A DNA stretch of 64,000 bases, taken from NCBI GenBank assembly GCA_037915935.1, contig JBAIYK010000040.1, positions 410 to 64,409 of the forward strand. Reading direction: 5' to 3'. Below, in pieces: positions 1 to 64,000 of the stretch. The notes beneath the pieces were generated by a model, which had not been told where the DNA came from, searched no databases, and saw nothing but the letters and a program-made list of their open reading frames with translations. This stretch comes from Solirubrobacterales bacterium (GTDB lineage Bacteria; Actinomycetota; Thermoleophilia; Solirubrobacterales; Solirubrobacteraceae). Made by a program: the position numbers and the translations under genes. Position 1 is the first letter of the stretch. Each line of letters begins with the position of its first letter.

Positions 1-1
1 C

Positions 2-328
2 GGCGAGGTCTTCGACGCCTCCTATGCGGCGCTCGCGCCGTTCGGGCGGATCGTCGTCTGCGGCATCGCCTCCCAGCAGCCGAACAGGGTCTCGACCGGC
101 TCGCTGCTGCGCCACTCACGCGCGGCGATCGGCTTCTACCTATTCGACTGCGTGACGCGCGAGGGCATGATGAGCGAGCCGCTCGCCGACCTCTTCGCGC
201 GGGCGCTCGCCGGCGAGATCGAGCCGATCCTCGGCGGCTCCTATCCGCTGCAGCGGGCCGCGGACGCCCACGTCGACCTGCGCGAGCGGCGCACCAGCGG
301 CAAGCTGCTGCTCGACCCCCGCGCCTGA
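2..328 (+). CDS. MDR-family zinc-type dehydrogenase / quinone oxidoreductase, C-terminal fragment (5-prime end outside window)
   Basis: Open from the window edge to TGA at 326-328. The tail ...GGSYPLQRAADAHVDLRERRTSGKLLLDP resembles the conserved C-terminus of quinone oxidoreductases. Confidence 0.6.
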   Translation, partial: GEVFDASYAALAPFGRIVVCGIASQQPNRVSTGSLLRHSRAAIGFYLFDCVTREGMMSEPLADLFARALAGEIEPILGGSYPLQRAADAHVDLRERRTSGKLLLDPRA

Positions 329-374
329 CCGGCGCTCGCCGTCGAGGCGCAGAGCCCGTAAGCTTGCCGCCCCC

Positions 375-1808
375 ATGAGCAAGAGCTTCGAAGACCTCGG
401 TCTCTCCGCGTCGACGCTGCACGCGCTGAAGGACGTCGGCTACGAGTCGCCCAGCCCGATCCAGGAGCAGGCGATCCCGTCGCTGCTCGAAGGCCGCGAC
501 GTGATCGGCCAAGCGCAGACCGGGACCGGCAAGACGGCGGCCTTCGGGCTGCCGATCATGGAGTACGTCGACCCAGGGCTCGCGGAGGTGCAGGCGCTCG
601 TGCTCACGCCGACGCGCGAGCTCTGCATCCAGGTCTGCCAGGCGCTGCGGACCTATGGCAGCCGCAAGCGCGTCGACGTCGTCGCGGTCTTCGGGGGCGC
701 GCCGATCAGGACCCAGCAGGCGCAGCTGCGCGCGGGCGGGCACGTCGTAGTCGGCACCGTCGGGCGTGTGCTCGATCTCATCTCGCGCCACAGCCTGCTG
801 CTGCACGACTGCAGGTTCGTCGTGCTCGACGAGGCCGACGAGATGCTCGATCTCGGCTTCCTCGAGGACGTCGAGCGGATCCTCGCGCTCACGCCGAGCG
901 GCCGCCAGACGGCGCTCTTCTCCGCGACGATGCCGCCGCCGATCAGGAAGCTCGCCGACCGCTACCTCTACGACCCCGTGCTCGTGAAGGTGCAGGCGAC
1001 GACGCTGACGATCGACACCGTCGCCCAGTTTCAGCTCGCGGTCGACCCGAAGCGCAAGCCGCAGGCGCTCGTCGAGGTGCTGCGCGCCGAGGGCGCGGGC
1101 GAGGAGGTCAATCAGACGATCGTGTTCGTGCGCACGAAGATCCGCTGCGAGGCGCTGTTCAAGCTGCTGCGCGACATGGGCCTGAACGTGAGGGCGCTGC
1201 ACGGCGACATGACCCAGGGGGCGCGCGACGGCGTGATGCTCGCCTTCAAGGGCGGGCGCGTGCCGGTGCTCGTCGCGACCGACGTCGCCGCGCGGGGCCT
1301 CGACATCTCGACCGTCACGCACGTCGTCAACTACGACGTGCCGACCTCCCCCGACACCTACGTCCACCGCATCGGCCGCACGGGCAGGGTCGGGCGCTCG
1401 GGCAGGGCGATCACCTTCGTCGAGCCGCGCCAGGCAGGCGAGCTCTCCGCGATCGAGCGCCATATCGGCACGACGATCGAGACGTGGCGCAGCGGCGCGA
1501 CGGCGCGACCGACGCCGGTGCAGGAGCGCCCGCGCCGGCACTCGAAGCCGCACATCACGCGCGACGGCAACGAGCCGCGCGCGAAGCTCGCGCTGAAGGG
1601 CGGCCGTGCCGCCGGGCTGCGCGTCTCCGACATAGTCGCCGCCGTGACGGGCGCGACCGGGCTAGACGGCGAGGCGATCAGCGACGTGATCGTGCTCGAC
1701 CGCTTCTCGTTTCTGTCGGTGCCGGCAGCGGAGGCGGACGGCGTGATGGAGGCGCTCTCGGGCAGGCGCGTGCGCGGCCGGCCGCTGCACGCCGAGCGGG
1801 TGGGCTGA
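375..1808 (+). CDS. DEAD-box ATP-dependent RNA helicase with DbpA-like C-terminal RNA-binding domain
   Basis: 477-aa ORF with motifs AQTGTGKT (I), PTRELC (Ia), VLDEADEM (II), SAT (III) and HRIGRTGR (VI). A C-terminal extension resembles the DbpA RNA-binding domain. Confidence 0.95.
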
Positions 1809-1900
1809 GCCGCGACGCGGTCGTACTCGCTGCGACCCTCGAGGCTGAGGGCACTAACCTCAGCGATCGACCACCATCGACAGGAAGGCTGAAAACGACG

Positions 1901-2356
1901 ATGTCGACAGCGACGATGACGACCAGTGCCGGCGAGATCACGTTCGAGCTCTTCGACGAGGACGCGCCGAAGACGGTGCAGAACTTCCGCAAGCTCGCGG
2001 CGGACGGCTACTACGATGGGCTCGCCTTTCACCGGGTGATCAAGGACTTCATGATCCAGGGCGGCTGCCCGCTCGGCACTGGCACCGGCGGTCCTGGCTA
2101 CACCTTCGAGGACGAGATCAACCCGCACAAGGTGAGGCGGGGCGCGCTCGCGATGGCTAACGCGGGCCCCGACACGAACGGCTCGCAGTTCTTCATCGTG
2201 ACCGCGAAGTCGTGCCCCTGGCTCGACGGCAAGCACACGGTCTTCGGCGAGGTGAGCGCCGGCATGGACGTGGTCGACAGCCTCGAGGGCGTGCAGACCG
2301 ACGGCTCGGACCGCCCAATCGAGCCGATCGGGATCGAGAAGCTCGAAGTCTCCTGA
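1901..2356 (+). CDS. Cyclophilin-type peptidyl-prolyl cis-trans isomerase
   Basis: Inner ATG of ORF 1484..2356, downstream of AGGAAGG. Contains [20 protein letters not shown] and [11 protein letters not shown], the cyclophilin signature. Confidence 0.9.
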
Positions 2357-2447
2357 GCGAAGCTGGCTATCTGGCCAGGAGGTTGGCGCAGGCGCGCCTT
2401 CAGGAGTAGCCTTGAGGTTCGAGCGAGCGAGAGCGAAGGAGACCGAG

Positions 2448-4078
<1,631 letters not shown>

Positions 4079-4082
<4 letters not shown>

Positions 4083-4747
4083 GCGGCCGCGGAGAGCGAG
4101 ATCCGCAGCAGCCGTTGCAGCGCCTCGATCGTCGCGTCGGGAGCGGTGTGGTGGACGACGGCCATGCCGAGCTCTTCGGCCGGCGGCAGGTTGAAGGGCA
4201 GGTCGTCGACGAACACGCACTCAGAAGGAGGAAGCCCGATCGCCTCCGCGCCCAGCTCGTAGATGCGCGCCGTCGGCTTCCTGATGCCGACCTCGCCAGA
4301 GATGACGACGCCGTCGAAGAGCTCTGCGAGCAGCTCGCGCGGGTAGCGGGTCGTGCCCCAGGAGTTGGAGACGAGGCCCGTCCTCACGCCCTCGCGCCGC
4401 GCCGCTCTGACAGCCTCCACCATCGCCTGCTCGGGCTGCGCGCCGGAGAAGAGACGGTCGATGATGCCCTCGCTCGAGCTGGGGCGCAGCAGGCGCGCGA
4501 GCTCCGCCTCGAACTCGCGCTCGGCGATCCTGCCCTCCTCGAAGCCGAACAGCAGCTCGCGCGTGACTTCGTCCTGCCGGAACGCGATCGCGAGCGCCTG
4601 CGGGTCGAGGCCCTCCTCCTCGCAGAAGGCGGCGAACGAGGCGAACACGTTGCTCGTCATGACGCCGCCCCAGTCGAGCAGCAGGCCGCGGAGGGCCGGA
4701 GCGTCCGCCTCGACCGGCTGCGGCTCCTCTCCGGCCGCCTCAGCCAT
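4079..4747 (-). CDS. HAD-superfamily hydrolase (subfamily IA, DxGGV variant)
   Basis: Motif I LLLDWGGVMT, motif II LVSNS, motif III K in IRKPT, motif IV FVDDL. It overlaps the upstream kinase gene by 8 nt. Confidence 0.8.
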
Positions 4748-5834
4748 CGAAGGCGACCCGCTCCGCCTGCTTCGCGAGCTCGATGACGCCGTCGCCGAAC
4801 AGCTTGAGGTAGGGGTCGTCGGTGCTGCCCGCGACCGCGCGCCTGTAGTTGCCCTCCATGAAGACCGTCGCCTTCCAGAGCGCGAGCGTCGTGTACCAGC
4901 GCAGGTCCCGCATCGAGCGCTGCGAGCGCTGCTCGTAGCGGGCGATGAGCTCCGCCCTGCTGGGGAATCCCTCTTTGCGCGTCACCTGTCCCGCCTGCAT
5001 CCGCAGGCTGTCGTCAGGGTCGTCGTCCTGCGCCCAGAACATGCAGAGGTAGCCGAGGTCCGCCAGCGGATCGCCGATCGTCGCCATCTCCCAGTCGAGC
5101 ACCGCGATCAGGCGCGCGGGCGGCTGAGCGGCGAAGATCGTGTTGCCGAGCCGGTAGTCGCCGTGGACGATCGTCGCGGGACCGGAGGAGGGCATGTTCT
5201 GCGCGAGCCAGCTGGAGACGCGTTGCACCGCGGGGATATCGCGCGTCTTGTTGTGCTCCCAGAGGCCCGAGAAGCGCCTCACCTGGCGCTGCAGGTAGCC
5301 GCTCGGCTTGCCGAAGCCCTCGAGGCCGACGGCGCGCCAGTCGACGGCGTGGATCTCGACGAGCGCGTCGATCAGCTCCTCCGCGATCCGCCTGCGCTCG
5401 GTCGGGCTGTCGAGGGCGTCGGGCACCTGCGCGACGATCACCTCTCCTGGCACGTACTCCATCACGTAGAAGGGGCAGCCGATCACCTGCTCCTCGGCGC
5501 ATACCGCAAGCACCCTCGGCACTCTGACGGGCGTGTCCTGCAGCGCCTTCAGCAGCTGCGCCTCTCTGAGCACGTCGTGGGCGCTGGGAGGCAGCGGCCC
5601 CCGTGGCGGGCGACGCAGCACGAGCTCTCGCTCGCCGCGCCTGAGAAGGTAGGTGACGTTCGAGTGCCCTTCGCCGACAGGGGCCGCCTCGATCGCGCCC
5701 TCGCCGAGGCCGTGCTGATCGAGGAACCGCTGCAGCGGCTCGATCACGAGCAGCGGCGCGCGCGCGCCGGCGGGCACGTCGGAGTGTCGCCGGACGATGT
5801 CGTCCGGGGCGATCGTCGCGCTCATCGCTTGCAC
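4740..5834 (-). CDS. Phosphotransferase of the APH / choline-kinase fold
   Basis: 364 aa with catalytic loop HGDYRLGN and metal-binding VLDWE. Confidence 0.85.
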   Translation of the reverse strand: MQAMSATIAPDDIVRRHSDVPAGARAPLLVIEPLQRFLDQHGLGEGAIEAAPVGEGHSNVTYLLRRGERELVLRRPPRGPLPPSAHDVLREAQLLKALQDTPVRVPRVLAVCAEEQVIGCPFYVMEYVPGEVIVAQVPDALDSPTERRRIAEELIDALVEIHAVDWRAVGLEGFGKPSGYLQRQVRRFSGLWEHNKTRDIPAVQRVSSWLAQNMPSSGPATIVHGDYRLGNTIFAAQPPARLIAVLDWEMATIGDPLADLGYLCMFWAQDDDPDDSLRMQAGQVTRKEGFPSRAELIARYEQRSQRSMRDLRWYTTLALWKATVFMEGNYRRAVAGSTDDPYLKLFGDGVIELAKQAERVAFDG

Positions 5835-5932
5835 GCTACACGCCGGCGATATGGGGGAGGCGCGCGCCGGGCTTGATATTTGGACTCTCCAGCGGTGCGC
5901 AACCTTCGCGGTCGGGATGTGTCCTTGCCGTC

Positions 5933-7390
5933 ATGCCTTCGATCAGAAACCCGATGCCTCGGATCAGAGCCTCGCTCACCGCCCTGCTCCTCTTCGTCCT
6001 CGTGGGCGCCGGCGGCGCCCTCTCCGCCTCGACCGCGTACGCGTCGCACACCCAGGCGCTGTTCTTCGAGGCGCCAAGCGAACTGCTCAACCCCTCGACG
6101 CGCGCGCGGGCGATCTCGCAGATGCAACACCTCGGCGTGAACGCGGTTCGGATCGAGCTCTCCTGGTACGCGGTCGCGCCGAGCCGCAACGGCGCGAGCC
6201 GTCCGAGCCTCGCGCTGAGCGACCCGCGCTCCTACGACTGGGGCGCCTACGACTCGCTGCTCGCCGAAATGCAGCGGCTGCACTGGCGGGTGCTGCTGAC
6301 GATCGCACCGCCCGCGCCGCGGTGGGCGACCTCGAACCATGCCGCGCCCTTCGTGACGCGGCCCGACGACCGCGACTTCGAGGAATTCATGACCGCAGTC
6401 GGGCGCCGCTACGGCGCGATCGTCTCCTACTACGCGATCTGGAACGAGCCGAACGAGTTCAACGCTCTGCGCCCGCAGTTCGACCGCAAGGGCAATCCGG
6501 CGGCGGGCCTGATCTACAGGGGCCTCTTCCAGGCCGGCTACGCGGGCCTGCGGGCCGCGGGCATCAAAGCGCCGAGGGTGCTGATGGGCGAAACGGGGCC
6601 TGGCGGGTTCGTGAAGATGGCAAGGCACGTCCCGAGTTGGTCGGGCGTCGCGCCGCTCGCCTTCCTGCGCGGCGCGCTCTGCCTCAGCGTCAGCTACCGC
6701 AAGGCGAGGACCTGCTCGAAGCTGCCCGCCTACGCCTACGCCCAGCACCCCTACGCCTCGAACGCGCTCGGCCCCTTCTACAAGCCGGCGAGCCCGGAAA
6801 GCGTGACGATCGGCACCGTGAGTCGGCTCGGCAGCGCGCTCGACAGGGCGGCGCGGGCAGGCGCGATCAGGGCGAGAGCGCCGATCTTCCTCACGGAGTT
6901 CGGCGTGATGAGCAAGCCGAACCGCTACTTCGGCGTGCCCGTCTCAAAGCAGGCGGAGTACGACGCGATCGCAGAGCGGATCGCCTGGGAAGACCCGCGC
7001 GTTGCCGCCTTCTCGCAGTACCTGCTGCGAGACGACCCGACGCGACGGGGCTTCGGCGTCGTCACCTTCCAGACCGGGCTCGAGTACTCGAACGGGGCGA
7101 AGAAGCCGCTCTACTACGCCTTCCCGGTGCCGCTGAGCGTGACGTTCGCCCGCCACGGCTACGAGCTCTGGGGGCTCGTGCGTCCCCTGCGCAAGGCGAC
7201 GACGGTGACGGTGCTCGTGCAGCGCCCGCACAGCCGTCGCTGGTCCGTGCTGAGGAAAGTGCGCACGGGGCCGCTCGGCTACTGGACGCTGCGGTCGAGG
7301 GTGAAGGGCAGCCACTGGCGCGTGCGCTGGACGAGCCCGTCAGGCGTGAAGTACGAAGGCCCGCCGATCGGGGCCTACCGATCGCCGTGA
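5933..7390 (+). CDS. Secreted clan GH-A (TIM-barrel) glycoside hydrolase-like protein
   Basis: Inner ATG of ORF 5873..7390 gives signal peptide MPSIRNPMPRIRASLTALLLFVLVGAGGALSASTAYA. YYAIWNEPNEF (acid/base NEP) and IFLTEFGV (nucleophile E) fit GH5/GH39-like clan A enzymes. The family is not resolved. Confidence 0.6.
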   Translation: MPSIRNPMPRIRASLTALLLFVLVGAGGALSASTAYASHTQALFFEAPSELLNPSTRARAISQMQHLGVNAVRIELSWYAVAPSRNGASRPSLALSDPRSYDWGAYDSLLAEMQRLHWRVLLTIAPPAPRWATSNHAAPFVTRPDDRDFEEFMTAVGRRYGAIVSYYAIWNEPNEFNALRPQFDRKGNPAAGLIYRGLFQAGYAGLRAAGIKAPRVLMGETGPGGFVKMARHVPSWSGVAPLAFLRGALCLSVSYRKARTCSKLPAYAYAQHPYASNALGPFYKPASPESVTIGTVSRLGSALDRAARAGAIRARAPIFLTEFGVMSKPNRYFGVPVSKQAEYDAIAERIAWEDPRVAAFSQYLLRDDPTRRGFGVVTFQTGLEYSNGAKKPLYYAFPVPLSVTFARHGYELWGLVRPLRKATTVTVLVQRPHSRRWSVLRKVRTGPLGYWTLRSRVKGSHWRVRWTSPSGVKYEGPPIGAYRSP

Positions 7391-7433
7391 GCTGAGGCGA
7401 GGGCGAGCGCATCGGCGCCTACGATGAGGCGCG

Positions 7434-8339
7434 ATGCCAGAGCTGCCCGAGGTCGAGATGACGGCGCGCCTGCTCGACGCGGAGCTGCGCGGCGCGACGG
7501 TCGACTCCGCGCTCGCTCCCGGCATCAACGTCCTGAAGACGTTCGACCCGCCGTTGTCCGCGCTGACTGGGCAGCAGCTCACGGCGTTGCGTCGCCGGGG
7601 CAAGCACCTGATCGTCGACTTCGACGGGGGGCTCTCGCTGCTGATGCACCTGATGTCGGCAGGGCGCCTGCAGCTCTACGACAAGCGCGCCGGCCCGCGC
7701 GATCGCACCTCTCGCCTGCTGCTGCGGCTGCGCCCCATGAGCGGCAGCGCGGCGCGAGCCGTCACCGACGAGGGCGACGAGCCCGCTTCTGCACCCGAGC
7801 GCGAGCTGCGCCTGCGCGAGTTCGGCTCGAAGCAGGCGGCCTGGGCGAAGCTGCTTGCGACGGATGCGCTGCAGGGCGACGAGGCGCTCGCGAAGCTCGG
7901 CCCGGAGGCGTGGCCGCAGGCGCCGGCGCTCGGGGAGCTGCTCGCGGTCCCGCGCCCCCTGAACGCGCTGCTGCGCGACCAGCGCGCGATCGCCGGGATC
8001 GGCCGCTCCTGGGCCGACGAGATCCTCTGGGAGGCGAAGCTCTCCCCTTACAAGCGCGGCTGCGACCTCGACGCCGGCGAGATGCAGGCGCTGCAGCAGG
8101 CGATCGGGGATGTGCTCGGCGGCGCGATTGCCCACTACGAGCGGATCCTGAGGCTGCCGATCCCAGACAAGCTGCCGATGCCGCTGCGGGTGCACGGCCG
8201 CGAGGGGCAGCCGTGCCCTCGCTGCGGGCAGAAACTGCTCGCAGTCCACTTCGAGGATCACGTGATCGCCTACTGCCCAGCCTGCCAGACGGGCGGGCGC
8301 CCGCTGAAGGACCGGCGGCTCTCGCGGCTGCTGAAGTAG
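7434..8339 (+). CDS. Formamidopyrimidine-DNA glycosylase / endonuclease VIII family (Fpg/Nei)
   Basis: N-terminus MPELPEVE (catalytic Pro2/Glu3), an H2TH region, and C-terminal zinc finger CPRCG...CPACQ. Confidence 0.9.
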   Translation: MPELPEVEMTARLLDAELRGATVDSALAPGINVLKTFDPPLSALTGQQLTALRRRGKHLIVDFDGGLSLLMHLMSAGRLQLYDKRAGPRDRTSRLLLRLRPMSGSAARAVTDEGDEPASAPERELRLREFGSKQAAWAKLLATDALQGDEALAKLGPEAWPQAPALGELLAVPRPLNALLRDQRAIAGIGRSWADEILWEAKLSPYKRGCDLDAGEMQALQQAIGDVLGGAIAHYERILRLPIPDKLPMPLRVHGREGQPCPRCGQKLLAVHFEDHVIAYCPACQTGGRPLKDRRLSRLLK

Positions 8340-8341
8340 TC

Positions 8342-8791
8342 TCAGCTCGCGGCGCAGGCGCGGCAGGCGCCGCGGAGCACGATCTCGTGCTCCGCCACCC
8401 GCATCGGCAGGCGGCGGCTGAGCCTGTGGATCGCGTCCTCGAGACCCTGATCCGTGAACGGGGTGACGGCGCCGCAGCTCTCGCAGACGAGGTGGTGGTG
8501 ATGTCCCTCGCCGCCGCGCTGGGGCTCGTAGCGAGTGGTGTCCTGGCCGACCTGGACGCGCTGGACGAGGCGCAGGCGCTCGAGCTCGTCGAGGATCCGG
8601 TAGATGCTCGCGCGCGCGACCGGCCGTCTGCTCTTGCGCAGCGCGTCTTCGATCTCGATCGCCGACAGCGCGCATCGCTGCGAGTCGAGCAGCTGCAGCA
8701 GCGCGCGGCGTGCCTGGCCCGAGTGGTGGCCGCTCTCTGCGAGCACCTTCTGCGCGTGGGCCGCCCAGCCTGTTGCGTGCGCGTTCGTCAC
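8342..8791 (-). CDS. Fur-family metalloregulator (probably Zur-like); last gene of the metal uptake operon
   Basis: 149 aa with a winged-helix region, HHHHLVCESCG and C-terminal CRAC (two CxxC pairs). Co-oriented immediately downstream of the ABC permeases. Confidence 0.8.
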   Translation of the reverse strand: MTNAHATGWAAHAQKVLAESGHHSGQARRALLQLLDSQRCALSAIEIEDALRKSRRPVARASIYRILDELERLRLVQRVQVGQDTTRYEPQRGGEGHHHHLVCESCGAVTPFTDQGLEDAIHRLSRRLPMRVAEHEIVLRGACRACAAS

Positions 8792-8803
8792 TCGAGCCTC
8801 AGT

Positions 8804-9715
8804 CTAGTTTCCGGCTGAATGGGCGGCCGCGGATTGAGGGGCAGACGCTGATGGAGGGGCAGACGCGGATGGACGGTCAGGCGAGGGGTCGGAAGCCGAT
8901 GCTCTCGCGGGCGGGCGCGTGCTCAGCACGAAGGCGAGTAGGTAGCTCGCAGTCGCGACCGCGACGATCGCGGTGCTCGGCGGCAGGCTCGGGATCGCGT
9001 AGCTGAGCGCGAGGCCGAGCCACGTCGACGCGACGGCGAGCGCCGCAGAAAGCGCGAGCGCGAGGTAGGGGTTTGCGATCAGCCGGTGCGCGGCGCCGGC
9101 GGGCGCGGCGAGCAGGCCGAGCAGCAGCAGCGCGCCGATCGCCTGCGTCGCCTCCGCGGTCGTGACGCCGACGAGCGCGAGGAACGCGAGCCCGAGCGTC
9201 CTCACGGGAACGCCGCGCGCGGCGGCGACGACGGGGTCGAGGCTCGCGAACAGCAATGGCCTCGCGATGGCGAGCAAGGCGACGACGGCGAGCGCACCGA
9301 TTAGCGCAGCGAGACGCGCGGCGTCTGCGCTCAGCCCGAAGATCGAGCCGAACAGCGCGCGTGCGCCGAGCAGCCCGTTTCCTGCTCCCGCGCTCGTGCT
9401 GAACAGCGCGAGGCAGAGCACGCCGATCCCGAGCACCCAGGCGAAGACGATGCCGATCGTGACGTCGTCTGCGCGTGCGCGCGGACCGATCCCGCCGAGC
9501 AGGAGCGCGACGGCGATCGTCGCGGCAAACAGGCCGACACGCGTGTCGAGGCCGGCCGCCGCGGCGGCGAGCGCGCCGGTGAACGCGACGTGGCTGAGCG
9601 CGTCGCCCGCGAACACCTGCACGCGCAGCACGACGAAGTAGCCGACGACGCCGCAGGCGAGCGCGACGAAGGTGCCGGCGAGCAGCGCGTTGCGGAAGAA
9701 CTCGTGCGCGAACAC
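8804..9715 (-). CDS. Metal (Zn/Mn) ABC transporter permease, ABC-3 family
   Basis: 303 aa, polytopic and hydrophobic, ZnuB/TroD-like, with a Pro/Ser/Ala-rich tail. Confidence 0.85.
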   Translation of the reverse strand: MFAHEFFRNALLAGTFVALACGVVGYFVVLRVQVFAGDALSHVAFTGALAAAAAGLDTRVGLFAATIAVALLLGGIGPRARADDVTIGIVFAWVLGIGVLCLALFSTSAGAGNGLLGARALFGSIFGLSADAARLAALIGALAVVALLAIARPLLFASLDPVVAAARGVPVRTLGLAFLALVGVTTAEATQAIGALLLLGLLAAPAGAAHRLIANPYLALALSAALAVASTWLGLALSYAIPSLPPSTAIVAVATASYLLAFVLSTRPPARASASDPSPDRPSASAPPSASAPQSAAAHSAGN

Positions 9716-9739
9716 GTCCCTCGCTTCTCTCTCGCCCTC

Positions 9740-10660
9740 TCAACCCCTCGCCTGCGCGGGCTGCGGGTGAGCGCGCAGCGGTCGCGGGCGGTCGGCGAGC
9801 GCACGTCCGACGCGCGCAAGCAGGTACGCCGCGAACGCGACGGTCGTTACGTAGAAGCCGACGGGGTAGCCGTAGAAGTAGGCGAGCCCCAGCCCGAGCC
9901 AGGTGGTGAGCACGCCGATGATCACGCTGAGCGCGAGACCTGCGCCGACGCGGGGGGTGATCAGCTGGGCTGTAGCCGGGGGCGCGACGAGCAGCGCGAA
10001 CACGAGCAGCGCCCCGGTGATCTGGGCGGTCTCCGCGACCGCGAAGCTGAGCAGCAGCAGGAAGCCGAGGCCGAGCGCCCTCGTCGGCACGCCGAGCGCG
10101 CGCGCGACGCCCTCGTCGAGCGAGGCGAACAGCAGCGGCCGTCCGGCGATCGCGAGCAGGGCGAGCGCGGCGGCGGCGACGATCGCGAGCGTCAGCACCT
10201 GGCCGGTCGTGATCCCGAGGAAGCTGCCGAAGAGCAGGCTCTCGTAATTGGCGAGCACGCCTCCGTAGAGGCTGAGGAAGAGGAACCCGCACGCAAGCCC
10301 GAATGCCTGCACGGCGCCCGTGATCGCGGACGACTGCGCGCGGTCGCCGCGCCGCGCCCCGGCGGCGAGGCCGATCGCGAGCGCCGCAAGGCCGGAGAAC
10401 GCGAAGAAGCCTGCCGCGGCGGAGAGGCCGACGAGGAGCGCGGCGCTCGCGCCGGGGAACGCCATGACGGAGAGCGTGTGCCCAGCGAAGGTCTGACGGC
10501 GCAGGACCATGAACCAGCCGACGAGCCCCGCGAGCACGGCGACGATCGTGCCCGCCTCGAACGCGTTCACCATGAACGGGTAGGCGGTGAGCTGTTGCAG
10601 GTCGGCGATCGGGTCGAGCGAAGGACCCATGCCGACGATCGTGGCGCTAGTGGTGAGCAT
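9740..10660 (-). CDS. Metal (Zn/Mn) ABC transporter permease, ABC-3 family
   Basis: 306 aa, a paralogue of the neighbouring permease (TroC/TroD-like pair). Confidence 0.85.
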   Translation of the reverse strand: MLTTSATIVGMGPSLDPIADLQQLTAYPFMVNAFEAGTIVAVLAGLVGWFMVLRRQTFAGHTLSVMAFPGASAALLVGLSAAAGFFAFSGLAALAIGLAAGARRGDRAQSSAITGAVQAFGLACGFLFLSLYGGVLANYESLLFGSFLGITTGQVLTLAIVAAAALALLAIAGRPLLFASLDEGVARALGVPTRALGLGFLLLLSFAVAETAQITGALLVFALLVAPPATAQLITPRVGAGLALSVIIGVLTTWLGLGLAYFYGYPVGFYVTTVAFAAYLLARVGRALADRPRPLRAHPQPAQARG

Positions 10661-11552
10661 GGCGGTCGCTGTGGTGGGCCGGCGCCTCCGGCAGCCCGAC
10701 GACGACGAGCCGTCCGTCCGCCGCCTGCAGCACCTCGACCGGCATGCCGTAGAGGTGGCTGAGCGTCTGCGCGGTGATCACCTCGCGCGGCGCGCCGACG
10801 ACCGCATGCCCGGCGCCGAAGTAGACGACGCGGTCGAGGTAGGAGAGCAGCGGGTTGACGTCGTGGGCGACGAGCAGGATCGTCACCTCCTGGTCGCGGC
10901 AGATGCGCTGCAGCAGCGCGGCGACGGCGCTCTGGTTCGGCAGGTCGAGGCTGTCGAGCGGCTCGTCGAGGATCAGCAGGCGCGGCTCGCTGACCAGCGC
11001 CTGGGCGATCAGCAGCCGCTGCTGCTCGCCCCCCGAGAGCGCGCCGATCGGTCGCCGCGCATACGCCTCCGCGCCGACGAGCTCGATCGCCTGCTCGACG
11101 CGCTCGCCGCCTGCGCGGCGCAACGGCAGCCCCCAGCGTGTGCCGTCGAGCCCGAGCCGCACTAGGTCGATGCCGCGAACGCGGGCGCCAGCGTCGAAGT
11201 TGCGGCGCTGGGGCAGATAGCCGATCTGGCCCTTCGAGGCGCCCGCAGGACGGCCGAGCGCCGACGCGGCGCCGTGGGACAGCGGCAGATCCCCGAGCAG
11301 CACCCGCAGCAGCGTCGTCTTGCCCGAGCCGTTCGGACCGAGGATCGCTGCGAACTCGCCCTGCGCGATCTCGAGGCTGACGTCGCTCCAAACCACCCGC
11401 CCGCCGAGTTGGGCGCAGCCGTCCTTTACCGATACCGCGGTGTCCACGGGCGAGGAGACCGCGCGCGAAGTCGTCGCGCTTGGTGTCGCCTCGCTCGAGA
11501 TCGCAGCGCCCGGAGTCGCGGACGTCGGCCGTGTCGGGGGCGGTGCGCTCAT
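10647..11552 (-). CDS. Metal ABC transporter ATP-binding protein
   Basis: Walker A GPNGSGKTT, signature LSGGEQQR, Walker B LLILDEP. I chose the start at the ATG overlapping the SBP stop (ATGA at 11549-11552), not the 362-aa ORF start. Confidence 0.85.
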   Translation of the reverse strand: MSAPPPTRPTSATPGAAISSEATPSATTSRAVSSPVDTAVSVKDGCAQLGGRVVWSDVSLEIAQGEFAAILGPNGSGKTTLLRVLLGDLPLSHGAASALGRPAGASKGQIGYLPQRRNFDAGARVRGIDLVRLGLDGTRWGLPLRRAGGERVEQAIELVGAEAYARRPIGALSGGEQQRLLIAQALVSEPRLLILDEPLDSLDLPNQSAVAALLQRICRDQEVTILLVAHDVNPLLSYLDRVVYFGAGHAVVGAPREVITAQTLSHLYGMPVEVLQAADGRLVVVGLPEAPAHHSDRHAHH

Positions 11553-12469
11553 CGTCCGGTGGCCTTGCGAAGCGCCGCGATCAGGCTCTTCAGCTGCGCG
11601 CTCTGCCACTGCTCGAAGGTGGCTGAGGCGGGCGAGAGCGTCTCGGTGATCCTCACGATCGGAACGTGTGCGGCGCGCGCGAGCTGGTTGACGCGCTGCA
11701 CGTCGGGGGTCGCGTTCTGGCTGTTGTAGACCCACACCGCGATCGCCTTCGTTTCGATCTGCCGGTCGACGGTCTGCCTGTCCTGGGCGCTGACGTCGAC
11801 GCCCTCGGCGATCGCCTTTGCGAAGCTGTAGGGCGTCATCAGCTTCAGGCGAAGGCTCTGTCCGAGCGGCTCGAAGACGCTCTCCGAGTAGCCGACCGGG
11901 ACGCCCGCGTACCGCGCGCGGATCTCGTCGCGCAGCCGGTCATATTCGGCTAGGCCGGTGGTCTGGAACCAGGCGCGACGCCGCTCGAAGTAGGCGGCGT
12001 TCTGCGGGTCGAGCCGCTCGTAGTCGGCGGCGATCCGCGCGATCACGCGCTGCACGCCGACGGGCGAGTACCACTGGTGGGGGTTCTCGCCCTGCGTCAG
12101 GCCGAGTAGGTGGCCGACGTCGAGCACGGCCCGCCTGCTCGACGGGTTCGCCGCGAGCAGCTTCGAGGCCCAGGCGTCGTAGCCGATGCCGTTCACGATC
12201 GTCATCTGCGAACGCGCGATCGTCACGCCGTCGGCGGCCGTCGGTTCGTAGGAGTGAGGGTCGGTGCTCGGGGAGTCGATGATGCTGCTGACCGCGACCT
12301 CGTCCCCCCCGAGCTGAGCGGCGATGCTGCCCCAGAAGCTCTCAGCCGCGGCCACCTGCAGCTTCCCAGACGGGGAGCTTCCCACTGACGGGGCCACCTC
12401 TCCGCAGCCGGCGAGGAAGGCGGTAAGGCAAGCGAACGCCACGGCAGCGAAGCCGAGCCGCGATCTCAC
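11549..12469 (-). CDS. Metal ABC transporter substrate-binding lipoprotein (TroA/ZnuA cluster 9 type)
   Basis: Lipobox FLAGCG after a signal peptide; first gene of the operon SBP-ATPase-permease-permease-Fur. Confidence 0.85.
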   Translation of the reverse strand: MRSRLGFAAVAFACLTAFLAGCGEVAPSVGSSPSGKLQVAAAESFWGSIAAQLGGDEVAVSSIIDSPSTDPHSYEPTAADGVTIARSQMTIVNGIGYDAWASKLLAANPSSRRAVLDVGHLLGLTQGENPHQWYSPVGVQRVIARIAADYERLDPQNAAYFERRRAWFQTTGLAEYDRLRDEIRARYAGVPVGYSESVFEPLGQSLRLKLMTPYSFAKAIAEGVDVSAQDRQTVDRQIETKAIAVWVYNSQNATPDVQRVNQLARAAHVPIVRITETLSPASATFEQWQSAQLKSLIAALRKATGR

Positions 12470-12508
12470 GTCGAAGCCTCCCAGCCGCCTGGCTTAGGCA
12501 CCGCCGCA

Positions 12509-12535
12509 GCATAACATGTGAATAGGAATCAGTCT
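12509..12535 (-). promoter_or_regulatory. AT-rich patch with imperfect palindrome TGAATAGGAATCA; candidate Fur/Zur box
   Basis: The only AT-rich stretch in a GC-rich intergenic region, 50-62 nt upstream of the SBP start. The TGA-N7-TCA symmetry is imperfect. Confidence 0.3.
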
Positions 12536-12612
12536 CGATCCCACGGTCATCTTGGCGCCTCCCGCCCGGAGTCGCGGACGTGCCTCACTCGTGACCGGAC
12601 GTGCGTCGCTTG

Positions 12613-13017
12613 CTATTTCGCGGCGACGTCGAAGAGCTCGATCGTCGCGTGTTGGCCGCTCGCGGAGGCAAGGCGCGCGTCGCACGTGATCAGCGGCACG
12701 GCAAGGAGCGCAGCGAGTGCGACGAAGGCGGCATCGTATGCGCTGAGGTTGTGGCGCAGCTTCCAAATGCGGTCGGCCAGCGGCGCGTGAGGGTACCGGA
12801 CGAGCGCGAGCTCGGCAAAGTCGCTGCGAGCGTCCGCCGCGCGCTCGGCGGTGATCTCGCTTCTGATCGTCATGCCGCGTAGAGCGTGGAGAACCTCGAC
12901 GTCGATGAGGTGCGGGGCGTTGAGGTCGCCGTCGTCGGCGAGGCGCTCGATCAGTCCCGGCGCGGGGTCTCGCGCTGCGAGAGCCTCGAGCACCGCGGAA
13001 GTGTCGACGACGAGCAC
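12613..13017 (-). CDS. vapC: PIN-domain toxin VapC
   Basis: 134 aa starting MLVVDTSAV (first acidic residue), with further conserved acidic positions. It lies 4 nt downstream of a small RHH gene. Confidence 0.85.
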   Translation of the reverse strand: MLVVDTSAVLEALAARDPAPGLIERLADDGDLNAPHLIDVEVLHALRGMTIRSEITAERAADARSDFAELALVRYPHAPLADRIWKLRHNLSAYDAAFVALAALLAVPLITCDARLASASGQHATIELFDVAAK

Positions 13018-13021
13018 GTCC

Positions 13022-13249
13022 TCAGTCGCGGTCTCGTCCCGTGCGGATCGCGCTTACGATCGCGGCGCTGTCCGCGCCCCCGGCTCGTGCTTGCGCCCTT
13101 GCGAGCAGCTCTGCGACGGGCGGCCTGCACGCGACGCGCTCCAGCTCGCCGAGCGCGTAGTCCGAGAGCGAGACGCCCGCGGCCACTGCGCGAGTCCGCA
13201 GGACACGATGGACCTCGTCGGGGACATTGCGCACCTGGATCGTCTTCAT
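13022..13249 (-). CDS. vapB: Ribbon-helix-helix antitoxin (VapB / FitA-like)
   Basis: Inner ATG gives MKTIQVRNVPDEVHRVLRTRAVAAGVSLSDY, a typical Arc/RHH antitoxin N-terminus. Confidence 0.7.
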   Translation of the reverse strand: MKTIQVRNVPDEVHRVLRTRAVAAGVSLSDYALGELERVACRPPVAELLARAQARAGGADSAAIVSAIRTGRDRD

Positions 13250-13450
13250 CTCCGGCGAGCGTACCAGATCGCATGTGCGACACCCAATCTGCACCCAAGA
13301 TGGGCCCAATATCACTTCGGTTCCTGATCGGCCGCGATCTCACTCCGGATCGGCCGGAGCGAAGTCGACCGCGATCCGCGTCCTGGGCACTCCTCGTCAG
13401 TGGGTCGGCGAACCTGTCGGCGGAGGGCCAGGTTAGGATCTCGGCCACCG

Positions 13451-13915
13451 ATGATCGAGCAGGGAGAGCAGGCGCCCGACTTCGAGCTGCCCAACCAGGA
13501 CGGCGAGACGGTGAGGCTCTCCGAGCTGCGCGGCAAACCGGTCGTCGTCTACTTCTATCCGAAGGCTGCAACCCCCGGATGCACCGTGCAGGCCTGCGGC
13601 GTGCGCGACCATCGGGCCGACTACGAGCAGGCAGGCGCGACCGTGCTCGGCGTCTCGCCGGACCCAGTCCGCAGGATCAAGAAGTTCGCGGACGACGAGA
13701 GCCTCGGCTTCCTGCTGCTCGCCGACGAGGACCACATGGTCGCCGAGCGCTACGGCGTCTGGGTGCAGAAGTCGATGTACGGGCGCACCTACTGGGGCGT
13801 GCAGCGCGCGACGTTCGTGATCGACGCGGCCGGCAAGGTTGCCCACGTGATCCCGAAGGTCTCGCCGAAGACCCACGACGAGCAGGTGCTGAAGGCGCTC
13901 GCGAAGGTCGCTTAG
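13451..13915 (+). CDS. bcp: Thiol peroxidase Bcp (peroxiredoxin Q)
   Basis: Inner ATG of ORF 13400..13915. YFYPKAATPGCTVQAC carries the peroxidatic and resolving Cys of the Bcp/PrxQ family. Confidence 0.9.
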   Translation: MIEQGEQAPDFELPNQDGETVRLSELRGKPVVVYFYPKAATPGCTVQACGVRDHRADYEQAGATVLGVSPDPVRRIKKFADDESLGFLLLADEDHMVAERYGVWVQKSMYGRTYWGVQRATFVIDAAGKVAHVIPKVSPKTHDEQVLKALAKVA

Positions 13916-13964
13916 TGCGCAGATCGCGCGCCCAGCAGGCGCCTGCGGGGTAAAGTCGTCGGGG

Positions 13965-15878
13965 ATGCGTCGGTCCCCGCAGCAGGTCGGCGTAACCGGC
14001 GCGATCGCGCCGCGGGGAAGCGCGCCTGACGTCCGGCGCTTGCCTGAAGCGAGGACTCCGCCTCGGTCACCGCCCTCGCCTCGAGAGCGCTCGCCCGAAG
14101 CGCGGCTCTCACCATCGGTCCCACCTGATGCACGGCTCCCGACGCCGCTCTCGCCGGCTGGCGCGGCGCTCGCCTCGGCGCCTCCCGTGGCGGCCCACCT
14201 CGTCGCGGCGGCCCACCTCGTCTCACTCGCGCGCGCGAGGCTGAGGCGAGGCTCCTATCGCGAGGCGCTGCTCGCGGCGGCGCTCGCGGCCGCGAGCGCC
14301 GCGCTGTTGAGGGTGATCGTGCCGTTCGGCATCGACGGCGCCGCGCACGCCTACCAGACGCTTCGCTTCCTGCGCTCAGGGTTCTCGTTCTGGGACAACT
14401 ACTGGTACGACGGGCGCTACTCGCTCGTCGACTACTCGTTGCTCTACTACCCGATCGCGGGGCTGATCGGGCGCTTCGCGACCGTCGCTCTGACGCTCGC
14501 GGCGAGCGGCTTCCTGTTCGCGCGGCTGGTCTCGCGGCGCTTCGGCGCCGCCTCGCGATGGCCTTCGCGCCTGTTCGCGGCCGCCGCCGCAGGGTGCATC
14601 TGGGTGAGCGGCGAGTACCCGTTCGCGCTCGGCATGGCGCTTGGGCTCGCGGCGCTGACGCTCGCCCGCCACCGCAGGCTGCCGCTCGCGACCCTCGCGG
14701 CGCTTGCGACGCTGCTCGCTAGCCCGCTCGCGTTCCTGCTGTTGCTGATGGCGTTCGCGGGCATCGCGCTCGGGGCCGGCAGCGCGAGCCGCGTGGCGAG
14801 GCTGCTGCTGCGGCGCGTCGACCTGATCGTCGGACTCGGGCTCTGCGGCGTCGTCGCGGCGGCGATGCAGTTCGACTTTCCCGTCACCGGCGCCTTCCAC
14901 TTCAGCTTCTGGGCGCTCTTCCAGGTGCTCGCGATGGGCGTGATCGCGCTTCTCACCTCGATCGGCCTGCGCGGCGTCGGCGTGATCCGCAGCCTGTTCG
15001 TCGCGATGGCGATCGCCGCGATCGCGGCCTACCTCGTGCCCTCGCCGCTCGGCGGCAACGCGACGCGTCTCGTCGACTACGTCGGCGCGCCGCTGATCTG
15101 GATCCTCGCCGCGCGCCAGCGCGCGGAGCGCCGCGCCCCGCGGGCGCTCGTCGCGGCCGTCTGCGCGCTCGTGCTCGGCGGCCAGCTCGCGCCGACGCTC
15201 GTGAGCGCCGGTCTCGCGCTCGACCCGCGCGCCGAAAGCCCGCGGTTCTGGCGGGGCGCGATCGCCTTCCTGCACGCGCATTCGAGCACCGCCTTCCGCG
15301 TCGAGGCGCTCGACACCGCGGGCCACTGGGAGGCCTACTACCTGCCGGCGGCCGGAATTCCGATCGTGCGGGGCTGGTTTCGGCAGGACGACTTCCCGCA
15401 CGACGCGCTGCTCTACGGCAGCTCGCTGCAGGGATCCGCCTACCGCGCTTGGCTGCGAGAGAACGCCGTCGACTACGTGCTGCTGCCGCACGACGCGCTC
15501 GACTACAGCTCGATCTCCGAGGCTCGCCTGCTGCAAGCGGGCCGCTCAGGGCTTCGCACCGTCTACCGCGACCGCTTCACGACGATCTTCGCGCTCGCCG
15601 ATCCGATGCCGCTGCTGCGCGCGCCCACGGGCCGCAGCGCGCGCTTGATCAGCGTCGGCCACGCATCGCTGACGCTGAGCGTAAGCGGCGCGGGGCGCTA
15701 TCCGCTTGCGGTGAACTACACGCCCTACTGGCAGCTGCGTCCACGCTCAGTCGGCTGCATCTCCCCAATGCCGAACGGGTTCAGCGCGATCGTCGCCTCG
15801 CACGCAGGGACGTTCACCGTGCGCTTCGAACCGACCCTCGATCTGCTGCTGCCAGGAGCGGCGCCCGCCTGCGGATGA
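13965..15878 (+). CDS. Large polytopic membrane protein, possibly a GT-C-type glycosyltransferase; start uncertain
   Basis: 637-aa ORF. The first 80 aa or so are Pro/Arg/Ser-rich, followed by more than 10 hydrophobic segments and a soluble C-terminal domain (FRVEALDTAGHWEAYYLPAAGIPIVRGWFRQDDF). No family assigned with certainty. Confidence 0.5.
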   Translation: MRRSPQQVGVTGAIAPRGSAPDVRRLPEARTPPRSPPSPRERSPEARLSPSVPPDARLPTPLSPAGAALASAPPVAAHLVAAAHLVSLARARLRRGSYREALLAAALAAASAALLRVIVPFGIDGAAHAYQTLRFLRSGFSFWDNYWYDGRYSLVDYSLLYYPIAGLIGRFATVALTLAASGFLFARLVSRRFGAASRWPSRLFAAAAAGCIWVSGEYPFALGMALGLAALTLARHRRLPLATLAALATLLASPLAFLLLLMAFAGIALGAGSASRVARLLLRRVDLIVGLGLCGVVAAAMQFDFPVTGAFHFSFWALFQVLAMGVIALLTSIGLRGVGVIRSLFVAMAIAAIAAYLVPSPLGGNATRLVDYVGAPLIWILAARQRAERRAPRALVAAVCALVLGGQLAPTLVSAGLALDPRAESPRFWRGAIAFLHAHSSTAFRVEALDTAGHWEAYYLPAAGIPIVRGWFRQDDFPHDALLYGSSLQGSAYRAWLRENAVDYVLLPHDALDYSSISEARLLQAGRSGLRTVYRDRFTTIFALADPMPLLRAPTGRSARLISVGHASLTLSVSGAGRYPLAVNYTPYWQLRPRSVGCISPMPNGFSAIVASHAGTFTVRFEPTLDLLLPGAAPACG

Positions 15879-16011
15879 GCAGGAGGCGACGGCGGCTCGC
15901 GATCGGCGCCGGACGCGTCTATGATGCGCGCGCTTTGAGGGTAACGTGGGTGCTCTGCCCTTCGGGGGCGACGGCGATCCACGCACACCGATCCAAGAAG
16001 GGAGAGCTGTG

Positions 16012-16158
16012 ATGCAGACGGCGACGCTCGAGAGCCTCGACCACGAATTCGAAGAGGAGGACTGGGAAGAGGACGACGAGGAGCTTCCTGGCACCGACGA
16101 AGAGGAGCTCGACTTCGACGAGCTCGAAGAAGAGGAAGCCGACGCCGAGGATCTATAG
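16012..16158 (+). CDS. Small, extremely acidic protein (48 aa)
   Basis: ATG preceded by GGGAGAG. Sequence: MQTATLESLDHEFEEEDWEEDDEELPGTDEEELDFDELEEEEADAEDL. Supported by coding potential only. Confidence 0.35.
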   Translation: MQTATLESLDHEFEEEDWEEDDEELPGTDEEELDFDELEEEEADAEDL

Positions 16159-16185
16159 GTCGGCCTTCGGCCTTCGTGCCGCCTG

Positions 16186-16300
16186 CTGTGAAGGTCCGCC
16201 CGCGCCTCGCACGGCCTACTGAAGGCTCTCCTGAAGGCCGCCCTCGCCTTGCGCGTCCCACTGAAGGCCGCCTGCGCGTAGCGCGGCCTACTGAAGGCCC
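16186..16300. repeat. Degenerate 30-bp tandem repeat (CTGAAGGCC core at 16231, 16261, 16291; variants at 16189 and 16219)
   Basis: Read directly. The core recurs at an exact 30-nt period and overlaps the 3-prime end of the minus-strand gene 16288..16560. Confidence 0.8.
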
Positions 16301-16560
16301 TCGCGCGCCTCGCGCACGAGCGTGACGGCCTCTGGGAACACGACCGCGATCACCGAACGGATCTGTTCCGCCTGTGCCTCGGCGTTTCCCTGGAGGTTGA
16401 CGCGGTTCACCGCTGCGACGGTCATGTCGACCGCGAGCTTGATCGCGTTGTCCGCCCAGGCGAGCCGCTGCTGGCCCTGCATCTGCTCAGCGAACTCGGC
16501 AAGGCGCCGCTGAAGCTCCTCAGGGTCTCCGAACAGGTCGCCGAGGCCGCCGCTCTCCAT
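16288..16560 (-). CDS. Hypothetical helical protein (90 aa)
   Basis: Inner ATG (MESGGLGDLFGDPEELQRRLAEFAEQMQ...). No recognisable family. Ends ...REAREGLQ-TAG. Confidence 0.45.
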   Translation of the reverse strand: MESGGLGDLFGDPEELQRRLAEFAEQMQGQQRLAWADNAIKLAVDMTVAAVNRVNLQGNAEAQAEQIRSVIAVVFPEAVTLVREAREGLQ

Positions 16561-16585
16561 GCCGCCATCATAGACTCTGGGTCGC

Positions 16586-17662
16586 ATGCCCCTGCAAGGC
16601 AAGAGCGATACGCAGTCGCGCAACGGACGGAGCGGCGAGGTCGCCGAGCAGCTCGCCTGGGAGGGGGGGCGCCGCGCCCAGCTCGGCGTGCCCGCAATCG
16701 CGGGAGGCTTCCTCTACCTGATCGGCGCGGTGATCATCGGCTCGGCCCTGAGCAAAGCGCCGACCGTCGGGCTGCTGCAGGCGATATCGCCCGCGCTGAA
16801 GGGCGAAGGGACGCCGAGGGAAAGCCCTCGTGTCGCGGAGGTGCGCTACATCAGCCACCACGCGTTCGCGTTGATCGCCGGCAGCGCGCTGACGACGCTC
16901 GCCCTGCTCGCGCTCACCGCCGTGCTCGTCCTGCTCGTGCGCGCGACGCGGTTCAGGCGACCTGAGTCCTGGCAGGCGACGGGTTCGCTCGTGCTGATCG
17001 GCGGGATCGGCTTCGCGGCGGTCGCGATCGGCCACTGGGTCGTCACGGCGATCCTCGCGCATGACTTCGCGACTGGCCACGACTTCAGCAATCGCGCCGT
17101 CGACAGGGCGCTGAGCACGAGCACGGCAAAAGTCGTGATCGACTACATCTCGCTGCTCGCCGGCCTCTCGCTCCTCGTCGGCATGATCTCCGCCTCGCTC
17201 GGCGCGATGCGCGCCGGCCTGCTCACGAGGTGGATGAACGTCCTCGGAATCTTCGCGGCGCTCCTCATCGTCCTGCCGATCGGCGGCGAGACGCTGACCG
17301 TGATTCCCGCGTTCTGGCTCGCGGCGATGGGCCTGCTCTACATGGGCCGCTGGCCCGGACAGGAGCCGCCCGCCTGGGCGGCCGGCGAGGCGCGGCCGTG
17401 GCCGAGCCAGGCGGAGCTGAGGGCGCAGCAGCGGGCTGCGGCGGCAGATGGCGCCTCAGCGGCTTCCGGCGGCGGACCGGCGTCTGGCGGCGACTCGGCG
17501 TCCGGCGGCGAAGCGGACGATGGCGAGCAGAAGCAGCTCGCAGGCGTCGAGGAGGAACAGCCCGCCACGGCCGAGAACGGCGCCGTTGTCGCGCCGGCGG
17601 AGAGCCTCGTGCCCACTCCGAGCAGATCGCGCCGGCGGCGCAAGCGCGGCTCTCGGCGCTAG
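16586..17662 (+). CDS. Hypothetical polytopic membrane protein with low-complexity Ala/Gly/Ser C-terminal tail
   Basis: 358-aa ORF with about 6 hydrophobic segments. No family recognised. Confidence 0.5.
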   Translation: MPLQGKSDTQSRNGRSGEVAEQLAWEGGRRAQLGVPAIAGGFLYLIGAVIIGSALSKAPTVGLLQAISPALKGEGTPRESPRVAEVRYISHHAFALIAGSALTTLALLALTAVLVLLVRATRFRRPESWQATGSLVLIGGIGFAAVAIGHWVVTAILAHDFATGHDFSNRAVDRALSTSTAKVVIDYISLLAGLSLLVGMISASLGAMRAGLLTRWMNVLGIFAALLIVLPIGGETLTVIPAFWLAAMGLLYMGRWPGQEPPAWAAGEARPWPSQAELRAQQRAAAADGASAASGGGPASGGDSASGGEADDGEQKQLAGVEEEQPATAENGAVVAPAESLVPTPSRSRRRRKRGSRR

Positions 17663-17910
17663 GCCATCGCCGAGCTGTTCGCGACGACATGCGTCGCTGA
17701 GGGCGGGTCGCTGTGCGTAGTTCCGCGCAGGCGATCTGCACGTCCGCCCGATGAATGCGAACCCGTCAGCGGGGAATAATCGCAGTGGAATATGTGTGTA
17801 TCGCTACAAGCGATCTACGAAGCGGCCGCCGCTGCAGGCGGATGCCGCCCGCGTTCCATCGCAAGCATCTCTACGGCCGGGCGACGCAGCACGGCCTGAA
17901 GGAGGGTTCC

Positions 17911-18642
17911 ATGGAGGCTGCATCGATCCATCCTCATCCCGCTCAGGGCGAAGCGATCCGCAGGACGCCCGCCGAGCCGGGGCCCGGAGAGCCGCTGAGA
18001 GCGGCGGTCTGGAAGCCGGCCGACCCCGCTCCGCTCGGCCTCGCAGGCTTCGCGATGACGACGTTCGTGCTCTCGATGTTCAACGCGAACCTCGTCGACA
18101 TCAAGGGCCTGCCGGTCGTGCTCGGCCTGACGCTCGCCTACGGCGGCCTTGCGCAGCTGCTCGCGGGCATGTGGGAGTTCCGCACGGGCAACACCTTCGG
18201 CGCGGTCGCGTTCACGTCCTATGGCGCGTTCTGGCTCTCGTTCTGGGCGCTGGAGGTGTTCTACGCGAAAAGCATCGGCGGCAACGTCGGCCACGCAATC
18301 GGCCTGTATCTGTGGGCGTGGGCGATCTTCACCGCCTACATGACGGTCGCCTCCCTGAAAGTGAGCGCCGCCGTCGCGCTCGTGTTCGTGCTGCTGACCG
18401 CGACGTACATCCTGCTCGCGATCGGCGCGACCGGCGGGCACGAAACCGTCACGCACTGGGGCGGCTACATCGGCATCGCGACCGCCGCCGCCGCCTGGTA
18501 CGCGTCGTTTGCCGCGGTGACGAACGCGACCTTCGGCAGGACGATCCTGCCGACGATCCCGCTGCAGGCCGGGGTGGTGCGCGAAGCCGGCCCAGCACGC
18601 GAAGCCGGCCCAGCACGCGAAGCCGGCCCGGCGCGCCGTTGA
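17911..18642 (+). CDS. GPR1/FUN34/YaaH-family acetate/succinate transporter (SatP-like)
   Basis: ATG after GAAGGAGGG. NPAPLGLAGFAMTTFVLS and GNTFGAVAFTSYGAFWLSFW match the family signature. It sits directly upstream of acs. Confidence 0.85.
   Translation: MEAASIHPHPAQGEAIRRTPAEPGPGEPLRAAVWKPADPAPLGLAGFAMTTFVLSMFNANLVDIKGLPVVLGLTLAYGGLAQLLAGMWEFRTGNTFGAVAFTSYGAFWLSFWALEVFYAKSIGGNVGHAIGLYLWAWAIFTAYMTVASLKVSAAVALVFVLLTATYILLAIGATGGHETVTHWGGYIGIATAAAAWYASFAAVTNATFGRTILPTIPLQAGVVREAGPAREAGPAREAGPARR
18581..18634 (+). repeat. 18-bp tandem repeat x3 (GCGAAGCCGGCCCAGCAC) encoding (REAGPA)3 at the SatP C-terminus
   Basis: Copies at 18581-18598, 18599-16 and 18617-34. The third copy has 2 mismatches. 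Confidence 0.9.
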
Positions 18643-18807
18643 GGAGGAGCTTCCCGACGGCCGGGAGAGTCGCGGAGGGCGTGGCCGGTGAAGGCGAGGC
18701 CGCGCCCCCGCGGCGTGTCCGCGGCCAGCGAATGTGCGGAAGCGAGGGGATGTTGCATGATGTGGGCGTGAGGAGCGCCCGGGCTTTCCAATCGAATGAG
18801 GTGAAGG

Positions 18808-20802
<1,995 letters not shown>

Positions 20803-20851
20803 GCGTAGGCGCATGTCGCGGGCCGGCGCTCGCTGGTCGGCTCGCGGCTCC

Positions 20852-21721
20852 CTAGACCTTGCGATGCTGGGCAATCCAGGACCCGTCGGCCTCGCGGCTG
20901 AAGTCCTGGAAGAGCCCTGGCGCCTCGGCGAGCATGATCTCCGCGACCTCGTCGAAGACGAGCCGCAGCTCCTCCTCGGCGCCGGCCGCGGTGCGCATCT
21001 CGATCACGTGCCGCAGCGTCCTGACGTTTGCGGTCCAGACGATGTCCGTCGAGAGGCCGATCGGCGCGAGCCGGCGCAGCGCGGAGGTGACCTCCTTCTT
21101 GACGTGGAAGGGCACGCCCTCCTCCTCGATGCCAAGCTCGCTCGCCGCCTCCCGCTGGAACTCCTCGAGCTGCTCCACGATCGAGAGCACGCGTTGGCGC
21201 AGGGGCTCTAGCGCCGGGGGCACGCGGAAGCCGATGTCCGTGAGCCTCACGTAGCGCAGGCTCTCCTGGCTGAACGCGGAGCCGGCCCTGTGCCTCACGA
21301 GCTCGTGGGTGAAAGTCCGTGAGACGTTGCGCAGCGCGAACGAGTAGTTCGCGTGCTCGAGCACGCTGCCGTGGGCGCTTCTCAGGATGTTCGCGAAGTA
21401 CTCGTGCTGGTCGGTCCTGATCTTCGTGACGTTCGGATTGAGGCCCGGCTCCCAGCTGCGGTAGCAGGCTCTGCCGGCGAACTCGACGAGCAGCTCGCCC
21501 GAGTTGACCTCCTGCGCCCGAGTCGCTCCCGACGTATGAGCCTCGGCTGGTGCTCGCCCCTTGCGCTGCGTCTCAGCCTCGGCTTGCGCCTCGACCCGGC
21601 CCGCCTCGGTGCGCATCCTCAGCCAGGACTCGCCGCCGACGTCGGTGAGGTAGGCGCGCAGACCGTCGAGGTCGACCGCGGGGCGGGCGATGAGGAAGAC
21701 GGATGGCTTTGTCTCGTGCAT
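20852..21721 (-). CDS. thyX: FAD-dependent thymidylate synthase ThyX
   Basis: ThyX motif HELVRHRAGSAFSQESLRY (RHRxxxxxxxS) plus LVEFAGRACY. Confidence 0.9.
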   Translation of the reverse strand: MHETKPSVFLIARPAVDLDGLRAYLTDVGGESWLRMRTEAGRVEAQAEAETQRKGRAPAEAHTSGATRAQEVNSGELLVEFAGRACYRSWEPGLNPNVTKIRTDQHEYFANILRSAHGSVLEHANYSFALRNVSRTFTHELVRHRAGSAFSQESLRYVRLTDIGFRVPPALEPLRQRVLSIVEQLEEFQREAASELGIEEEGVPFHVKKEVTSALRRLAPIGLSTDIVWTANVRTLRHVIEMRTAAGAEEELRLVFDEVAEIMLAEAPGLFQDFSREADGSWIAQHRKV

Positions 21722-21736
21722 CGCGGGTCGCGGATG

Positions 21737-22912
21737 CTAGGGCGGCGCCCGGACGGCGTGCGGCCAGTGTCGTCCGGCGGCGATCCAGAGCTCGAACAGC
21801 GGGTCTACGAGCACGCCGCGGAACGGCCGGCCGTGGTCGCGCAACAGCACGGCCTCGCGCTCCAGTGTCTCGACAGCGCCCTGAACTGCGTCCTTGGTCT
21901 CGTTGTAACGGGCGAGGACGGCGACGGAGAATGGTGAGCCCTCGCGGCGGGCGACGACCTCGGCGACCTTCTGCTGGATCGGGGTGAGCGCATCCCAGCG
22001 AGCATGCATCTCCTCCTCGGTCACATAGCCGGGTAGGCGCGCCAACGCCCGCTCCCAGGCGGCGGCATCGGCGGCTTGGCTCTCCGGCAGCTCCTCCCAC
22101 AGCGCGTGCGCGAGGATCATCGCTGCGCGCGGGTGCCCGCGCGCGAGGTCGAGCAGCGGCTGCAACGCCTCTCCGACATCCCGGTTGCTCGCGGCGAAGC
22201 GGGTCTCGATGTAGCTGCCGAGCGCCGCGCGGGGCAGGGGGATGAGGCTCATCGGGTCGGCTTGGCGGTAGAAGGGGCTGTCGGGGTGCTCGAACAGCTC
22301 GCCGAGCAGGGTGGGCAGTGAGCCGCAGAACAGGTAGCCGACGCTGCTGCCGTGGCGCTGTGTGACGCTGCGGATCACCGCGTCCAGTCCCCCAGGTCGC
22401 GGCCGGCCACGGCGGTCGCGCTCGGCGCCGCCGGCGCGCAGCACCTCCTGGAACTCGTCGTAACAAACGATCACTGGCCCTGTGGTGGCGAGCTGTCCGG
22501 GGAGGTCGAGCGCGTCGAGCAGGCGCCGCTCGGCGTCCTCCGGGCCGAGCTGCGCGCCGCCGAGCCCCGCGGGAAGTTGCATCCCGCCGCCGCGACGCGC
22601 AAGCTTCGCCTTCGCCTTCGCCCAAGCGCCGCTCGCTCCGCTCAGCTCGCGCTCGAACGCCTCCTCGATCCGGCTGCACAGCGTCATCCGGCTCGTCACC
22701 CCGTACAGGTCGACCCGCACAGCGAGTGCCCCGTCCTCGCGCGCCCGTGCGAGCGCGGCCTCGGCGAGAGTCGTCTTGCCGTAGCCGCGGGGCGCCGCGA
22801 GGCGCACGCGGCCGCCTTCCGCCATCCGCCGGGCCAGCAGCGTCAGCTCCTCCTCGCGGTCGATCAGCTCAGAGACGGTTGCGTGGAAGCGGTGGGTGAA
22901 CGGGTTCCGCAT
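21737..22912 (-). CDS. P-loop ATPase of the Arch_ATPase (PF01637-like) type
   Basis: N-terminus FTHRFHATVSELIDREEEL followed by Walker A APRGYGKTTL and Walker B-like VIVCYDEFQ. 391 aa. Confidence 0.7.
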   Translation of the reverse strand: MRNPFTHRFHATVSELIDREEELTLLARRMAEGGRVRLAAPRGYGKTTLAEAALARAREDGALAVRVDLYGVTSRMTLCSRIEEAFERELSGASGAWAKAKAKLARRGGGMQLPAGLGGAQLGPEDAERRLLDALDLPGQLATTGPVIVCYDEFQEVLRAGGAERDRRGRPRPGGLDAVIRSVTQRHGSSVGYLFCGSLPTLLGELFEHPDSPFYRQADPMSLIPLPRAALGSYIETRFAASNRDVGEALQPLLDLARGHPRAAMILAHALWEELPESQAADAAAWERALARLPGYVTEEEMHARWDALTPIQQKVAEVVARREGSPFSVAVLARYNETKDAVQGAVETLEREAVLLRDHGRPFRGVLVDPLFELWIAAGRHWPHAVRAPP

Positions 22913-22914
22913 CA

Positions 22915-22954
22915 GTAGGCTACAAGACTACCAGAAGGTAGGGATCTAGCCTAC
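22915..22954 (-). promoter_or_regulatory. 40-nt interrupted inverted repeat abutting the ATPase start codon
   Basis: GTAGGCTA-CAAGA-CTACC AGAA GGTAG-GGATC-TAGCCTAC: stems of 8 and 5 bp around a 5x5 internal loop. Starts 3 nt upstream of the ATG at 22912. No Shine-Dalgarno is visible. Confidence 0.45.
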
Positions 22955-23041
22955 AAGCATGGGGCTCGCCTCGATCGCCTTCCTGTCCGCGCCGCTGTAG
23001 CGCTTGCGGACGACGGGTGAGCTTTCGAGCCCCGAACGCGA

Positions 23042-23467
23042 TCAGCTCGAGGGCCGCAGCGGCCCATCAGGGTGAGGTGTCGTCAGAGGATCGGCATGCC
23101 GACTGACGATCTTCCACCCACCGCTGTCCAGACGAAACGTAGTCGTGACGCGCAGATCGAATGGCGCCAGTTCGTTGCGAGCGCCCACCTTGGTCTCCCA
23201 ATGCTCCTGCTCGAACAGCGCCACGAGGTCAGCGCCGGAGTAGCACGCGATCGCTTCGAATCGGACAGGCTTACCATCGCGGAAGTTCGACGATGCGAAG
23301 TCGAGCGCTTTGGAGACCGCCGTCCAGCCGCGCGACACGCCGCCGAACGGATTCGCCAACAACACATCCTCACTTCGTCCGTAGAGCGCCTTGATCGGCG
23401 CCGGATCACCGATCGCAAACGCGTCACACGCCGAGTGGTACTGCTCGATGACCTGCGCGATGTCCAT
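23042..23467 (-). CDS. SnoaL-like / NTF2-fold protein (DUF4440-like)
   Basis: Inner ATG (MDIAQVIEQYHSACDAFAIGDPAPIKALY...). The length and pattern fit small NTF2-like proteins. Confidence 0.55.
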   Translation of the reverse strand: MDIAQVIEQYHSACDAFAIGDPAPIKALYGRSEDVLLANPFGGVSRGWTAVSKALDFASSNFRDGKPVRFEAIACYSGADLVALFEQEHWETKVGARNELAPFDLRVTTTFRLDSGGWKIVSRHADPLTTPHPDGPLRPSS

Positions 23468-23623
23468 GCTCTGCGCTCCCCTGTTGCGTACCGTACCGGA
23501 CAGGCGTCCGGCGGGCCAGAGCCGGGTCCGATTCCAGACTCTGGACACTGCGCTCCGGATATCTGCTTGGCGTCTATGGCGTCTGTCTCACGCGGGGACG
23601 CTACACCCTCGCGTTTGCGCTGA

Positions 23624-24077
23624 AAGGACACTGACTATGGCGACCCACCTGCCAGCGTGCTCGTCGGCGAGCTGCTGCGCAAACGAGGCCGAGAGCTGTT
23701 CCTGCATCCAGCCCTGCATGTCGTCGTCGCCGGAGGACCAATGGAACGAGACCGAGCACGAGCTGACGCGCAGGCTCGACATCATGCAGAGCACACGACG
23801 CCTCACGCCTGACGGACGGCGCGTGCTGGAGCAGGCGACGCGCACCATGATCGACACTCAGGCCGTCGAGATCGTCGGTCCCGAGATGTACGCGGGCTTT
23901 GAGAAGGCAGCGCGGCGGCGGGTGCCCCGCGACCCGAAGGACTGGCCCGTAGTGGCCCTCGCGCTCCTGCTTGACGCCGCGATCCTCACTGGAGACAACG
24001 ACTTCCTCGGCTGCGGCTGCCAACCTGGACCGTTTGAGATCCTGCGAGGCCAACTCGAGGGCTCTGACCCTACATGA
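23624..24077 (+). pseudogene. PIN-domain (PIN_2-like) gene remnant, frameshifted near 23720-23735
   Basis: The C-terminal half in one frame (PRDPKDWPVVALALLLDAAILTGDNDFLGCG) fits a PIN C-terminus. The N-terminal-like part (DTDYGDPPASVLVGELLRKRGRELFLHPALHVVVA) lies in another frame and is preceded by an in-frame TGA. Confidence 0.45.
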
Positions 24078-24199
24078 CCCGCGAGGCGAGAACCCGAAGG
24101 CAGACCTTGCGTGGCTGCCGGATGCCAGCGCCGTTCTGGAGTCGCCGCGGCGAGCGGCGGCCCCGAGCTGGGGCGCCACACTGCTATGCAGGCCAGGAG

Positions 24200-24812
24200 G
24201 GGACGACTTGCTCCAGCGGCCCGAGGCCGCAAATAGAAGCAAATCGGGTCCTCCCGCGCGCCCTTGTGCTTTCGCATCTCGTCCAAAGCAGGCACCCGCC
24301 GAGGGCTGATAGAGACGCGTGCTCTGCTCACGCAAAGCAGAAATGCGAACCTGCCCGGGCCAGTCCGCGCGAGGCTCCCACAGTTCGGCCTCCGCGACCG
24401 CCAAGGCCAAAGCCGAAGCACGTCCCGCAGGTGCTCCTCGACGAAGCGGCCCGTCGCCTGAGTCGCGATCGCGACCCACACTTCCCTCGCCGGGCGCGAT
24501 GACGTGCAGACGAGAATCGACCAGCCTGCCGAACGAGACTGCGACATTGCGGCCTCGATGATCGAAGGCTTCGGCGAAGATGGGGGCGATCGAGTCGGGC
24601 GTCGTCGATGATGCGTTGCACTCGAGCGCGTCGCGGAGCCGGTCGTCGTTATCGGGCAGGAGCCGTCCCGCTCGATGTAGCGCAACGAAGAGCTCGTAGG
24701 CGTCCTTGCTGGAGCCCTCCTCGCGCTGCGCGCTGACGCAGAGCCAGAACCGTCCAGCATCGGCCTCCAGCCACGTCGCACCACGCCACCGTCCGTGGCG
24801 CAGCCGGTACAC
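24200..24812 (-). pseudogene. Unknown gene, probably frameshifted near 24480
   Basis: A protein-like N-terminus (MYRLRHGRWRGATWLEADAGRFWLCVSAQREEGSSKDAYELFVALHRAGRLLPDNDDRLRD) runs to about HVIAPGEG. Protein-like sequence then continues in another frame (EVWVAIATQATGRFVEEHLRDVL). The lower boundary is approximate. Confidence 0.3.
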
Positions 24813-24944
24813 CAGGGGACACTCGTTTGACAGGACGCGCTTCTGTCCGCGCGGGGGCCGTGTCCACTGTTCGGATCATAGACAGGTACAGAGGCGTGAC
24901 TCACTGACCGGGAGAGTTTGACTGTGGTGACTGATCTCGTGGGC

Positions 24945-24957
24945 TAAACTACGGGCG
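24945..24957 (+). promoter_or_regulatory. Candidate -10 (TAAACT, 24945-24950) placed 6 nt before the GTG start: possible leaderless transcript
   Basis: Spacing was read directly. There is no Shine-Dalgarno and no convincing -35. Confidence 0.3.
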
Positions 24958-25997
24958 TGGCCGACTCGGCTCTCTACTTTCCATACATCGAAGTGCCGGA
25001 AGATGTCTCGGTGTTGCGGGTCTTGCTGTACTGGGACACCCTTGGCGCGATCACCCCGAACGGGATACGGACCGGGCCATGGACCGACGAACTCGTAAAG
25101 GCAGAGCTGGTCAAGCCAATACGTCCCGGAGAGCATGTCAGCTCGTCGATCGTATTGCAAGATCTCGAAGAGTTGCTAGACGCCACGCCAGCGGAACGGT
25201 CACCAGCAGCACCGTTCTTCATCCACAAGGAGAAGACTAACTTGGACGTGGTCGAGTTGCTCGATGAACGAGGACTCGTGGCATCCTCTCCCCCCGCGAG
25301 TCATCGAGGTCGGTACTCCGGCGACTGGATTGCGGTCGAGGGAAATGCGGCCGCGTTGTATATGGCATATCTCGCGCTTCGTATATCGCAAAAGCATAAG
25401 CTCAAAATGGAGCCCATTACAGATCAAGCTCGCTATTTCGAAGCTGTAAGCGGGACGGGGAGTCTCTCGACTATCGCATCACTCGACCATCTGCGAGGAG
25501 CGGTACTACGAGGGGTGCTCCCGGCTCCCACCAAGTCGGTCTCGTTGAAGAAGCTGGTCAAGTTCAAGGAAAAGAATCGATCGTTGCTGCAGGCATTGAG
25601 GCGTGAGGTCGAGGCTCACGTTGTGACCTGTGCCCAGGAGGGCGATCCCGAATTGCGCAGACGGCTCGCCGAAGGTTTCTCGACGGACCTAGTGGAACGA
25701 GCGGAAGAGGCTCGTCGGCGGATGGATGAGAGCCGGTGGCCCACCGCGCAAGGGGTCGTTTGCGGGTTGCTCGAAGGTTCGCCGGGATTCGCGACAGGTC
25801 TGGCGATGAAATCGGTCGGCGTTGCGGCAACAGGCGCGGCGCCGATCTTGATCGACTGGATCAAGAGTCGGTCCCCCCGAGTGAACAGTGACATGCCAGC
25901 CACGTACGCGGTGCTTGCACATGACCATTTTGACGAAACGGCGACTAGCCGCGCGCGCCGCCCACGGCTCAAGGGGACTCTCGGGCGGCGACTGTAG
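24957..25997 (+). CDS. Hypothetical protein, 346 aa, no assignable family (gene 1 of candidate module)
   Basis: GTG start; clean ORF in a lower-GC segment with ordinary amino-acid composition (YFPYIEVPEDVSVLRVLLYWDTLGAITPNG..., KKLVKFKEKNRSLLQALRREVEAHV...). The C-terminal segment is Gly/Ala-rich and hydrophobic. Confidence 0.6.
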   Translation: MADSALYFPYIEVPEDVSVLRVLLYWDTLGAITPNGIRTGPWTDELVKAELVKPIRPGEHVSSSIVLQDLEELLDATPAERSPAAPFFIHKEKTNLDVVELLDERGLVASSPPASHRGRYSGDWIAVEGNAAALYMAYLALRISQKHKLKMEPITDQARYFEAVSGTGSLSTIASLDHLRGAVLRGVLPAPTKSVSLKKLVKFKEKNRSLLQALRREVEAHVVTCAQEGDPELRRRLAEGFSTDLVERAEEARRRMDESRWPTAQGVVCGLLEGSPGFATGLAMKSVGVAATGAAPILIDWIKSRSPRVNSDMPATYAVLAHDHFDETATSRARRPRLKGTLGRRL

Positions 25998-26143
25998 GGA
26001 TTAGCATAGGATGACTGAGGGCACCGGGTCTGGCGGAAGAGCGTGTGAGGGGGAACCCTGGGGTCTGTTGGCGGAGGCGAGTCGTGTCGTCATCGGGGCG
26101 GGTCGCGGCCGGCCTTCCACGCATCGAAACGCAGGTATGATCG

Positions 26144-27337
26144 GTGCCGATGAAGCCGGACACGCATATTCACCTGGGCCGCCAACGAAGCTCTAAACCG
26201 GTGGGAATATCCTCCAGCGGTCGCCAGGGCATGGACAATGATCGCATGCCACCAATTCCCTACCTAGATATACGCAATGAGCAGATGAGGGCTTTGGCGC
26301 ATGCGCTTGTCGATGGCGAGGAGCGCCACCTTGTTCTCTACGGCGCACCAGGGTCTGGGAAGACGAGCCTTGCTCGTATGTTCGCTCACCGCTACGAGCA
26401 TCACTTCACCGGCGGCAGTTACTTCCTCGACGTTTCGCTCTACTCACCGCTGACCATAGCGGTGCTCGGAACCATCAATCCGCGTCGGCCAGGGCTACTC
26501 GTGCTGGATGCAGTAGAGCACACGCCAATGGATGCGCTCACCGATTTCTTTGGCTTTCTTGCCGGGAACTATCCGCAGACACGACTCCTGATGACCTCCC
26601 GCGTCAAGCTCTTACCGACTCCGCAGACGACGGCGGTCGAGATGCCGCCGCTGACAGTCGCACAGGTTCTTGAACTGCTGCGCGCCGGCTTTAGCGGCGA
26701 TCCTGGCCGACTCGACGTATTGGTCGATCGGCTCGCCGGCAACGCGGCTGCCGTGGGGCTGATCTCCCAGCGCCTCGCTGCTGGGATGCCACCCGAGCGC
26801 ATTCTAGAATGGATCGAAGACCGCGCGCTGCCCGTGGCGAGAGATGCTACCGGCAAACCGCTAGGCGAGCAGGCTTCGCAGCGCCGCGAGTTCGACATTG
26901 CCATGACCGAGGTCAGCGACGAGCTGATCCAGCACCTCGTCGACCATCCCGAGCTGCTCTACGAGCTCGATCCCAGGAAGTTCGAGCAGCTCGTCGCGGA
27001 GCTCTACCGTCGCCGAGGATATGAGGCAACGCTGACCCCCGCCTCCGGTGACCAGGGGGTCGATGTCTACGTCGTCTCGCGCGATGGCATCGGCGAGACG
27101 CTCTGGGTCGTCCAGGCAAAGCGCTGGGCGGCTCACCGCAGGGTGGGCGCGGGCGTGGTTCGCGAACTCTACGGAACCATCGACATGGCGAACGCGAGCG
27201 CCGGCATCCTGCTGACCACGTCCTTCTTCGAGCCCGGTGCTCGCGCGATCGAGCGAGACCTGCGCTACCGCGTCAAGCTTGAGGACTATCTCAGCCTGCA
27301 GCAGATGCTGCGCGAGCCCGTCAACCGTAAGGGATAA
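26144..27337 (+). CDS. P-loop (NB-ARC/STAND-like) NTPase fused to a C-terminal Mrr_cat PD-(D/E)xK nuclease (gene 2 of candidate module)
   Basis: Walker A GAPGSGKT (26342-26365), Walker B GLLVLDAVEH, then TRLLMTSR. Mrr-type nuclease at about 26957-27298: FEQLVAELYRRRGYEATLTPASGDQGVDVYV...LWVVQAKRW...GILLTTSFFEPGA. Alternative starts at ATG 26150 and ATG 26231. Confidence 0.8.
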   Translation: MPMKPDTHIHLGRQRSSKPVGISSSGRQGMDNDRMPPIPYLDIRNEQMRALAHALVDGEERHLVLYGAPGSGKTSLARMFAHRYEHHFTGGSYFLDVSLYSPLTIAVLGTINPRRPGLLVLDAVEHTPMDALTDFFGFLAGNYPQTRLLMTSRVKLLPTPQTTAVEMPPLTVAQVLELLRAGFSGDPGRLDVLVDRLAGNAAAVGLISQRLAAGMPPERILEWIEDRALPVARDATGKPLGEQASQRREFDIAMTEVSDELIQHLVDHPELLYELDPRKFEQLVAELYRRRGYEATLTPASGDQGVDVYVVSRDGIGETLWVVQAKRWAAHRRVGAGVVRELYGTIDMANASAGILLTTSFFEPGARAIERDLRYRVKLEDYLSLQQMLREPVNRKG

Positions 27338-27551
27338 TGTGCGCACCGGCCATGAATGCATGTCCGGACACGATCACAGCTCGATCGTGGGCCTGTCCAC
27401 CTCCACCACTTGGGATCGGAAAGCGCATGCAGCGCTTGGAGGATGCGCTTGCTTGCAAGGTGCCAGCTATGCCCCCCGCCAACGCTGATCGCGAACGCAA
27501 TCGCCCCACGCGGTCATGGCCGGCTTACATACGCGACGATCCTGGGTACGC

Positions 27552-28220
27552 TCATTGGCATGTCGGTAGCTGCCTGGTCGCCAGCGGCCGACGGCCGGTA
27601 CTCTTTGTGATCGAGTAGCCAATCGCCTGACTGGACGACGGGACCCTGAGGGGCACCCCGTTTACGATCATTGTTACTGAGCTGTTGCCAAGAGTGATCG
27701 CAAAGCGCTTGGCGCGGTACACCTGGGTTGTGGAACCGGGCTGCAGTATTTTGCCTGGGATCAACTTGCGTCCGTTATCGCCAATCAGGCAAACGTATGC
27801 GTCGGTGGAGGCGCGCAGCGACAGGGTGACATCTGCGGCCGGAGATTTGGTGCGAGGCGAGGGTGGTGCTTCGTCTTGAGAAGACGGCATTGACTCTTTG
27901 AGAGGCTTCTCGGTGGCGCTAGTGCCAGATTTTTTAAGGGCGATATGCGGAGAGCTTGCGTTGGTAGATGGTCGCGTGCTTGAGGAGTTAGAGTGGAGAA
28001 TGTGTTCCAACGCGAGTACGACACCTCCTATCGCCAGAATGGCGGCTGCAAATGCCCCGACCGCGAGGACTCCGCGGTTGAATCCGGTAAGCAAAGCCCA
28101 GATCTGGACACGCAAGCTCGTGATGCGGCTGGTCTGTGCTGGTTTTGGGAGTGGTACCGCAGGAGGTTTGCGATCAGCGTTTGGGCTGCCAGATGAGGGC
28201 TCGTTCTTAGGGTCGGTCAT
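27552..28220 (-). CDS. Single-pass membrane protein with C-terminal RodZ_C (DUF4115)-like domain and no HTH
   Basis: 222 aa: Pro/Lys-rich N-terminus, TM segment (VLAVGAFAAAILAIGGVVLAL), Ser/Pro linker, then VTLSLRASTDAYVCLIGDNGRKLIPGKILQPGSTTQVYRAKRFAITLGNSSVTMIVNGVPL, matching the DUF4115 pattern. Confidence 0.6.
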   Translation of the reverse strand: MTDPKNEPSSGSPNADRKPPAVPLPKPAQTSRITSLRVQIWALLTGFNRGVLAVGAFAAAILAIGGVVLALEHILHSNSSSTRPSTNASSPHIALKKSGTSATEKPLKESMPSSQDEAPPSPRTKSPAADVTLSLRASTDAYVCLIGDNGRKLIPGKILQPGSTTQVYRAKRFAITLGNSSVTMIVNGVPLRVPSSSQAIGYSITKSTGRRPLATRQLPTCQ

Positions 28221-28502
28221 CGTGGGTTAGTTTCGTGCTACCTCGACAGTCCGCGCTCGGAGCGCGGCCAAATGTGCGCTCCCACCTCGAGGCGATCGGC
28301 GAGCGGACGTTGGCGGGGGGTCATCTTAGATCCTACGCCAGCGCTCACTTCTGCTCCGTGCGAAAGGGAGGCACCCGGCGAGCGGCGGCGATACTTTCGC
28401 GTTGACGAGCGGTGGTGGTCTCGGCGACGCTCTGCGCGTTGCCGTTTCGGCAGGGCGAAGCGGGAGCCCCAAGTCGGCCCCCGCATTCGCTGACTGGTCT
28501 TT

Positions 28503-29204
28503 TCAGAACTGTAGGCCGGCGCTGGCGGGCATCATCGGCGCTCGGCGTGAGCTCACGGCCGCGATGATCTCCTCTGTGTCGATTCCCTGTAGGTAGATGG
28601 AGGTCGTCCCGAGGTTGACGTGCCCGAGCTGGCGCTGGATGATGTTCAGCGGCACTCCTTCGCGTGCGAGCTCGACCGCGTGGGCATGGCGTAGCTGGTG
28701 CGGAGCGAACCGCCGCCGAACCCCGGCTTGCGCAGCGAGGCGACGAAGCTCGCTGCGTACCGCAGCACTCGACCACGGCCGGCCGCATGTCGGTCCGTCG
28801 ATCACGCAGAACATCGGCCCAACCGGCAGCTCGACGCGCACGGTGAGCCAGGGCCGCATCTGCTCCCAGCCCCAAGCATCCATCCCGATCTCGCGGCGCC
28901 GCCCGCCCTTGCCATTGCGCACAAGCAGCGAGCTACGTTGCGGGTCCAGGTCGCGTTCGCTCAGAGCGAGCGCCTCCTGAATACGCAGCCCGCCACGCCA
29001 GAGCACGACTATCAGCGCACGCAGACGAGCGCCGTGGCGGCTGGTGCCGGCCTCGCGCATCACCGCGATGATCTCCTGCACCGCGGGCGGGTCGGCCGGG
29101 TAGCGTAGCCCCTTATTGCGAGGCGGTCGTCCAGCGTGGTAGCCGGGCATCGCCGCTGGCGAGCGCCGACGCCCAGCAGAATCAAGGAGAGTCGAGACGG
29201 TCAT
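28503..29204 (-). CDS. Tyrosine recombinase/integrase, catalytic domain only (233 aa)
   Basis: RBS GGGAGGAGG upstream. Catalytic residues in GLRIQEAL (R), GKGGRRR (K), HQLRHAH (HxxR), LGH, and SIYL (Y). No N-terminal core-binding domain. Confidence 0.9.
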   Translation of the reverse strand: MTVSTLLDSAGRRRSPAAMPGYHAGRPPRNKGLRYPADPPAVQEIIAVMREAGTSRHGARLRALIVVLWRGGLRIQEALALSERDLDPQRSSLLVRNGKGGRRREIGMDAWGWEQMRPWLTVRVELPVGPMFCVIDGPTCGRPWSSAAVRSELRRLAAQAGVRRRFAPHQLRHAHAVELAREGVPLNIIQRQLGHVNLGTTSIYLQGIDTEEIIAAVSSRRAPMMPASAGLQF

Positions 29205-29310
29205 GGGAATCCTCCTCCCATCGCGGATCGATAGACCCCACTGCTCTACCAGCTCCCTCGCGAGGCCCAGGCGCCTCAGGAGGCCACGTCAGCGGTGCGA
29301 TGGACGCTAT

Positions 29311-29892
29311 CTATCGCTTCCGGGCTGGCTTGTCCTGGGGCGGACTGAAGCCAATCGGGCGCTTGGGCTTCGCGGGCGGCGAGATCAACTGACGCAGCGC
29401 CTTGAAGATCGCGTCGAGCTGTTCGTCGTGGCGGCCGAGCTTGGTCGTGGTCTCGCGCTCGAGGTCATCCAGTCGCCGCTCGAACGCCGCGTAGGAGGCG
29501 GCAACGCGCCGCAGCTCGACGAACGCACGCATGATCGCGATATTGACGGCGACCGCGCGCTCGCTACGGAGCACGCTCGAAAGCATCGCTACGCCTTGCT
29601 CTGTGAACACGTACGGCGCGTAGCGGCGTCCGCCGCGTCCGGCGTTTGACATCACAGATTGTGATCTCAAAGCGGCAGCCTCGTCCTTGCTGAGCCGGAA
29701 CATGAAGTCTGGGGGGAATCGCTCGCGATTGCGCGCGACCTGCTGGACCAAGCTGCGAGTTTCGACGCCGTACAGGCGAGCGAGGTCTTCGTCGAGCATC
29801 ACGTGGCGGTCGCGAACGAGGAGGATGTGCTGCTTGATAGCCGGGATCGGGATCAGCTCCACCGAGCTCGGCTGCTTGGACCGGTCCGCCAT
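29311..29892 (-). CDS. ORF6N (KilA-N-related) DNA-binding domain protein
   Basis: VMLDEDLARLYGVETRSLVQQVARNRERFPPDFMFRLSKDE...LRSQSVMS..GGRRYAPYVFTEQGVAMLSSVLRSERAV is the ORF6N signature. Co-oriented upstream of the integrase. Confidence 0.8.
   Translation of the reverse strand: MADRSKQPSSVELIPIPAIKQHILLVRDRHVMLDEDLARLYGVETRSLVQQVARNRERFPPDFMFRLSKDEAAALRSQSVMSNAGRGGRRYAPYVFTEQGVAMLSSVLRSERAVAVNIAIMRAFVELRRVAASYAAFERRLDDLERETTTKLGRHDEQLDAIFKALRQLISPPAKPKRPIGFSPPQDKPARKR
29645..29673. repeat. 29-bp repeat copy 1 containing a 27-bp near-palindrome (TTTGACATCACAGATTGTGATCTCAAA), inside the ORF6N gene
   Basis: Read directly. 12-nt arms with one mismatch around a 3-nt centre. Encodes the conserved LRSQSVMS. 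Confidence 0.85.
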
Positions 29893-29932
29893 CGCCGGCA
29901 GGGTGCCACAGGCAGCGGACACGCTCCTGGTC

Positions 29933-29961
29933 TTTGAGATCACAGATTGCGATCTCAAAGC
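29933..29961. repeat. 29-bp repeat copy 2 (TTTGAGATCACAGATTGCGATCTCAAA), 41-69 nt upstream of the ORF6N ATG
   Basis: 2 mismatches to copy 1. Direct orientation, exactly 288 bp away. Confidence 0.85.
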
Positions 29962-30145
29962 ACCTCGCCCATCGGGGCGTGCGGCTTTTGAGGACTCCAG
30001 ATGCGAACTGGCGTCGGATGCTCCCCGATGCGGAAGCAGGCGCCCTGTAAGCGCCAGCTACGCGGCTCTCGTCCCAAGCAGGCATCTCAGACCTTGGTCT
30101 CCCCGCGCTCGCTCGCGTGTGGAAGCAGCGGTCGGGGGCATCAGG

Positions 30146-30424
30146 ATGCACTGCAAGGGATCACTGATCTACCGGCGATTAATCAAGGCGAGAACCCTAA
30201 GCGTCATTACCACCCTGGCGACCGGTACGGTGGTGCTTAGCGCAACATTTCTGGATAAATTCTATACAGGCCATGAACTCCCATTGCTTGAAGCTTCGTG
30301 GATCCTCCTCGGGTTGTCGGTCGTGGCCGGCCTTGTTGGGATTGGTGACTACGTCAGCCAGTTTGCCGAGTCGACGTTGAAGGTATGGTGCACCACGATT
30401 GAGTTCGCGAGCTTCTTTCAATAG
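30146..30424 (+). CDS. Small membrane protein (92 aa, 2-3 TM)
   Basis: C-terminal part of ORF 29687..30424 starting at ATG 30146, in a low-GC segment. Hydrophobic segments TLSVITTLATGTVVLSATFL and WILLGLSVVAGLVGIG. Confidence 0.4.
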   Translation: MHCKGSLIYRRLIKARTLSVITTLATGTVVLSATFLDKFYTGHELPLLEASWILLGLSVVAGLVGIGDYVSQFAESTLKVWCTTIEFASFFQ

Positions 30425-30430
30425 CTACTT

Positions 30431-30832
30431 ATGGTCGCTGGCGTCGTCCTTTTCGCGATGATCGTTGTCGCAAACGTGAGTGGACATCCAGGAGTCGAAG
30501 TGGCAAGCGCCAAAGCGAGTCTCCAATACGGACAGGCCAAAGCCACGATCGTGTGTCCGGCCAGCACGTCGACTGGCTGTTCGGACGCAGTCGCCTTCGG
30601 GTTGCGACGGCCGCAAGGTAGCAAAAGCATTTCCCTTGGGACGGCAGCATTTGCGACGGAGCACCCCGGCGTGCTCACCGTATCGGCGCCTCTCGTGGTT
30701 GCGCGACGCTTGCGACGGAGACTAAGACGCGCCAAACCCGAAATCGTAGTTCGCGCACAAAGCCACCACGGCGGTGCGCAGACCGTTACGAGGGAATTTG
30801 CTGCGGTCATGGCTCACAGCAGTGGTGAATGA
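30431..30832 (+). CDS. Small anchored/secreted hypothetical protein (133 aa)
   Basis: N-terminal hydrophobic segment MVAGVVLFAMIVVANV, two Cys, and a beta-rich pattern. Starts 6 nt after the previous stop. Confidence 0.4.
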   Translation: MVAGVVLFAMIVVANVSGHPGVEVASAKASLQYGQAKATIVCPASTSTGCSDAVAFGLRRPQGSKSISLGTAAFATEHPGVLTVSAPLVVARRLRRRLRRAKPEIVVRAQSHHGGAQTVTREFAAVMAHSSGE

Positions 30833-31045
30833 CCAGCGACCTCGCGGCGGACGCCGGCTGACCCGAGCGGGAAAAGCTAAGCGCTGGGCCGCGGCAGCCG
30901 AGTCTGCGCCGGCTCATCTGTGCGGCGTCACCCGCGCCTCATGGTGGCTCCTCAGAGGTCTAGGTGCCCATACCAATCTGTGGCTACACCGAGGACGTTG
31001 ACTGGATCGATGAGCTTGCCGGTGACGCCTCGCTTTGAGGGTGCT

Positions 31046-32233
31046 TTACGAAGCGGTGGCGGGCGGGACCACGTACCGCCTGAGGTCTACCACACCGGCG
31101 ATCCCTGAATGGCGCCTCGGCCTCACACCGCCCGGCGGGGAGGGCGGATCAGGGTGAACCCGAGCCACCGTGCGAACACCAGTGTCGCCAAGTGACGAGA
31201 GGTCGTCAAGCGACCAGAGGTTGTCATCAGTCCCGAACTGATGCCATTTGACCCCAACGATGATAGGCGTCTCCTCCGCGTACGCCTCAGGCTTTGGGTA
31301 CCGGTCGTCAGGACGTACACCCCCCTCCAACCGCAGCTCCGAAGTGGCGTCACCTTCAGTCGCACGAAGCATCAGCTCAACGGTGCATTCCAACTCCCGG
31401 TAGAACCGTTTCCGCATGACCTCGCGCATGTTGCGCGCGTCGTGGACGTAGACGGCCCATCCGCAGAAATCGATCGGCTCGTCACCGAGTGGAATGATGA
31501 CCTCAGGCTCTCCTCCTGACCGAGGAGGGCCAAGGGCCGGGGATGCGCATCGGATGCCCGCCACTCCAAGGGCTTGTCTGCTGCCTTGAATTGCGACGGC
31601 GAGTGCGAGCGCAGCCTCCATCTCCGGCCGTCGGCGCGAACGTATTAAGGAGACCGCCGCGTCCCATTGGCTCGGGTAGGTTAGCTTCATATTCGTACTC
31701 CCAAGAAAACGCTGTACCGGATTCAATAGCCTCATTTGCTCGGGCACCACTTCATCGCTCGTTGGGTCGAGGGAGTCTCGCGCTTCTGCCAAGCCACAGA
31801 GAGCGGCATTTCGCGCCTGAATCCATGCCTTTTCGGCAGCATCGGGCTCTTGGCTCAATAGCCAGGTGATTCCGAGGTGCCACTCGGCTGAGGCACGCTT
31901 TATGGCGCTCGGCGCACCAACGGAGGCCTCGATAAACTGCTCTCGAGCTCCCCGGACAAGGGCCTCGCGATGCGATCGCTCGCGACACACCGAGAGCGCA
32001 TCCTCAAGCATGCGCAGTCCGGCGCGGAGGTGTTGCTCAAACAGAACAGCATCGACCTTTTCCTCGACGCGCTCGATCATCCTGAGCGTCTGGTCTTGCC
32101 CGACCAGCGCCGCCTGGAGAAGTTGAAGACTGACCGCGGCCCACTCTTCCTCAGACGGCGCTTGGCCCGCGGCGATGGAGGTGAGAATCCTCTGAAAACC
32201 GCTGGTTGCGAGGATCGCCGCAAGTTGGATCAT
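31046..32233 (-). CDS. Hypothetical two-domain protein, 395 aa, no assignable family
   Basis: Clean ORF in a lower-GC segment. The N-terminal half is helical and the C-terminal half is beta-rich (EVIIPLGDEPIDFCGWAVYVHDARNM...IIVGVKWHQFGTDDNLWSLDDL). Confidence 0.55.
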   Translation of the reverse strand: MIQLAAILATSGFQRILTSIAAGQAPSEEEWAAVSLQLLQAALVGQDQTLRMIERVEEKVDAVLFEQHLRAGLRMLEDALSVCRERSHREALVRGAREQFIEASVGAPSAIKRASAEWHLGITWLLSQEPDAAEKAWIQARNAALCGLAEARDSLDPTSDEVVPEQMRLLNPVQRFLGSTNMKLTYPSQWDAAVSLIRSRRRPEMEAALALAVAIQGSRQALGVAGIRCASPALGPPRSGGEPEVIIPLGDEPIDFCGWAVYVHDARNMREVMRKRFYRELECTVELMLRATEGDATSELRLEGGVRPDDRYPKPEAYAEETPIIVGVKWHQFGTDDNLWSLDDLSSLGDTGVRTVARVHPDPPSPPGGVRPRRHSGIAGVVDLRRYVVPPATAS

Positions 32234-32701
32234 ATTTGCGCGCTTGTCTAGCTGTCTGGCGACTTAGAGGCTACCGGAACCAACGATCCTGGCCTGACAA
32301 GGGCGTCAGGCCGACGTGCGGGACAATGCGAGATCGACCCTGGACAGTGTGCTCAGGAAGTGTAGAGCAAGCGTGGTGGCGAGAGTCCCTCCCGCGCCTG
32401 CATCGGACGACCGCCGGTCGTCAGTGAGGCTGGTTGCAATGCTCCCGCACTGGCCTCGGGGCCGACAGCACACGTGACTCGTCGTTGTCCGATGCGAGAG
32501 GTGTCGGATTCGACTCACCTACGCCCGTTTGGCGCCGAACGCTATTTCCTGCCATAGGAAACGATTCCGAATGAAACAACTCGCGTTCGGGGAAAACACG
32601 CCCGACCAGGCTATCTCGTGATAACATCGCGGTGACGCGACGAAGGGGCGCTCGGGGGCGCGAAGTCCTTAGGGCGTCTGTCACGAGAGGAGGGACGGCA
32701 G

Positions 32702-34741
32702 ATGCGCATTCGTGGGACGGTCATGACCGCCACGAGATTGTGGTGGCTGCTGGCGGGAGCGCTGGCGCTGTTCGCGCTCGCCGCCGCACCGGCCGGCTCG
32801 TGGGCGAGCACGCCCACCCCGCCCTTTACGCACTGCCCGGATGTTGGGCTGGACACGCATGGCTGTGACACCTTGATCGTCGTAAATGCGGATCGCACCG
32901 TTGCGGTCCTCAGCGACCCGAGCCAGGGGCCGTACGACGGAGCCGACGACACGCTGATCGGTATCCAAAACGACTCGTCGGCCCCCGTGACGGCGATCAC
33001 CGCCTACGGTCCCTCGGGGCTGTTCGCGTTCGACGGCGACGGGATCTGCAGGGAGGGGTTCTCAGGAGACGGCTATTGCTCCTCGAATCCCCCGCCGGCA
33101 ACCGGATACGAGGGTCCGGGAGTGAGTTTTGTAGTCGATCCCACGACGTCGGCGGACGGTGAAATCGACTTTGAAGGGCCGGGCATTGGCGCGGGTGAGT
33201 CGCGATACTTCTCGCTGGAGGGCGCGGTGACGTCGGCAACATTGACCGTGCGCGTCGGGCACTTCTTGCAACCGGAGTTCAAGTGCCAGAGCGAAGCGCC
33301 CATGACCGCGGTCCCTCCAGTGTCCGCGACGCCGCAGCCGCTTGGCTCTTATGAACCCGAACACGCGTCGACGCGCGCTGGCGGCCTTCCGTGGAGCCCC
33401 TTGCACACGAATGGCAATCAGATCGTCGATGAACGTGGGGAACCCGTTCGCTTGGCTGCGGTGAATTGGTATGGCGCAGAGTCGGCCGACTTCGTGCCGA
33501 TGGGACTTGACAAGCAGCCGGTGGATGCCATCGCGGCGGAGATCCGAGCGATGGGCTTTAACGCCGTGCGCCTGCCGTGGTCTAACGAGCTGGTCGAGTG
33601 CAACCCGCGGGTCGCCCCGAAGCTGGTCAACGCAAACCAGCAACTGGCTAACCAGCCTGCCATGACCGTGTTCGATCGAGTCGTGAACGCGCTGGCGAAG
33701 ACGGGTTTGATGGTGATCTTGGACAACCATTTGACCGACGCCGGTTGGTGCTGCAGCACATCGGACAACAACGACTTGTGGTGGCGCAGTAACGAAGACC
33801 CCGTCGACTTCGAAGCCGGCGAAGCGCATTGGGTGGCCGATTGGACGACGATGGTGCGGCGCTACGAAGACCAGCCGGCCGTGATCGGCGTCGATCTCCG
33901 CAACGAGCCGCGCGGGTCGGCCTATTGGGGCGGGACACGCGACGGGCTGCCCGACGGCGTCGTCGCCGACAGCTCGCAGGCGAACCCCAACACGGGGCAA
34001 GCGTGCCCGGTGCCCGGCTCGGTGGAAGCCTGTGACTGGCGCTGGGCGGCGCAGCGCGAGGGAGACTTCATCGACCAGTTGCGCCCGGGCCAGCTGATAT
34101 TCGTCGAGGGCACGAGCTACGCGACCGACCTCACCGGCGCATACACGTCGCCCGTCGCCCTCGCCGAACCGGACGAGTTGGTGTACTCGCCCCACGTGTA
34201 CAGCAACTCCGATTACTGCAACGCCAACTCGTCCTCGCAGTGCCCGCTTGGCTCCACGTGGGAGGGAGGCGCGAGCGGGGGCAGTCCGCCGCCGTGCAGG
34301 CTCGGCCCCATCGGGTTCCCGTGCACGCCGTTCACCACGTTTGACTTCTTGGCCAACTGGAAGGACGTCGGTCGCGCTTTGGACAGCCAATGGGGTTTCT
34401 TGGCCAAGTCAGGTGACGACACGGGCACGGTGACGCCGGTTTGGCTGGGAGAGTTTGGCACCAGCGCTTGGGTCGGCCCCGACAGGCCCGAGCAGCTCGT
34501 GCCCAATACCGACCAACATCGGTGGTTCGCCAAGCTGGTGAGCTATCTCGAAGAACGCCACTTCGGCTGGTCGTATTGGGCGCTGAACGGCACGATGTCG
34601 GACAGCGGCCCGGTAACCGTGGTCAAGCCCCCTCGTGCATTCGACGCGCCCGAGAGCTACGGCGTGCTGAACGAGCAGTGGGCAATACCGGGCAGCGCCC
34701 AGCACAGCTTGTTGAGCTACCTGGAACCGATCCAGCAGTGA
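32702..34741 (+). CDS. Secreted GH5 glycoside hydrolase (cellulase family) with an unassigned N-terminal Cys-containing module
   Basis: RBS GGAGGG and a signal peptide. GH5 motifs FNAVRLPWSNE, DLRNEPRG (acid/base) and VWLGEFGTS (nucleophile). The N-terminal module (about 32810-33257) is shared with the gene at 36319..38160. Confidence 0.85.
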   Translation: MRIRGTVMTATRLWWLLAGALALFALAAAPAGSWASTPTPPFTHCPDVGLDTHGCDTLIVVNADRTVAVLSDPSQGPYDGADDTLIGIQNDSSAPVTAITAYGPSGLFAFDGDGICREGFSGDGYCSSNPPPATGYEGPGVSFVVDPTTSADGEIDFEGPGIGAGESRYFSLEGAVTSATLTVRVGHFLQPEFKCQSEAPMTAVPPVSATPQPLGSYEPEHASTRAGGLPWSPLHTNGNQIVDERGEPVRLAAVNWYGAESADFVPMGLDKQPVDAIAAEIRAMGFNAVRLPWSNELVECNPRVAPKLVNANQQLANQPAMTVFDRVVNALAKTGLMVILDNHLTDAGWCCSTSDNNDLWWRSNEDPVDFEAGEAHWVADWTTMVRRYEDQPAVIGVDLRNEPRGSAYWGGTRDGLPDGVVADSSQANPNTGQACPVPGSVEACDWRWAAQREGDFIDQLRPGQLIFVEGTSYATDLTGAYTSPVALAEPDELVYSPHVYSNSDYCNANSSSQCPLGSTWEGGASGGSPPPCRLGPIGFPCTPFTTFDFLANWKDVGRALDSQWGFLAKSGDDTGTVTPVWLGEFGTSAWVGPDRPEQLVPNTDQHRWFAKLVSYLEERHFGWSYWALNGTMSDSGPVTVVKPPRAFDAPESYGVLNEQWAIPGSAQHSLLSYLEPIQQ

Positions 34742-34810
34742 AATGGCGGCGGCGAAACGCCCTGCCACCCCGTCAGTCGCTCGCGGCCGCGGCCATCTCA
34801 CCCGCCTAAC

Positions 34811-35370
34811 CCTTCGGTCGCGAAGGCCTTGCAGGATCGTTTCGGGGTCTCAGAGCGCCGTGCCTGCCGCGTGGTCGGCCAGCATCGCTCCACGCAACGC
34901 AAGCCAAGACGGCCGGCAAGCAGCGAGGATCAGCGCCTGGCCGCTCGTTTGCGCCAGATCGCCGGGGAGCACCCCCGCTGGGGCTGGAAGAGAGCCCATC
35001 AGATCCTGCTGCGAGAGGGCTGGAAGGTCAACCACAAGCGCACCCGCCGGATATGGCGCCAGGAGGGCCTGCGACGGCCCGTGAGGACACGCAAGCGCCG
35101 ACGGATAGCCATGGGTCAGAAGCAGCGGCTGCGTGCTGAGCGGCCCGGCCATGTGTGGGCGATCGACTTCATCTTCGATGAGACCAGCAACCGCCGCCGA
35201 CTGAAGATCGCCACCATCGTTGACGAGTTCACCCGCGAGGCGCTGGCGATCAGGGTCGACCGGACGACCACGGCAACCAGTCCGTCGGCGGTGCACGAGG
35301 ACCTCGTCCTCACCCGCGGCGCCCCCGAACACTTGCGGGCAGACAACGGACCCGAGATGATCGCCTGGGC
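34811..35370 (+). mobile_element. IS3-family transposase OrfB fragment (no OrfA, 3-prime truncated)
   Basis: KALQDRFGVSERRACRVVG...NHKRTRRIWRQEGL...VWAIDFIFDET...IVDEFTREALAI...LRADNGPEMIA, then breaks off. No third catalytic residue region. Confidence 0.7.
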
Positions 35371-36220
35371 GCTGCAGGGTCCTGGGCGTGTCGGCGTCCG
35401 CTTACTACCAGCGCGCCACGGGGCAGCGCTCGGCTCGAAGCCTCCAGGACGAGCGGCTTCTGCAGCGCATCAGAGAGGTGCATGAGGCCAACTACTGCGC
35501 TTACGGCTACCGGCGCACCTGGAAGGCCCTGCAGAGGCTCGGAGAGAGCGCTCCACGCTGCCAGGTGCAGCGGCTGATGCGACAGGCCGGCATCCAGGGC
35601 GCCAAGCGTCGCGGGAAGCCGTGGCGGACCACCCAGCCCGACCCGCTCGCGCACCGCCGCCCCGATCTGGTGCAGCGAGACTTCAACGCGCAGCGGCCAA
35701 ACGAGCTGTGGGTCGCCGACTTCTCCTATCTACGCTGCTGGGAGGGCGTCGTGTTCTTCAGCTTCGTGATCGACGTGTTCAGTCGCAAGGTCGTCGGCTG
35801 GCAGTTCGCCAGCCACATGCGCACCACGCTCGTGCTCGACGCGCTGCGAATGGCACTAAGCACTCGCGAGCGAGTGCAGGAGGTCCGGCTGATTCACCAT
35901 TCCGACAGGGGCTCGCAATACGTGTCGGCTGACTACACACAGACTCTCACCGACCATGATGTGCTCGCTTCGGTTGGCAGCACCGGCGATGCCTACGACA
36001 ACTCGATGGCGGAGAGCTTCCTCGACAGCTTCAAGACCGAGCTGATCGCCGATCGCGTCTGGCGCACCCGCTCACAGCTCGAGCTGGCGATCGTTGAGTA
36101 CATCAGCTGGTTCAACAACACGAAAACCTCGACGACCGGCCGCCAGCCGAGATCGAGGACCTCTACGCTGCCAAAGAGCAGACCACGCACACCCACAAGA
36201 TGAAGAGCAAAACCTACTAA
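35371..36220 (+). mobile_element. Second, different IS3-family transposase OrfB fragment (5-prime truncated, C-terminal frameshift)
   Basis: LGVSASAYYQRATG..., DDE residues in LWVADFSY, HHSDRGSQY and DNSMAESF. After WFNN the expected ...ENLDDRPPAEIEDLYAAKEQ continues in another frame, which implies a small deletion near 36115. Confidence 0.8.
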
Positions 36221-36318
36221 CCCGCTCTCCGCCAAACCCGGTCTGGCTCAAGCTGCGAAAGCCGGGTCGCGCCTTGGTTGGCCGCTCCTTTCCGCCGAGA
36301 GCAGAAAACGATCCGGGT

Positions 36319-38160
36319 CTAGTTGTGTGCTACCCATACTGTCTCTGCGTGACCCGAGTCGACACTATTGTCGGTCCACACACTGAATGTCGTCCCATTG
36401 CTGTCCTCCGCGACACCGTTGTAGTCGCCGAACCGGCACGCAAAGGATCCACAGAACGGCGACAGAAACGTCAGCTCGGTTGACGGGCTTGCAGGTGCTT
36501 GCTGTGGGCTAAGCACGCTTGTCGCCGGTCCAGTGGTCCGAGCCAGTTGATACAGCAACCCTGACCCGTTGATCCCCGAGTTCGCGTAGAAGCCGTAGAT
36601 GACCTTCCCGTCAGTTCCCCAGGCCAGCGATGGCTGCGTGGCTGCGCTCTGCACCGTACTCGCCGCGCCCCAGCCACCGCCGGAGTTCACCGTCTGCTGA
36701 ATATTGTCGGCGCCGGCTGGGTTATCCTCCCAGACCGCGATGACGCGACCGTCGCCTGACGGGGATGCCTGGATGTAGACACGCTTGCCCGGATGGAAGA
36801 CCTTGCCGGTGTTCGTGTCACTGCCGCGCTTTGCGCCGAGCGAGGTAACATTGGTGAAGCTGGCTGCACCATTGTCGGAATAGGCGGCAAACGCCTGGTT
36901 GACCGATGGGTCGGGCTGGTTCTTGGACCCGTACGGCGCGCCGTCCCACCACGCTGCCCACACCCTTCCCGATGGTGCTACCGATAGCGTGCACCCCTGA
37001 GGGGTCTGCTGGTGGGTTCCAGCGCTGGCGCTCGATCGGTTGACGATGTACGGCAACGGACCACCAGGAGGAGCGTTGATGCCGAGCTTGGCGACCCGCA
37101 CACCGGTCCCGTCCCCGGCGAAAAATGTATAGCACATGTACACGCTGCCGCCGTTTGGGTCCGCTGCGAGATACTCCTGGTCCGGACTGGCGGCGCCTCT
37201 GCTGCCATGCACAAGAATACTCGATGGGCCGAACGTTAGTCCTTTGGAGCTGTCGGAACCGATGGCGGCGTACACCTGGGAGGCCACGCCGGTGCCGTCA
37301 TCGTCCGCATTGGCCATGCAGCCGAAGAACAGCGTACCGTTCGGCATAAACGCTAGCGACGGATCGCCCGCGCCGCTGACATGTGGCGCGTTCGGCAGTG
37401 CGAGGTCGTTCATCCCCGACCAGTGCAGGCCGCCGTCTGAACTCGTTACATATGAGCAATGCAAAGACTGCGTGCCGGTGACGGCGTTGCGGGTCGCGTG
37501 GTTGAACGCAACGACGATATTGTTCGCGTTGGTAGGGTTGACCGCGACCACAGGCTCGGCTGCTCCTTCACCAACCAACTGGGTGGCTAGCCCTGGGGTC
37601 GGGGAGATATCAAACGGCGGGACCGTCGACAGGGCTTCCTCAAGCGAGAAATATGTGTGGGCGCCAGGAGCCAGGGGCGGGTTGAATGTGACCAAGCCGT
37701 CGGAAGGGCCGCTGACGGTGAACGACACCCCGGGACCGGCGTAGCCGGTCGAGTCGAACGGGCAGCCGCTCACCGTTCCGAACTGGCACAGGCCGTCGCC
37801 GTCAAACGAGAACAGCGCCTTGCCTGTCTGCGAGGACACGGGCAACGACGAGACTGGGGAGGAAGAGTCGTTCTGTACTCCGATGAGCGTGTCCTCAATA
37901 CCATCAAACGGCCCCTGTGTCGGGTCGCCCGCCACCGATGGCGTGCCCGACGGGTCAATGTAAATCAGTAGAGCGCAGCTCGTGTCGGCACCGATGGCCG
38001 GGCACTGCGGAAACGGCGCCACTGGCACCGCTGCGCCCGCGCTCTGCGTTACGGCCCCGACCATCGCGACGCTTAGCGCGACGACCATCACCAGTCTTTG
38101 CAAGCTAACCCCCTTGATTGTATCCCGTACCCTAGTCAGGTAGACAGAACTGTACCGCAT
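36319..38160 (-). CDS. Secreted BNR/Asp-box beta-propeller (sialidase-like) protein carrying the same N-terminal module as the GH5
   Basis: Asp-box-like SSDGGLHWS and YSDNGASF-type repeats. A likely signal peptide appears if translation starts at TTG 38103 (after AAGGGGG). The N-terminal module lies at about 37590-38028. Confidence 0.75.
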   Translation of the reverse strand: MRYSSVYLTRVRDTIKGVSLQRLVMVVALSVAMVGAVTQSAGAAVPVAPFPQCPAIGADTSCALLIYIDPSGTPSVAGDPTQGPFDGIEDTLIGVQNDSSSPVSSLPVSSQTGKALFSFDGDGLCQFGTVSGCPFDSTGYAGPGVSFTVSGPSDGLVTFNPPLAPGAHTYFSLEEALSTVPPFDISPTPGLATQLVGEGAAEPVVAVNPTNANNIVVAFNHATRNAVTGTQSLHCSYVTSSDGGLHWSGMNDLALPNAPHVSGAGDPSLAFMPNGTLFFGCMANADDDGTGVASQVYAAIGSDSSKGLTFGPSSILVHGSRGAASPDQEYLAADPNGGSVYMCYTFFAGDGTGVRVAKLGINAPPGGPLPYIVNRSSASAGTHQQTPQGCTLSVAPSGRVWAAWWDGAPYGSKNQPDPSVNQAFAAYSDNGAASFTNVTSLGAKRGSDTNTGKVFHPGKRVYIQASPSGDGRVIAVWEDNPAGADNIQQTVNSGGGWGAASTVQSAATQPSLAWGTDGKVIYGFYANSGINGSGLLYQLARTTGPATSVLSPQQAPASPSTELTFLSPFCGSFACRFGDYNGVAEDSNGTTFSVWTDNSVDSGHAETVWVAHN

Positions 38161-38617
38161 TCAGAAGTCCGGCGTCGACAGCAACGGGACCGGGCGGCGC
38201 TCTGGCACGGGCCGAGATACGCTTGGGAATCACCGGCAGGCGTCCGAGGGCGCGGTGGGGCCTGTCCTCGCCGGGCAGCGCTCCCCGGGCCGTCGCGCGT
38301 CGCGGGCGTGCCTGCTCTGCGCGAAAGGAGGCGCGCCCGAGTAGCGAGAGAGACGCCTGCTCCGGACGACAAGCAGCGCTACGCCGCCGCTGACCTCGGG
38401 ACATGGGCTGAATCGAGCTGATTGGCGCCCGTCATGAGCCTGCCGATTCGCGCGCGCCAGGAGCGACAGGCACACGCGCCGTCCGTGTGTCCCGAGATAT
38501 CCAGCGCTGGAACCCTCAAACGCCAGGTTCGTCCAGCGTCCGGTCCTCTCCACCGCTTGGCCGCCGCGCTTGCGAGCGAGTGCTGTCGGCCGCGACCTGG
38601 TGGCTAAGCTGCGCGAG

Positions 38618-40531
38618 ATGTCAGAGACTGCGAAGGATCTGGAAGACCGCGAGCTGCAGGAGACCGCCTGGGACCTCGCGCCGCTGCTCGACGGCGAGGA
38701 GGGCGCCGCGGCGGTGAAGGCGCGCCTCGCCGAGGCGCTCGAGCGGGCACAGGGCTTCGCCGAGCGACATGCGGGCAAGCTCTCGCAGCTGGACGGCGCT
38801 GGGCTGGTCGAGGCGATGGAGGAGCTCGCTGCGATCAACGATCTCGCCGGAAGGGCCGGCGGCTATGCGGCGCTGCGCTTCTCCGCCGACACCTCCGACC
38901 CTGACAACGGCGCGCTGTTGCAGCTCGTCCAGGAGCGCGAGACGGAGATCGAGACGACGCTGCTGTTCTTCGAGCTCGAATGGGCGGCGCTGGAGGAGGA
39001 GCGCGCGCAGGAGCTGCTCGCCACCGAGGGCCTCGACTTCTGCGCGCACCACCTGCGGCGGGTGCGCCGCTACCGCGATCACATGCTCTCCGAGCCCGAG
39101 GAGCGGATCCTCGCCGAGAAGGCGCTGACCGGAGCGAGCGCGTGGGGGCGGCTCTTCGAGGAGCTCACCTCCGCGATCGAGGTGGAGCTTCCGGACGCGG
39201 ACGGCGAGACGGTCGCGACCGACGGCGGGGCGACGACGGCGCGCCGAGCGGCCACCGCGACCGATGGCGCACCGGCCGCCGCCGGCGACGCGGCCGCGCC
39301 GGCGCGCGTGCCGCTCGACGTCGCGCTCAGCAGGCTCACCTCGCCCGACCGCGAGCAGCGGCGCGGCGCGGCGGAGGCGGTGACGGCGGCGCTCCAGCCC
39401 GGCCTGCGCACGCGCGCATTCCTGTTCAACACGCTGCTCGCGGACAAGGCGCTCGACGACCGCCTGCGTCGGTATCCGAGCTGGCTTGCGGCGCGCAACC
39501 TCGCAAACGAGGTCGACGATCACGCGGTCGCGGCGCTGATCGAGGCGGTCCGCGGCCGCTACGAGCTCGCGCGCCGCTGGTATCGCCTGAAGGCGAAGCT
39601 GCTTCGCCTCGATCGGCTCGCGGACTACGACCGCATGGCCGCGGTGACGCAGGACGAGGCGATCTTCAGCTACCGCGAGGCGCGCGAGATCGTGCTCGAC
39701 TGCTATGCGTCCTTCTCGCCGCGCCTCGGAGAGGTCGCGCGCGGCTTCTTCGAGGGAGCCTGGATCGACGCCCCGGTGCGGCCGGGCAAGCGGGGAGGGG
39801 CCTTCTGCGCGGCGGCGGTGCCCTCGGTGCACCCCTACGTGCTGCTGAACTACACCGCCCGCCGGCGCGACGTGCTGACGCTCGCGCACGAGCTCGGCCA
39901 CGGCGTGCACTTCGCGCTCGCCGCAGCCCAGGGGCCCTTCCACCAGCACACGCCGTTGACGCTCGCCGAGACCGCGTCGGTCTTCGGCGAGACGCTCGTG
40001 TTCGGCCGCCTGCTCGATCAGGACAGCTCGCCACAGTCGCGGCTCGCGCTGCTCGCCGAGAACATCGAGGGAGCGATCGCGACCGTGTTCAGGCAGGTCG
40101 CGATGAACCGCTTCGAGCACTCGGTTCACACCGAGCGCCGCGAGCAGGGAGAGATATCGGTGCAGCGCTTCGGCGAGCTCTGGGAGCAGAGCCAGGCAGA
40201 GATGCTCGGCGACTCGGTGCAGATCACCGACGGCTACCGCAGCTGGTGGTCCTACATCCCGCACTTCATCGGCACGCCCGGCTACGTCTACGCCTACGCC
40301 TACGGCCAGCTGCTCGCGCTCTCGGTCTACCACCGCTACGAGCAGCTCGGCGAGGAGCTCGTGCCGCGCTACCTGCGGCTGCTGGAAGCGGGCGGCTCCC
40401 GCAGCCCGGAGGAGCTTGGCGAGATCGTCGGCGTCGACCTCGCCGACCCAGGCTTCTGGGACGCCGGCCTCGACCTGCTGCAGCGGCGGCTGGGCGAGGC
40501 CGAAGCGGCCGCGAAGGCGAGCGGGGCCTGA
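38618..40531 (+). CDS. pepF: M3B-family oligoendopeptidase F
   Basis: Inner ATG of ORF 38570..40531. Zinc motif HELGHGVH; length and layout are typical of PepF. Confidence 0.9.
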   Translation: MSETAKDLEDRELQETAWDLAPLLDGEEGAAAVKARLAEALERAQGFAERHAGKLSQLDGAGLVEAMEELAAINDLAGRAGGYAALRFSADTSDPDNGALLQLVQERETEIETTLLFFELEWAALEEERAQELLATEGLDFCAHHLRRVRRYRDHMLSEPEERILAEKALTGASAWGRLFEELTSAIEVELPDADGETVATDGGATTARRAATATDGAPAAAGDAAAPARVPLDVALSRLTSPDREQRRGAAEAVTAALQPGLRTRAFLFNTLLADKALDDRLRRYPSWLAARNLANEVDDHAVAALIEAVRGRYELARRWYRLKAKLLRLDRLADYDRMAAVTQDEAIFSYREAREIVLDCYASFSPRLGEVARGFFEGAWIDAPVRPGKRGGAFCAAAVPSVHPYVLLNYTARRRDVLTLAHELGHGVHFALAAAQGPFHQHTPLTLAETASVFGETLVFGRLLDQDSSPQSRLALLAENIEGAIATVFRQVAMNRFEHSVHTERREQGEISVQRFGELWEQSQAEMLGDSVQITDGYRSWWSYIPHFIGTPGYVYAYAYGQLLALSVYHRYEQLGEELVPRYLRLLEAGGSRSPEELGEIVGVDLADPGFWDAGLDLLQRRLGEAEAAAKASGA

Positions 40532-40572
40532 CCCCGCTCAGATCATGGTCCAACGACGCGATCCTGCGCTCT

Positions 40573-41967
40573 ATGCGGGAGCGCGATCGTACGATGCTCG
40601 GCGCGTCAGAGATGCAAGCGACCTGCGCAAAGCTCCACCGGCGGGGCGGACGGGGAGCCATCCGCGCCGCGTTCACCCTCGGCGCGCTGCTCGTCGCCTG
40701 CCTTGCGCTGCCATCGATCCCACGCGCAGGCGCGATCGTCACGAGCGACCTGAGCAGCTTCGAACCGCTCACGCCCTGGCACAAACCGCTGCTGACGCTG
40801 CCGCGCCCGCGCCCGGTCGACTACCTCGGCCTCGCCGAAGCCGGAGTCGGCAAGGGCGATCGCTGGCGGCTCGGCGGCTGGTACTGCGAGTACCTCGGCT
40901 GCAGCAGCGGCCCCTATCCGCTGCTGACGATCTGGGGCGAGGTGCCGATGTTCGAGACCGCGGACGCGCTGCAGCTCGCCGCTCCGAGCGGCGCCCACCG
41001 TCGCCTGGTCGAAAAGTTCGGCCTCGCCTCCGAGCACTACTGGGACAGGGCGCTCGGCGGCTACGCGCCCTATCCCGGTGACCGCGAAGGCAACGTCGAG
41101 GCATTCTTCGACGACAACGGCTGGCTCGGGATCGCCTTCGCCAACGCCTACGCCGCGACCCACGAAGCTCGCTGGCTGCGCGACGCCCAGCGCGCGTTCG
41201 GCTTCATCTCCGCACACGGCTGGGACTCCGCCGGCGGAGGCGGGATGTGGTGGAACACGACGCACCCCTACCACTCCGGCCCCGCGCTCGCCTCCGACGC
41301 CCTGCTCGGGATGCTGCTCTACGCCGACGACCACGAAAGCTCGCAGCTGACCGACGCGAAGGCATACGTGGACTGGGCGAACGTCGCCGACAACCACGAC
41401 GAACGCCAGCTCTACCTCGAGCAGCCGAACAGGCCCGAATCGGTGAACGACTACGTCCAGGCGCCGCTCGTCTACGCCCAGCAGCTGCTCTGCGAAGACG
41501 GCGCGGGCGAGGAATACTGCGTTCACGCCGGCCGGGTGGCGGCGACGATGGCCGAGCAGAACGTGAACGCGTCGGGCTACAAATACAACTACGGCCCCCA
41601 GTACGACGCGATCTTCATGCAGTGGATGATGGCCTACGGCAAGGCGACTGGGCAGCGATACTGGGCAAGGCTCGCCGAAGTGAACGCCGGCGCCGCGGCC
41701 GCGCACGCAAGCGACGGCGAAGGGCTGTGGCTCTCGAGCTGGTGGGGCGGCCCGATCACCGATCCCCAAACGCACCCTGGGATGTTCCGCACCTCTGCCG
41801 CGACGACGAGCCTGTTCGCGTGGACGGCCTACTACGCCGAAGCGGGCGCCTCGACGGCAAGCAGCGTGCAGCCGAGCGTGACCAGCCGTCGCGTCTCCGT
41901 CCACCACGGCGGGCGTGGCCACCATCGGCGCGGACACCACCGCGCTCGCCGCCGCCGTCGGCATTGA
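40573..41967 (+). CDS. Secreted GH76-like glycoside hydrolase (alpha-1,6-mannanase family)
   Basis: C-terminal part of ORF 38980..41967. Signal peptide AIRAAFTLGALLVACLALPSIPRAGA; FFDDNGWLGIAFANAY and GGGMWWN fit GH76. His/Arg-rich tail. Starts at 40594 or 40612 are also possible. Confidence 0.7.
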   Translation: MRERDRTMLGASEMQATCAKLHRRGGRGAIRAAFTLGALLVACLALPSIPRAGAIVTSDLSSFEPLTPWHKPLLTLPRPRPVDYLGLAEAGVGKGDRWRLGGWYCEYLGCSSGPYPLLTIWGEVPMFETADALQLAAPSGAHRRLVEKFGLASEHYWDRALGGYAPYPGDREGNVEAFFDDNGWLGIAFANAYAATHEARWLRDAQRAFGFISAHGWDSAGGGGMWWNTTHPYHSGPALASDALLGMLLYADDHESSQLTDAKAYVDWANVADNHDERQLYLEQPNRPESVNDYVQAPLVYAQQLLCEDGAGEEYCVHAGRVAATMAEQNVNASGYKYNYGPQYDAIFMQWMMAYGKATGQRYWARLAEVNAGAAAAHASDGEGLWLSSWWGGPITDPQTHPGMFRTSAATTSLFAWTAYYAEAGASTASSVQPSVTSRRVSVHHGGRGHHRRGHHRARRRRRH

Positions 41968-41971
41968 GGGC

Positions 41972-43519
41972 TCAGAAGAGGCCGAGCCCGCGCGCGACGT
42001 GGCGCACGAGGTCGAAGAGCGGCTGCGGCACGATCCCGAAGAACAGCGTCGCCGCGCCGGCCAGCACCGCGACGAGCACGACCTCGGGCTGTGTGTCGAG
42101 CTCCGGGGAGCCGCCCGCGATCGCCGGCAGCGGCCCGCGCTCGGACGCCGGCTCCAGGGCACGCCCGTCGGCGTCGGTCTCCGGCGCCTCGCGCATCCAC
42201 ATCGCCGCGACGACGGGCAGGTAGTAGGCGAGCGAGATCATCGAGCCGACGACGATCGCGACCCCGAGCCAGGCGTAGCCGCCGGAGACGGCCGCGTCGA
42301 TCAGGTAGAACTTGCCGACGAAGCCCGCCGTCGCTGGGATTCCTGCGAGGCCGAGCATCGAGAGCGTGAGCGGCCAGGCGAGCAGCGGGCGGCGGCGGCC
42401 GAGCCCGGCGATCGCCTGCATGCTGTCCCCAAGTCCCGTTTCGCGCTCGCGCGCGACGATCACCGCGAAGGCGGCGAGGTTCATCATCAGGTAGACGAGC
42501 AGGTAGAGCACGGTCGCCCTCACGCCGAGCGAGGAGCTGACGACGATCCCCGCGAGCATGTAGCCCGCCTGCGCGACCGAGGAGTAGGCGAGCATCCGCT
42601 TCAGCGAGCTCTGGCCGAGCGCGCCGACGTTGCCGACGATGATCGTGACCGTCGCGAGGACCGCGAGCGCCGGCGCCCAGGAGCTGCTCGCTTCGACCAG
42701 GGCGACGTCGAAGAAGCGCAGGAAAGCGCCGAGCGCCCCGACCTTCGTCGCGACTGCCATGAACGCGGTGATCGGCGTCGGCGCGCCCTCGTAGACGTCG
42801 GGCGTCCACTGGTGGAACGGGGCGACCGAGCTCTTGAAGCAGAAGCCCGCGGCGCAGAGCGCGATCCCGCCGAGCAGCATCGCATCGCCGGCGAGCGATC
42901 GCGAGGAGATCGCGGCGGCGATCTGCCCGAAGCCGGTCGATCCGGTCGCGCCGTAGACGAGGGCGAGCCCATAGAGCAGCGTCGCCGAGCCGACCGAGCC
43001 GATGATCAGGTACTTGAGGCCCGACTCGAGCGAGCGCTCGCGTCTCATTTCGGTCGCGCAGAGCACGTAGAGCGGGATCGAGAGCAGCTCGAGCCCGATG
43101 AACAGGGCGATCGTGTTCTGGGCGGAGGCGAGCAGCGACATGCCGCCGATTGAGCTGAGCAGCAGCGCGTGCAGCTCTCCGTGGGCCGCTTCGTGGCTCG
43201 CCCGGGAGCGCCAGGCGAGCAGCACGGTCGCCCCGCCGGCGGCGATGAGGGCGAGGTCGAGCACGAGCGCGAGGCTGTCGAGCCGCAGCGCGCCGTCGAC
43301 GAGCGACTTCTGCGCCTGCCACTGCCAGATGACGAGCCCGGCCGCGGCGCCGAGAACGGCGAGCGTGAGCAGCGGCACGCCGTGCTCGCGGACCCTGCGC
43401 GGTCCGAGCAGGCCGGCGAGCAGCACGAGGCACGCGCCGCCGAGGAAGGCGATGAGCGGCGAGAGGCCGGCGAAGTCGACGTGGGGGGTCGGGATGTGCG
43501 AGGCGGCGAGCGCGGTCAT
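41972..43519 (-). CDS. nuoN: NADH-quinone oxidoreductase subunit N
   Basis: 515-aa polytopic antiporter-like subunit. Last gene of the operon; ATGA overlap with nuoM. Confidence 0.9.
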   Translation of the reverse strand: MTALAASHIPTPHVDFAGLSPLIAFLGGACLVLLAGLLGPRRVREHGVPLLTLAVLGAAAGLVIWQWQAQKSLVDGALRLDSLALVLDLALIAAGGATVLLAWRSRASHEAAHGELHALLLSSIGGMSLLASAQNTIALFIGLELLSIPLYVLCATEMRRERSLESGLKYLIIGSVGSATLLYGLALVYGATGSTGFGQIAAAISSRSLAGDAMLLGGIALCAAGFCFKSSVAPFHQWTPDVYEGAPTPITAFMAVATKVGALGAFLRFFDVALVEASSSWAPALAVLATVTIIVGNVGALGQSSLKRMLAYSSVAQAGYMLAGIVVSSSLGVRATVLYLLVYLMMNLAAFAVIVARERETGLGDSMQAIAGLGRRRPLLAWPLTLSMLGLAGIPATAGFVGKFYLIDAAVSGGYAWLGVAIVVGSMISLAYYLPVVAAMWMREAPETDADGRALEPASERGPLPAIAGGSPELDTQPEVVLVAVLAGAATLFFGIVPQPLFDLVRHVARGLGLF

Positions 43520-45210
43520 CGGCCTTCTCCTTCCGCTGTCGATTCGCCGCCTGCTGCGCTGGCTTCGCCCGCGGTGGTGGCGGGGGCTGCTTCGGCGGCG
43601 GGCTCGCTCGCGCCGGATTCGGGGCGAGCCGCGACCGGCTTGACCGAGGCGGCCGCCCGCGCCTGCGCCACGGCGGCGGTGACGGAGCGTTCGCTGCGCT
43701 TCAGCGCCGGCTGCGGGTAGAAGGCGAGGAACAGGATCGCGCCGACGAGCGGCGCGAGCACGACGCCCTCGCGCAGGCCGATGTCGCGCGAGCGCACCTC
43801 AGGGCCGACGCGGTTGTGCATCGCCCTGATGAACAGGCGCAGCGCGTAGACGCTCGCGGCGACCACCCCGGCGAACGCGATCACGGCGATCGCGAGCTTC
43901 GTCTTGAAGACGCCGAGCAGGATGAGGAACTCGCCGACGAAGTTCGCCGAGCCCGGCATCGCGAGCGTCGCGAGCGCGACGATCAGGAACAGCGAGGCGA
44001 GCACGGGCGCCCTGAAGGCGACCCCGCCCATGTTCCTGATGTCCTCCGAGCCCCCCGCTCTGCGCGAGAGCAGCAGCACGATGAAGAAGATCGGCGCGAC
44101 GACGAGACCGTGGTTGACCATCTGCAGCAGCGCGCCCTGCGCGCCCTGCGGCTGCAGCGAGAAGACGCCGAGCGTGATGAAGCCGAGCTGCGCGACCGAG
44201 GAGTACCCGGCGATCAGGCGCGCGTCGGTCTGTGTGAAGGCGACGATCGAGCCGTAGAGGATCGAGAGCAGCGCGATCAGCAGCATGAGGGTCTGGAAGT
44301 GGACCGCGGCCTGCGGGAACAGCGGCAGCACGATCGCGAGGAAGCCGTACGCGCCGACCTTCGAGAGCACGCCGGAGAAGACCATCAGCACCTCGATCGG
44401 CATCGTCCGGTAGCCGTCCGGCATCCAGCCGTGCAGCGGGAAGGCGGGCATCTTCACGAGGAACGCGGCGGCGAAGAAGATGAAGATCCACTCCTGCGAG
44501 CCCCTGCCGATCGGCAGGCCCTGGAGGCTCGAGAGCACGAAGGTGATCGGCGTGCCGTGCTGCTGGGAGGCGATGACGCCGGTCGCGACCGCCGCGGCGA
44601 GCATCAGCAGCGAGCCGACGAAGGTGTAGATGACGAGCTTGACCGTCGCTCGCACGCGCGCGGAGCGCTCGCCGCCTCCCCACATCCCCATCAGGAAGTA
44701 GAAGGGGATGAGCATGAGGTCGAAGAAGGCGACGAACAGCGCGAGGTCCTGGGCGAGGAACGCGCCGAGCACCGCCGACTCGGCGACCATGAAGAACAGG
44801 TAGTACAGACCCGATCCCCACCCAGGGCGGGCGGGGTTCTCATTCATCGCGCGCGACTCGCTGCGCAGGTTCGAGGCGAGCATCGCGACCGCGAACAGCA
44901 GGCTCGTCAGCCCGATCAGCAGCACGTTGAGGCCGTCGACGCCGAGCTTGTAGTGGATGCCGAGCGCGGCGATCCAGGTGACGTCGGTGACGTGTTGCAG
45001 GGTCTGCGCGCCAAGTCCTGTCTGCGTGCCCGGCTCGTATTCGACGATGTAGCCGATGCAGAGCCCGAGCGCGGCGAGCGAGCCGATCAGCGCGAGCGCG
45101 CCAGGGATGCCCCGTCCGCGGCCGTCCTCGCGCGCGAGCGCGCGCGAGGCGATCGCGCCGATCAGGCCGCAGGCGGCGGGAAGCCAGATGAGGACGGAGA
45201 GCGGTGGCAT
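43516..45210 (-). CDS. nuoM: NADH-quinone oxidoreductase subunit M
   Basis: Start set at MPPLSVLIWLP (ATG 45210), 2 nt after the nuoL stop. The longer 674-aa ORF start is Arg-rich shadow sequence. Confidence 0.9.
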   Translation of the reverse strand: MPPLSVLIWLPAACGLIGAIASRALAREDGRGRGIPGALALIGSLAALGLCIGYIVEYEPGTQTGLGAQTLQHVTDVTWIAALGIHYKLGVDGLNVLLIGLTSLLFAVAMLASNLRSESRAMNENPARPGWGSGLYYLFFMVAESAVLGAFLAQDLALFVAFFDLMLIPFYFLMGMWGGGERSARVRATVKLVIYTFVGSLLMLAAAVATGVIASQQHGTPITFVLSSLQGLPIGRGSQEWIFIFFAAAFLVKMPAFPLHGWMPDGYRTMPIEVLMVFSGVLSKVGAYGFLAIVLPLFPQAAVHFQTLMLLIALLSILYGSIVAFTQTDARLIAGYSSVAQLGFITLGVFSLQPQGAQGALLQMVNHGLVVAPIFFIVLLLSRRAGGSEDIRNMGGVAFRAPVLASLFLIVALATLAMPGSANFVGEFLILLGVFKTKLAIAVIAFAGVVAASVYALRLFIRAMHNRVGPEVRSRDIGLREGVVLAPLVGAILFLAFYPQPALKRSERSVTAAVAQARAAASVKPVAARPESGASEPAAEAAPATTAGEASAAGGESTAEGEGR

Positions 45211-45212
45211 CG

Positions 45213-47273
45213 TCACGCCTGCAGCAGGAAGTAGAGGCCGACTGCCGCTACGCCGAGCACGATCATCGCCGCGTAGTAGCGCAGCAGGCCGCTCTGGACC
45301 GAGCGCACGATCGCCGAGCCGGCGCGCACGATCCCAGAGGCGCCGCCGACGAGCGCGTCTTCGACGACGAGCCGCTCGAAGGAGTCGTTCGCGAAGCGCC
45401 CGAGCGCCGCCGCCGGGCGCACGACGAGCACGTCGATCGCCTCGTCGAACCACCACTTCGCGGCGAAGAGCGTGTAGAGCGGGCGCAGCTTCCGCTGAAA
45501 TACGGCGGCGCTGCCCGGCCTCACGACCCACAGCCGCCACGCGATCGCGATCCCGAGCAGCGCGAGCAGGGTGCCGCCGATCAGTCCCGCGGTGAGGTTC
45601 GCGGTGTGGGTCTGCGGTTCGTAGAGCCTGTCGGTCGCAAAGCTCGGCTTCAGGAAGTCGTCGATTACGAAGTCGGTCCGCGGGATCTGCAGCAGCCCGG
45701 CGCCGAGCGCGCCGAGCGCGAGCAGCGACATCGCGACCCGCATCGGCAGCGCGACCCGCTTCGGCGCGACGCGCTCCGCGATCGGGTGCTCAGGGCCGGG
45801 GAAGCCGACGTCGACGTCCTCGATCTCGCCGTTCGCGGGGTTGAACGGCTGCTCGGCGTGGTGGAGGTGGCCGGCTTCGAGCTGCCGCGCCTCGGCACAC
45901 GGCTCACCGTGGAAAGTCCTAAAAATCATCCTAAATGTGTAGATCGCGGTGAGGAACGCGCCGAGGTAGCCGACGCCGTAGAGGATCCAGTGCCAGCCTC
46001 CGCGTTCGCCGACGACGAGCAGGATCTCGTCCTTCGAGAAGAAGCCCGAGAACGGCGGCACGCCCGACAGCGCGAGCCCGCCGATGAGGAAGCAGGCGTA
46101 GGTGAAGGGCATCGCCCTGCGGAAGCCTTTCATCCGCTCGATCGACTGCTCGCCGGCCATCGCGCCGATCACCGAGCCGGCCGCCATGAACAGCAGCGCC
46201 TTGAAGAAGGCGTGCGTCATCAGGTGGAACAGCCCCGCCGCATAAGCGCCGACGGAGACGCCCATGATCATGTAGCCGATCTGGGACATCGTCGAGTAGG
46301 CGATGATGCGCTTGATGTCGGTCTGGACGAGGCCGATGCTGCCCGCGATCAGCAGCGTCGCCGCGCCGATCGACGCGCCGACGTCCTCGGCCGCGGGCGC
46401 GTGTTCGAAGAGCGGGTGCATGCGCGCGATCAGGTAGACGCCCGCGGTCACCATCGTCGCCGCGTGGATGAGCGCGGAGACCGGCGTCGGTCCCTCCATC
46501 GCGTCCGGGAGCCAGGTGTGCAGCGGGATCTGGGCCGACTTCGCGAACGCGCCGACGAGCAGCAGCACGCAGCCCGCGACGAGGTCGCCTGCGTTCGGGC
46601 CGGAGCCGAACGCGCCCGCTTCGGCGGCGTGGAAGCTTCCCAGGAATTCGAGCGTGCCGGTGTGCTTGAAGATGAAGAACGTGCCGAGCACGAGCCCGAC
46701 GTCGCCGACGACGTTGATGACGAACGCCTTGATGCCCGCCCTCGTCGCCGTCTGGCGCCTGTACCAGAAGGAGATGAGCAGGTAGGAGGCGGCGCCGACG
46801 AACGCCCAGCCGACGATGAGCAGCAGGAAGTTGCTCGCGAGCACGAGCAGCAGCATCGAGAAGACGAAGAAGTTGAGGTAGGCGAAGTAGCGGACGAAGC
46901 CTCTGTCGCGGTCGAGGTAGGAGATCGAGTAGAGGTGGATGAGCGTCGAGACGCCCGAGACGACGAGGATCATGAACACCGACAGCGGGTCGACGAGGAT
47001 CGACATGCGCGCGTCGATGCCGCTGCTGACCGAGTATTCCCACAGCGCCGAGACCGCTGTGCGGTGACTCGCGGCGTGGCCTTGCATGCTGATGAGAGCG
47101 CCAAGCGAGGCGAGGAAGGAGAGGAAGATCGCGCCCGTGCCGATCCAGCCGGCGGCTCTGGTCGAGACCCATCCGCCGCCCGGCGTCTCAAAGCGGCGCC
47201 AGCCGAGCGAGAGCGTCACCACGCCCACGAGCGGGAATGCGAGCACGAGCCAGCCGAAGGTGGTCTGAGTCAT
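45213..47273 (-). CDS. nuoL: NADH-quinone oxidoreductase subunit L
   Basis: 686 aa, antiporter-like, with a C-terminal extension. Confidence 0.9.
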   Translation of the reverse strand: MTQTTFGWLVLAFPLVGVVTLSLGWRRFETPGGGWVSTRAAGWIGTGAIFLSFLASLGALISMQGHAASHRTAVSALWEYSVSSGIDARMSILVDPLSVFMILVVSGVSTLIHLYSISYLDRDRGFVRYFAYLNFFVFSMLLLVLASNFLLLIVGWAFVGAASYLLISFWYRRQTATRAGIKAFVINVVGDVGLVLGTFFIFKHTGTLEFLGSFHAAEAGAFGSGPNAGDLVAGCVLLLVGAFAKSAQIPLHTWLPDAMEGPTPVSALIHAATMVTAGVYLIARMHPLFEHAPAAEDVGASIGAATLLIAGSIGLVQTDIKRIIAYSTMSQIGYMIMGVSVGAYAAGLFHLMTHAFFKALLFMAAGSVIGAMAGEQSIERMKGFRRAMPFTYACFLIGGLALSGVPPFSGFFSKDEILLVVGERGGWHWILYGVGYLGAFLTAIYTFRMIFRTFHGEPCAEARQLEAGHLHHAEQPFNPANGEIEDVDVGFPGPEHPIAERVAPKRVALPMRVAMSLLALGALGAGLLQIPRTDFVIDDFLKPSFATDRLYEPQTHTANLTAGLIGGTLLALLGIAIAWRLWVVRPGSAAVFQRKLRPLYTLFAAKWWFDEAIDVLVVRPAAALGRFANDSFERLVVEDALVGGASGIVRAGSAIVRSVQSGLLRYYAAMIVLGVAAVGLYFLLQA

Positions 47274-47307
47274 GTCAAGACACTCCGAATCCTGGGCAAC
47301 GCAGCGG

Positions 47308-47607
47308 TCATCCGTGCAGCTCCCTCAGCTCGTCCGCATCGATCGGGAGCCTGCGGCGGTAGATCGCGACGATCATGCCGAGGCCGATGCAGACCTCGCA
47401 GGCCGCGACCGTCATCACGACGATCGCGAAGATCTGGCCGTCGCCGTTGCCCCACATGCGCGAGAAGGCGATGAGGGCGAGGTTCGCGCCGTTCAGCATC
47501 AGCTCGAGGCAGAGCAGCATCACGAGCGGGTTGCGGCGCGTGACGACGCCGACGGCGCCGAGCGCGAACACGATCGCGGACACGGCGAGGTACCAGGCGA
47601 TGGTCAT
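47308..47607 (-). CDS. nuoK: NADH-quinone oxidoreductase subunit K
   Basis: 99 aa, 3 TM, with LCLELMLNGANL. Confidence 0.9.
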   Translation of the reverse strand: MTIAWYLAVSAIVFALGAVGVVTRRNPLVMLLCLELMLNGANLALIAFSRMWGNGDGQIFAIVVMTVAACEVCIGLGMIVAIYRRRLPIDADELRELHG

Positions 47608-47638
47608 CGTGCCAGCCTCCGCTGCATCTCGGTGCGAC

Positions 47639-48325
47639 TCATCGCACCACCTCCGGCTCGCGCTCGGCCTGCTCGCCGCCAGCAGGTGGCGCCGCTGGCA
47701 GGCGCCCTTCGACGCTCTCGGCCATCGTGCCGGTGCCGAGCGGGCGGAAGAGGTTCAGCGGGGAGAGACGCGCCGGTTCCTCCTCGCTGAGGCCGCCGCG
47801 GCGGCGCGCGAGCACGACCGCGCCGACGGCGGCGACGAGCAGCAGGAAGGAGGCGATCTCGAACACGATCAGGAAGCGCGTGAGCAGCAGTTCGCCGATG
47901 TAGGCGGGTGTGCCAAACGTCTTCGGGCCCGGCTGGTATCCCGCGCCGTAGGAGTCGATCGCCTTCAGGCCGGTGCCGAGCAGCGCGACGAGCAACTCTG
48001 CGAGCAGGCAGCCGCCGACGAGCACCGCGAGCGTGCGGGTGCGTCCGACGGCCGCGCTCGCGCCGCGCAGGCGGTCGCCGATCGAGGCGGACTCCTCGCC
48101 GATGTAGGCGACGACGAACACGTAGAGCACCATCACGGCGCCGGCGTAGACGACGACCTGGACCGCGGCGACGAATTCGGCGCGCAGCAGCAGGAACAGC
48201 ACCGCGAGGCAGACGAGGTGCGCGACGAGCGCGAGCACGTTGTAGAAGGCGTCGCGCAGCATGACGACGCCGATCGCGCCCGCGATCACGCCGATCGCGG
48301 CGATGAAGAAGACGACGGCGCTCAT
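47639..48325 (-). CDS. nuoJ: NADH-quinone oxidoreductase subunit J
   Basis: 228 aa, TM-rich; position in the operon supports the call. Confidence 0.85.
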   Translation of the reverse strand: MSAVVFFIAAIGVIAGAIGVVMLRDAFYNVLALVAHLVCLAVLFLLLRAEFVAAVQVVVYAGAVMVLYVFVVAYIGEESASIGDRLRGASAAVGRTRTLAVLVGGCLLAELLVALLGTGLKAIDSYGAGYQPGPKTFGTPAYIGELLLTRFLIVFEIASFLLLVAAVGAVVLARRRGGLSEEEPARLSPLNLFRPLGTGTMAESVEGRLPAAPPAGGEQAEREPEVVR

Positions 48326-48398
48326 CGGGAGGTCCCTTCAGAGGACGCGGGAGGCGCGGCCATCGCTCGACGCTCGCGGGGGGCGCGGGATGCGGTCA

Positions 48399-48931
48399 TC
48401 ACTCGCCCTCCCGGCGCAGCGGCGTACGCTCGAGCGGCTCGGCGAGCAGCATCTCCTTCGTGAAGATGAGGTCCGAGCGGTCGTAGGCGGAGAGCTCGTA
48501 GTCGTGGCCCATCGTGATCGCGTCGAAGGGGCAGGCGACCTCGCAGTAGCCGCAGAAGATGCAGCGCGACATGTTGATCTCGTAGACGGCGGCGTAGCGC
48601 TCGCCGGCGGAGACGCGGTGCTCGGGCGTGTTCTCGGCGGCGACGACCCTGATGCAGTCGGCGGGGCAGGCGGCTGCGCAGAGCGAGCAGCCGACGCACT
48701 TCTCGAGGTTGGTGTCCTCGAAGCGGTGCAGCTTGTGGCGGCCCCGAAAGCGCGGATAGACGGGCACCTTCTCCTCCGGGTACTGGATCGTGACCGGGCC
48801 CTCGATCACGCGCCCGCCGGTCGTGAGCAGGCCGCGCAGCGTCTCGCGGAAGCTGCGCCAGAGGCTGCGCGCAGGCCCGGGCTGCGGCGCGCGCTGGACG
48901 GCGATCACGTCCTCGCCGGGACTCCAGGGCA

Positions 48932-48932
<1 letters not shown>
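48399..48932 (-). CDS. nuoI: NADH-quinone oxidoreductase subunit I (2x[4Fe-4S])
   Basis: Two ferredoxin motifs, CVGCSLCAAACP and CIFCGYCEVACP. The ATG overlaps the nuoH stop by 1 nt. Confidence 0.9.
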
Positions 48933-49956
<1,024 letters not shown>

Positions 49957-49960
<4 letters not shown>

Positions 49961-52248
49961 GAGGCCGCCGTCCGTTCGCGATCGAAGTTCGCCGCCGCCT
50001 CGCGCTCCTGCCAGCGCACGCCCTTCGCGCCGATCTCCTCGAGCGTGAGGCCGGCGTAGAAGGGCACCGCCTCCGCGAGCTGCTCGGTCGCCGCGGCACC
50101 GGAGTCGGCCTCGAGGTCGAGCCCGAGCTGCAGCGCGATCTCGGCGATCACCGTCCACTCCGCGCGCGTCTGCCCAAGCCTGCCGATCGTCGGTCGCAGG
50201 CGCTGGATGCGGCCGTCGGGGTGCACGACGGTGCCTTCCTTCTCAGCGTGCGACTCGGCGGGGAAGACGACGTTCGCGTGCTGAGCGATGCCCTGCGTCA
50301 GCTGCGAAGCGTGTGCGATCACGGTCGTGGCGCGGTCGAGCGCGCTCGCCCACAGCTCGGCGTCCTCGCCCTCGGCGAGCGGGTCGCGCTGCATCAGGTA
50401 GATCGCGCTCAGCTCTCCGGAGGCGAGCGCCGCGGCGATGCCGTCGGCGTCGCGGCCGCGCTCGTGCTCCTCGAGCGGAGCGAGGCCGGGACCCGCGTTC
50501 GGAAGCGCCCCCGCCTCGCGCAGCCCGCGCGCGTTCGTGCCCGCCGGGACTTCGAGCAGGCCCGCGCCGTCTGTCGCGCCGATGTGCAGGCGCTCGGCGA
50601 TCGCGAGCAGCGCGCGGGCGCCCTCCGCGCCCTCGGCGCCCGCGGTCAGGCGTTCGCCCCACACGATCGCGACCTCGCGCGAGGGCGCTCCCTCCTCGGC
50701 GGCATCGCTCGCGGCGCCTCCGGCATCCGTCTCGCCCGTGCTGAGCAGCGCCGCAAGCTGACGCACCGCCTGCGGGTCGGCGCCGGCGCGCCGGGCGAGC
50801 CCGTCGACGTCGGCCGCGCCTGCGCCGCTGTCCTCGGTGGCCGATGGATCGGCGGCTGAGCCGGCGCCCGCGGCGGCGTCGGTCGCTGCCTGCCGGCCGT
50901 CTGCGCCGGTCTCCGCCAGCGCCGCGGCGAGCGCCTGCGCGAAGACGGGGCCCATGCCCGGCGCGTAGCGCACCGACAGCGCGGCCCTGCGGTCGAGCGC
51001 GCTCGGCGCGCTGGAGGCGATCGCGAGCGTGACGCCTTTGTGGCGCACGCCCTTGCGGAGGCGCAGGTCGAGGATCGGCATGTCGTTCACCGGCTCGCAG
51101 TCGAGCAGCAGCACCGCGTGCGCGTGCTCGAGGTCGGAGACCCTCGCCTGCAACGCCGGCTGCGCGAGGCCGCGGTGCAGGTCGAGCGGCAACGTCCCCG
51201 CGCGCCGCGAGTCGACGTGCGGCGAGCGAAGCCCCTCGCGCATCAGCCGTGAGAGCAGGAAGCCCTCCTCGTTGCTCGCCTGCCCGCCGGCGATCGCCGC
51301 GCTGCGCTCGCCGGCGCGCCGCAGCGCGTCCGCCGCCTCCTGCAGCGCGCGCTCCCAGGAGACGGGACGCAGGCTGCCGCCGTCGCGCACGAGCGGCTGC
51401 GTGATCCGCTGCGGGCCGTGGACCTGCTCGCGCACGAAGCGGCCGCGGTCGCAGAGCCAGCCGTCGTCGACCTCGGGGTTCTCTCGCGCGAGCGCTCTGA
51501 GCACCTGCTCGTCGCGGACGGTGAGGGTGACGTTGCACTGCGAGGGGCAGAGCGTGCAGACCGTGCCCGCGTCCTCGACGTCCCAGGGGCGCGCCCTGAA
51601 CCTGTAGGGCAGCGCCGTGAGCGCGCCGACGGGGCAGAGCTCGACGATGTTGCCCGAGAAGGGCGCCTCGTAGGGGTGGCCGTCGAACGTCGCGACGTAG
51701 GAGTGCGCGCCGCGCTCGAGCAGCACGAGCTGGTGGTCTTCGGAGACGTCCTGGGAGAAGCGCACGCAGCGGTAGCAGAGGATGCAGCGCTCCCTGTCGA
51801 TCGCGACCTTCGAGGAGAGCGCGACCGGCTTGACGAAGTGGCGCTTGGGCTCGACGTAACGCGAGATGCCTCCGCCCCAGCCGAATGAGATGTCCTGCAG
51901 CGGGCACTCGCCGCCCTTGTCGCAGACGGGGCAGTCGAGCGGGTGGTTGATCAGCAGGAACTCGACGACGCCCCGCTGCGCTGCCTTCACGCGCTCGGAG
52001 AGCGTGTTGACGACCATGCCGTCCTTCACCGGCGTCGAGCAGCCGGTCTGCAGCTTCGGGATGCCCTCGATCTCGACGAGGCACATCCTGCAGGCGCCGA
52101 CCGGGCCGCCGAGCTTGGGCTCGTAGCAGAAGACGGGGATCTCGACGTCGCCGTGCTTCGCGGCGTCGACGAGCATCGAGTTCTCGGGCGCTTGCACCTC
52201 GCGTCCGTCGATCGTGAAGGTGATGAGACGCTGCTGCGGGCGCGGCAT
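49957..52248 (-). CDS. nuoG: NADH-quinone oxidoreductase subunit G
   Basis: N-terminal [2Fe-2S] and [4Fe-4S] Cys motifs (CRMC, HPLDCPVCDKGGEC, CILCYRCVR). 763 aa with a low-complexity insert. Confidence 0.9.
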
Positions 52249-53585
52249 CAGAAGAGCACCTTCTGGACGTCGAGCGCGACGTCGGATGCCAGCTCATGCG
52301 CGAGCGCCCCTTCGGCGCGCAGCCGCGCGCGCTCGATCGTCTGCTCGAGCTCGTCCCTGAACTTCGCGATCATCGAGCCGATCGGCATCGCCATCGCGTC
52401 GCCGAGCACGCACAGGCAGTTGCCGATGATGTTGCTGCAGACCGAGGCCATGATGTCGAGGTCCATCGGCGTCGCCTCGCCGGCGGCGATCCTTTCGAGC
52501 ATCTTCACGGTCCAGTTCGTGCCCTCCCTGCAGGGAGTGCACTTGCCGCAGGACTCGTGCCTGTAGAACTTCGCGACCTTCAGCGCGACGTCGAGGATCG
52601 GCGTCGAGTCGTCGACGACGATGATCGCGCCGGAGCCGAGCATGCTGCCCGCCTTCGCGAGCGAGTCGAAGTCGTAGGGGACGTAGAGATCCTCGGCGGT
52701 GAGGACGGGGGCGGAGGAGCCGCCGGGGAACCAGCACTTCACCTCGTGGCCCTCCGGCGGACCGCCCGCGAGGCCGTAGATGATCTCGCGCGAGCAGGTG
52801 CCGAGCTCGATCTCGTAGTTGCCGGGGCGCTGGACGTGCCCGGAGATCGAGACGACCTTCGTGCCTTTCGAGGTCTCGGTGCCGATCGCGGCGTAGGACT
52901 CGCCGCCCATCTTCACGATCGCCGGCACGGTCGAGAGCGTCTCGACGTTGTTGATGAGCGTCGGCCCCTGGTAGAGGCCGTTGATCGCCGGGAACGGCGG
53001 CTTCAGGCGCGGGTTGCCCCGCTTGCCCTCGAGCGAGTCGAGCAGCCCCGTCTCCTCGCCGCAGATGTAGGCGCCGGCGCCGCGGTGCACGACGAGCGAG
53101 AAGGAGTGGCCGCTGCCGAGCACGTCCTCTCCCACGTAGCCGGCGTCTCGCACTTCGGCGAGCGCCCTGTCGAGCGTGTCCGCCTGCAGCACGTACTCGC
53201 CGCGGATGTAGATGAACGCCTCCGCGATCCCGGCGGCGTAGGTGGCGATCGCGATTCCCTCGATCAGCATGTGCGGGCTCTTCTGCATCAGCTCGCGGTC
53301 CTTGAACGTGCCGGGCTCCGACTCGTCGGCGTTGCAGACGAGGTACTTGCGCGCGGCGCCCTTCGGCAGGAAGGAGACCTTCTTGCCCATCGCGAAGCCT
53401 GCGCCGCCGCGGCCGCGCAGGCCGGAGGCTTCGAGCTCGGCGAGCACCTGGTCGGGCTCCATCGTGAGCGCCTTGCGCAGCGCCTGATAGCCGCCGCGGC
53501 GCTCGTAGACCTCGCGCGTCGCAAGCCCCGGCTCGTCGATGTCGGCGAGCAGCAGCATCCGCCGCTCCGCGGTGACGGCGCTCAT
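52248..53585 (-). CDS. nuoF: NADH-quinone oxidoreductase subunit F
   Basis: FMN/NADH motifs GRGGAGF and GAGAYICGEET; N3 cluster ESCGKCTPCREG. Confidence 0.95.
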   Translation of the reverse strand: MSAVTAERRMLLLADIDEPGLATREVYERRGGYQALRKALTMEPDQVLAELEASGLRGRGGAGFAMGKKVSFLPKGAARKYLVCNADESEPGTFKDRELMQKSPHMLIEGIAIATYAAGIAEAFIYIRGEYVLQADTLDRALAEVRDAGYVGEDVLGSGHSFSLVVHRGAGAYICGEETGLLDSLEGKRGNPRLKPPFPAINGLYQGPTLINNVETLSTVPAIVKMGGESYAAIGTETSKGTKVVSISGHVQRPGNYEIELGTCSREIIYGLAGGPPEGHEVKCWFPGGSSAPVLTAEDLYVPYDFDSLAKAGSMLGSGAIIVVDDSTPILDVALKVAKFYRHESCGKCTPCREGTNWTVKMLERIAAGEATPMDLDIMASVCSNIIGNCLCVLGDAMAMPIGSMIAKFRDELEQTIERARLRAEGALAHELASDVALDVQKVLF

Positions 53586-54223
53586 CCGCTATCGCCTCGG
53601 TCAGCTGTCTGCACGGGGTGGGAAGGGTACTCGCGCGCGTTCGCGAGCGGATCGGCGACGAGCATCCGCGCGAGCTGCTTGTCCGGCAGCACCGGCCTGC
53701 CCGCGCGCAGGTCCTCCAGCAGCGCCGGCACGTCTTCGATATCGAGCGGGCCGACGTAGACGCCGTCGACGGAGGCCATCGGCGCGATGTCGCAGGCGCC
53801 GAGGCACTCGAAGGGCCGTACGTTGAGATCGGCGTCGCCTGCTGCCGCATCGCGGATCGCCTCGAACAGCGCGTCCGCGCCGCGCAGCGAGCAGGAGATG
53901 TTCGTGCAGACGTAGACCGAGTGGCGCCCGACGGGCTTGGTCTCGAGCATGTCGTAGAAGGTCGCGACCGCCTCCAGCGAGGCGGGCGTCACCTGCATCA
54001 CGCAGGCGACCTGCTCGATCGCCTGCGGCGAGCACCAGCCGTGCAGGCGCTGGGCGGCGGCGAGCGCCGGCAGCGCAGCGGAGGTGGGATCGGGGTAGAG
54101 CGCCATGTGGCCTTCGATCTCCTGCCGCAGCGCCTGCGGCACCTCGACCTCCTCCGGGCTGGGGATCTCGGCGGGGGGCTTGTGCGCTTCGGTCGCGCGG
54201 TCCCAGCCGCTGGCAGCGCTCAT
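53582..54223 (-). CDS. nuoE: NADH-quinone oxidoreductase subunit E
   Basis: [2Fe-2S] Cys pattern CTNISC...CLGACDIAP. Confidence 0.9.
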   Translation of the reverse strand: MSAASGWDRATEAHKPPAEIPSPEEVEVPQALRQEIEGHMALYPDPTSAALPALAAAQRLHGWCSPQAIEQVACVMQVTPASLEAVATFYDMLETKPVGRHSVYVCTNISCSLRGADALFEAIRDAAAGDADLNVRPFECLGACDIAPMASVDGVYVGPLDIEDVPALLEDLRAGRPVLPDKQLARMLVADPLANAREYPSHPVQTADRGDSG

Positions 54224-55524
54224 CGGTCGATGCCTCCGAGCACCGGATCGAGCATCGCGAGCGTCGCGATCAGGTCCGCGATGTAGGAGCCCTCGGCCAT
54301 CTCAGAGAGCGCCTGCAGGTTCACGAAGCTCGGGTCGCGCATGTGCACGCGCGCGGGCTTCGAGGAGCCGTCGGAGCGCACGAAGCAGCCGAGCTCGCCG
54401 CGCGGGGACTCGATCGGCGAGTAGACCTCGCCAGGCGGGATGCGCATGCCCTCCGTCACGAGCTTGAAGTGGTGGATCAGCGCCTCCATCGAGGTCGCGA
54501 GCTCGTGCCGCGGTGGCAGCGCGACCTTGCGGTCGGTCGTGATGTAGGGGCCTTCGGGCAGCCCTTGCAGCGCCTGGTCGATGATCTTCACCGACTCGTA
54601 GATCTCGGCGAGGCGGACGACGAAGCGGTCGTAGTTGTCGCCGACCGTGCCGACGGGGACCTTGAAGTCGAACTTCTCGTAGGAGGAGTAGGGCGCCGCC
54701 TTGCGCAGGTCCCACGGATGGCCGGCAGCGCGCAGCAGCGGCCCGGTCACGCCGTAGCTCAGCAGCCTCTCGGCATCGAGCGCGCAGGTGCCGCGCAGGC
54801 GCTGCAGCACGATCTCGTTGCCGTGCAAGAGCGCGTTGTACTGGTCGGCGCGCTTCGGCATCGCATCGACGAACTCGCGCAGCTTCTGCGCGAAGCCCTG
54901 CGGGATGTCCTCGATCACGCCGCCGACCTGGAAGTAGCGCGTGTGCATGCGCTGCCCGGATGACATCTCGAACAGGTCGAGGATCTGCTCGCGCTCGCGG
55001 AAGCAGTACCAGAACATCGAGATCGCGCCGAGGTCGAGCGCGGAGGTGCCGAGCCAGACGAGGTGGGACATGATCCGGTTCAGCTCGAGGTGGATGATCC
55101 TGAGGAACTGCGCCCGCGGCGGCACCTCGACCTCGGCGATCGCCTCGACCGCGGTGCAGAAGGCCATCGCGTTGAAGAAGTAGGAGAGGTAGTCCATCCG
55201 CTCGAGCACGGGGATCACCTTCCAGTAGGACTTGTCCTCGGCCGTCTTCTCGATGCCGGTGTGGACGTAGCCGATGATCGGCTTGATGTCGCGCACGACC
55301 TCGCCCTGGAGCGTGATCAGCAGCCGCAACACGCCGTGCGTCGCGGGGTGGTGCGGGCCCATGTTGAGCGTGAGCAGCTCCTCGCGCTCGCGGCCGCCGC
55401 CCCAGTCGAGCACCCACTCCTCGGCGCCGGCTTGGTCTGCCTCGGGGCGGTCGAGCGGGGAGAGCGTGATGCTCTCCTCCATCTGGCGGTAGGGGGACTT
55501 CGTCGGCTGCTGCGCCGGGCTCAT
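54220..55524 (-). CDS. nuoD: NADH-quinone oxidoreductase subunit D
   Basis: 434 aa with NMGPHHPATHGVLRL. Confidence 0.95.
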   Translation of the reverse strand: MSPAQQPTKSPYRQMEESITLSPLDRPEADQAGAEEWVLDWGGGREREELLTLNMGPHHPATHGVLRLLITLQGEVVRDIKPIIGYVHTGIEKTAEDKSYWKVIPVLERMDYLSYFFNAMAFCTAVEAIAEVEVPPRAQFLRIIHLELNRIMSHLVWLGTSALDLGAISMFWYCFREREQILDLFEMSSGQRMHTRYFQVGGVIEDIPQGFAQKLREFVDAMPKRADQYNALLHGNEIVLQRLRGTCALDAERLLSYGVTGPLLRAAGHPWDLRKAAPYSSYEKFDFKVPVGTVGDNYDRFVVRLAEIYESVKIIDQALQGLPEGPYITTDRKVALPPRHELATSMEALIHHFKLVTEGMRIPPGEVYSPIESPRGELGCFVRSDGSSKPARVHMRDPSFVNLQALSEMAEGSYIADLIATLAMLDPVLGGIDR

Positions 55525-55587
55525 TGCGCGCTACCGCCGAGCATGACTGTCACTGCGAGGTGGTTGGGGGTGGGTCGGGCGGGAAAT

Positions 55588-56091
55588 TCAGGCATCGGAA
55601 TCGTTGAACGTGAACAGCACCGGCTCGCCGCCGATCGGGAAGTCCCGCCGCTGGGGATGCCCCTCGTAGTCCTCCGGCATCAGGATCCGGCGCAGGTCGG
55701 GGTGCCCGTCGAAGATGACGCCGAACATGTCGTAGACCTCGCGCTCCTGGTGGTTCGCCGTCGGCCACTCCTCGCACACCGAGTCGACGTGCGGGTGCTC
55801 CGTGCTGACGCGCACCTTCACCGTGATCCTGTCGACGTTCGCCATGTCGAGCAGCTCGTAGTGGACGCCGAGGCGCGGCTCGTGCGGGTGGTAGTCGACG
55901 CCGTGGAGACTCGACATGAAGGCATAGCCGCGCTCGCGCAGCCGCTGCAGCGCCGGCAGGATCGCGCGCGGGGAGACGGCGACGCTCGCGCGCTCGCGGA
56001 AGAACGTCGTCTGCAGCACGCCGTCCGCGCCGATCCGCTCGTCGGCTCGCAGCTCCTGCGCGATCAGCTCGAGCCCGGTCGCGTCAGGCAC
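55588..56091 (-). CDS. nuoC: NADH-quinone oxidoreductase subunit C
   Basis: GTG at 56091 chosen (8-nt overlap with nuoB) rather than the ORF start at 56169. Conserved [22 protein letters not shown]. Confidence 0.85.
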
Positions 56092-56914
56092 TCGATGCGT
56101 CCCCTCGCACAAGCGGTCCCTCAACCACCGGGCTCCCCTCGAGCGTCGGAGCTCGCTCCTCGGTCCCAACCGCGCCGTAGCGCTTGCGCCAGCTGAGGTC
56201 AGGGTCCTCCTGGACCATCTTGCGCAGCTTCAGCACGCCGTGCATCAGCGCCTCCGGGCGCGGCGGGCACCCTGGCACGTGGACGTCGATCGGCATGAAC
56301 TTGTCCGCGGGCACGAGCGCGTAGTTGTTGAAGACGCCCATCGAGGAGCAGCAGGCGCCCATCGAGATCGTCCACTTCGGCTCGAGCATCTGGTCGTAGA
56401 TGCGGCGCACGACCGGCGCCATCTTGATCGAGACGCGCCCGGAGAGGATGAGCAGGTCCGCCTGTCGCGGCGAGGCCCTGAACGCCTCGTAGCCGAAGCG
56501 GGCGACGTCGACGCGGGCGGCGACGATCGACATCATCTCGATCGCGCAGCAGGCGAGTCCGAACGTCGCGGGGAAGAACGAGTTCGAGCGGCCCCAGGCG
56601 ACGGCCGCCTCGAGCGTCGTCGTCAGCACGCGTTCGTGGACGTAGCGCTCGAGCTCCTCGTCGCGCAGGCTGTCGCTCTCGATCCGCTCGCCTTCGAGGT
56701 GCACGCCAGGCGTCGGGCCCTCGACGTCGCCGCCGCGCAGCAGCCTGCGCGCGCTCGTGCGCCTGATCCGCAGGCGCTCGGAATCGACGATGCCGTTGAG
56801 CGCCGCGCCGCGAGGAGTCGCGCCGTAAGGGATCGCGCCGGGGCGGTGGGGGGAGGCGCCGTGACCGGAGCCCGCCCCCCCGACAGCTCCTCCGCGCGGC
56901 GTCTTGCGCCTCAC
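56084..56914 (-). CDS. nuoB: NADH-quinone oxidoreductase subunit B, with a roughly 95-aa N-terminal extension
   Basis: Core [11 protein letters not shown]...GACCSS...[11 protein letters not shown]. The GTG at 56914 overlaps the nuoA stop (GTGA). No ATG exists between that point and the conserved core. Confidence 0.8.
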
Positions 56915-57267
56915 TTCCACTGCAGCGCTCCCCTGCGCCAGACGTAGAGGAACGCGACGAGCAGGAGCACGACGAACACGATCGTCTCCGCGAGCGCGAA
57001 GCCGCCGTAGGCGCGCAGCTGCACCGCGATCGGGTAGAGGAAGACGACCTCGATGTCGAAGAGGATGAAGAGCATCGCGATCAGGTAGAAGCTGATCCCG
57101 AAGCGCATCCCGCGCTTCACCTCCGAGGGCAGCCCGCACTCGTAGGGGGCGCTCTTGCGGGCGATCGCGCGGCGCGGCCCGATCACCGAGTTGAGAGCGG
57201 CGAATGCAGCCCCGACGGCGCCGCCCAATGCGAGGAAGACGATCGCCGGTAGGTAGCTGCGCAGCAC
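56911..57267 (-). CDS. nuoA: NADH-quinone oxidoreductase subunit A
   Basis: 118 aa, 3 TM, GTG start, with YECG and [10 protein letters not shown]. Confidence 0.9.
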
Positions 57268-57274
57268 GGGCGCT

Positions 57275-57303
57275 GTTATATCACCCTTGTGGCAATCTGT
57301 TAC
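57275..57303 (-). promoter_or_regulatory. Candidate nuo promoter: -35 GTAACA (57303-57298), 17-nt spacer, -10 TATAAC (57280-57275)
   Basis: The only AT-rich stretch upstream of nuoA. The -10 ends 7 nt before the GTG start, which suggests a leaderless or near-leaderless mRNA. Confidence 0.35.
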
Positions 57304-57359
57304 ATAGTGACGATTGACGCGAGCCGCGCTATGTGCTACTGCGATGAGAGGCCCCTTCG

Positions 57360-57812
57360 ATGACGGCCGCGGTGATCGTCGGCGCGATCGCGGTCGCGGC
57401 GATCAACGCGCTGCCCGCGTTGCTCGGCGGCTGGCGCTGGCGGCGCGGCGAGTCGAGCAGGGCCTTCTGGATCGCGCTGCGGGTCGGCCAGGCGGCGGCG
57501 CTCGCTCTCGCGCTCGCTATCGGCCTGCTCGCGCTCGCCGGCCGCTATTCGCGCGAACACCTCTTCTACCTGTACGCGCTGCTGCCGCTCGCGATCGCGT
57601 TCGTCGCCGAGCAACTGCGCATCGCCTCCGCCCAGACGATCCTCGACCGCCACGAGCTGCAGGACGCGCAGGCGGTCGGCAGGCTGCCGACGGCGCAGCA
57701 GCGCCAGATCGTCGCGGCGATCGTGCGGCGCGAGATGGGCGTGATGGCGCTCTCCGCCGCGGTCGTCGTCTTCCTCGCGCTGCGCGCCGCCGAAACGGCC
57801 CACGGCTTCTGA
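57360..57812 (+). CDS. Hypothetical membrane protein (150 aa, 4 TM)
   Basis: Hydrophobic pattern only. Divergent from nuoA. Confidence 0.5.
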   Translation: MTAAVIVGAIAVAAINALPALLGGWRWRRGESSRAFWIALRVGQAAALALALAIGLLALAGRYSREHLFYLYALLPLAIAFVAEQLRIASAQTILDRHELQDAQAVGRLPTAQQRQIVAAIVRREMGVMALSAAVVVFLALRAAETAHGF

Positions 57813-57833
57813 CCCCGGTATATTCCCGCGCGC

Positions 57834-58250
57834 ATGCAGGGCGCAGCAAAGACCATCGCCGGTGCAGCCGCCGCGCTTGCCGTCGCCGCGGCGCTCTCCG
57901 CCTGCGGCACTCAGGGCATCCAGCTCTCGAAGTCGAGCCCCGACTACAGCGGCGCCGTCATCTTCCGCGACCACTGCTCCGGCTGCCACACGCTCGCGGT
58001 CGTCGGCGCCGAGGGCTCGGCTCAGAGCGTGCCCGACCGCGTGAAGACGAACGCCCCGAACTTCGACTTCCGCAAGGAGAACGTCCAGCAGGTCCTCTAC
58101 GCGCTTCGCAACGGCGGCTTCTCCGGCGAGGTGATGCCCGAGAACGTCGTCGTCGGCAGGCAGGCCCAAGAGGTCGCCGAATTCCTCGCGAGGTACTCCG
58201 GCCTGAAGGCGCCGAAGGAGCCGGGCGAAGGCGGCGAAGCCGCGAAGTAG
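57834..58250 (+). CDS. Lipoprotein c-type cytochrome
   Basis: Signal peptide with lipobox LSACG. Haem-binding CSGCH, with a distal Met candidate in EVMPEN. Confidence 0.8.
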   Translation: MQGAAKTIAGAAAALAVAAALSACGTQGIQLSKSSPDYSGAVIFRDHCSGCHTLAVVGAEGSAQSVPDRVKTNAPNFDFRKENVQQVLYALRNGGFSGEVMPENVVVGRQAQEVAEFLARYSGLKAPKEPGEGGEAAK

Positions 58251-58284
58251 CGATGCGGGCGAGCGGCATCGCGAAGGCGGCCCG

Positions 58285-59547
58285 ATGCTCGATCTGAAGC
58301 TGATCCGGCGCGAGCCAGAACAGGTGAAGCGGGCGCTTTCGCGGCGGGACCCGCAGCTCGCGGCGGTGTTGGATGGGATCGTGGCGCTCGACGGGGAGTG
58401 GCGGGCCGCGACTGCCAGCGCCGAGAACCTGCGCGCCGCCCAGAAGGAAGCGTCCGATCAGGTCGCGGCCGGCAAGCGCGCGGGGGCAGATGTGAGTGGC
58501 TGGCTCGAGAAGCTGAAGCAGATGAGCGCCGATGTGAAGGCGCTCTCCGAGCAGGCGGACGCCGCTAGAGAGCGGCTCGACACGCAGCTCGCCCGCCTGC
58601 CGAACATGCCCGACCCGAGCGCGGCGCCGGGGCCTGAGGACGAGGTCGTACGCGTCGTGGGCGAGCCGCCGCAGCTGGGCTTCGAGCCCCGCGACCACCT
58701 CGACCTCGCCGGCGGCCTGATCGACATGGAGCGCGCCGCAAACCTCTCCGGGGCGCGCTTCGCCTACCTGAAGGGCGACCTCGTGCTGCTCGAGCTCGCG
58801 CTCGTGCGCTACGCGATCGAGAAGCTGATATCGCACGGCTTTCAGCCGGTGATCCCGCCCGTGCTCGTGCGCGAGCGCGCGCTCTACGGCACCGGCTTCC
58901 TGCCGGACACCGAGCAGCAGATCTACCGCGTTCCAGACGACGACCTCCACCTCGTCGGCACCTCCGAGGTCGCGCTCGCCTCGCTGCACGACCGCGAGCT
59001 GATCGACGCGCAGCGGCTGCCGCTGCGCTACGCGGGCTTCTCGCCCTGCTTCAGGCGCGAGGCGGGCGCGGCGGGCAAGGACACGCGCGGCATCTTCAGG
59101 GTGCACCAGTTCGACAAGGTGGAGATGTTCAGCTTCGTCGCCCCGGAGGATTCGGCCGCCGAGCACGAGCGCATCCTCGCGATCGAGGAGGAGATCCTGA
59201 CCGAGCTCGAGATTCCCTACAGGGTCGTGAACATCGCCGTGAACGACCTCGGCGGCTCCGCGGCGAAGAAGTACGACTGCGAGGCGTGGATCCCGAGCCA
59301 GGGCCGCTACCGCGAGCTCACCTCGTGCTCGAACACGACCGACTACCAGGCGCGCCGGCTCGAGATCAGGGTGCGCCAGCAGGGCTCCTCGCCCGAGGTT
59401 CTGCACACGCTGAACGGCACCGCGATCGCGGTCGGCCGCACGATCGTCGCGCTGCTGGAGAACGGCCAGCGCGAGGACGGCAGCGTGTCGCTGCCGGAGC
59501 GCCTGCACCCCTACGGAGCTCCGGCAACGTTGGCATCTCTGGGGTAG
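58285..59547 (+). CDS. serS: Seryl-tRNA synthetase
   Basis: 420 aa with an N-terminal coiled-coil arm. Class II motifs FRREAG..., GIFRVHQFDKVE and LNGTAIAVGRTIVALLEN. Confidence 0.95.
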   Translation: MLDLKLIRREPEQVKRALSRRDPQLAAVLDGIVALDGEWRAATASAENLRAAQKEASDQVAAGKRAGADVSGWLEKLKQMSADVKALSEQADAARERLDTQLARLPNMPDPSAAPGPEDEVVRVVGEPPQLGFEPRDHLDLAGGLIDMERAANLSGARFAYLKGDLVLLELALVRYAIEKLISHGFQPVIPPVLVRERALYGTGFLPDTEQQIYRVPDDDLHLVGTSEVALASLHDRELIDAQRLPLRYAGFSPCFRREAGAAGKDTRGIFRVHQFDKVEMFSFVAPEDSAAEHERILAIEEEILTELEIPYRVVNIAVNDLGGSAAKKYDCEAWIPSQGRYRELTSCSNTTDYQARRLEIRVRQQGSSPEVLHTLNGTAIAVGRTIVALLENGQREDGSVSLPERLHPYGAPATLASLG

Positions 59548-59560
59548 GGCCCCCCAGCGG

Positions 59561-59600
59561 CATTAGGTGCTCATGCCTAATGTTCTGGCACCTATTGTTT
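59561..59600 (+). terminator. Candidate intrinsic terminator after serS
   Basis: Hairpin CATTAGG-8 nt-CCTAATG (59561-59582), nested with AGGTGC...GCACCT and followed by ATTGTTT. The stem is AT-rich and weak. Confidence 0.35.
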
Positions 59601-59735
59601 GCGGACCTTCTTGCCGCCGGCGACTGACGGCCCGCGCCGGCCACGACGAAAGCGCGGGCTGAGGCCTGACCCGATCGATCCAGCTCTGTTGACGCTGCCG
59701 TCCACGAGCCAGGCCCCCATCCGCAACTGCGGCTC

Positions 59736-59957
59736 TCAGCCTGGGAACGGCTCCGGCGTCCGCTCGCCGGGGACGTAGCTGTCCTCGGGCTCGAGCAGCT
59801 GCCCGATCTGTTCCCTGAGCTCCGGCGTGTCGGCGTGGCCGTGGACCGAAGCGGCGTGCTGCGCGGCCGCCTCGACGACCTCCGACTCCTCGCCGATGAT
59901 CGTGAGCGTGCATTTCGACTCGCTCTCGAAGCGACGGCAGTCAGCCATCTTGCGCAT
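59736..59957 (-). CDS. DUF1059-like small protein
   Basis: MADCRRFESESKCTLTIIGEESEVVEAAAQHAASVHGH fits my memory of DUF1059. The start may be the ATG at 59948. Confidence 0.55.
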   Translation of the reverse strand: MRKMADCRRFESESKCTLTIIGEESEVVEAAAQHAASVHGHADTPELREQIGQLLEPEDSYVPGERTPEPFPG

Positions 59958-60141
59958 TCCTCACCTCCCTTCGCTGTCAGAACTCTGACTACGGTCGACT
60001 CTAGACCAAACGCGGGCGCGCGGGCCGCCGTCTTGCTCGATGGACGCGTGAGGTTCTGGCCCACGCGCCGATGCAGCGGCCGCCTCGGATCGCGTCGCTC
60101 CCGGCCCGCGCGCCGATGCGGCGGCCGCCTGATTTACGCTG

Positions 60142-61635
60142 ATGGACGTGGCGAGTCCCTTCGGCTACCTGCTTGGCTCAGAGCCTCCTCCCCGTCGTCT
60201 CGGGGTGCTCGCCGCGCTCGCGGCGGTCGCGCTCTGCACGCTGATCGTCTATCCGCTGAAGCACGTCGCGCCAGTCGTCTCGCTGAGCGTCGTGTACCTG
60301 CCGGCGGTGCTGTTCGTCTCGGCGACCTGGGGCGGCTGGCTCGGCGCGGCCACGGGCGTGGTGAGCGCGCTCACCTTCAACTTCTTCCATCTGCAGCCGA
60401 CGGGGCAGCTGACGCTGCGCAACGCCGACGAGTGGGTGGCGCTCGTGACGTTCCTGATCGTCGCCTGGCTCGTGAGCTCGGTCGCCGAGGTGACGCGGTC
60501 GCGCGCCCGCGAGGCGGCGCAGCGGCGGCGGGAGGCGGACCTCGCCGCCGAGATGGCGCGGCTGCTGTTGCGCGGCAACCCCTTGAGCGTCGACCTGCCG
60601 GCCGCGGCGGCGCGGCTCGCACAGGCGCTCGACATGCCGTCGGTCTCGATCGAGCTTGGCATCGTCGAGGGCGACGAAAGGCATCTCGCCTTCCCCCTGC
60701 GCGACGAAGCGCGGCGCCTCGGCACGCTGATCGCGCCTGCGGATGCAGGCGAGGAGAAGCTGCGCCGCCTGCAGGAGCGGGTCGTCCCTGCGCTCGAGGC
60801 GCTGCTGAGCGCGGCCCTCGAGCGCGAATCGCTGCTCGGCGACGTGGTCGAGAACGCCGCCCTGCGCCGCGCCGACGTGGTGAAGACCGCTTTGCTGAGA
60901 GCCGTCTCCCACGACCTGCGCTCGCCGCTGACGGCGATCTCGACCGCGAGCGAGGCGATCGCCTCGCCGACCCTGTCCGGGCAGGAGCGCGTGGAGATGG
61001 CGACGATCATCGAGCAGGAGACGCGCCGTCTCTCGCGGCTGGTGGACAACCTGCTCGACCTCTCGCGCCTGCAAGCCGGCGTCGCCGAGCCGCAGGTCGA
61101 GTGGACGGCGGTCGACGAGCTGATCCATGCCGCGCTGCGGGAGCTCTCGGCGAAGCCGGAGGAGTTCGCGCTCGCGATCGACCGCGACCTGCCGCTGGTG
61201 AAGGCCGACCCGGTGCAGCTCGAGCGCGCGTTCGTGAACGTGCTGGAGAACGCGCGCCGCCACTCCGGCGGGCATCCGGTCTCGGTGCGGGCGCGCGCCG
61301 TGCGCGCCCTCTCCGCCCCGTCTGCCGGCGACGGCCTCTCCGGCGATCGCCTGATCGTGCGCGTCGTCGACCGTGGGCCAGGGATACCGCCGGCACAACT
61401 GGAGCGCGTGTTCGAGCCCTTCTACAGAGCTGGCACGCCGCAGGGCGGGCACCGCGGCTCCGGTCTGGGGCTCGCGATCGCGCGCGGCTTCGCCGAGGCG
61501 AACGGCGGGCGCCTGCACGCGGAGTCGCTGCCAGGCCAGGGCACGAGCTTCGTGTTCGAGCTGCCGCTGAGCGAGCCGGCCCAGGCGCCGCCGCCGGAGG
61601 AGCGGCTGCCCGCGGGCGGCCGCAGCGACCGATGA
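60142..61635 (+). CDS. kdpD: KdpD-type sensor histidine kinase lacking the N-terminal KdpD/Usp sensor domains
   Basis: Begins directly with the 4-TM DUF4118-like region, followed by a GAF-like linker. H-box SHDLRSPL, N-box NVLENARRH, G-boxes DRGPGI and GSGLGLAI. Confidence 0.85.
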   Translation: MDVASPFGYLLGSEPPPRRLGVLAALAAVALCTLIVYPLKHVAPVVSLSVVYLPAVLFVSATWGGWLGAATGVVSALTFNFFHLQPTGQLTLRNADEWVALVTFLIVAWLVSSVAEVTRSRAREAAQRRREADLAAEMARLLLRGNPLSVDLPAAAARLAQALDMPSVSIELGIVEGDERHLAFPLRDEARRLGTLIAPADAGEEKLRRLQERVVPALEALLSAALERESLLGDVVENAALRRADVVKTALLRAVSHDLRSPLTAISTASEAIASPTLSGQERVEMATIIEQETRRLSRLVDNLLDLSRLQAGVAEPQVEWTAVDELIHAALRELSAKPEEFALAIDRDLPLVKADPVQLERAFVNVLENARRHSGGHPVSVRARAVRALSAPSAGDGLSGDRLIVRVVDRGPGIPPAQLERVFEPFYRAGTPQGGHRGSGLGLAIARGFAEANGGRLHAESLPGQGTSFVFELPLSEPAQAPPPEERLPAGGRSDR

Positions 61636-62309
61636 GCAGCCGCGTGCTCGTCGTCGACGACGAGCCGCAGATCCTGCGCGCGCTGCGCGTCGTGCTGCGC
61701 GACGAGGGCTACGAGGTGGTGCCCGCCGAAACCGGCTCGGAGGCGCTCGACAGGGCAGCGGTGCGCCCGCCGGACGCCGCGATCGTAGATCTGATGCTGC
61801 CTGACATCGACGGCGTCGAGGTGACGAGGCGGCTGAGGGAGTGGAGCGAGATGCCGATCCTCGTGCTCTCCGCGGTCGGGGAGGAGGAGCAGAAGGTGAG
61901 GGCGCTGCAGGCGGGCGCCGACGACTACATCACGAAGCCGTTCGGCTCGCGCGAGCTGGTCGCGCGCCTGCAGGCGGCGCTGCGGCGCGTCGGCCGTGGC
62001 GAGGAGCAGCCGTCGATTCGCGCGGGCGAGCTGGAGGTGGACCTCGCTGCGCGCACGGTGTCACTGGCCGGCGAGCCGGTTCACCTGACGCCGATCGAGT
62101 TCGACCTGCTGAAGGCGCTCTCGCGCAACCGCGGCAGGTTGATGACCCACCGCGCGCTGCTGCGCGAGGTGTGGGGCCCGGAGTACGTCGACGACGTGCA
62201 GGCGCTGCGCACCCACATCGCGCGCCTGCGGGCGAAGATCGAGCCGCAGGCGGCGGTCCCGCGCTACGTGGTGACGGAGCCGGGCGTCGGCTACCGATTC
62301 GCGGCCTGA
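61632..62309 (+). CDS. kdpE: OmpR-family response regulator KdpE
   Basis: ATGA overlap with kdpD. Receiver domain VLVVDDE...DLMLPDIDG...KPF, and a winged-helix output ending GVGYRF. Confidence 0.9.
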   Translation: MSSRVLVVDDEPQILRALRVVLRDEGYEVVPAETGSEALDRAAVRPPDAAIVDLMLPDIDGVEVTRRLREWSEMPILVLSAVGEEEQKVRALQAGADDYITKPFGSRELVARLQAALRRVGRGEEQPSIRAGELEVDLAARTVSLAGEPVHLTPIEFDLLKALSRNRGRLMTHRALLREVWGPEYVDDVQALRTHIARLRAKIEPQAAVPRYVVTEPGVGYRFAA

Positions 62310-62398
62310 TCGCAGGTTTCACGGCTGGATACGCCACCGTCACGAAATCGTTATGTGACGGGAACGCATCGTAATGCGGCCGTGATGCGCGGCTGTCC

Positions 62399-62491
62399 AT
62401 GATGGGTGCCATGGACGTCGTTGCGATCACGATGGCGGTTGTGACCTTCGCGGTCCTGCTTGCGATGATCGCAGGGATCGAGAAGATATGA
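62399..62491 (+). CDS. Hydrophobic 30-aa micro-ORF upstream of kdpF
   Basis: MMGAMDVVAITMAVVTFAVLLAMIAGIEKI. Its TGA overlaps the kdpF ATG. No homology claim is made. Confidence 0.35.
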   Translation: MMGAMDVVAITMAVVTFAVLLAMIAGIEKI

Positions 62492-62577
62492 GCGGCGCGG
62501 ACGTCTTCGGGCTCGTCGTCTCGGTGCTCGTGATCGTCTACCTGTTCTACGCCCTGATCAGAGGCGAGAAGTTGTGA
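62488..62577 (+). CDS. kdpF: K+-transporting ATPase subunit F
   Basis: 29-aa single-TM peptide MSGADVFGLVVSVLVIVYLFYALIRGEKL. Its stop overlaps the kdpA GTG (GTGA). Confidence 0.7.
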   Translation: MSGADVFGLVVSVLVIVYLFYALIRGEKL

Positions 62578-64000
62578 CCTTCTTCGGCTGGGCGACGATC
62601 GCGATCTTCGCACTCGTGCTGACGGCCTGCGCGTACCCGCTCGGCCGCTACATGGCGCGCGTCTACGGCGGAGAAGGCGTCTTTCTCACACCGCTGCTGG
62701 GTCGCCCCGAGGCATGGCTGTACAGGATCTTCCGAGTCGACCCGCGCGCCGAGCAGGACTGGAAGGCGTACGCGCGCAGTCTGATCGTCTTCTCGCTCGT
62801 CGGGTGGCTGCTGCTGTACGTGGTCCTGCGCACGCAGACGCTGTGGGAGTTCACCGGCCTGAACCCGTTGCACTACCACTCGGCGACCTGGGACGTCACC
62901 TTCAACACGACCTCGTCGTTCCTGACGAACACGAACTGGCAGTACTACAGCGGCGAGACGACGATGAGCTACTTCAGCCAGATGGCCGGGCTGACCGTCC
63001 AGAACTGGCTCTCGGCGGGCGTCGGCATCGTGGTCGCGGTTGCGCTCGTGCGCGGGATCGTCGGCCGCAGCGGCAAGAGCCTCGGCAACTTCTGGCAGGA
63101 CGTCGTGCGCACGGTGCTCTACGTGCTGGCGCCGATCTCGATCGTTGGTGCGTTGATCCTCGTCTCCCAGGGCGTGATCGACAACTTCTCCAGCTACCTG
63201 ACCGCGCACACGGTGACCGGTCTGACGCAGACGATCGCGATGGGGCCGGTCGCCTCCCAGGAGGCGATCAAGCTGCTCGGCACGAACGGCGGCGGCTTCT
63301 TCAACGTCAACTCCGCGCACCCGTTCGAGAACCCGACCGGCTTCACCAACTTCTTCGAGATGCTGCTGGTCCTGATCATCCCCGCGGCGCTGATCTTCAT
63401 GTACGGGCGCATGACGGGCAACCGCCGCCAGGGATACGCGATCTACGGCGCGGTGATGCTGATGTTCCTCGGAGCGGTCGCGGTCGCCTACGTCGCCGAG
63501 GCGCACGGCTCCCCCGCCCAGCACGCCGCCGGCCTGCACACCCATGTGATCGCGGGGTCCGGCGGCGGCAACATGGAAGGCAAGGAGCAGCGGTTCGGAA
63601 TTGCGGGCTCGGCGCTGTTCGACGTGATCACGACCGTCACATCCTGCGGCGCGGTGAACAGCGCGATCGAGTCCTACACGGGAATCGGCGGCGCCGTGCC
63701 GATGGCGAACCTGTCCGCGAGCGAGGTGATCTTCGGCGGCGTGGGCACCGGGCTCTACTCGATCCTGCTCTACGTGCTGCTCGCGGTCTTCATCGGCGGG
63801 CTGATGGTGGGCCGCACGCCGGAGTGGCTTGGCAAGAAGCTCGAGGTGCGGGAGATAAAGCTCGCTGGCCTCGGCATCCTGATCACGCCGCTTGCGGCGC
63901 TGTTCTGCACCGCGATGGCGACCGCGACGAACGCGGGCAGGGAATCGATCTCGAAGGTGGCGGCCGGCGGCCCGCAGGCGTTCTCGGAGACCTTCTACGC
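62574..64000 (+). CDS. kdpA: K+-transporting ATPase subunit A (3-prime end outside window)
   Basis: My own translation; the gene is absent from the ORF track because no stop falls in the window. TNTNWQYYSGETTMSYFSQMAGLTVQNWLSA and MGPVASQEAIKLLGTNGGGFFNVNSAHPFENPT match KdpA selectivity-filter regions. Confidence 0.9.
   Translation, partial: MTFFGWATIAIFALVLTACAYPLGRYMARVYGGEGVFLTPLLGRPEAWLYRIFRVDPRAEQDWKAYARSLIVFSLVGWLLLYVVLRTQTLWEFTGLNPLHYHSATWDVTFNTTSSFLTNTNWQYYSGETTMSYFSQMAGLTVQNWLSAGVGIVVAVALVRGIVGRSGKSLGNFWQDVVRTVLYVLAPISIVGALILVSQGVIDNFSSYLTAHTVTGLTQTIAMGPVASQEAIKLLGTNGGGFFNVNSAHPFENPTGFTNFFEMLLVLIIPAALIFMYGRMTGNRRQGYAIYGAVMLMFLGAVAVAYVAEAHGSPAQHAAGLHTHVIAGSGGGNMEGKEQRFGIAGSALFDVITTVTSCGAVNSAIESYTGIGGAVPMANLSASEVIFGGVGTGLYSILLYVLLAVFIGGLMVGRTPEWLGKKLEVREIKLAGLGILITPLAALFCTAMATATNAGRESISKVAAGGPQAFSETFY

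Follow-up and report, generated by a model that had tools for sequence, protein, structure and literature searches.

Two adjoining, co-oriented genes in a low-GC, integrase-bearing island of a Solirubrobacterales bacterium are most probably (probability about 0.6) unrelated and independently mobile cargo, the second of them representing an uncharacterised family of stand-alone, putatively ATP-gated STAND-Mrr nucleases. The window analysed is the whole 64,000-nt stretch taken from contig JBAIYK010000040.1 (assembly GCA_037915935.1), in which gene 1 corresponds to an ORF at 24957-25997 (+; 346 aa) and gene 2 to an ORF at 26144-27337 (+; up to 397 aa). A preliminary description had presented the two as a candidate two-gene conflict or defence module; the minimal NTPase-Mrr fusion that it recognised stands, but the pairing does not, since among 38 records the two families co-occur at this locus alone.

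Genomic context of the two genes

The placement of the co-oriented pair in the lowest-GC part of the island, proposed earlier, was borne out: the lowest-GC 1-kb bin of the window is 25001-26000 (GC 0.597), both ORFs lie on the forward strand, and their GC3 values of 0.66 (gene 1) and 0.74 (gene 2) fall below the 0.88-0.93 of flanking host genes. The island context also holds, with a tyrosine integrase, an IS3-type transposase, PIN_2, and ORF6N all found near the pair. The main features are as follows.

23391-24077: PIN_2
24868-24956 (+): conserved leader upstream of gene 1, which moves with gene 1 (blastn)
24957-25997 (+): gene 1, an intact DUF6236 protein with a GTG start (Pfam PF19749 match)
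25749-25871 (+): Gly/Ala-rich hydrophobic segment in the C-terminal part of gene 1, aa ~265-305 (hydropathy)
25998-26230 (no strand): spacer between gene 1 and gene 2, ~233 bp, unconserved relative to relatives of either gene
26231-27337 (+): gene 2, predicted sensor-less STAND module (NBD-HD1) plus Mrr_cat nuclease, 368 aa from ATG 26231
28503-29204: short tyrosine integrase
29311-29958: ORF6N
35388-36203: IS3-type transposase

Rfam and repeat scans in and around the spacer returned nothing relevant, and a scan of the spacer found no terminator-like or promoter-like site; with no terminator found there, the two genes could still be co-transcribed.

Gene 2 combines an NB-ARC-type NTPase module with an Mrr nuclease domain

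The longest gene 2 ORF begins at GTG 26144. Alignments with 53 close relatives, ~365 aa long, begin at about ATG 26231, which is therefore most likely the start, although the start codon is uncertain and the ribosome-binding context weak; the public NCBI MAG annotation begins the gene 3′ of Walker A. The gene is full length, aligns with its family from end to end, and scores 537 bits against the family profile; its AlphaFold2 (AF2) model (pLDDT 74) comprises a five-strand core, a four-helix lid, a low-confidence linker of ~30 residues, and then the Mrr domain. All motifs quoted in the preliminary description, namely GAPGSGKT, LLVLDAVEH, LLMTSR, PPLTVAQVLELL, GDQGVDVYV, VVQAKRW, and ILLTTSFF, were found and are conserved in the family.

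26342-26365 (+): Walker A GAPGSGKT; K44 counted from 26231 is K73 counted from 26144
26495-26521 (+): Walker B LLVLDAVEH, second acidic residue replaced by Ala
26585-26602 (+): LLMTSR strand (hhhTSR of STAND NTPases), aligned with VLVTSR in P0271, an NB-ARC+TPR protein
26657-26818 (+): four-helix HD1/ARC1-like lid (helices 143-196 in the AF2 model)
26738-26755 (+): GNAAAV inside the HD1 lid, counterpart of the GxP/'LPLAV' motif
26819-26959 (+): conserved linker, modelled with low confidence, where STAND proteins have a winged-helix domain and a sensor
26960-27310 (+): Mrr_cat PD-(D/E)xK nuclease domain (Pfam Mrr_cat), catalytic residues intact
27062-27064 and 27113-27121 (+): D278 and Q295-A-K297, respectively, of the catalytic set E252, D278, Q295-A-K297 (numbering from 26231)

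Across 39 family sequences, G38, G41, and G43 of Walker A are invariant and K44 nearly so (G67, G70, G72, and K73 in the numbering of the ORF from 26144). The second acidic position of Walker B is E or D in 37 of the 39, the exceptions being S in P0002 and A in the window, which alone has D-A in place of D-E. The last residue of the TSR motif varies across the family (N in 14 members, R in 11). Within HD1, G170 is invariant and N171 nearly invariant, and the family motif GNAxAV is paired by hhalign with nLPLAV of P0271; the proline of GxP is an alanine in most members and is kept in P0032 and P0035 (GNP) and in P0047 (GHP).

The NB-ARC-like motif order noted earlier was confirmed by profile searches, in which hhalign matched the N-terminal module to P0271 motif by motif over 183 columns (98.8%, E = 5.5e-17), the alignment stopping at the HD1 boundary. 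The nearest outsiders to the N-module profile are NB-ARC, nSTAND, NACHT, BTAD, and GerE proteins, and full N-module matches in a library of 1.84 billion proteins are SARP/AfsR, MalT/LuxR, cyclase-NB-ARC-TPR, and NB-ARC-TPR proteins. With Pfam models, AAA_16 was marginally over its cutoff, while NB-ARC scored 14.4 bits, below the gathering cutoff of 23.5, and covered the Walker A region only. Comparison of the gene 2 profile with PDB sequences recovered only the generic Walker A/B regions of Cdc48/p97. In Foldseek searches with the whole model, AAA+ clamp-loader, MgsA, ORC, and RuvB structures ranked first, RFC and Hda were also found, and no STAND structure appeared among the top 50. This ranking means that NBD-HD1 might act as a conventional AAA+ module; we do not count it against a STAND assignment because sequence profiles discriminate better. 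Judged by its sequence profile, the N-terminal module is an NB-ARC/AP-ATPase-type STAND NBD followed by HD1.

What follows HD1 departs from the STAND pattern. No winged-helix domain (ARC2) with an MHD-type His is present after HD1 in either the model or the hhalign alignment, and linker residues ~200-229 have a pLDDT of about 50. The earlier observation that sensor repeats are missing was upheld, as a Pfam scan of gene 2 returned zero repeat domains and the model passes from lid and linker directly to the Mrr domain. AfsR/SARP, MalT/LuxR-type, and cyclase-NB-ARC-TPR proteins are homologous to gene 2 across NBD and HD1 (~185 residues), sharing the GRE helix, Walker A, FPGG, hhhhD, hhTSR, PPL, and a GxP-like motif. 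In these NB-ARC/AP-ATPase regulators HD1 is followed by a winged-helix domain and TPR sensors, and the output is a DNA-binding or cyclase one. Gene 2 keeps none of this beyond HD1 and has a nuclease as its output.

That C-terminal nuclease, also recognised in the preliminary description, matches Pfam Mrr_cat (PF04471) at 3e-27 (95.5 bits vs. a cutoff of 21; aa 273-389) over model positions 2-115 of 115. In the 39 sequences E252, D274, D278, and K297 are invariant and Q295 nearly so; with this catalytic set retained, the domain is apparently active. Neither Mrr_N nor another DNA-reader domain was detected by Pfam. The linker and Mrr module are shared with the sigma-70-domain fusions P0048-P0051.

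Relationship to known systems

Avs4-type Avs proteins and bNACHT25, like gene 2, place a STAND NTPase and an Mrr-like PD-(D/E)xK nuclease in one polypeptide, and they are activated when oligomerisation switches on the nuclease. Their nuclease is N-terminal, however, whereas that of gene 2 is C-terminal, so that the reversed domain order pointed out earlier is correct. They also carry a complete NBD-HD1-WHD, of which gene 2 lacks the WHD, and they are large proteins with a C-terminal TPR or other sensor often of at least 400 aa, compared with the ~365 aa of the sensor-less gene 2, whose NTPase is closest to AP-ATPase/NB-ARC-type regulators rather than to NACHT or Avs clades. PADLOC Avs and NLR models gave zero matches to gene 2. 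The tripartite layout of Avs and bacterial NLR-like proteins was rejected for this 368-aa protein, which has a C-terminal effector and no sensor.

E. coli Mrr and type IV enzymes share with gene 2 a C-terminal Mrr_cat domain (D...QxK), a single-gene organisation, and a similar size, but read DNA through an N-terminal Mrr_N where gene 2 has a P-loop NBD-HD1. In Lamassu, an LmuB SMC ATPase works with an Mrr-type LmuA effector, and the likeness lies in Bradyrhizobium relatives of gene 2 encoded beside an LmuB-like gene. Canonical LmuA carries its effector at the N-terminus and has an LmuB-binding CTD, unlike the gene 2 relatives, and PADLOC LmuA models gave no match. No LmuB-like sequence was found in the window (tblastn) or in the other loci, and domain scans of island ORFs between 21.7 and 42 kb gave no SMC or AAA_23 domain. 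Lamassu membership was thus rejected for the window locus because LmuB is absent; only the Bradyrhizobium relatives have such a neighbour.

Distribution and naming of the gene 2 family

The NBD-HD1-Mrr architecture (~365 aa) is found in at least 75 protein clusters at 50% identity, a count based on the 75 of 100 representative matches of ≤470 aa that bear both modules. Its distribution is patchy and cross-phylum, and full-length relatives also occur on Bradyrhizobium plasmids. Searching metagenomes with the gene 2 profile yielded 14 loci, mostly relatives with the Mrr domain only, which were little help in assessing synteny, and searches of phages and IMG/VR gave Mrr-domain matches only.

Neighbours of the relatives include HEPN/NT and HicAB toxin-antitoxin pairs, an integrase, a type IIG restriction-modification gene, and MazF/PrlF, contexts consistent with defence or accessory cargo. 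On two Bradyrhizobium plasmids, an LmuB-like SMC ATPase gene (PADLOC LmuB, 4e-20) and a small ORF immediately precede full-length relatives with 30% identity, and this block is common to loci with differing flanks. In three loci (L033, L035, and L036) the relative occupies an identical housekeeping position, with thiolase-SDR-methyltransferase genes upstream and DsbA-VKOR-hydrolase-AhpC-PPIase genes downstream, implying vertical inheritance. Such a fixed position is unusual for a defence gene.

Source annotations name relatives 'restriction endonuclease'. PADLOC, NCBIfam, and PHROGs scans of gene 2 found no full-length named system; the PADLOC models mREase_IV and PDC-S02 match residues 243-385, that is, the Mrr domain only, leaving ~210 N-terminal model positions unmatched. 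The searched literature held no description or name for an NBD-HD1-Mrr family and nothing for NA-iREase1 or for Mrr_cat with AAA_16. With neither a full-length PADLOC model nor a description in that literature, the view of gene 2 as undescribed is sustained. A 2026 STAND census recognises 589 clades (PMC13581612), and the gene 2 family may already be one of them.

Gene 1 is a member of DUF6236

The preliminary description could place no motif in gene 1, but the protein matches Pfam DUF6236 (PF19749) at 37.5 bits, above the gathering cutoff of 26.2. The family N-terminus, MxDxALYFPYI, aligns with gene 1 from residue 1, the conserved family motif MxDxALYFPYI...LLYWD with invariant Y7, P9, and L23-D27 is present, and gene 1 has the length of the family. 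As it aligns with DUF6236 from end to end, its reading as a decayed fragment was rejected.

The AF2 model (pLDDT 78, pTM 0.76) places an alpha/beta domain at the N-terminus and a helical domain at the C-terminus, and the protein has a Gly-rich hydrophobic segment. Foldseek searches of PDB and BFVD with this model gave zero fold matches, and the gene 1 profile had no credible match among PDB sequences; DUF6236 is an orphan family, with no solved relative for its confidently predicted fold. No full-length named system was found for gene 1 in PADLOC, NCBIfam, and PHROGs scans, nothing on DUF6236 in the searched literature, and no homologue on the plasmids or phages searched. In most of 42 DUF6236 members the Kyte-Doolittle maxima (19 residues; 1.4-2.1) map to the region of gene 1 residues ~265-305, which has low pLDDT and is possibly a membrane-associating hairpin. 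Nucleotide homology to L019/L020 (87.6%) and L021 (84.9%) starts 89-98 bp 5′ of the gene 1 start.

Genes 1 and 2 are not a conserved pair

Synteny was assessed in a sample of only ~20 inspected neighbourhoods and 38 records profiled for both families, and a genome scan with the DUF6236 profile gave 9 loci. Of the 38 records, the window and its duplicate, L004, are alone in matching both profiles. Flanks are visible for 9 gene 2-family loci (6 independent contexts), and DUF6236 adjoins none of them; likewise, no Mrr or NTPase gene adjoins any of the 13 DUF6236 loci. All-against-all BLAST of the neighbourhoods (14 loci for DUF6236) showed no recurrent neighbour for either family. The closest gene 2 relatives (68% and 66% identity) lack a gene 1 homologue, and the closest gene 1 relatives (87%, 84%, 52%, and 51%) lack a gene 2 homologue. 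Nucleotide homology to the 87%-identical gene 1 relative covers 24868-25998 only, ending at the gene 1 stop codon, and homology blocks end at 25998 (L019) or 26042 (L021) and resume inside gene 2.

Genes 1 and 2 therefore do not form a conserved two-gene defence system: the gene 2 family stands alone and the DUF6236 gene is independent, an ordinary member of its family and a separate, independently distributed single-gene unit. The two genes are uncoupled, lying about 233 bp apart. Elsewhere, in the loci inspected, their homologues are not conserved neighbours, and the proposed role of gene 1 as a sensor, adaptor, or antitoxin-like partner falls with the absence of pairing at these loci and the end of homology at the stop codon. 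A type II toxin-antitoxin-like pair was rejected in view of the 346 aa of gene 1, the ~233-bp spacer, and co-occurrence nowhere else.

Proposed mechanism and alternative explanations

Under the preferred reading, two unrelated cargo genes would have come to lie side by side by chance in a low-GC island bearing an integrase, and the gene 2 protein would most likely be a DNA endonuclease that acts alone and is gated by ATP. With nucleotide bound, the NBD-HD1 switch would promote self-association, joining Mrr domains as a dimer or tetramer competent for cleavage, which could cut DNA in a restriction-like or abortive-infection-like manner. Because there is no dedicated sensor, the trigger would act on NBD-HD1 and the linker or on the nuclease domain; in some lineages, the LmuB-like SMC ATPase of the Bradyrhizobium plasmids may provide sensing. 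In AAA+ and STAND proteins, loss of the Walker B Glu typically stops hydrolysis rather than binding. Its D-A Walker B suggests that the window protein may bind ATP and hydrolyse it poorly, and with the annotated start past Walker A this copy may be impaired.

Several other explanations were weighed. That DUF6236 and the NTPase-Mrr protein do make up a conflict module, gene 1 serving as sensor, adaptor, or antitoxin-like partner, is very improbable: the genes adjoin in the same orientation, both have GC3 values (0.66 and 0.74) atypical against about 0.9, the spacer has no terminator-like site, gene 2 has no sensor of its own, and gene 1 has a novel fold and no assigned function, but the families meet at this locus only, neither gene accompanies the closest relatives of its neighbour, homology stops at the gene 1 stop codon, the ~233-bp spacer is unconserved, and gene 2 relatives, where paired at all, pair with an LmuB-like protein. 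A housekeeping factor of DNA metabolism, in which an AAA+/STAND switch delivers a structure-specific Mrr/HJR-type nuclease, would account for the three relatives in an identical housekeeping position, for the structural neighbours MgsA, RFC, Hda, ORC, and RuvB, and for the fusion of the linker and Mrr module to sigma-70 domains. We regard it as unlikely given the patchy cross-phylum spread that includes plasmids, the toxin-antitoxin, restriction-modification, integrase, or IS contexts elsewhere, the low-GC acquired island of the window, and nearest NTPase sequence relatives that are signalling STANDs and not replication or repair AAA+ proteins.

There is a similarly small chance that gene 2 encodes a type IV Mrr-like restriction enzyme whose usual N-terminal winged-helix reader has given way to the NTPase and whose trigger is modified DNA, not a phage protein. 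The strongest full-domain matches are to Mrr_cat and, again for the nuclease domain, to the PADLOC models mREase_IV and PDC-S02, the protein is Mrr-like in size and encoded by a single gene, and relatives are annotated as restriction endonucleases; these matches are, however, limited to the catalytic domain, with no Mrr_N or other DNA reader detected and no sign of modification sensing. It is equally improbable that the function of the window copy is impaired, or that the copy is decaying, amid degraded island cargo. The unique Walker B D-A among 39 members, the public annotation starting past Walker A, the uncertain start codon and weak ribosome-binding context, and an island with a short integrase and IS elements speak for decay, against which stand a full-length ORF with end-to-end family alignment (537 bits), retention of every other invariant residue including the nuclease catalytic set, and a Walker B Glu loss that typically blocks hydrolysis and not binding.

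Implications

STAND and NLR-type immune proteins are thought to require a large sensor and a winged-helix domain for their off state. It is possible, though on balance doubtful, that the ~365-aa NBD-HD1-Mrr proteins are immune nucleases of a new, minimal STAND type which has no repeat sensor and detects infection directly through the switch and linker or by binding to interchangeable partners. If so, the STAND oligomerisation switch would be a portable module of ~200 residues, and a widespread NBD-HD1-nuclease family would show how little STAND machinery regulated killing or restriction needs, with gene 2, at ~365 aa, a tractable model. As DUF6236 is not the missing sensor, attention shifts to gene 2 alone or with a Bradyrhizobium LmuB-like partner; that LmuB-like SMC ATPase is a candidate interchangeable partner for sensor-less STAND nucleases.

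The low-GC island around genes 1 and 2

GC content is about 0.70 in the window but drops between about 23 and 38 kb, a stretch that includes the window's lowest-GC 1-kb bin (25001-26000, GC 0.597). The main features of this island are:

23391-24077, PIN_2 protein
24957-25997 (+), gene 1, DUF6236 protein of 346 aa with a GTG start
26144-27337 (+), gene 2, NTPase-Mrr protein of 397 aa at its longest
28503-29204, tyrosine recombinase of 233 aa
29311-29958 (-), ORF6N protein of 215 aa
35388-36203, IS3-type transposase

GC3 is 0.66 in gene 1 and 0.74 in gene 2, against 0.88-0.93 in nearby host-like genes, and both genes therefore look horizontally acquired. Among ten neighbouring island proteins scanned with PADLOC, only the ORF6N protein gave a match, to candidate PDC-S05 (1e-56). 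Two copies of a 40-nt near-palindromic element (TTTGAxATCACAGATTGxGATCTCAAAG; 29634-29673 and 29922-29961) were found, one within the ORF6N gene and the other at its 5′ end. Two further ORFs of the island, 31046-32233 (-, 395 aa) and 36319-38160 (-, 613 aa), matched nothing in Pfam or PADLOC. At the island edge, adjoining thyX, a 391-aa P-loop protein (21737-22912, -; AAA_16/AAA_22 below cutoff) has a host-like GC3 of 0.88 and is unrelated to gene 2.

Gene 2 joins a predicted NB-ARC-like module to an Mrr nuclease domain

Pfam searches of gene 2 identified a full C-terminal Mrr_cat domain (3e-27), weak N-terminal P-loop matches centred on Walker A, and no repeats. Its 53 close relatives (33-68% identity), at about 365 aa, account for about 88% of the long ORF, which makes ATG 26231 the probable start. 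In the NTPase part, the family conserves Walker A (G-x-x-G-x-GK), LLVLDExDR, hhTS(R/N), EMPPL, and GNAxAV, and in the nuclease E252, D274, D278, and Q295-x-K297 (numbered from that ATG). All motifs quoted for gene 2 in the preliminary description were found in the ORF. An AlphaFold2 model (pLDDT 74) begins with a helix at the N-terminus, continues with a P-loop core of five strands and a lid of four helices (143-196), and reaches an Mrr fold by way of a low-confidence linker of ~30 residues.

Foldseek searches of the PDB ranked AAA+ base-plus-lid modules highest (MgsA, RFC/DnaX, Cdc6/ORC, Hda, and RuvB; E about 1e-7), with no STAND structure in the top 50. Sequence profiles are more specific on this point. 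The nearest outsiders of a 200-residue N-module profile carry Pfam NB-ARC in 11 of 21 cases, as well as nSTAND1/3, NACHT, BTAD, and GerE, and when 1.84 billion representatives were searched exhaustively, those long proteins that matched over the whole module were of SARP/AfsR, MalT/LuxR, cyclase-NB-ARC-TPR, and NB-ARC-TPR types. Aligned by hhalign with an NB-ARC protein (Pfam NB-ARC over 2-247 of 248), the profile scored 98.8% probability (E = 5.5e-17, 183 columns), with the GRE helix, Walker A, FPGG, hhhhD, hhTSR, PPL, and GNAxAV/LPLAV in register. The earlier assignment as an NB-ARC-like STAND protein is thus supported by these profiles for the predicted NBD and HD1 (ARC1), the nucleotide-binding and first helical domains; it does not extend to the winged-helix ARC2, which gene 2 lacks along with a sensor, and the Pfam NB-ARC model scores 14.4 bits, under its cutoff of 23.5.

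A compact STAND-Mrr family and its relatives

From the N-module search, the best 150 representatives were taken, one per 50%-identity cluster; 100 are ≤470 aa, and 75 of these, typically 360-390 aa, also match the linker and Mrr profile. Full-length relatives on Bradyrhizobium plasmids (30% identity) are annotated merely as 'restriction endonuclease'. The NBD-HD1-Mrr family is therefore sizeable and cross-phylum. PADLOC has no full-length model for it, and its PDC-S02, mREase_IV, and ZorD matches all fall within the Mrr domain. In the literature searched, the STAND defence proteins bNACHT25 and Avs bear N-terminal Mrr-like effectors, and C-terminal effectors are mentioned only behind repeat arrays. 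Among proteins that combine STAND with an Mrr nuclease, gene 2 constitutes a new form, sensor-less, ~365 aa long, and with its effector at the C-terminus. Its clade may already be among the 589 STAND clades of a 2026 census.

Four relatives (P0048-P0051) carry the conserved linker and Mrr_cat on sigma-70 region 2/4 domains that replace the NTPase, so the C-terminal module has been shuffled among N-terminal domains. Another, P0191 (442 aa), joins an N-terminal CdiI_2 immunity-protein domain to NBD-HD1 and has no Mrr domain, a further pairing of the minimal STAND module with an input or output.

Two Bradyrhizobium plasmids (NZ_CP064706 and NZ_CP086137; 4263-8119 in both fetched records, L038 and L039) share a three-gene block with differing flanks: a 64-aa ORF, an 820-aa SMC-like ATPase, and, 85 bp downstream of the latter, a 372-aa NBD-HD1-Mrr relative. 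The ATPase matches Pfam AAA_23/SMC_N and, over nearly the whole model, PADLOC LmuB (4e-20). As in Lamassu, an LmuB-like ATPase is paired with an Mrr-type protein; canonical LmuA, however, has its effector at the N-terminus and a dedicated LmuB-binding C-terminal domain. The block may represent a Lamassu-like system of non-canonical type whose effector is a STAND-Mrr protein. No LmuB-like gene occurs in the window or in the other gene 2-family loci.

Genes 1 and 2 behave as separate units

The two genes had been proposed to form a two-gene conflict or defence module. Across every ORF of 38 fetched records, the two family profiles found both families together in two places only, the window and L004, which is this locus again in a public MAG (GCA_036704725.1, contig JAXAXF0106868155.1; window 15011-29486), and the proposal fails for want of synteny elsewhere. 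No DUF6236 gene lies near gene 2 relatives with visible flanks, whose settings are:

L001 (68% identity), HTH genes upstream, NT/HEPN TA pair downstream
L002 (66% identity), HU upstream on the opposite strand
L034, integrase and HicAB
L037, type IIG R-M gene
L033, L035, and L036, one conserved housekeeping block
L038 and L039, Bradyrhizobium plasmids

Conversely, neither Mrr nor STAND genes adjoin DUF6236 at thirteen independent loci (including 87%, 84%, 52%, and 51% relatives), where the neighbouring genes are of many kinds (P450, glyoxalase, patatin with DUF6414, ThiF, Fic, IS21, and unknowns). When neighbouring ORFs were compared all against all by BLAST, nothing recurred beside either family except the lineage-specific housekeeping block. 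Nucleotide homology with the 87% gene 1 relative spans 24868-25998, beginning 89 bp before gene 1 and ending at the gene's stop codon, and that of gene 2 elsewhere covers coding sequence only. Between the genes, the ~233-bp spacer lacks both conservation and Rfam matches. A scan for terminator-like sites there was negative, and transcription may therefore read through from gene 1 into gene 2. On this comparative evidence, each gene behaves as a unit of its own, and the island merely places the two side by side.

Gene 1 belongs to the DUF6236 family

Gene 1, previously described as having no placeable motif, matches Pfam DUF6236 at 37.5 bits (curated cutoff 26.2). Its 93 database relatives, typically 320-350 aa, range across Actinomycetota, Nitrospira, Chloroflexi, Acidobacteriota, Syntrophales, cyanobacteria, and Paraburkholderia. 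Residue 1 of the GTG-started protein is where the alignment with the family N-terminus (M-x-D-x-ALYFPYI ... LLYWD) begins; gene 1 is therefore intact and is truncated by the public L004 annotation, which starts at 25011 (328 aa) and loses this motif. That record calls gene 2 from Met79 (319 aa), without Walker A; both calls appear too short.

The AlphaFold2 model of gene 1 (42 sequences) is confident (pLDDT 78, pTM 0.76). It combines an alpha/beta N-domain with long helices in the C-terminal part, and about 265-305 it has a hydrophobic, Gly/Ala-rich segment of low confidence. No similar fold was found in PDB (best E 1.6) or BFVD (0.25); PDB sequence profiles, PHROGs, PADLOC, and NCBIfam added nothing, and a literature search returned no mention of DUF6236. 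Gene 1 is unremarkable within its Pfam family, which is uncharacterised, and its predicted fold has no solved relative. In one Actinomycetota MAG (JBBPIJ010000002.1; L025, 2353-10941), genes for a patatin-like phospholipase and a DUF6414 protein lie just upstream of the DUF6236 gene, with a ThiF/E1-like protein encoded nearby; this conflict-system-like neighbourhood does not recur in other DUF6236 loci.

Proposed function of gene 2

Gene 2 most likely encodes a stand-alone ATP-gated DNA endonuclease, because NBD-HD1 is kept, the Mrr centre is intact, and the gene is solitary in accessory or defence-type neighbourhoods. The protein retains NBD-HD1, the predicted oligomerisation-competent part of a STAND-type nucleotide switch, and nucleotide-dependent self-association would activate the nuclease domains. 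The proposed logic is analogous to that of the Avs and bNACHT nucleases, except that no dedicated sensor is present.

A housekeeping role for the family would fit the AAA+ structural neighbours of the model and a fixed syntenic position in one lineage. In L033 (4345-6098), L035 (4296-6050), and L036 (4345-6113), a class I SAM methyltransferase gene (Methyltransf_11/25, UbiE-like; 212-214 aa) precedes the relative by 12-66 bp, with DinB, DsbD, thiolase, and SDR genes upstream and DsbA, VKOR, and AhpC downstream. This identical position indicates vertical inheritance, unusual for a defence gene; we nevertheless regard a housekeeping role as unlikely. We assign similarly low odds to a type IV modification-dependent enzyme.

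That the window gene is an impaired copy is also improbable, although it may be a hydrolysis-deficient variant. Its Walker B (26495-26521) reads LLVLD-A, the only copy among 39 with Ala at the second acidic position, which is D-E or D-D in 37 of the 39 family members. By analogy with AAA+/STAND Walker B mutants, this substitution would impair ATP hydrolysis, not binding.
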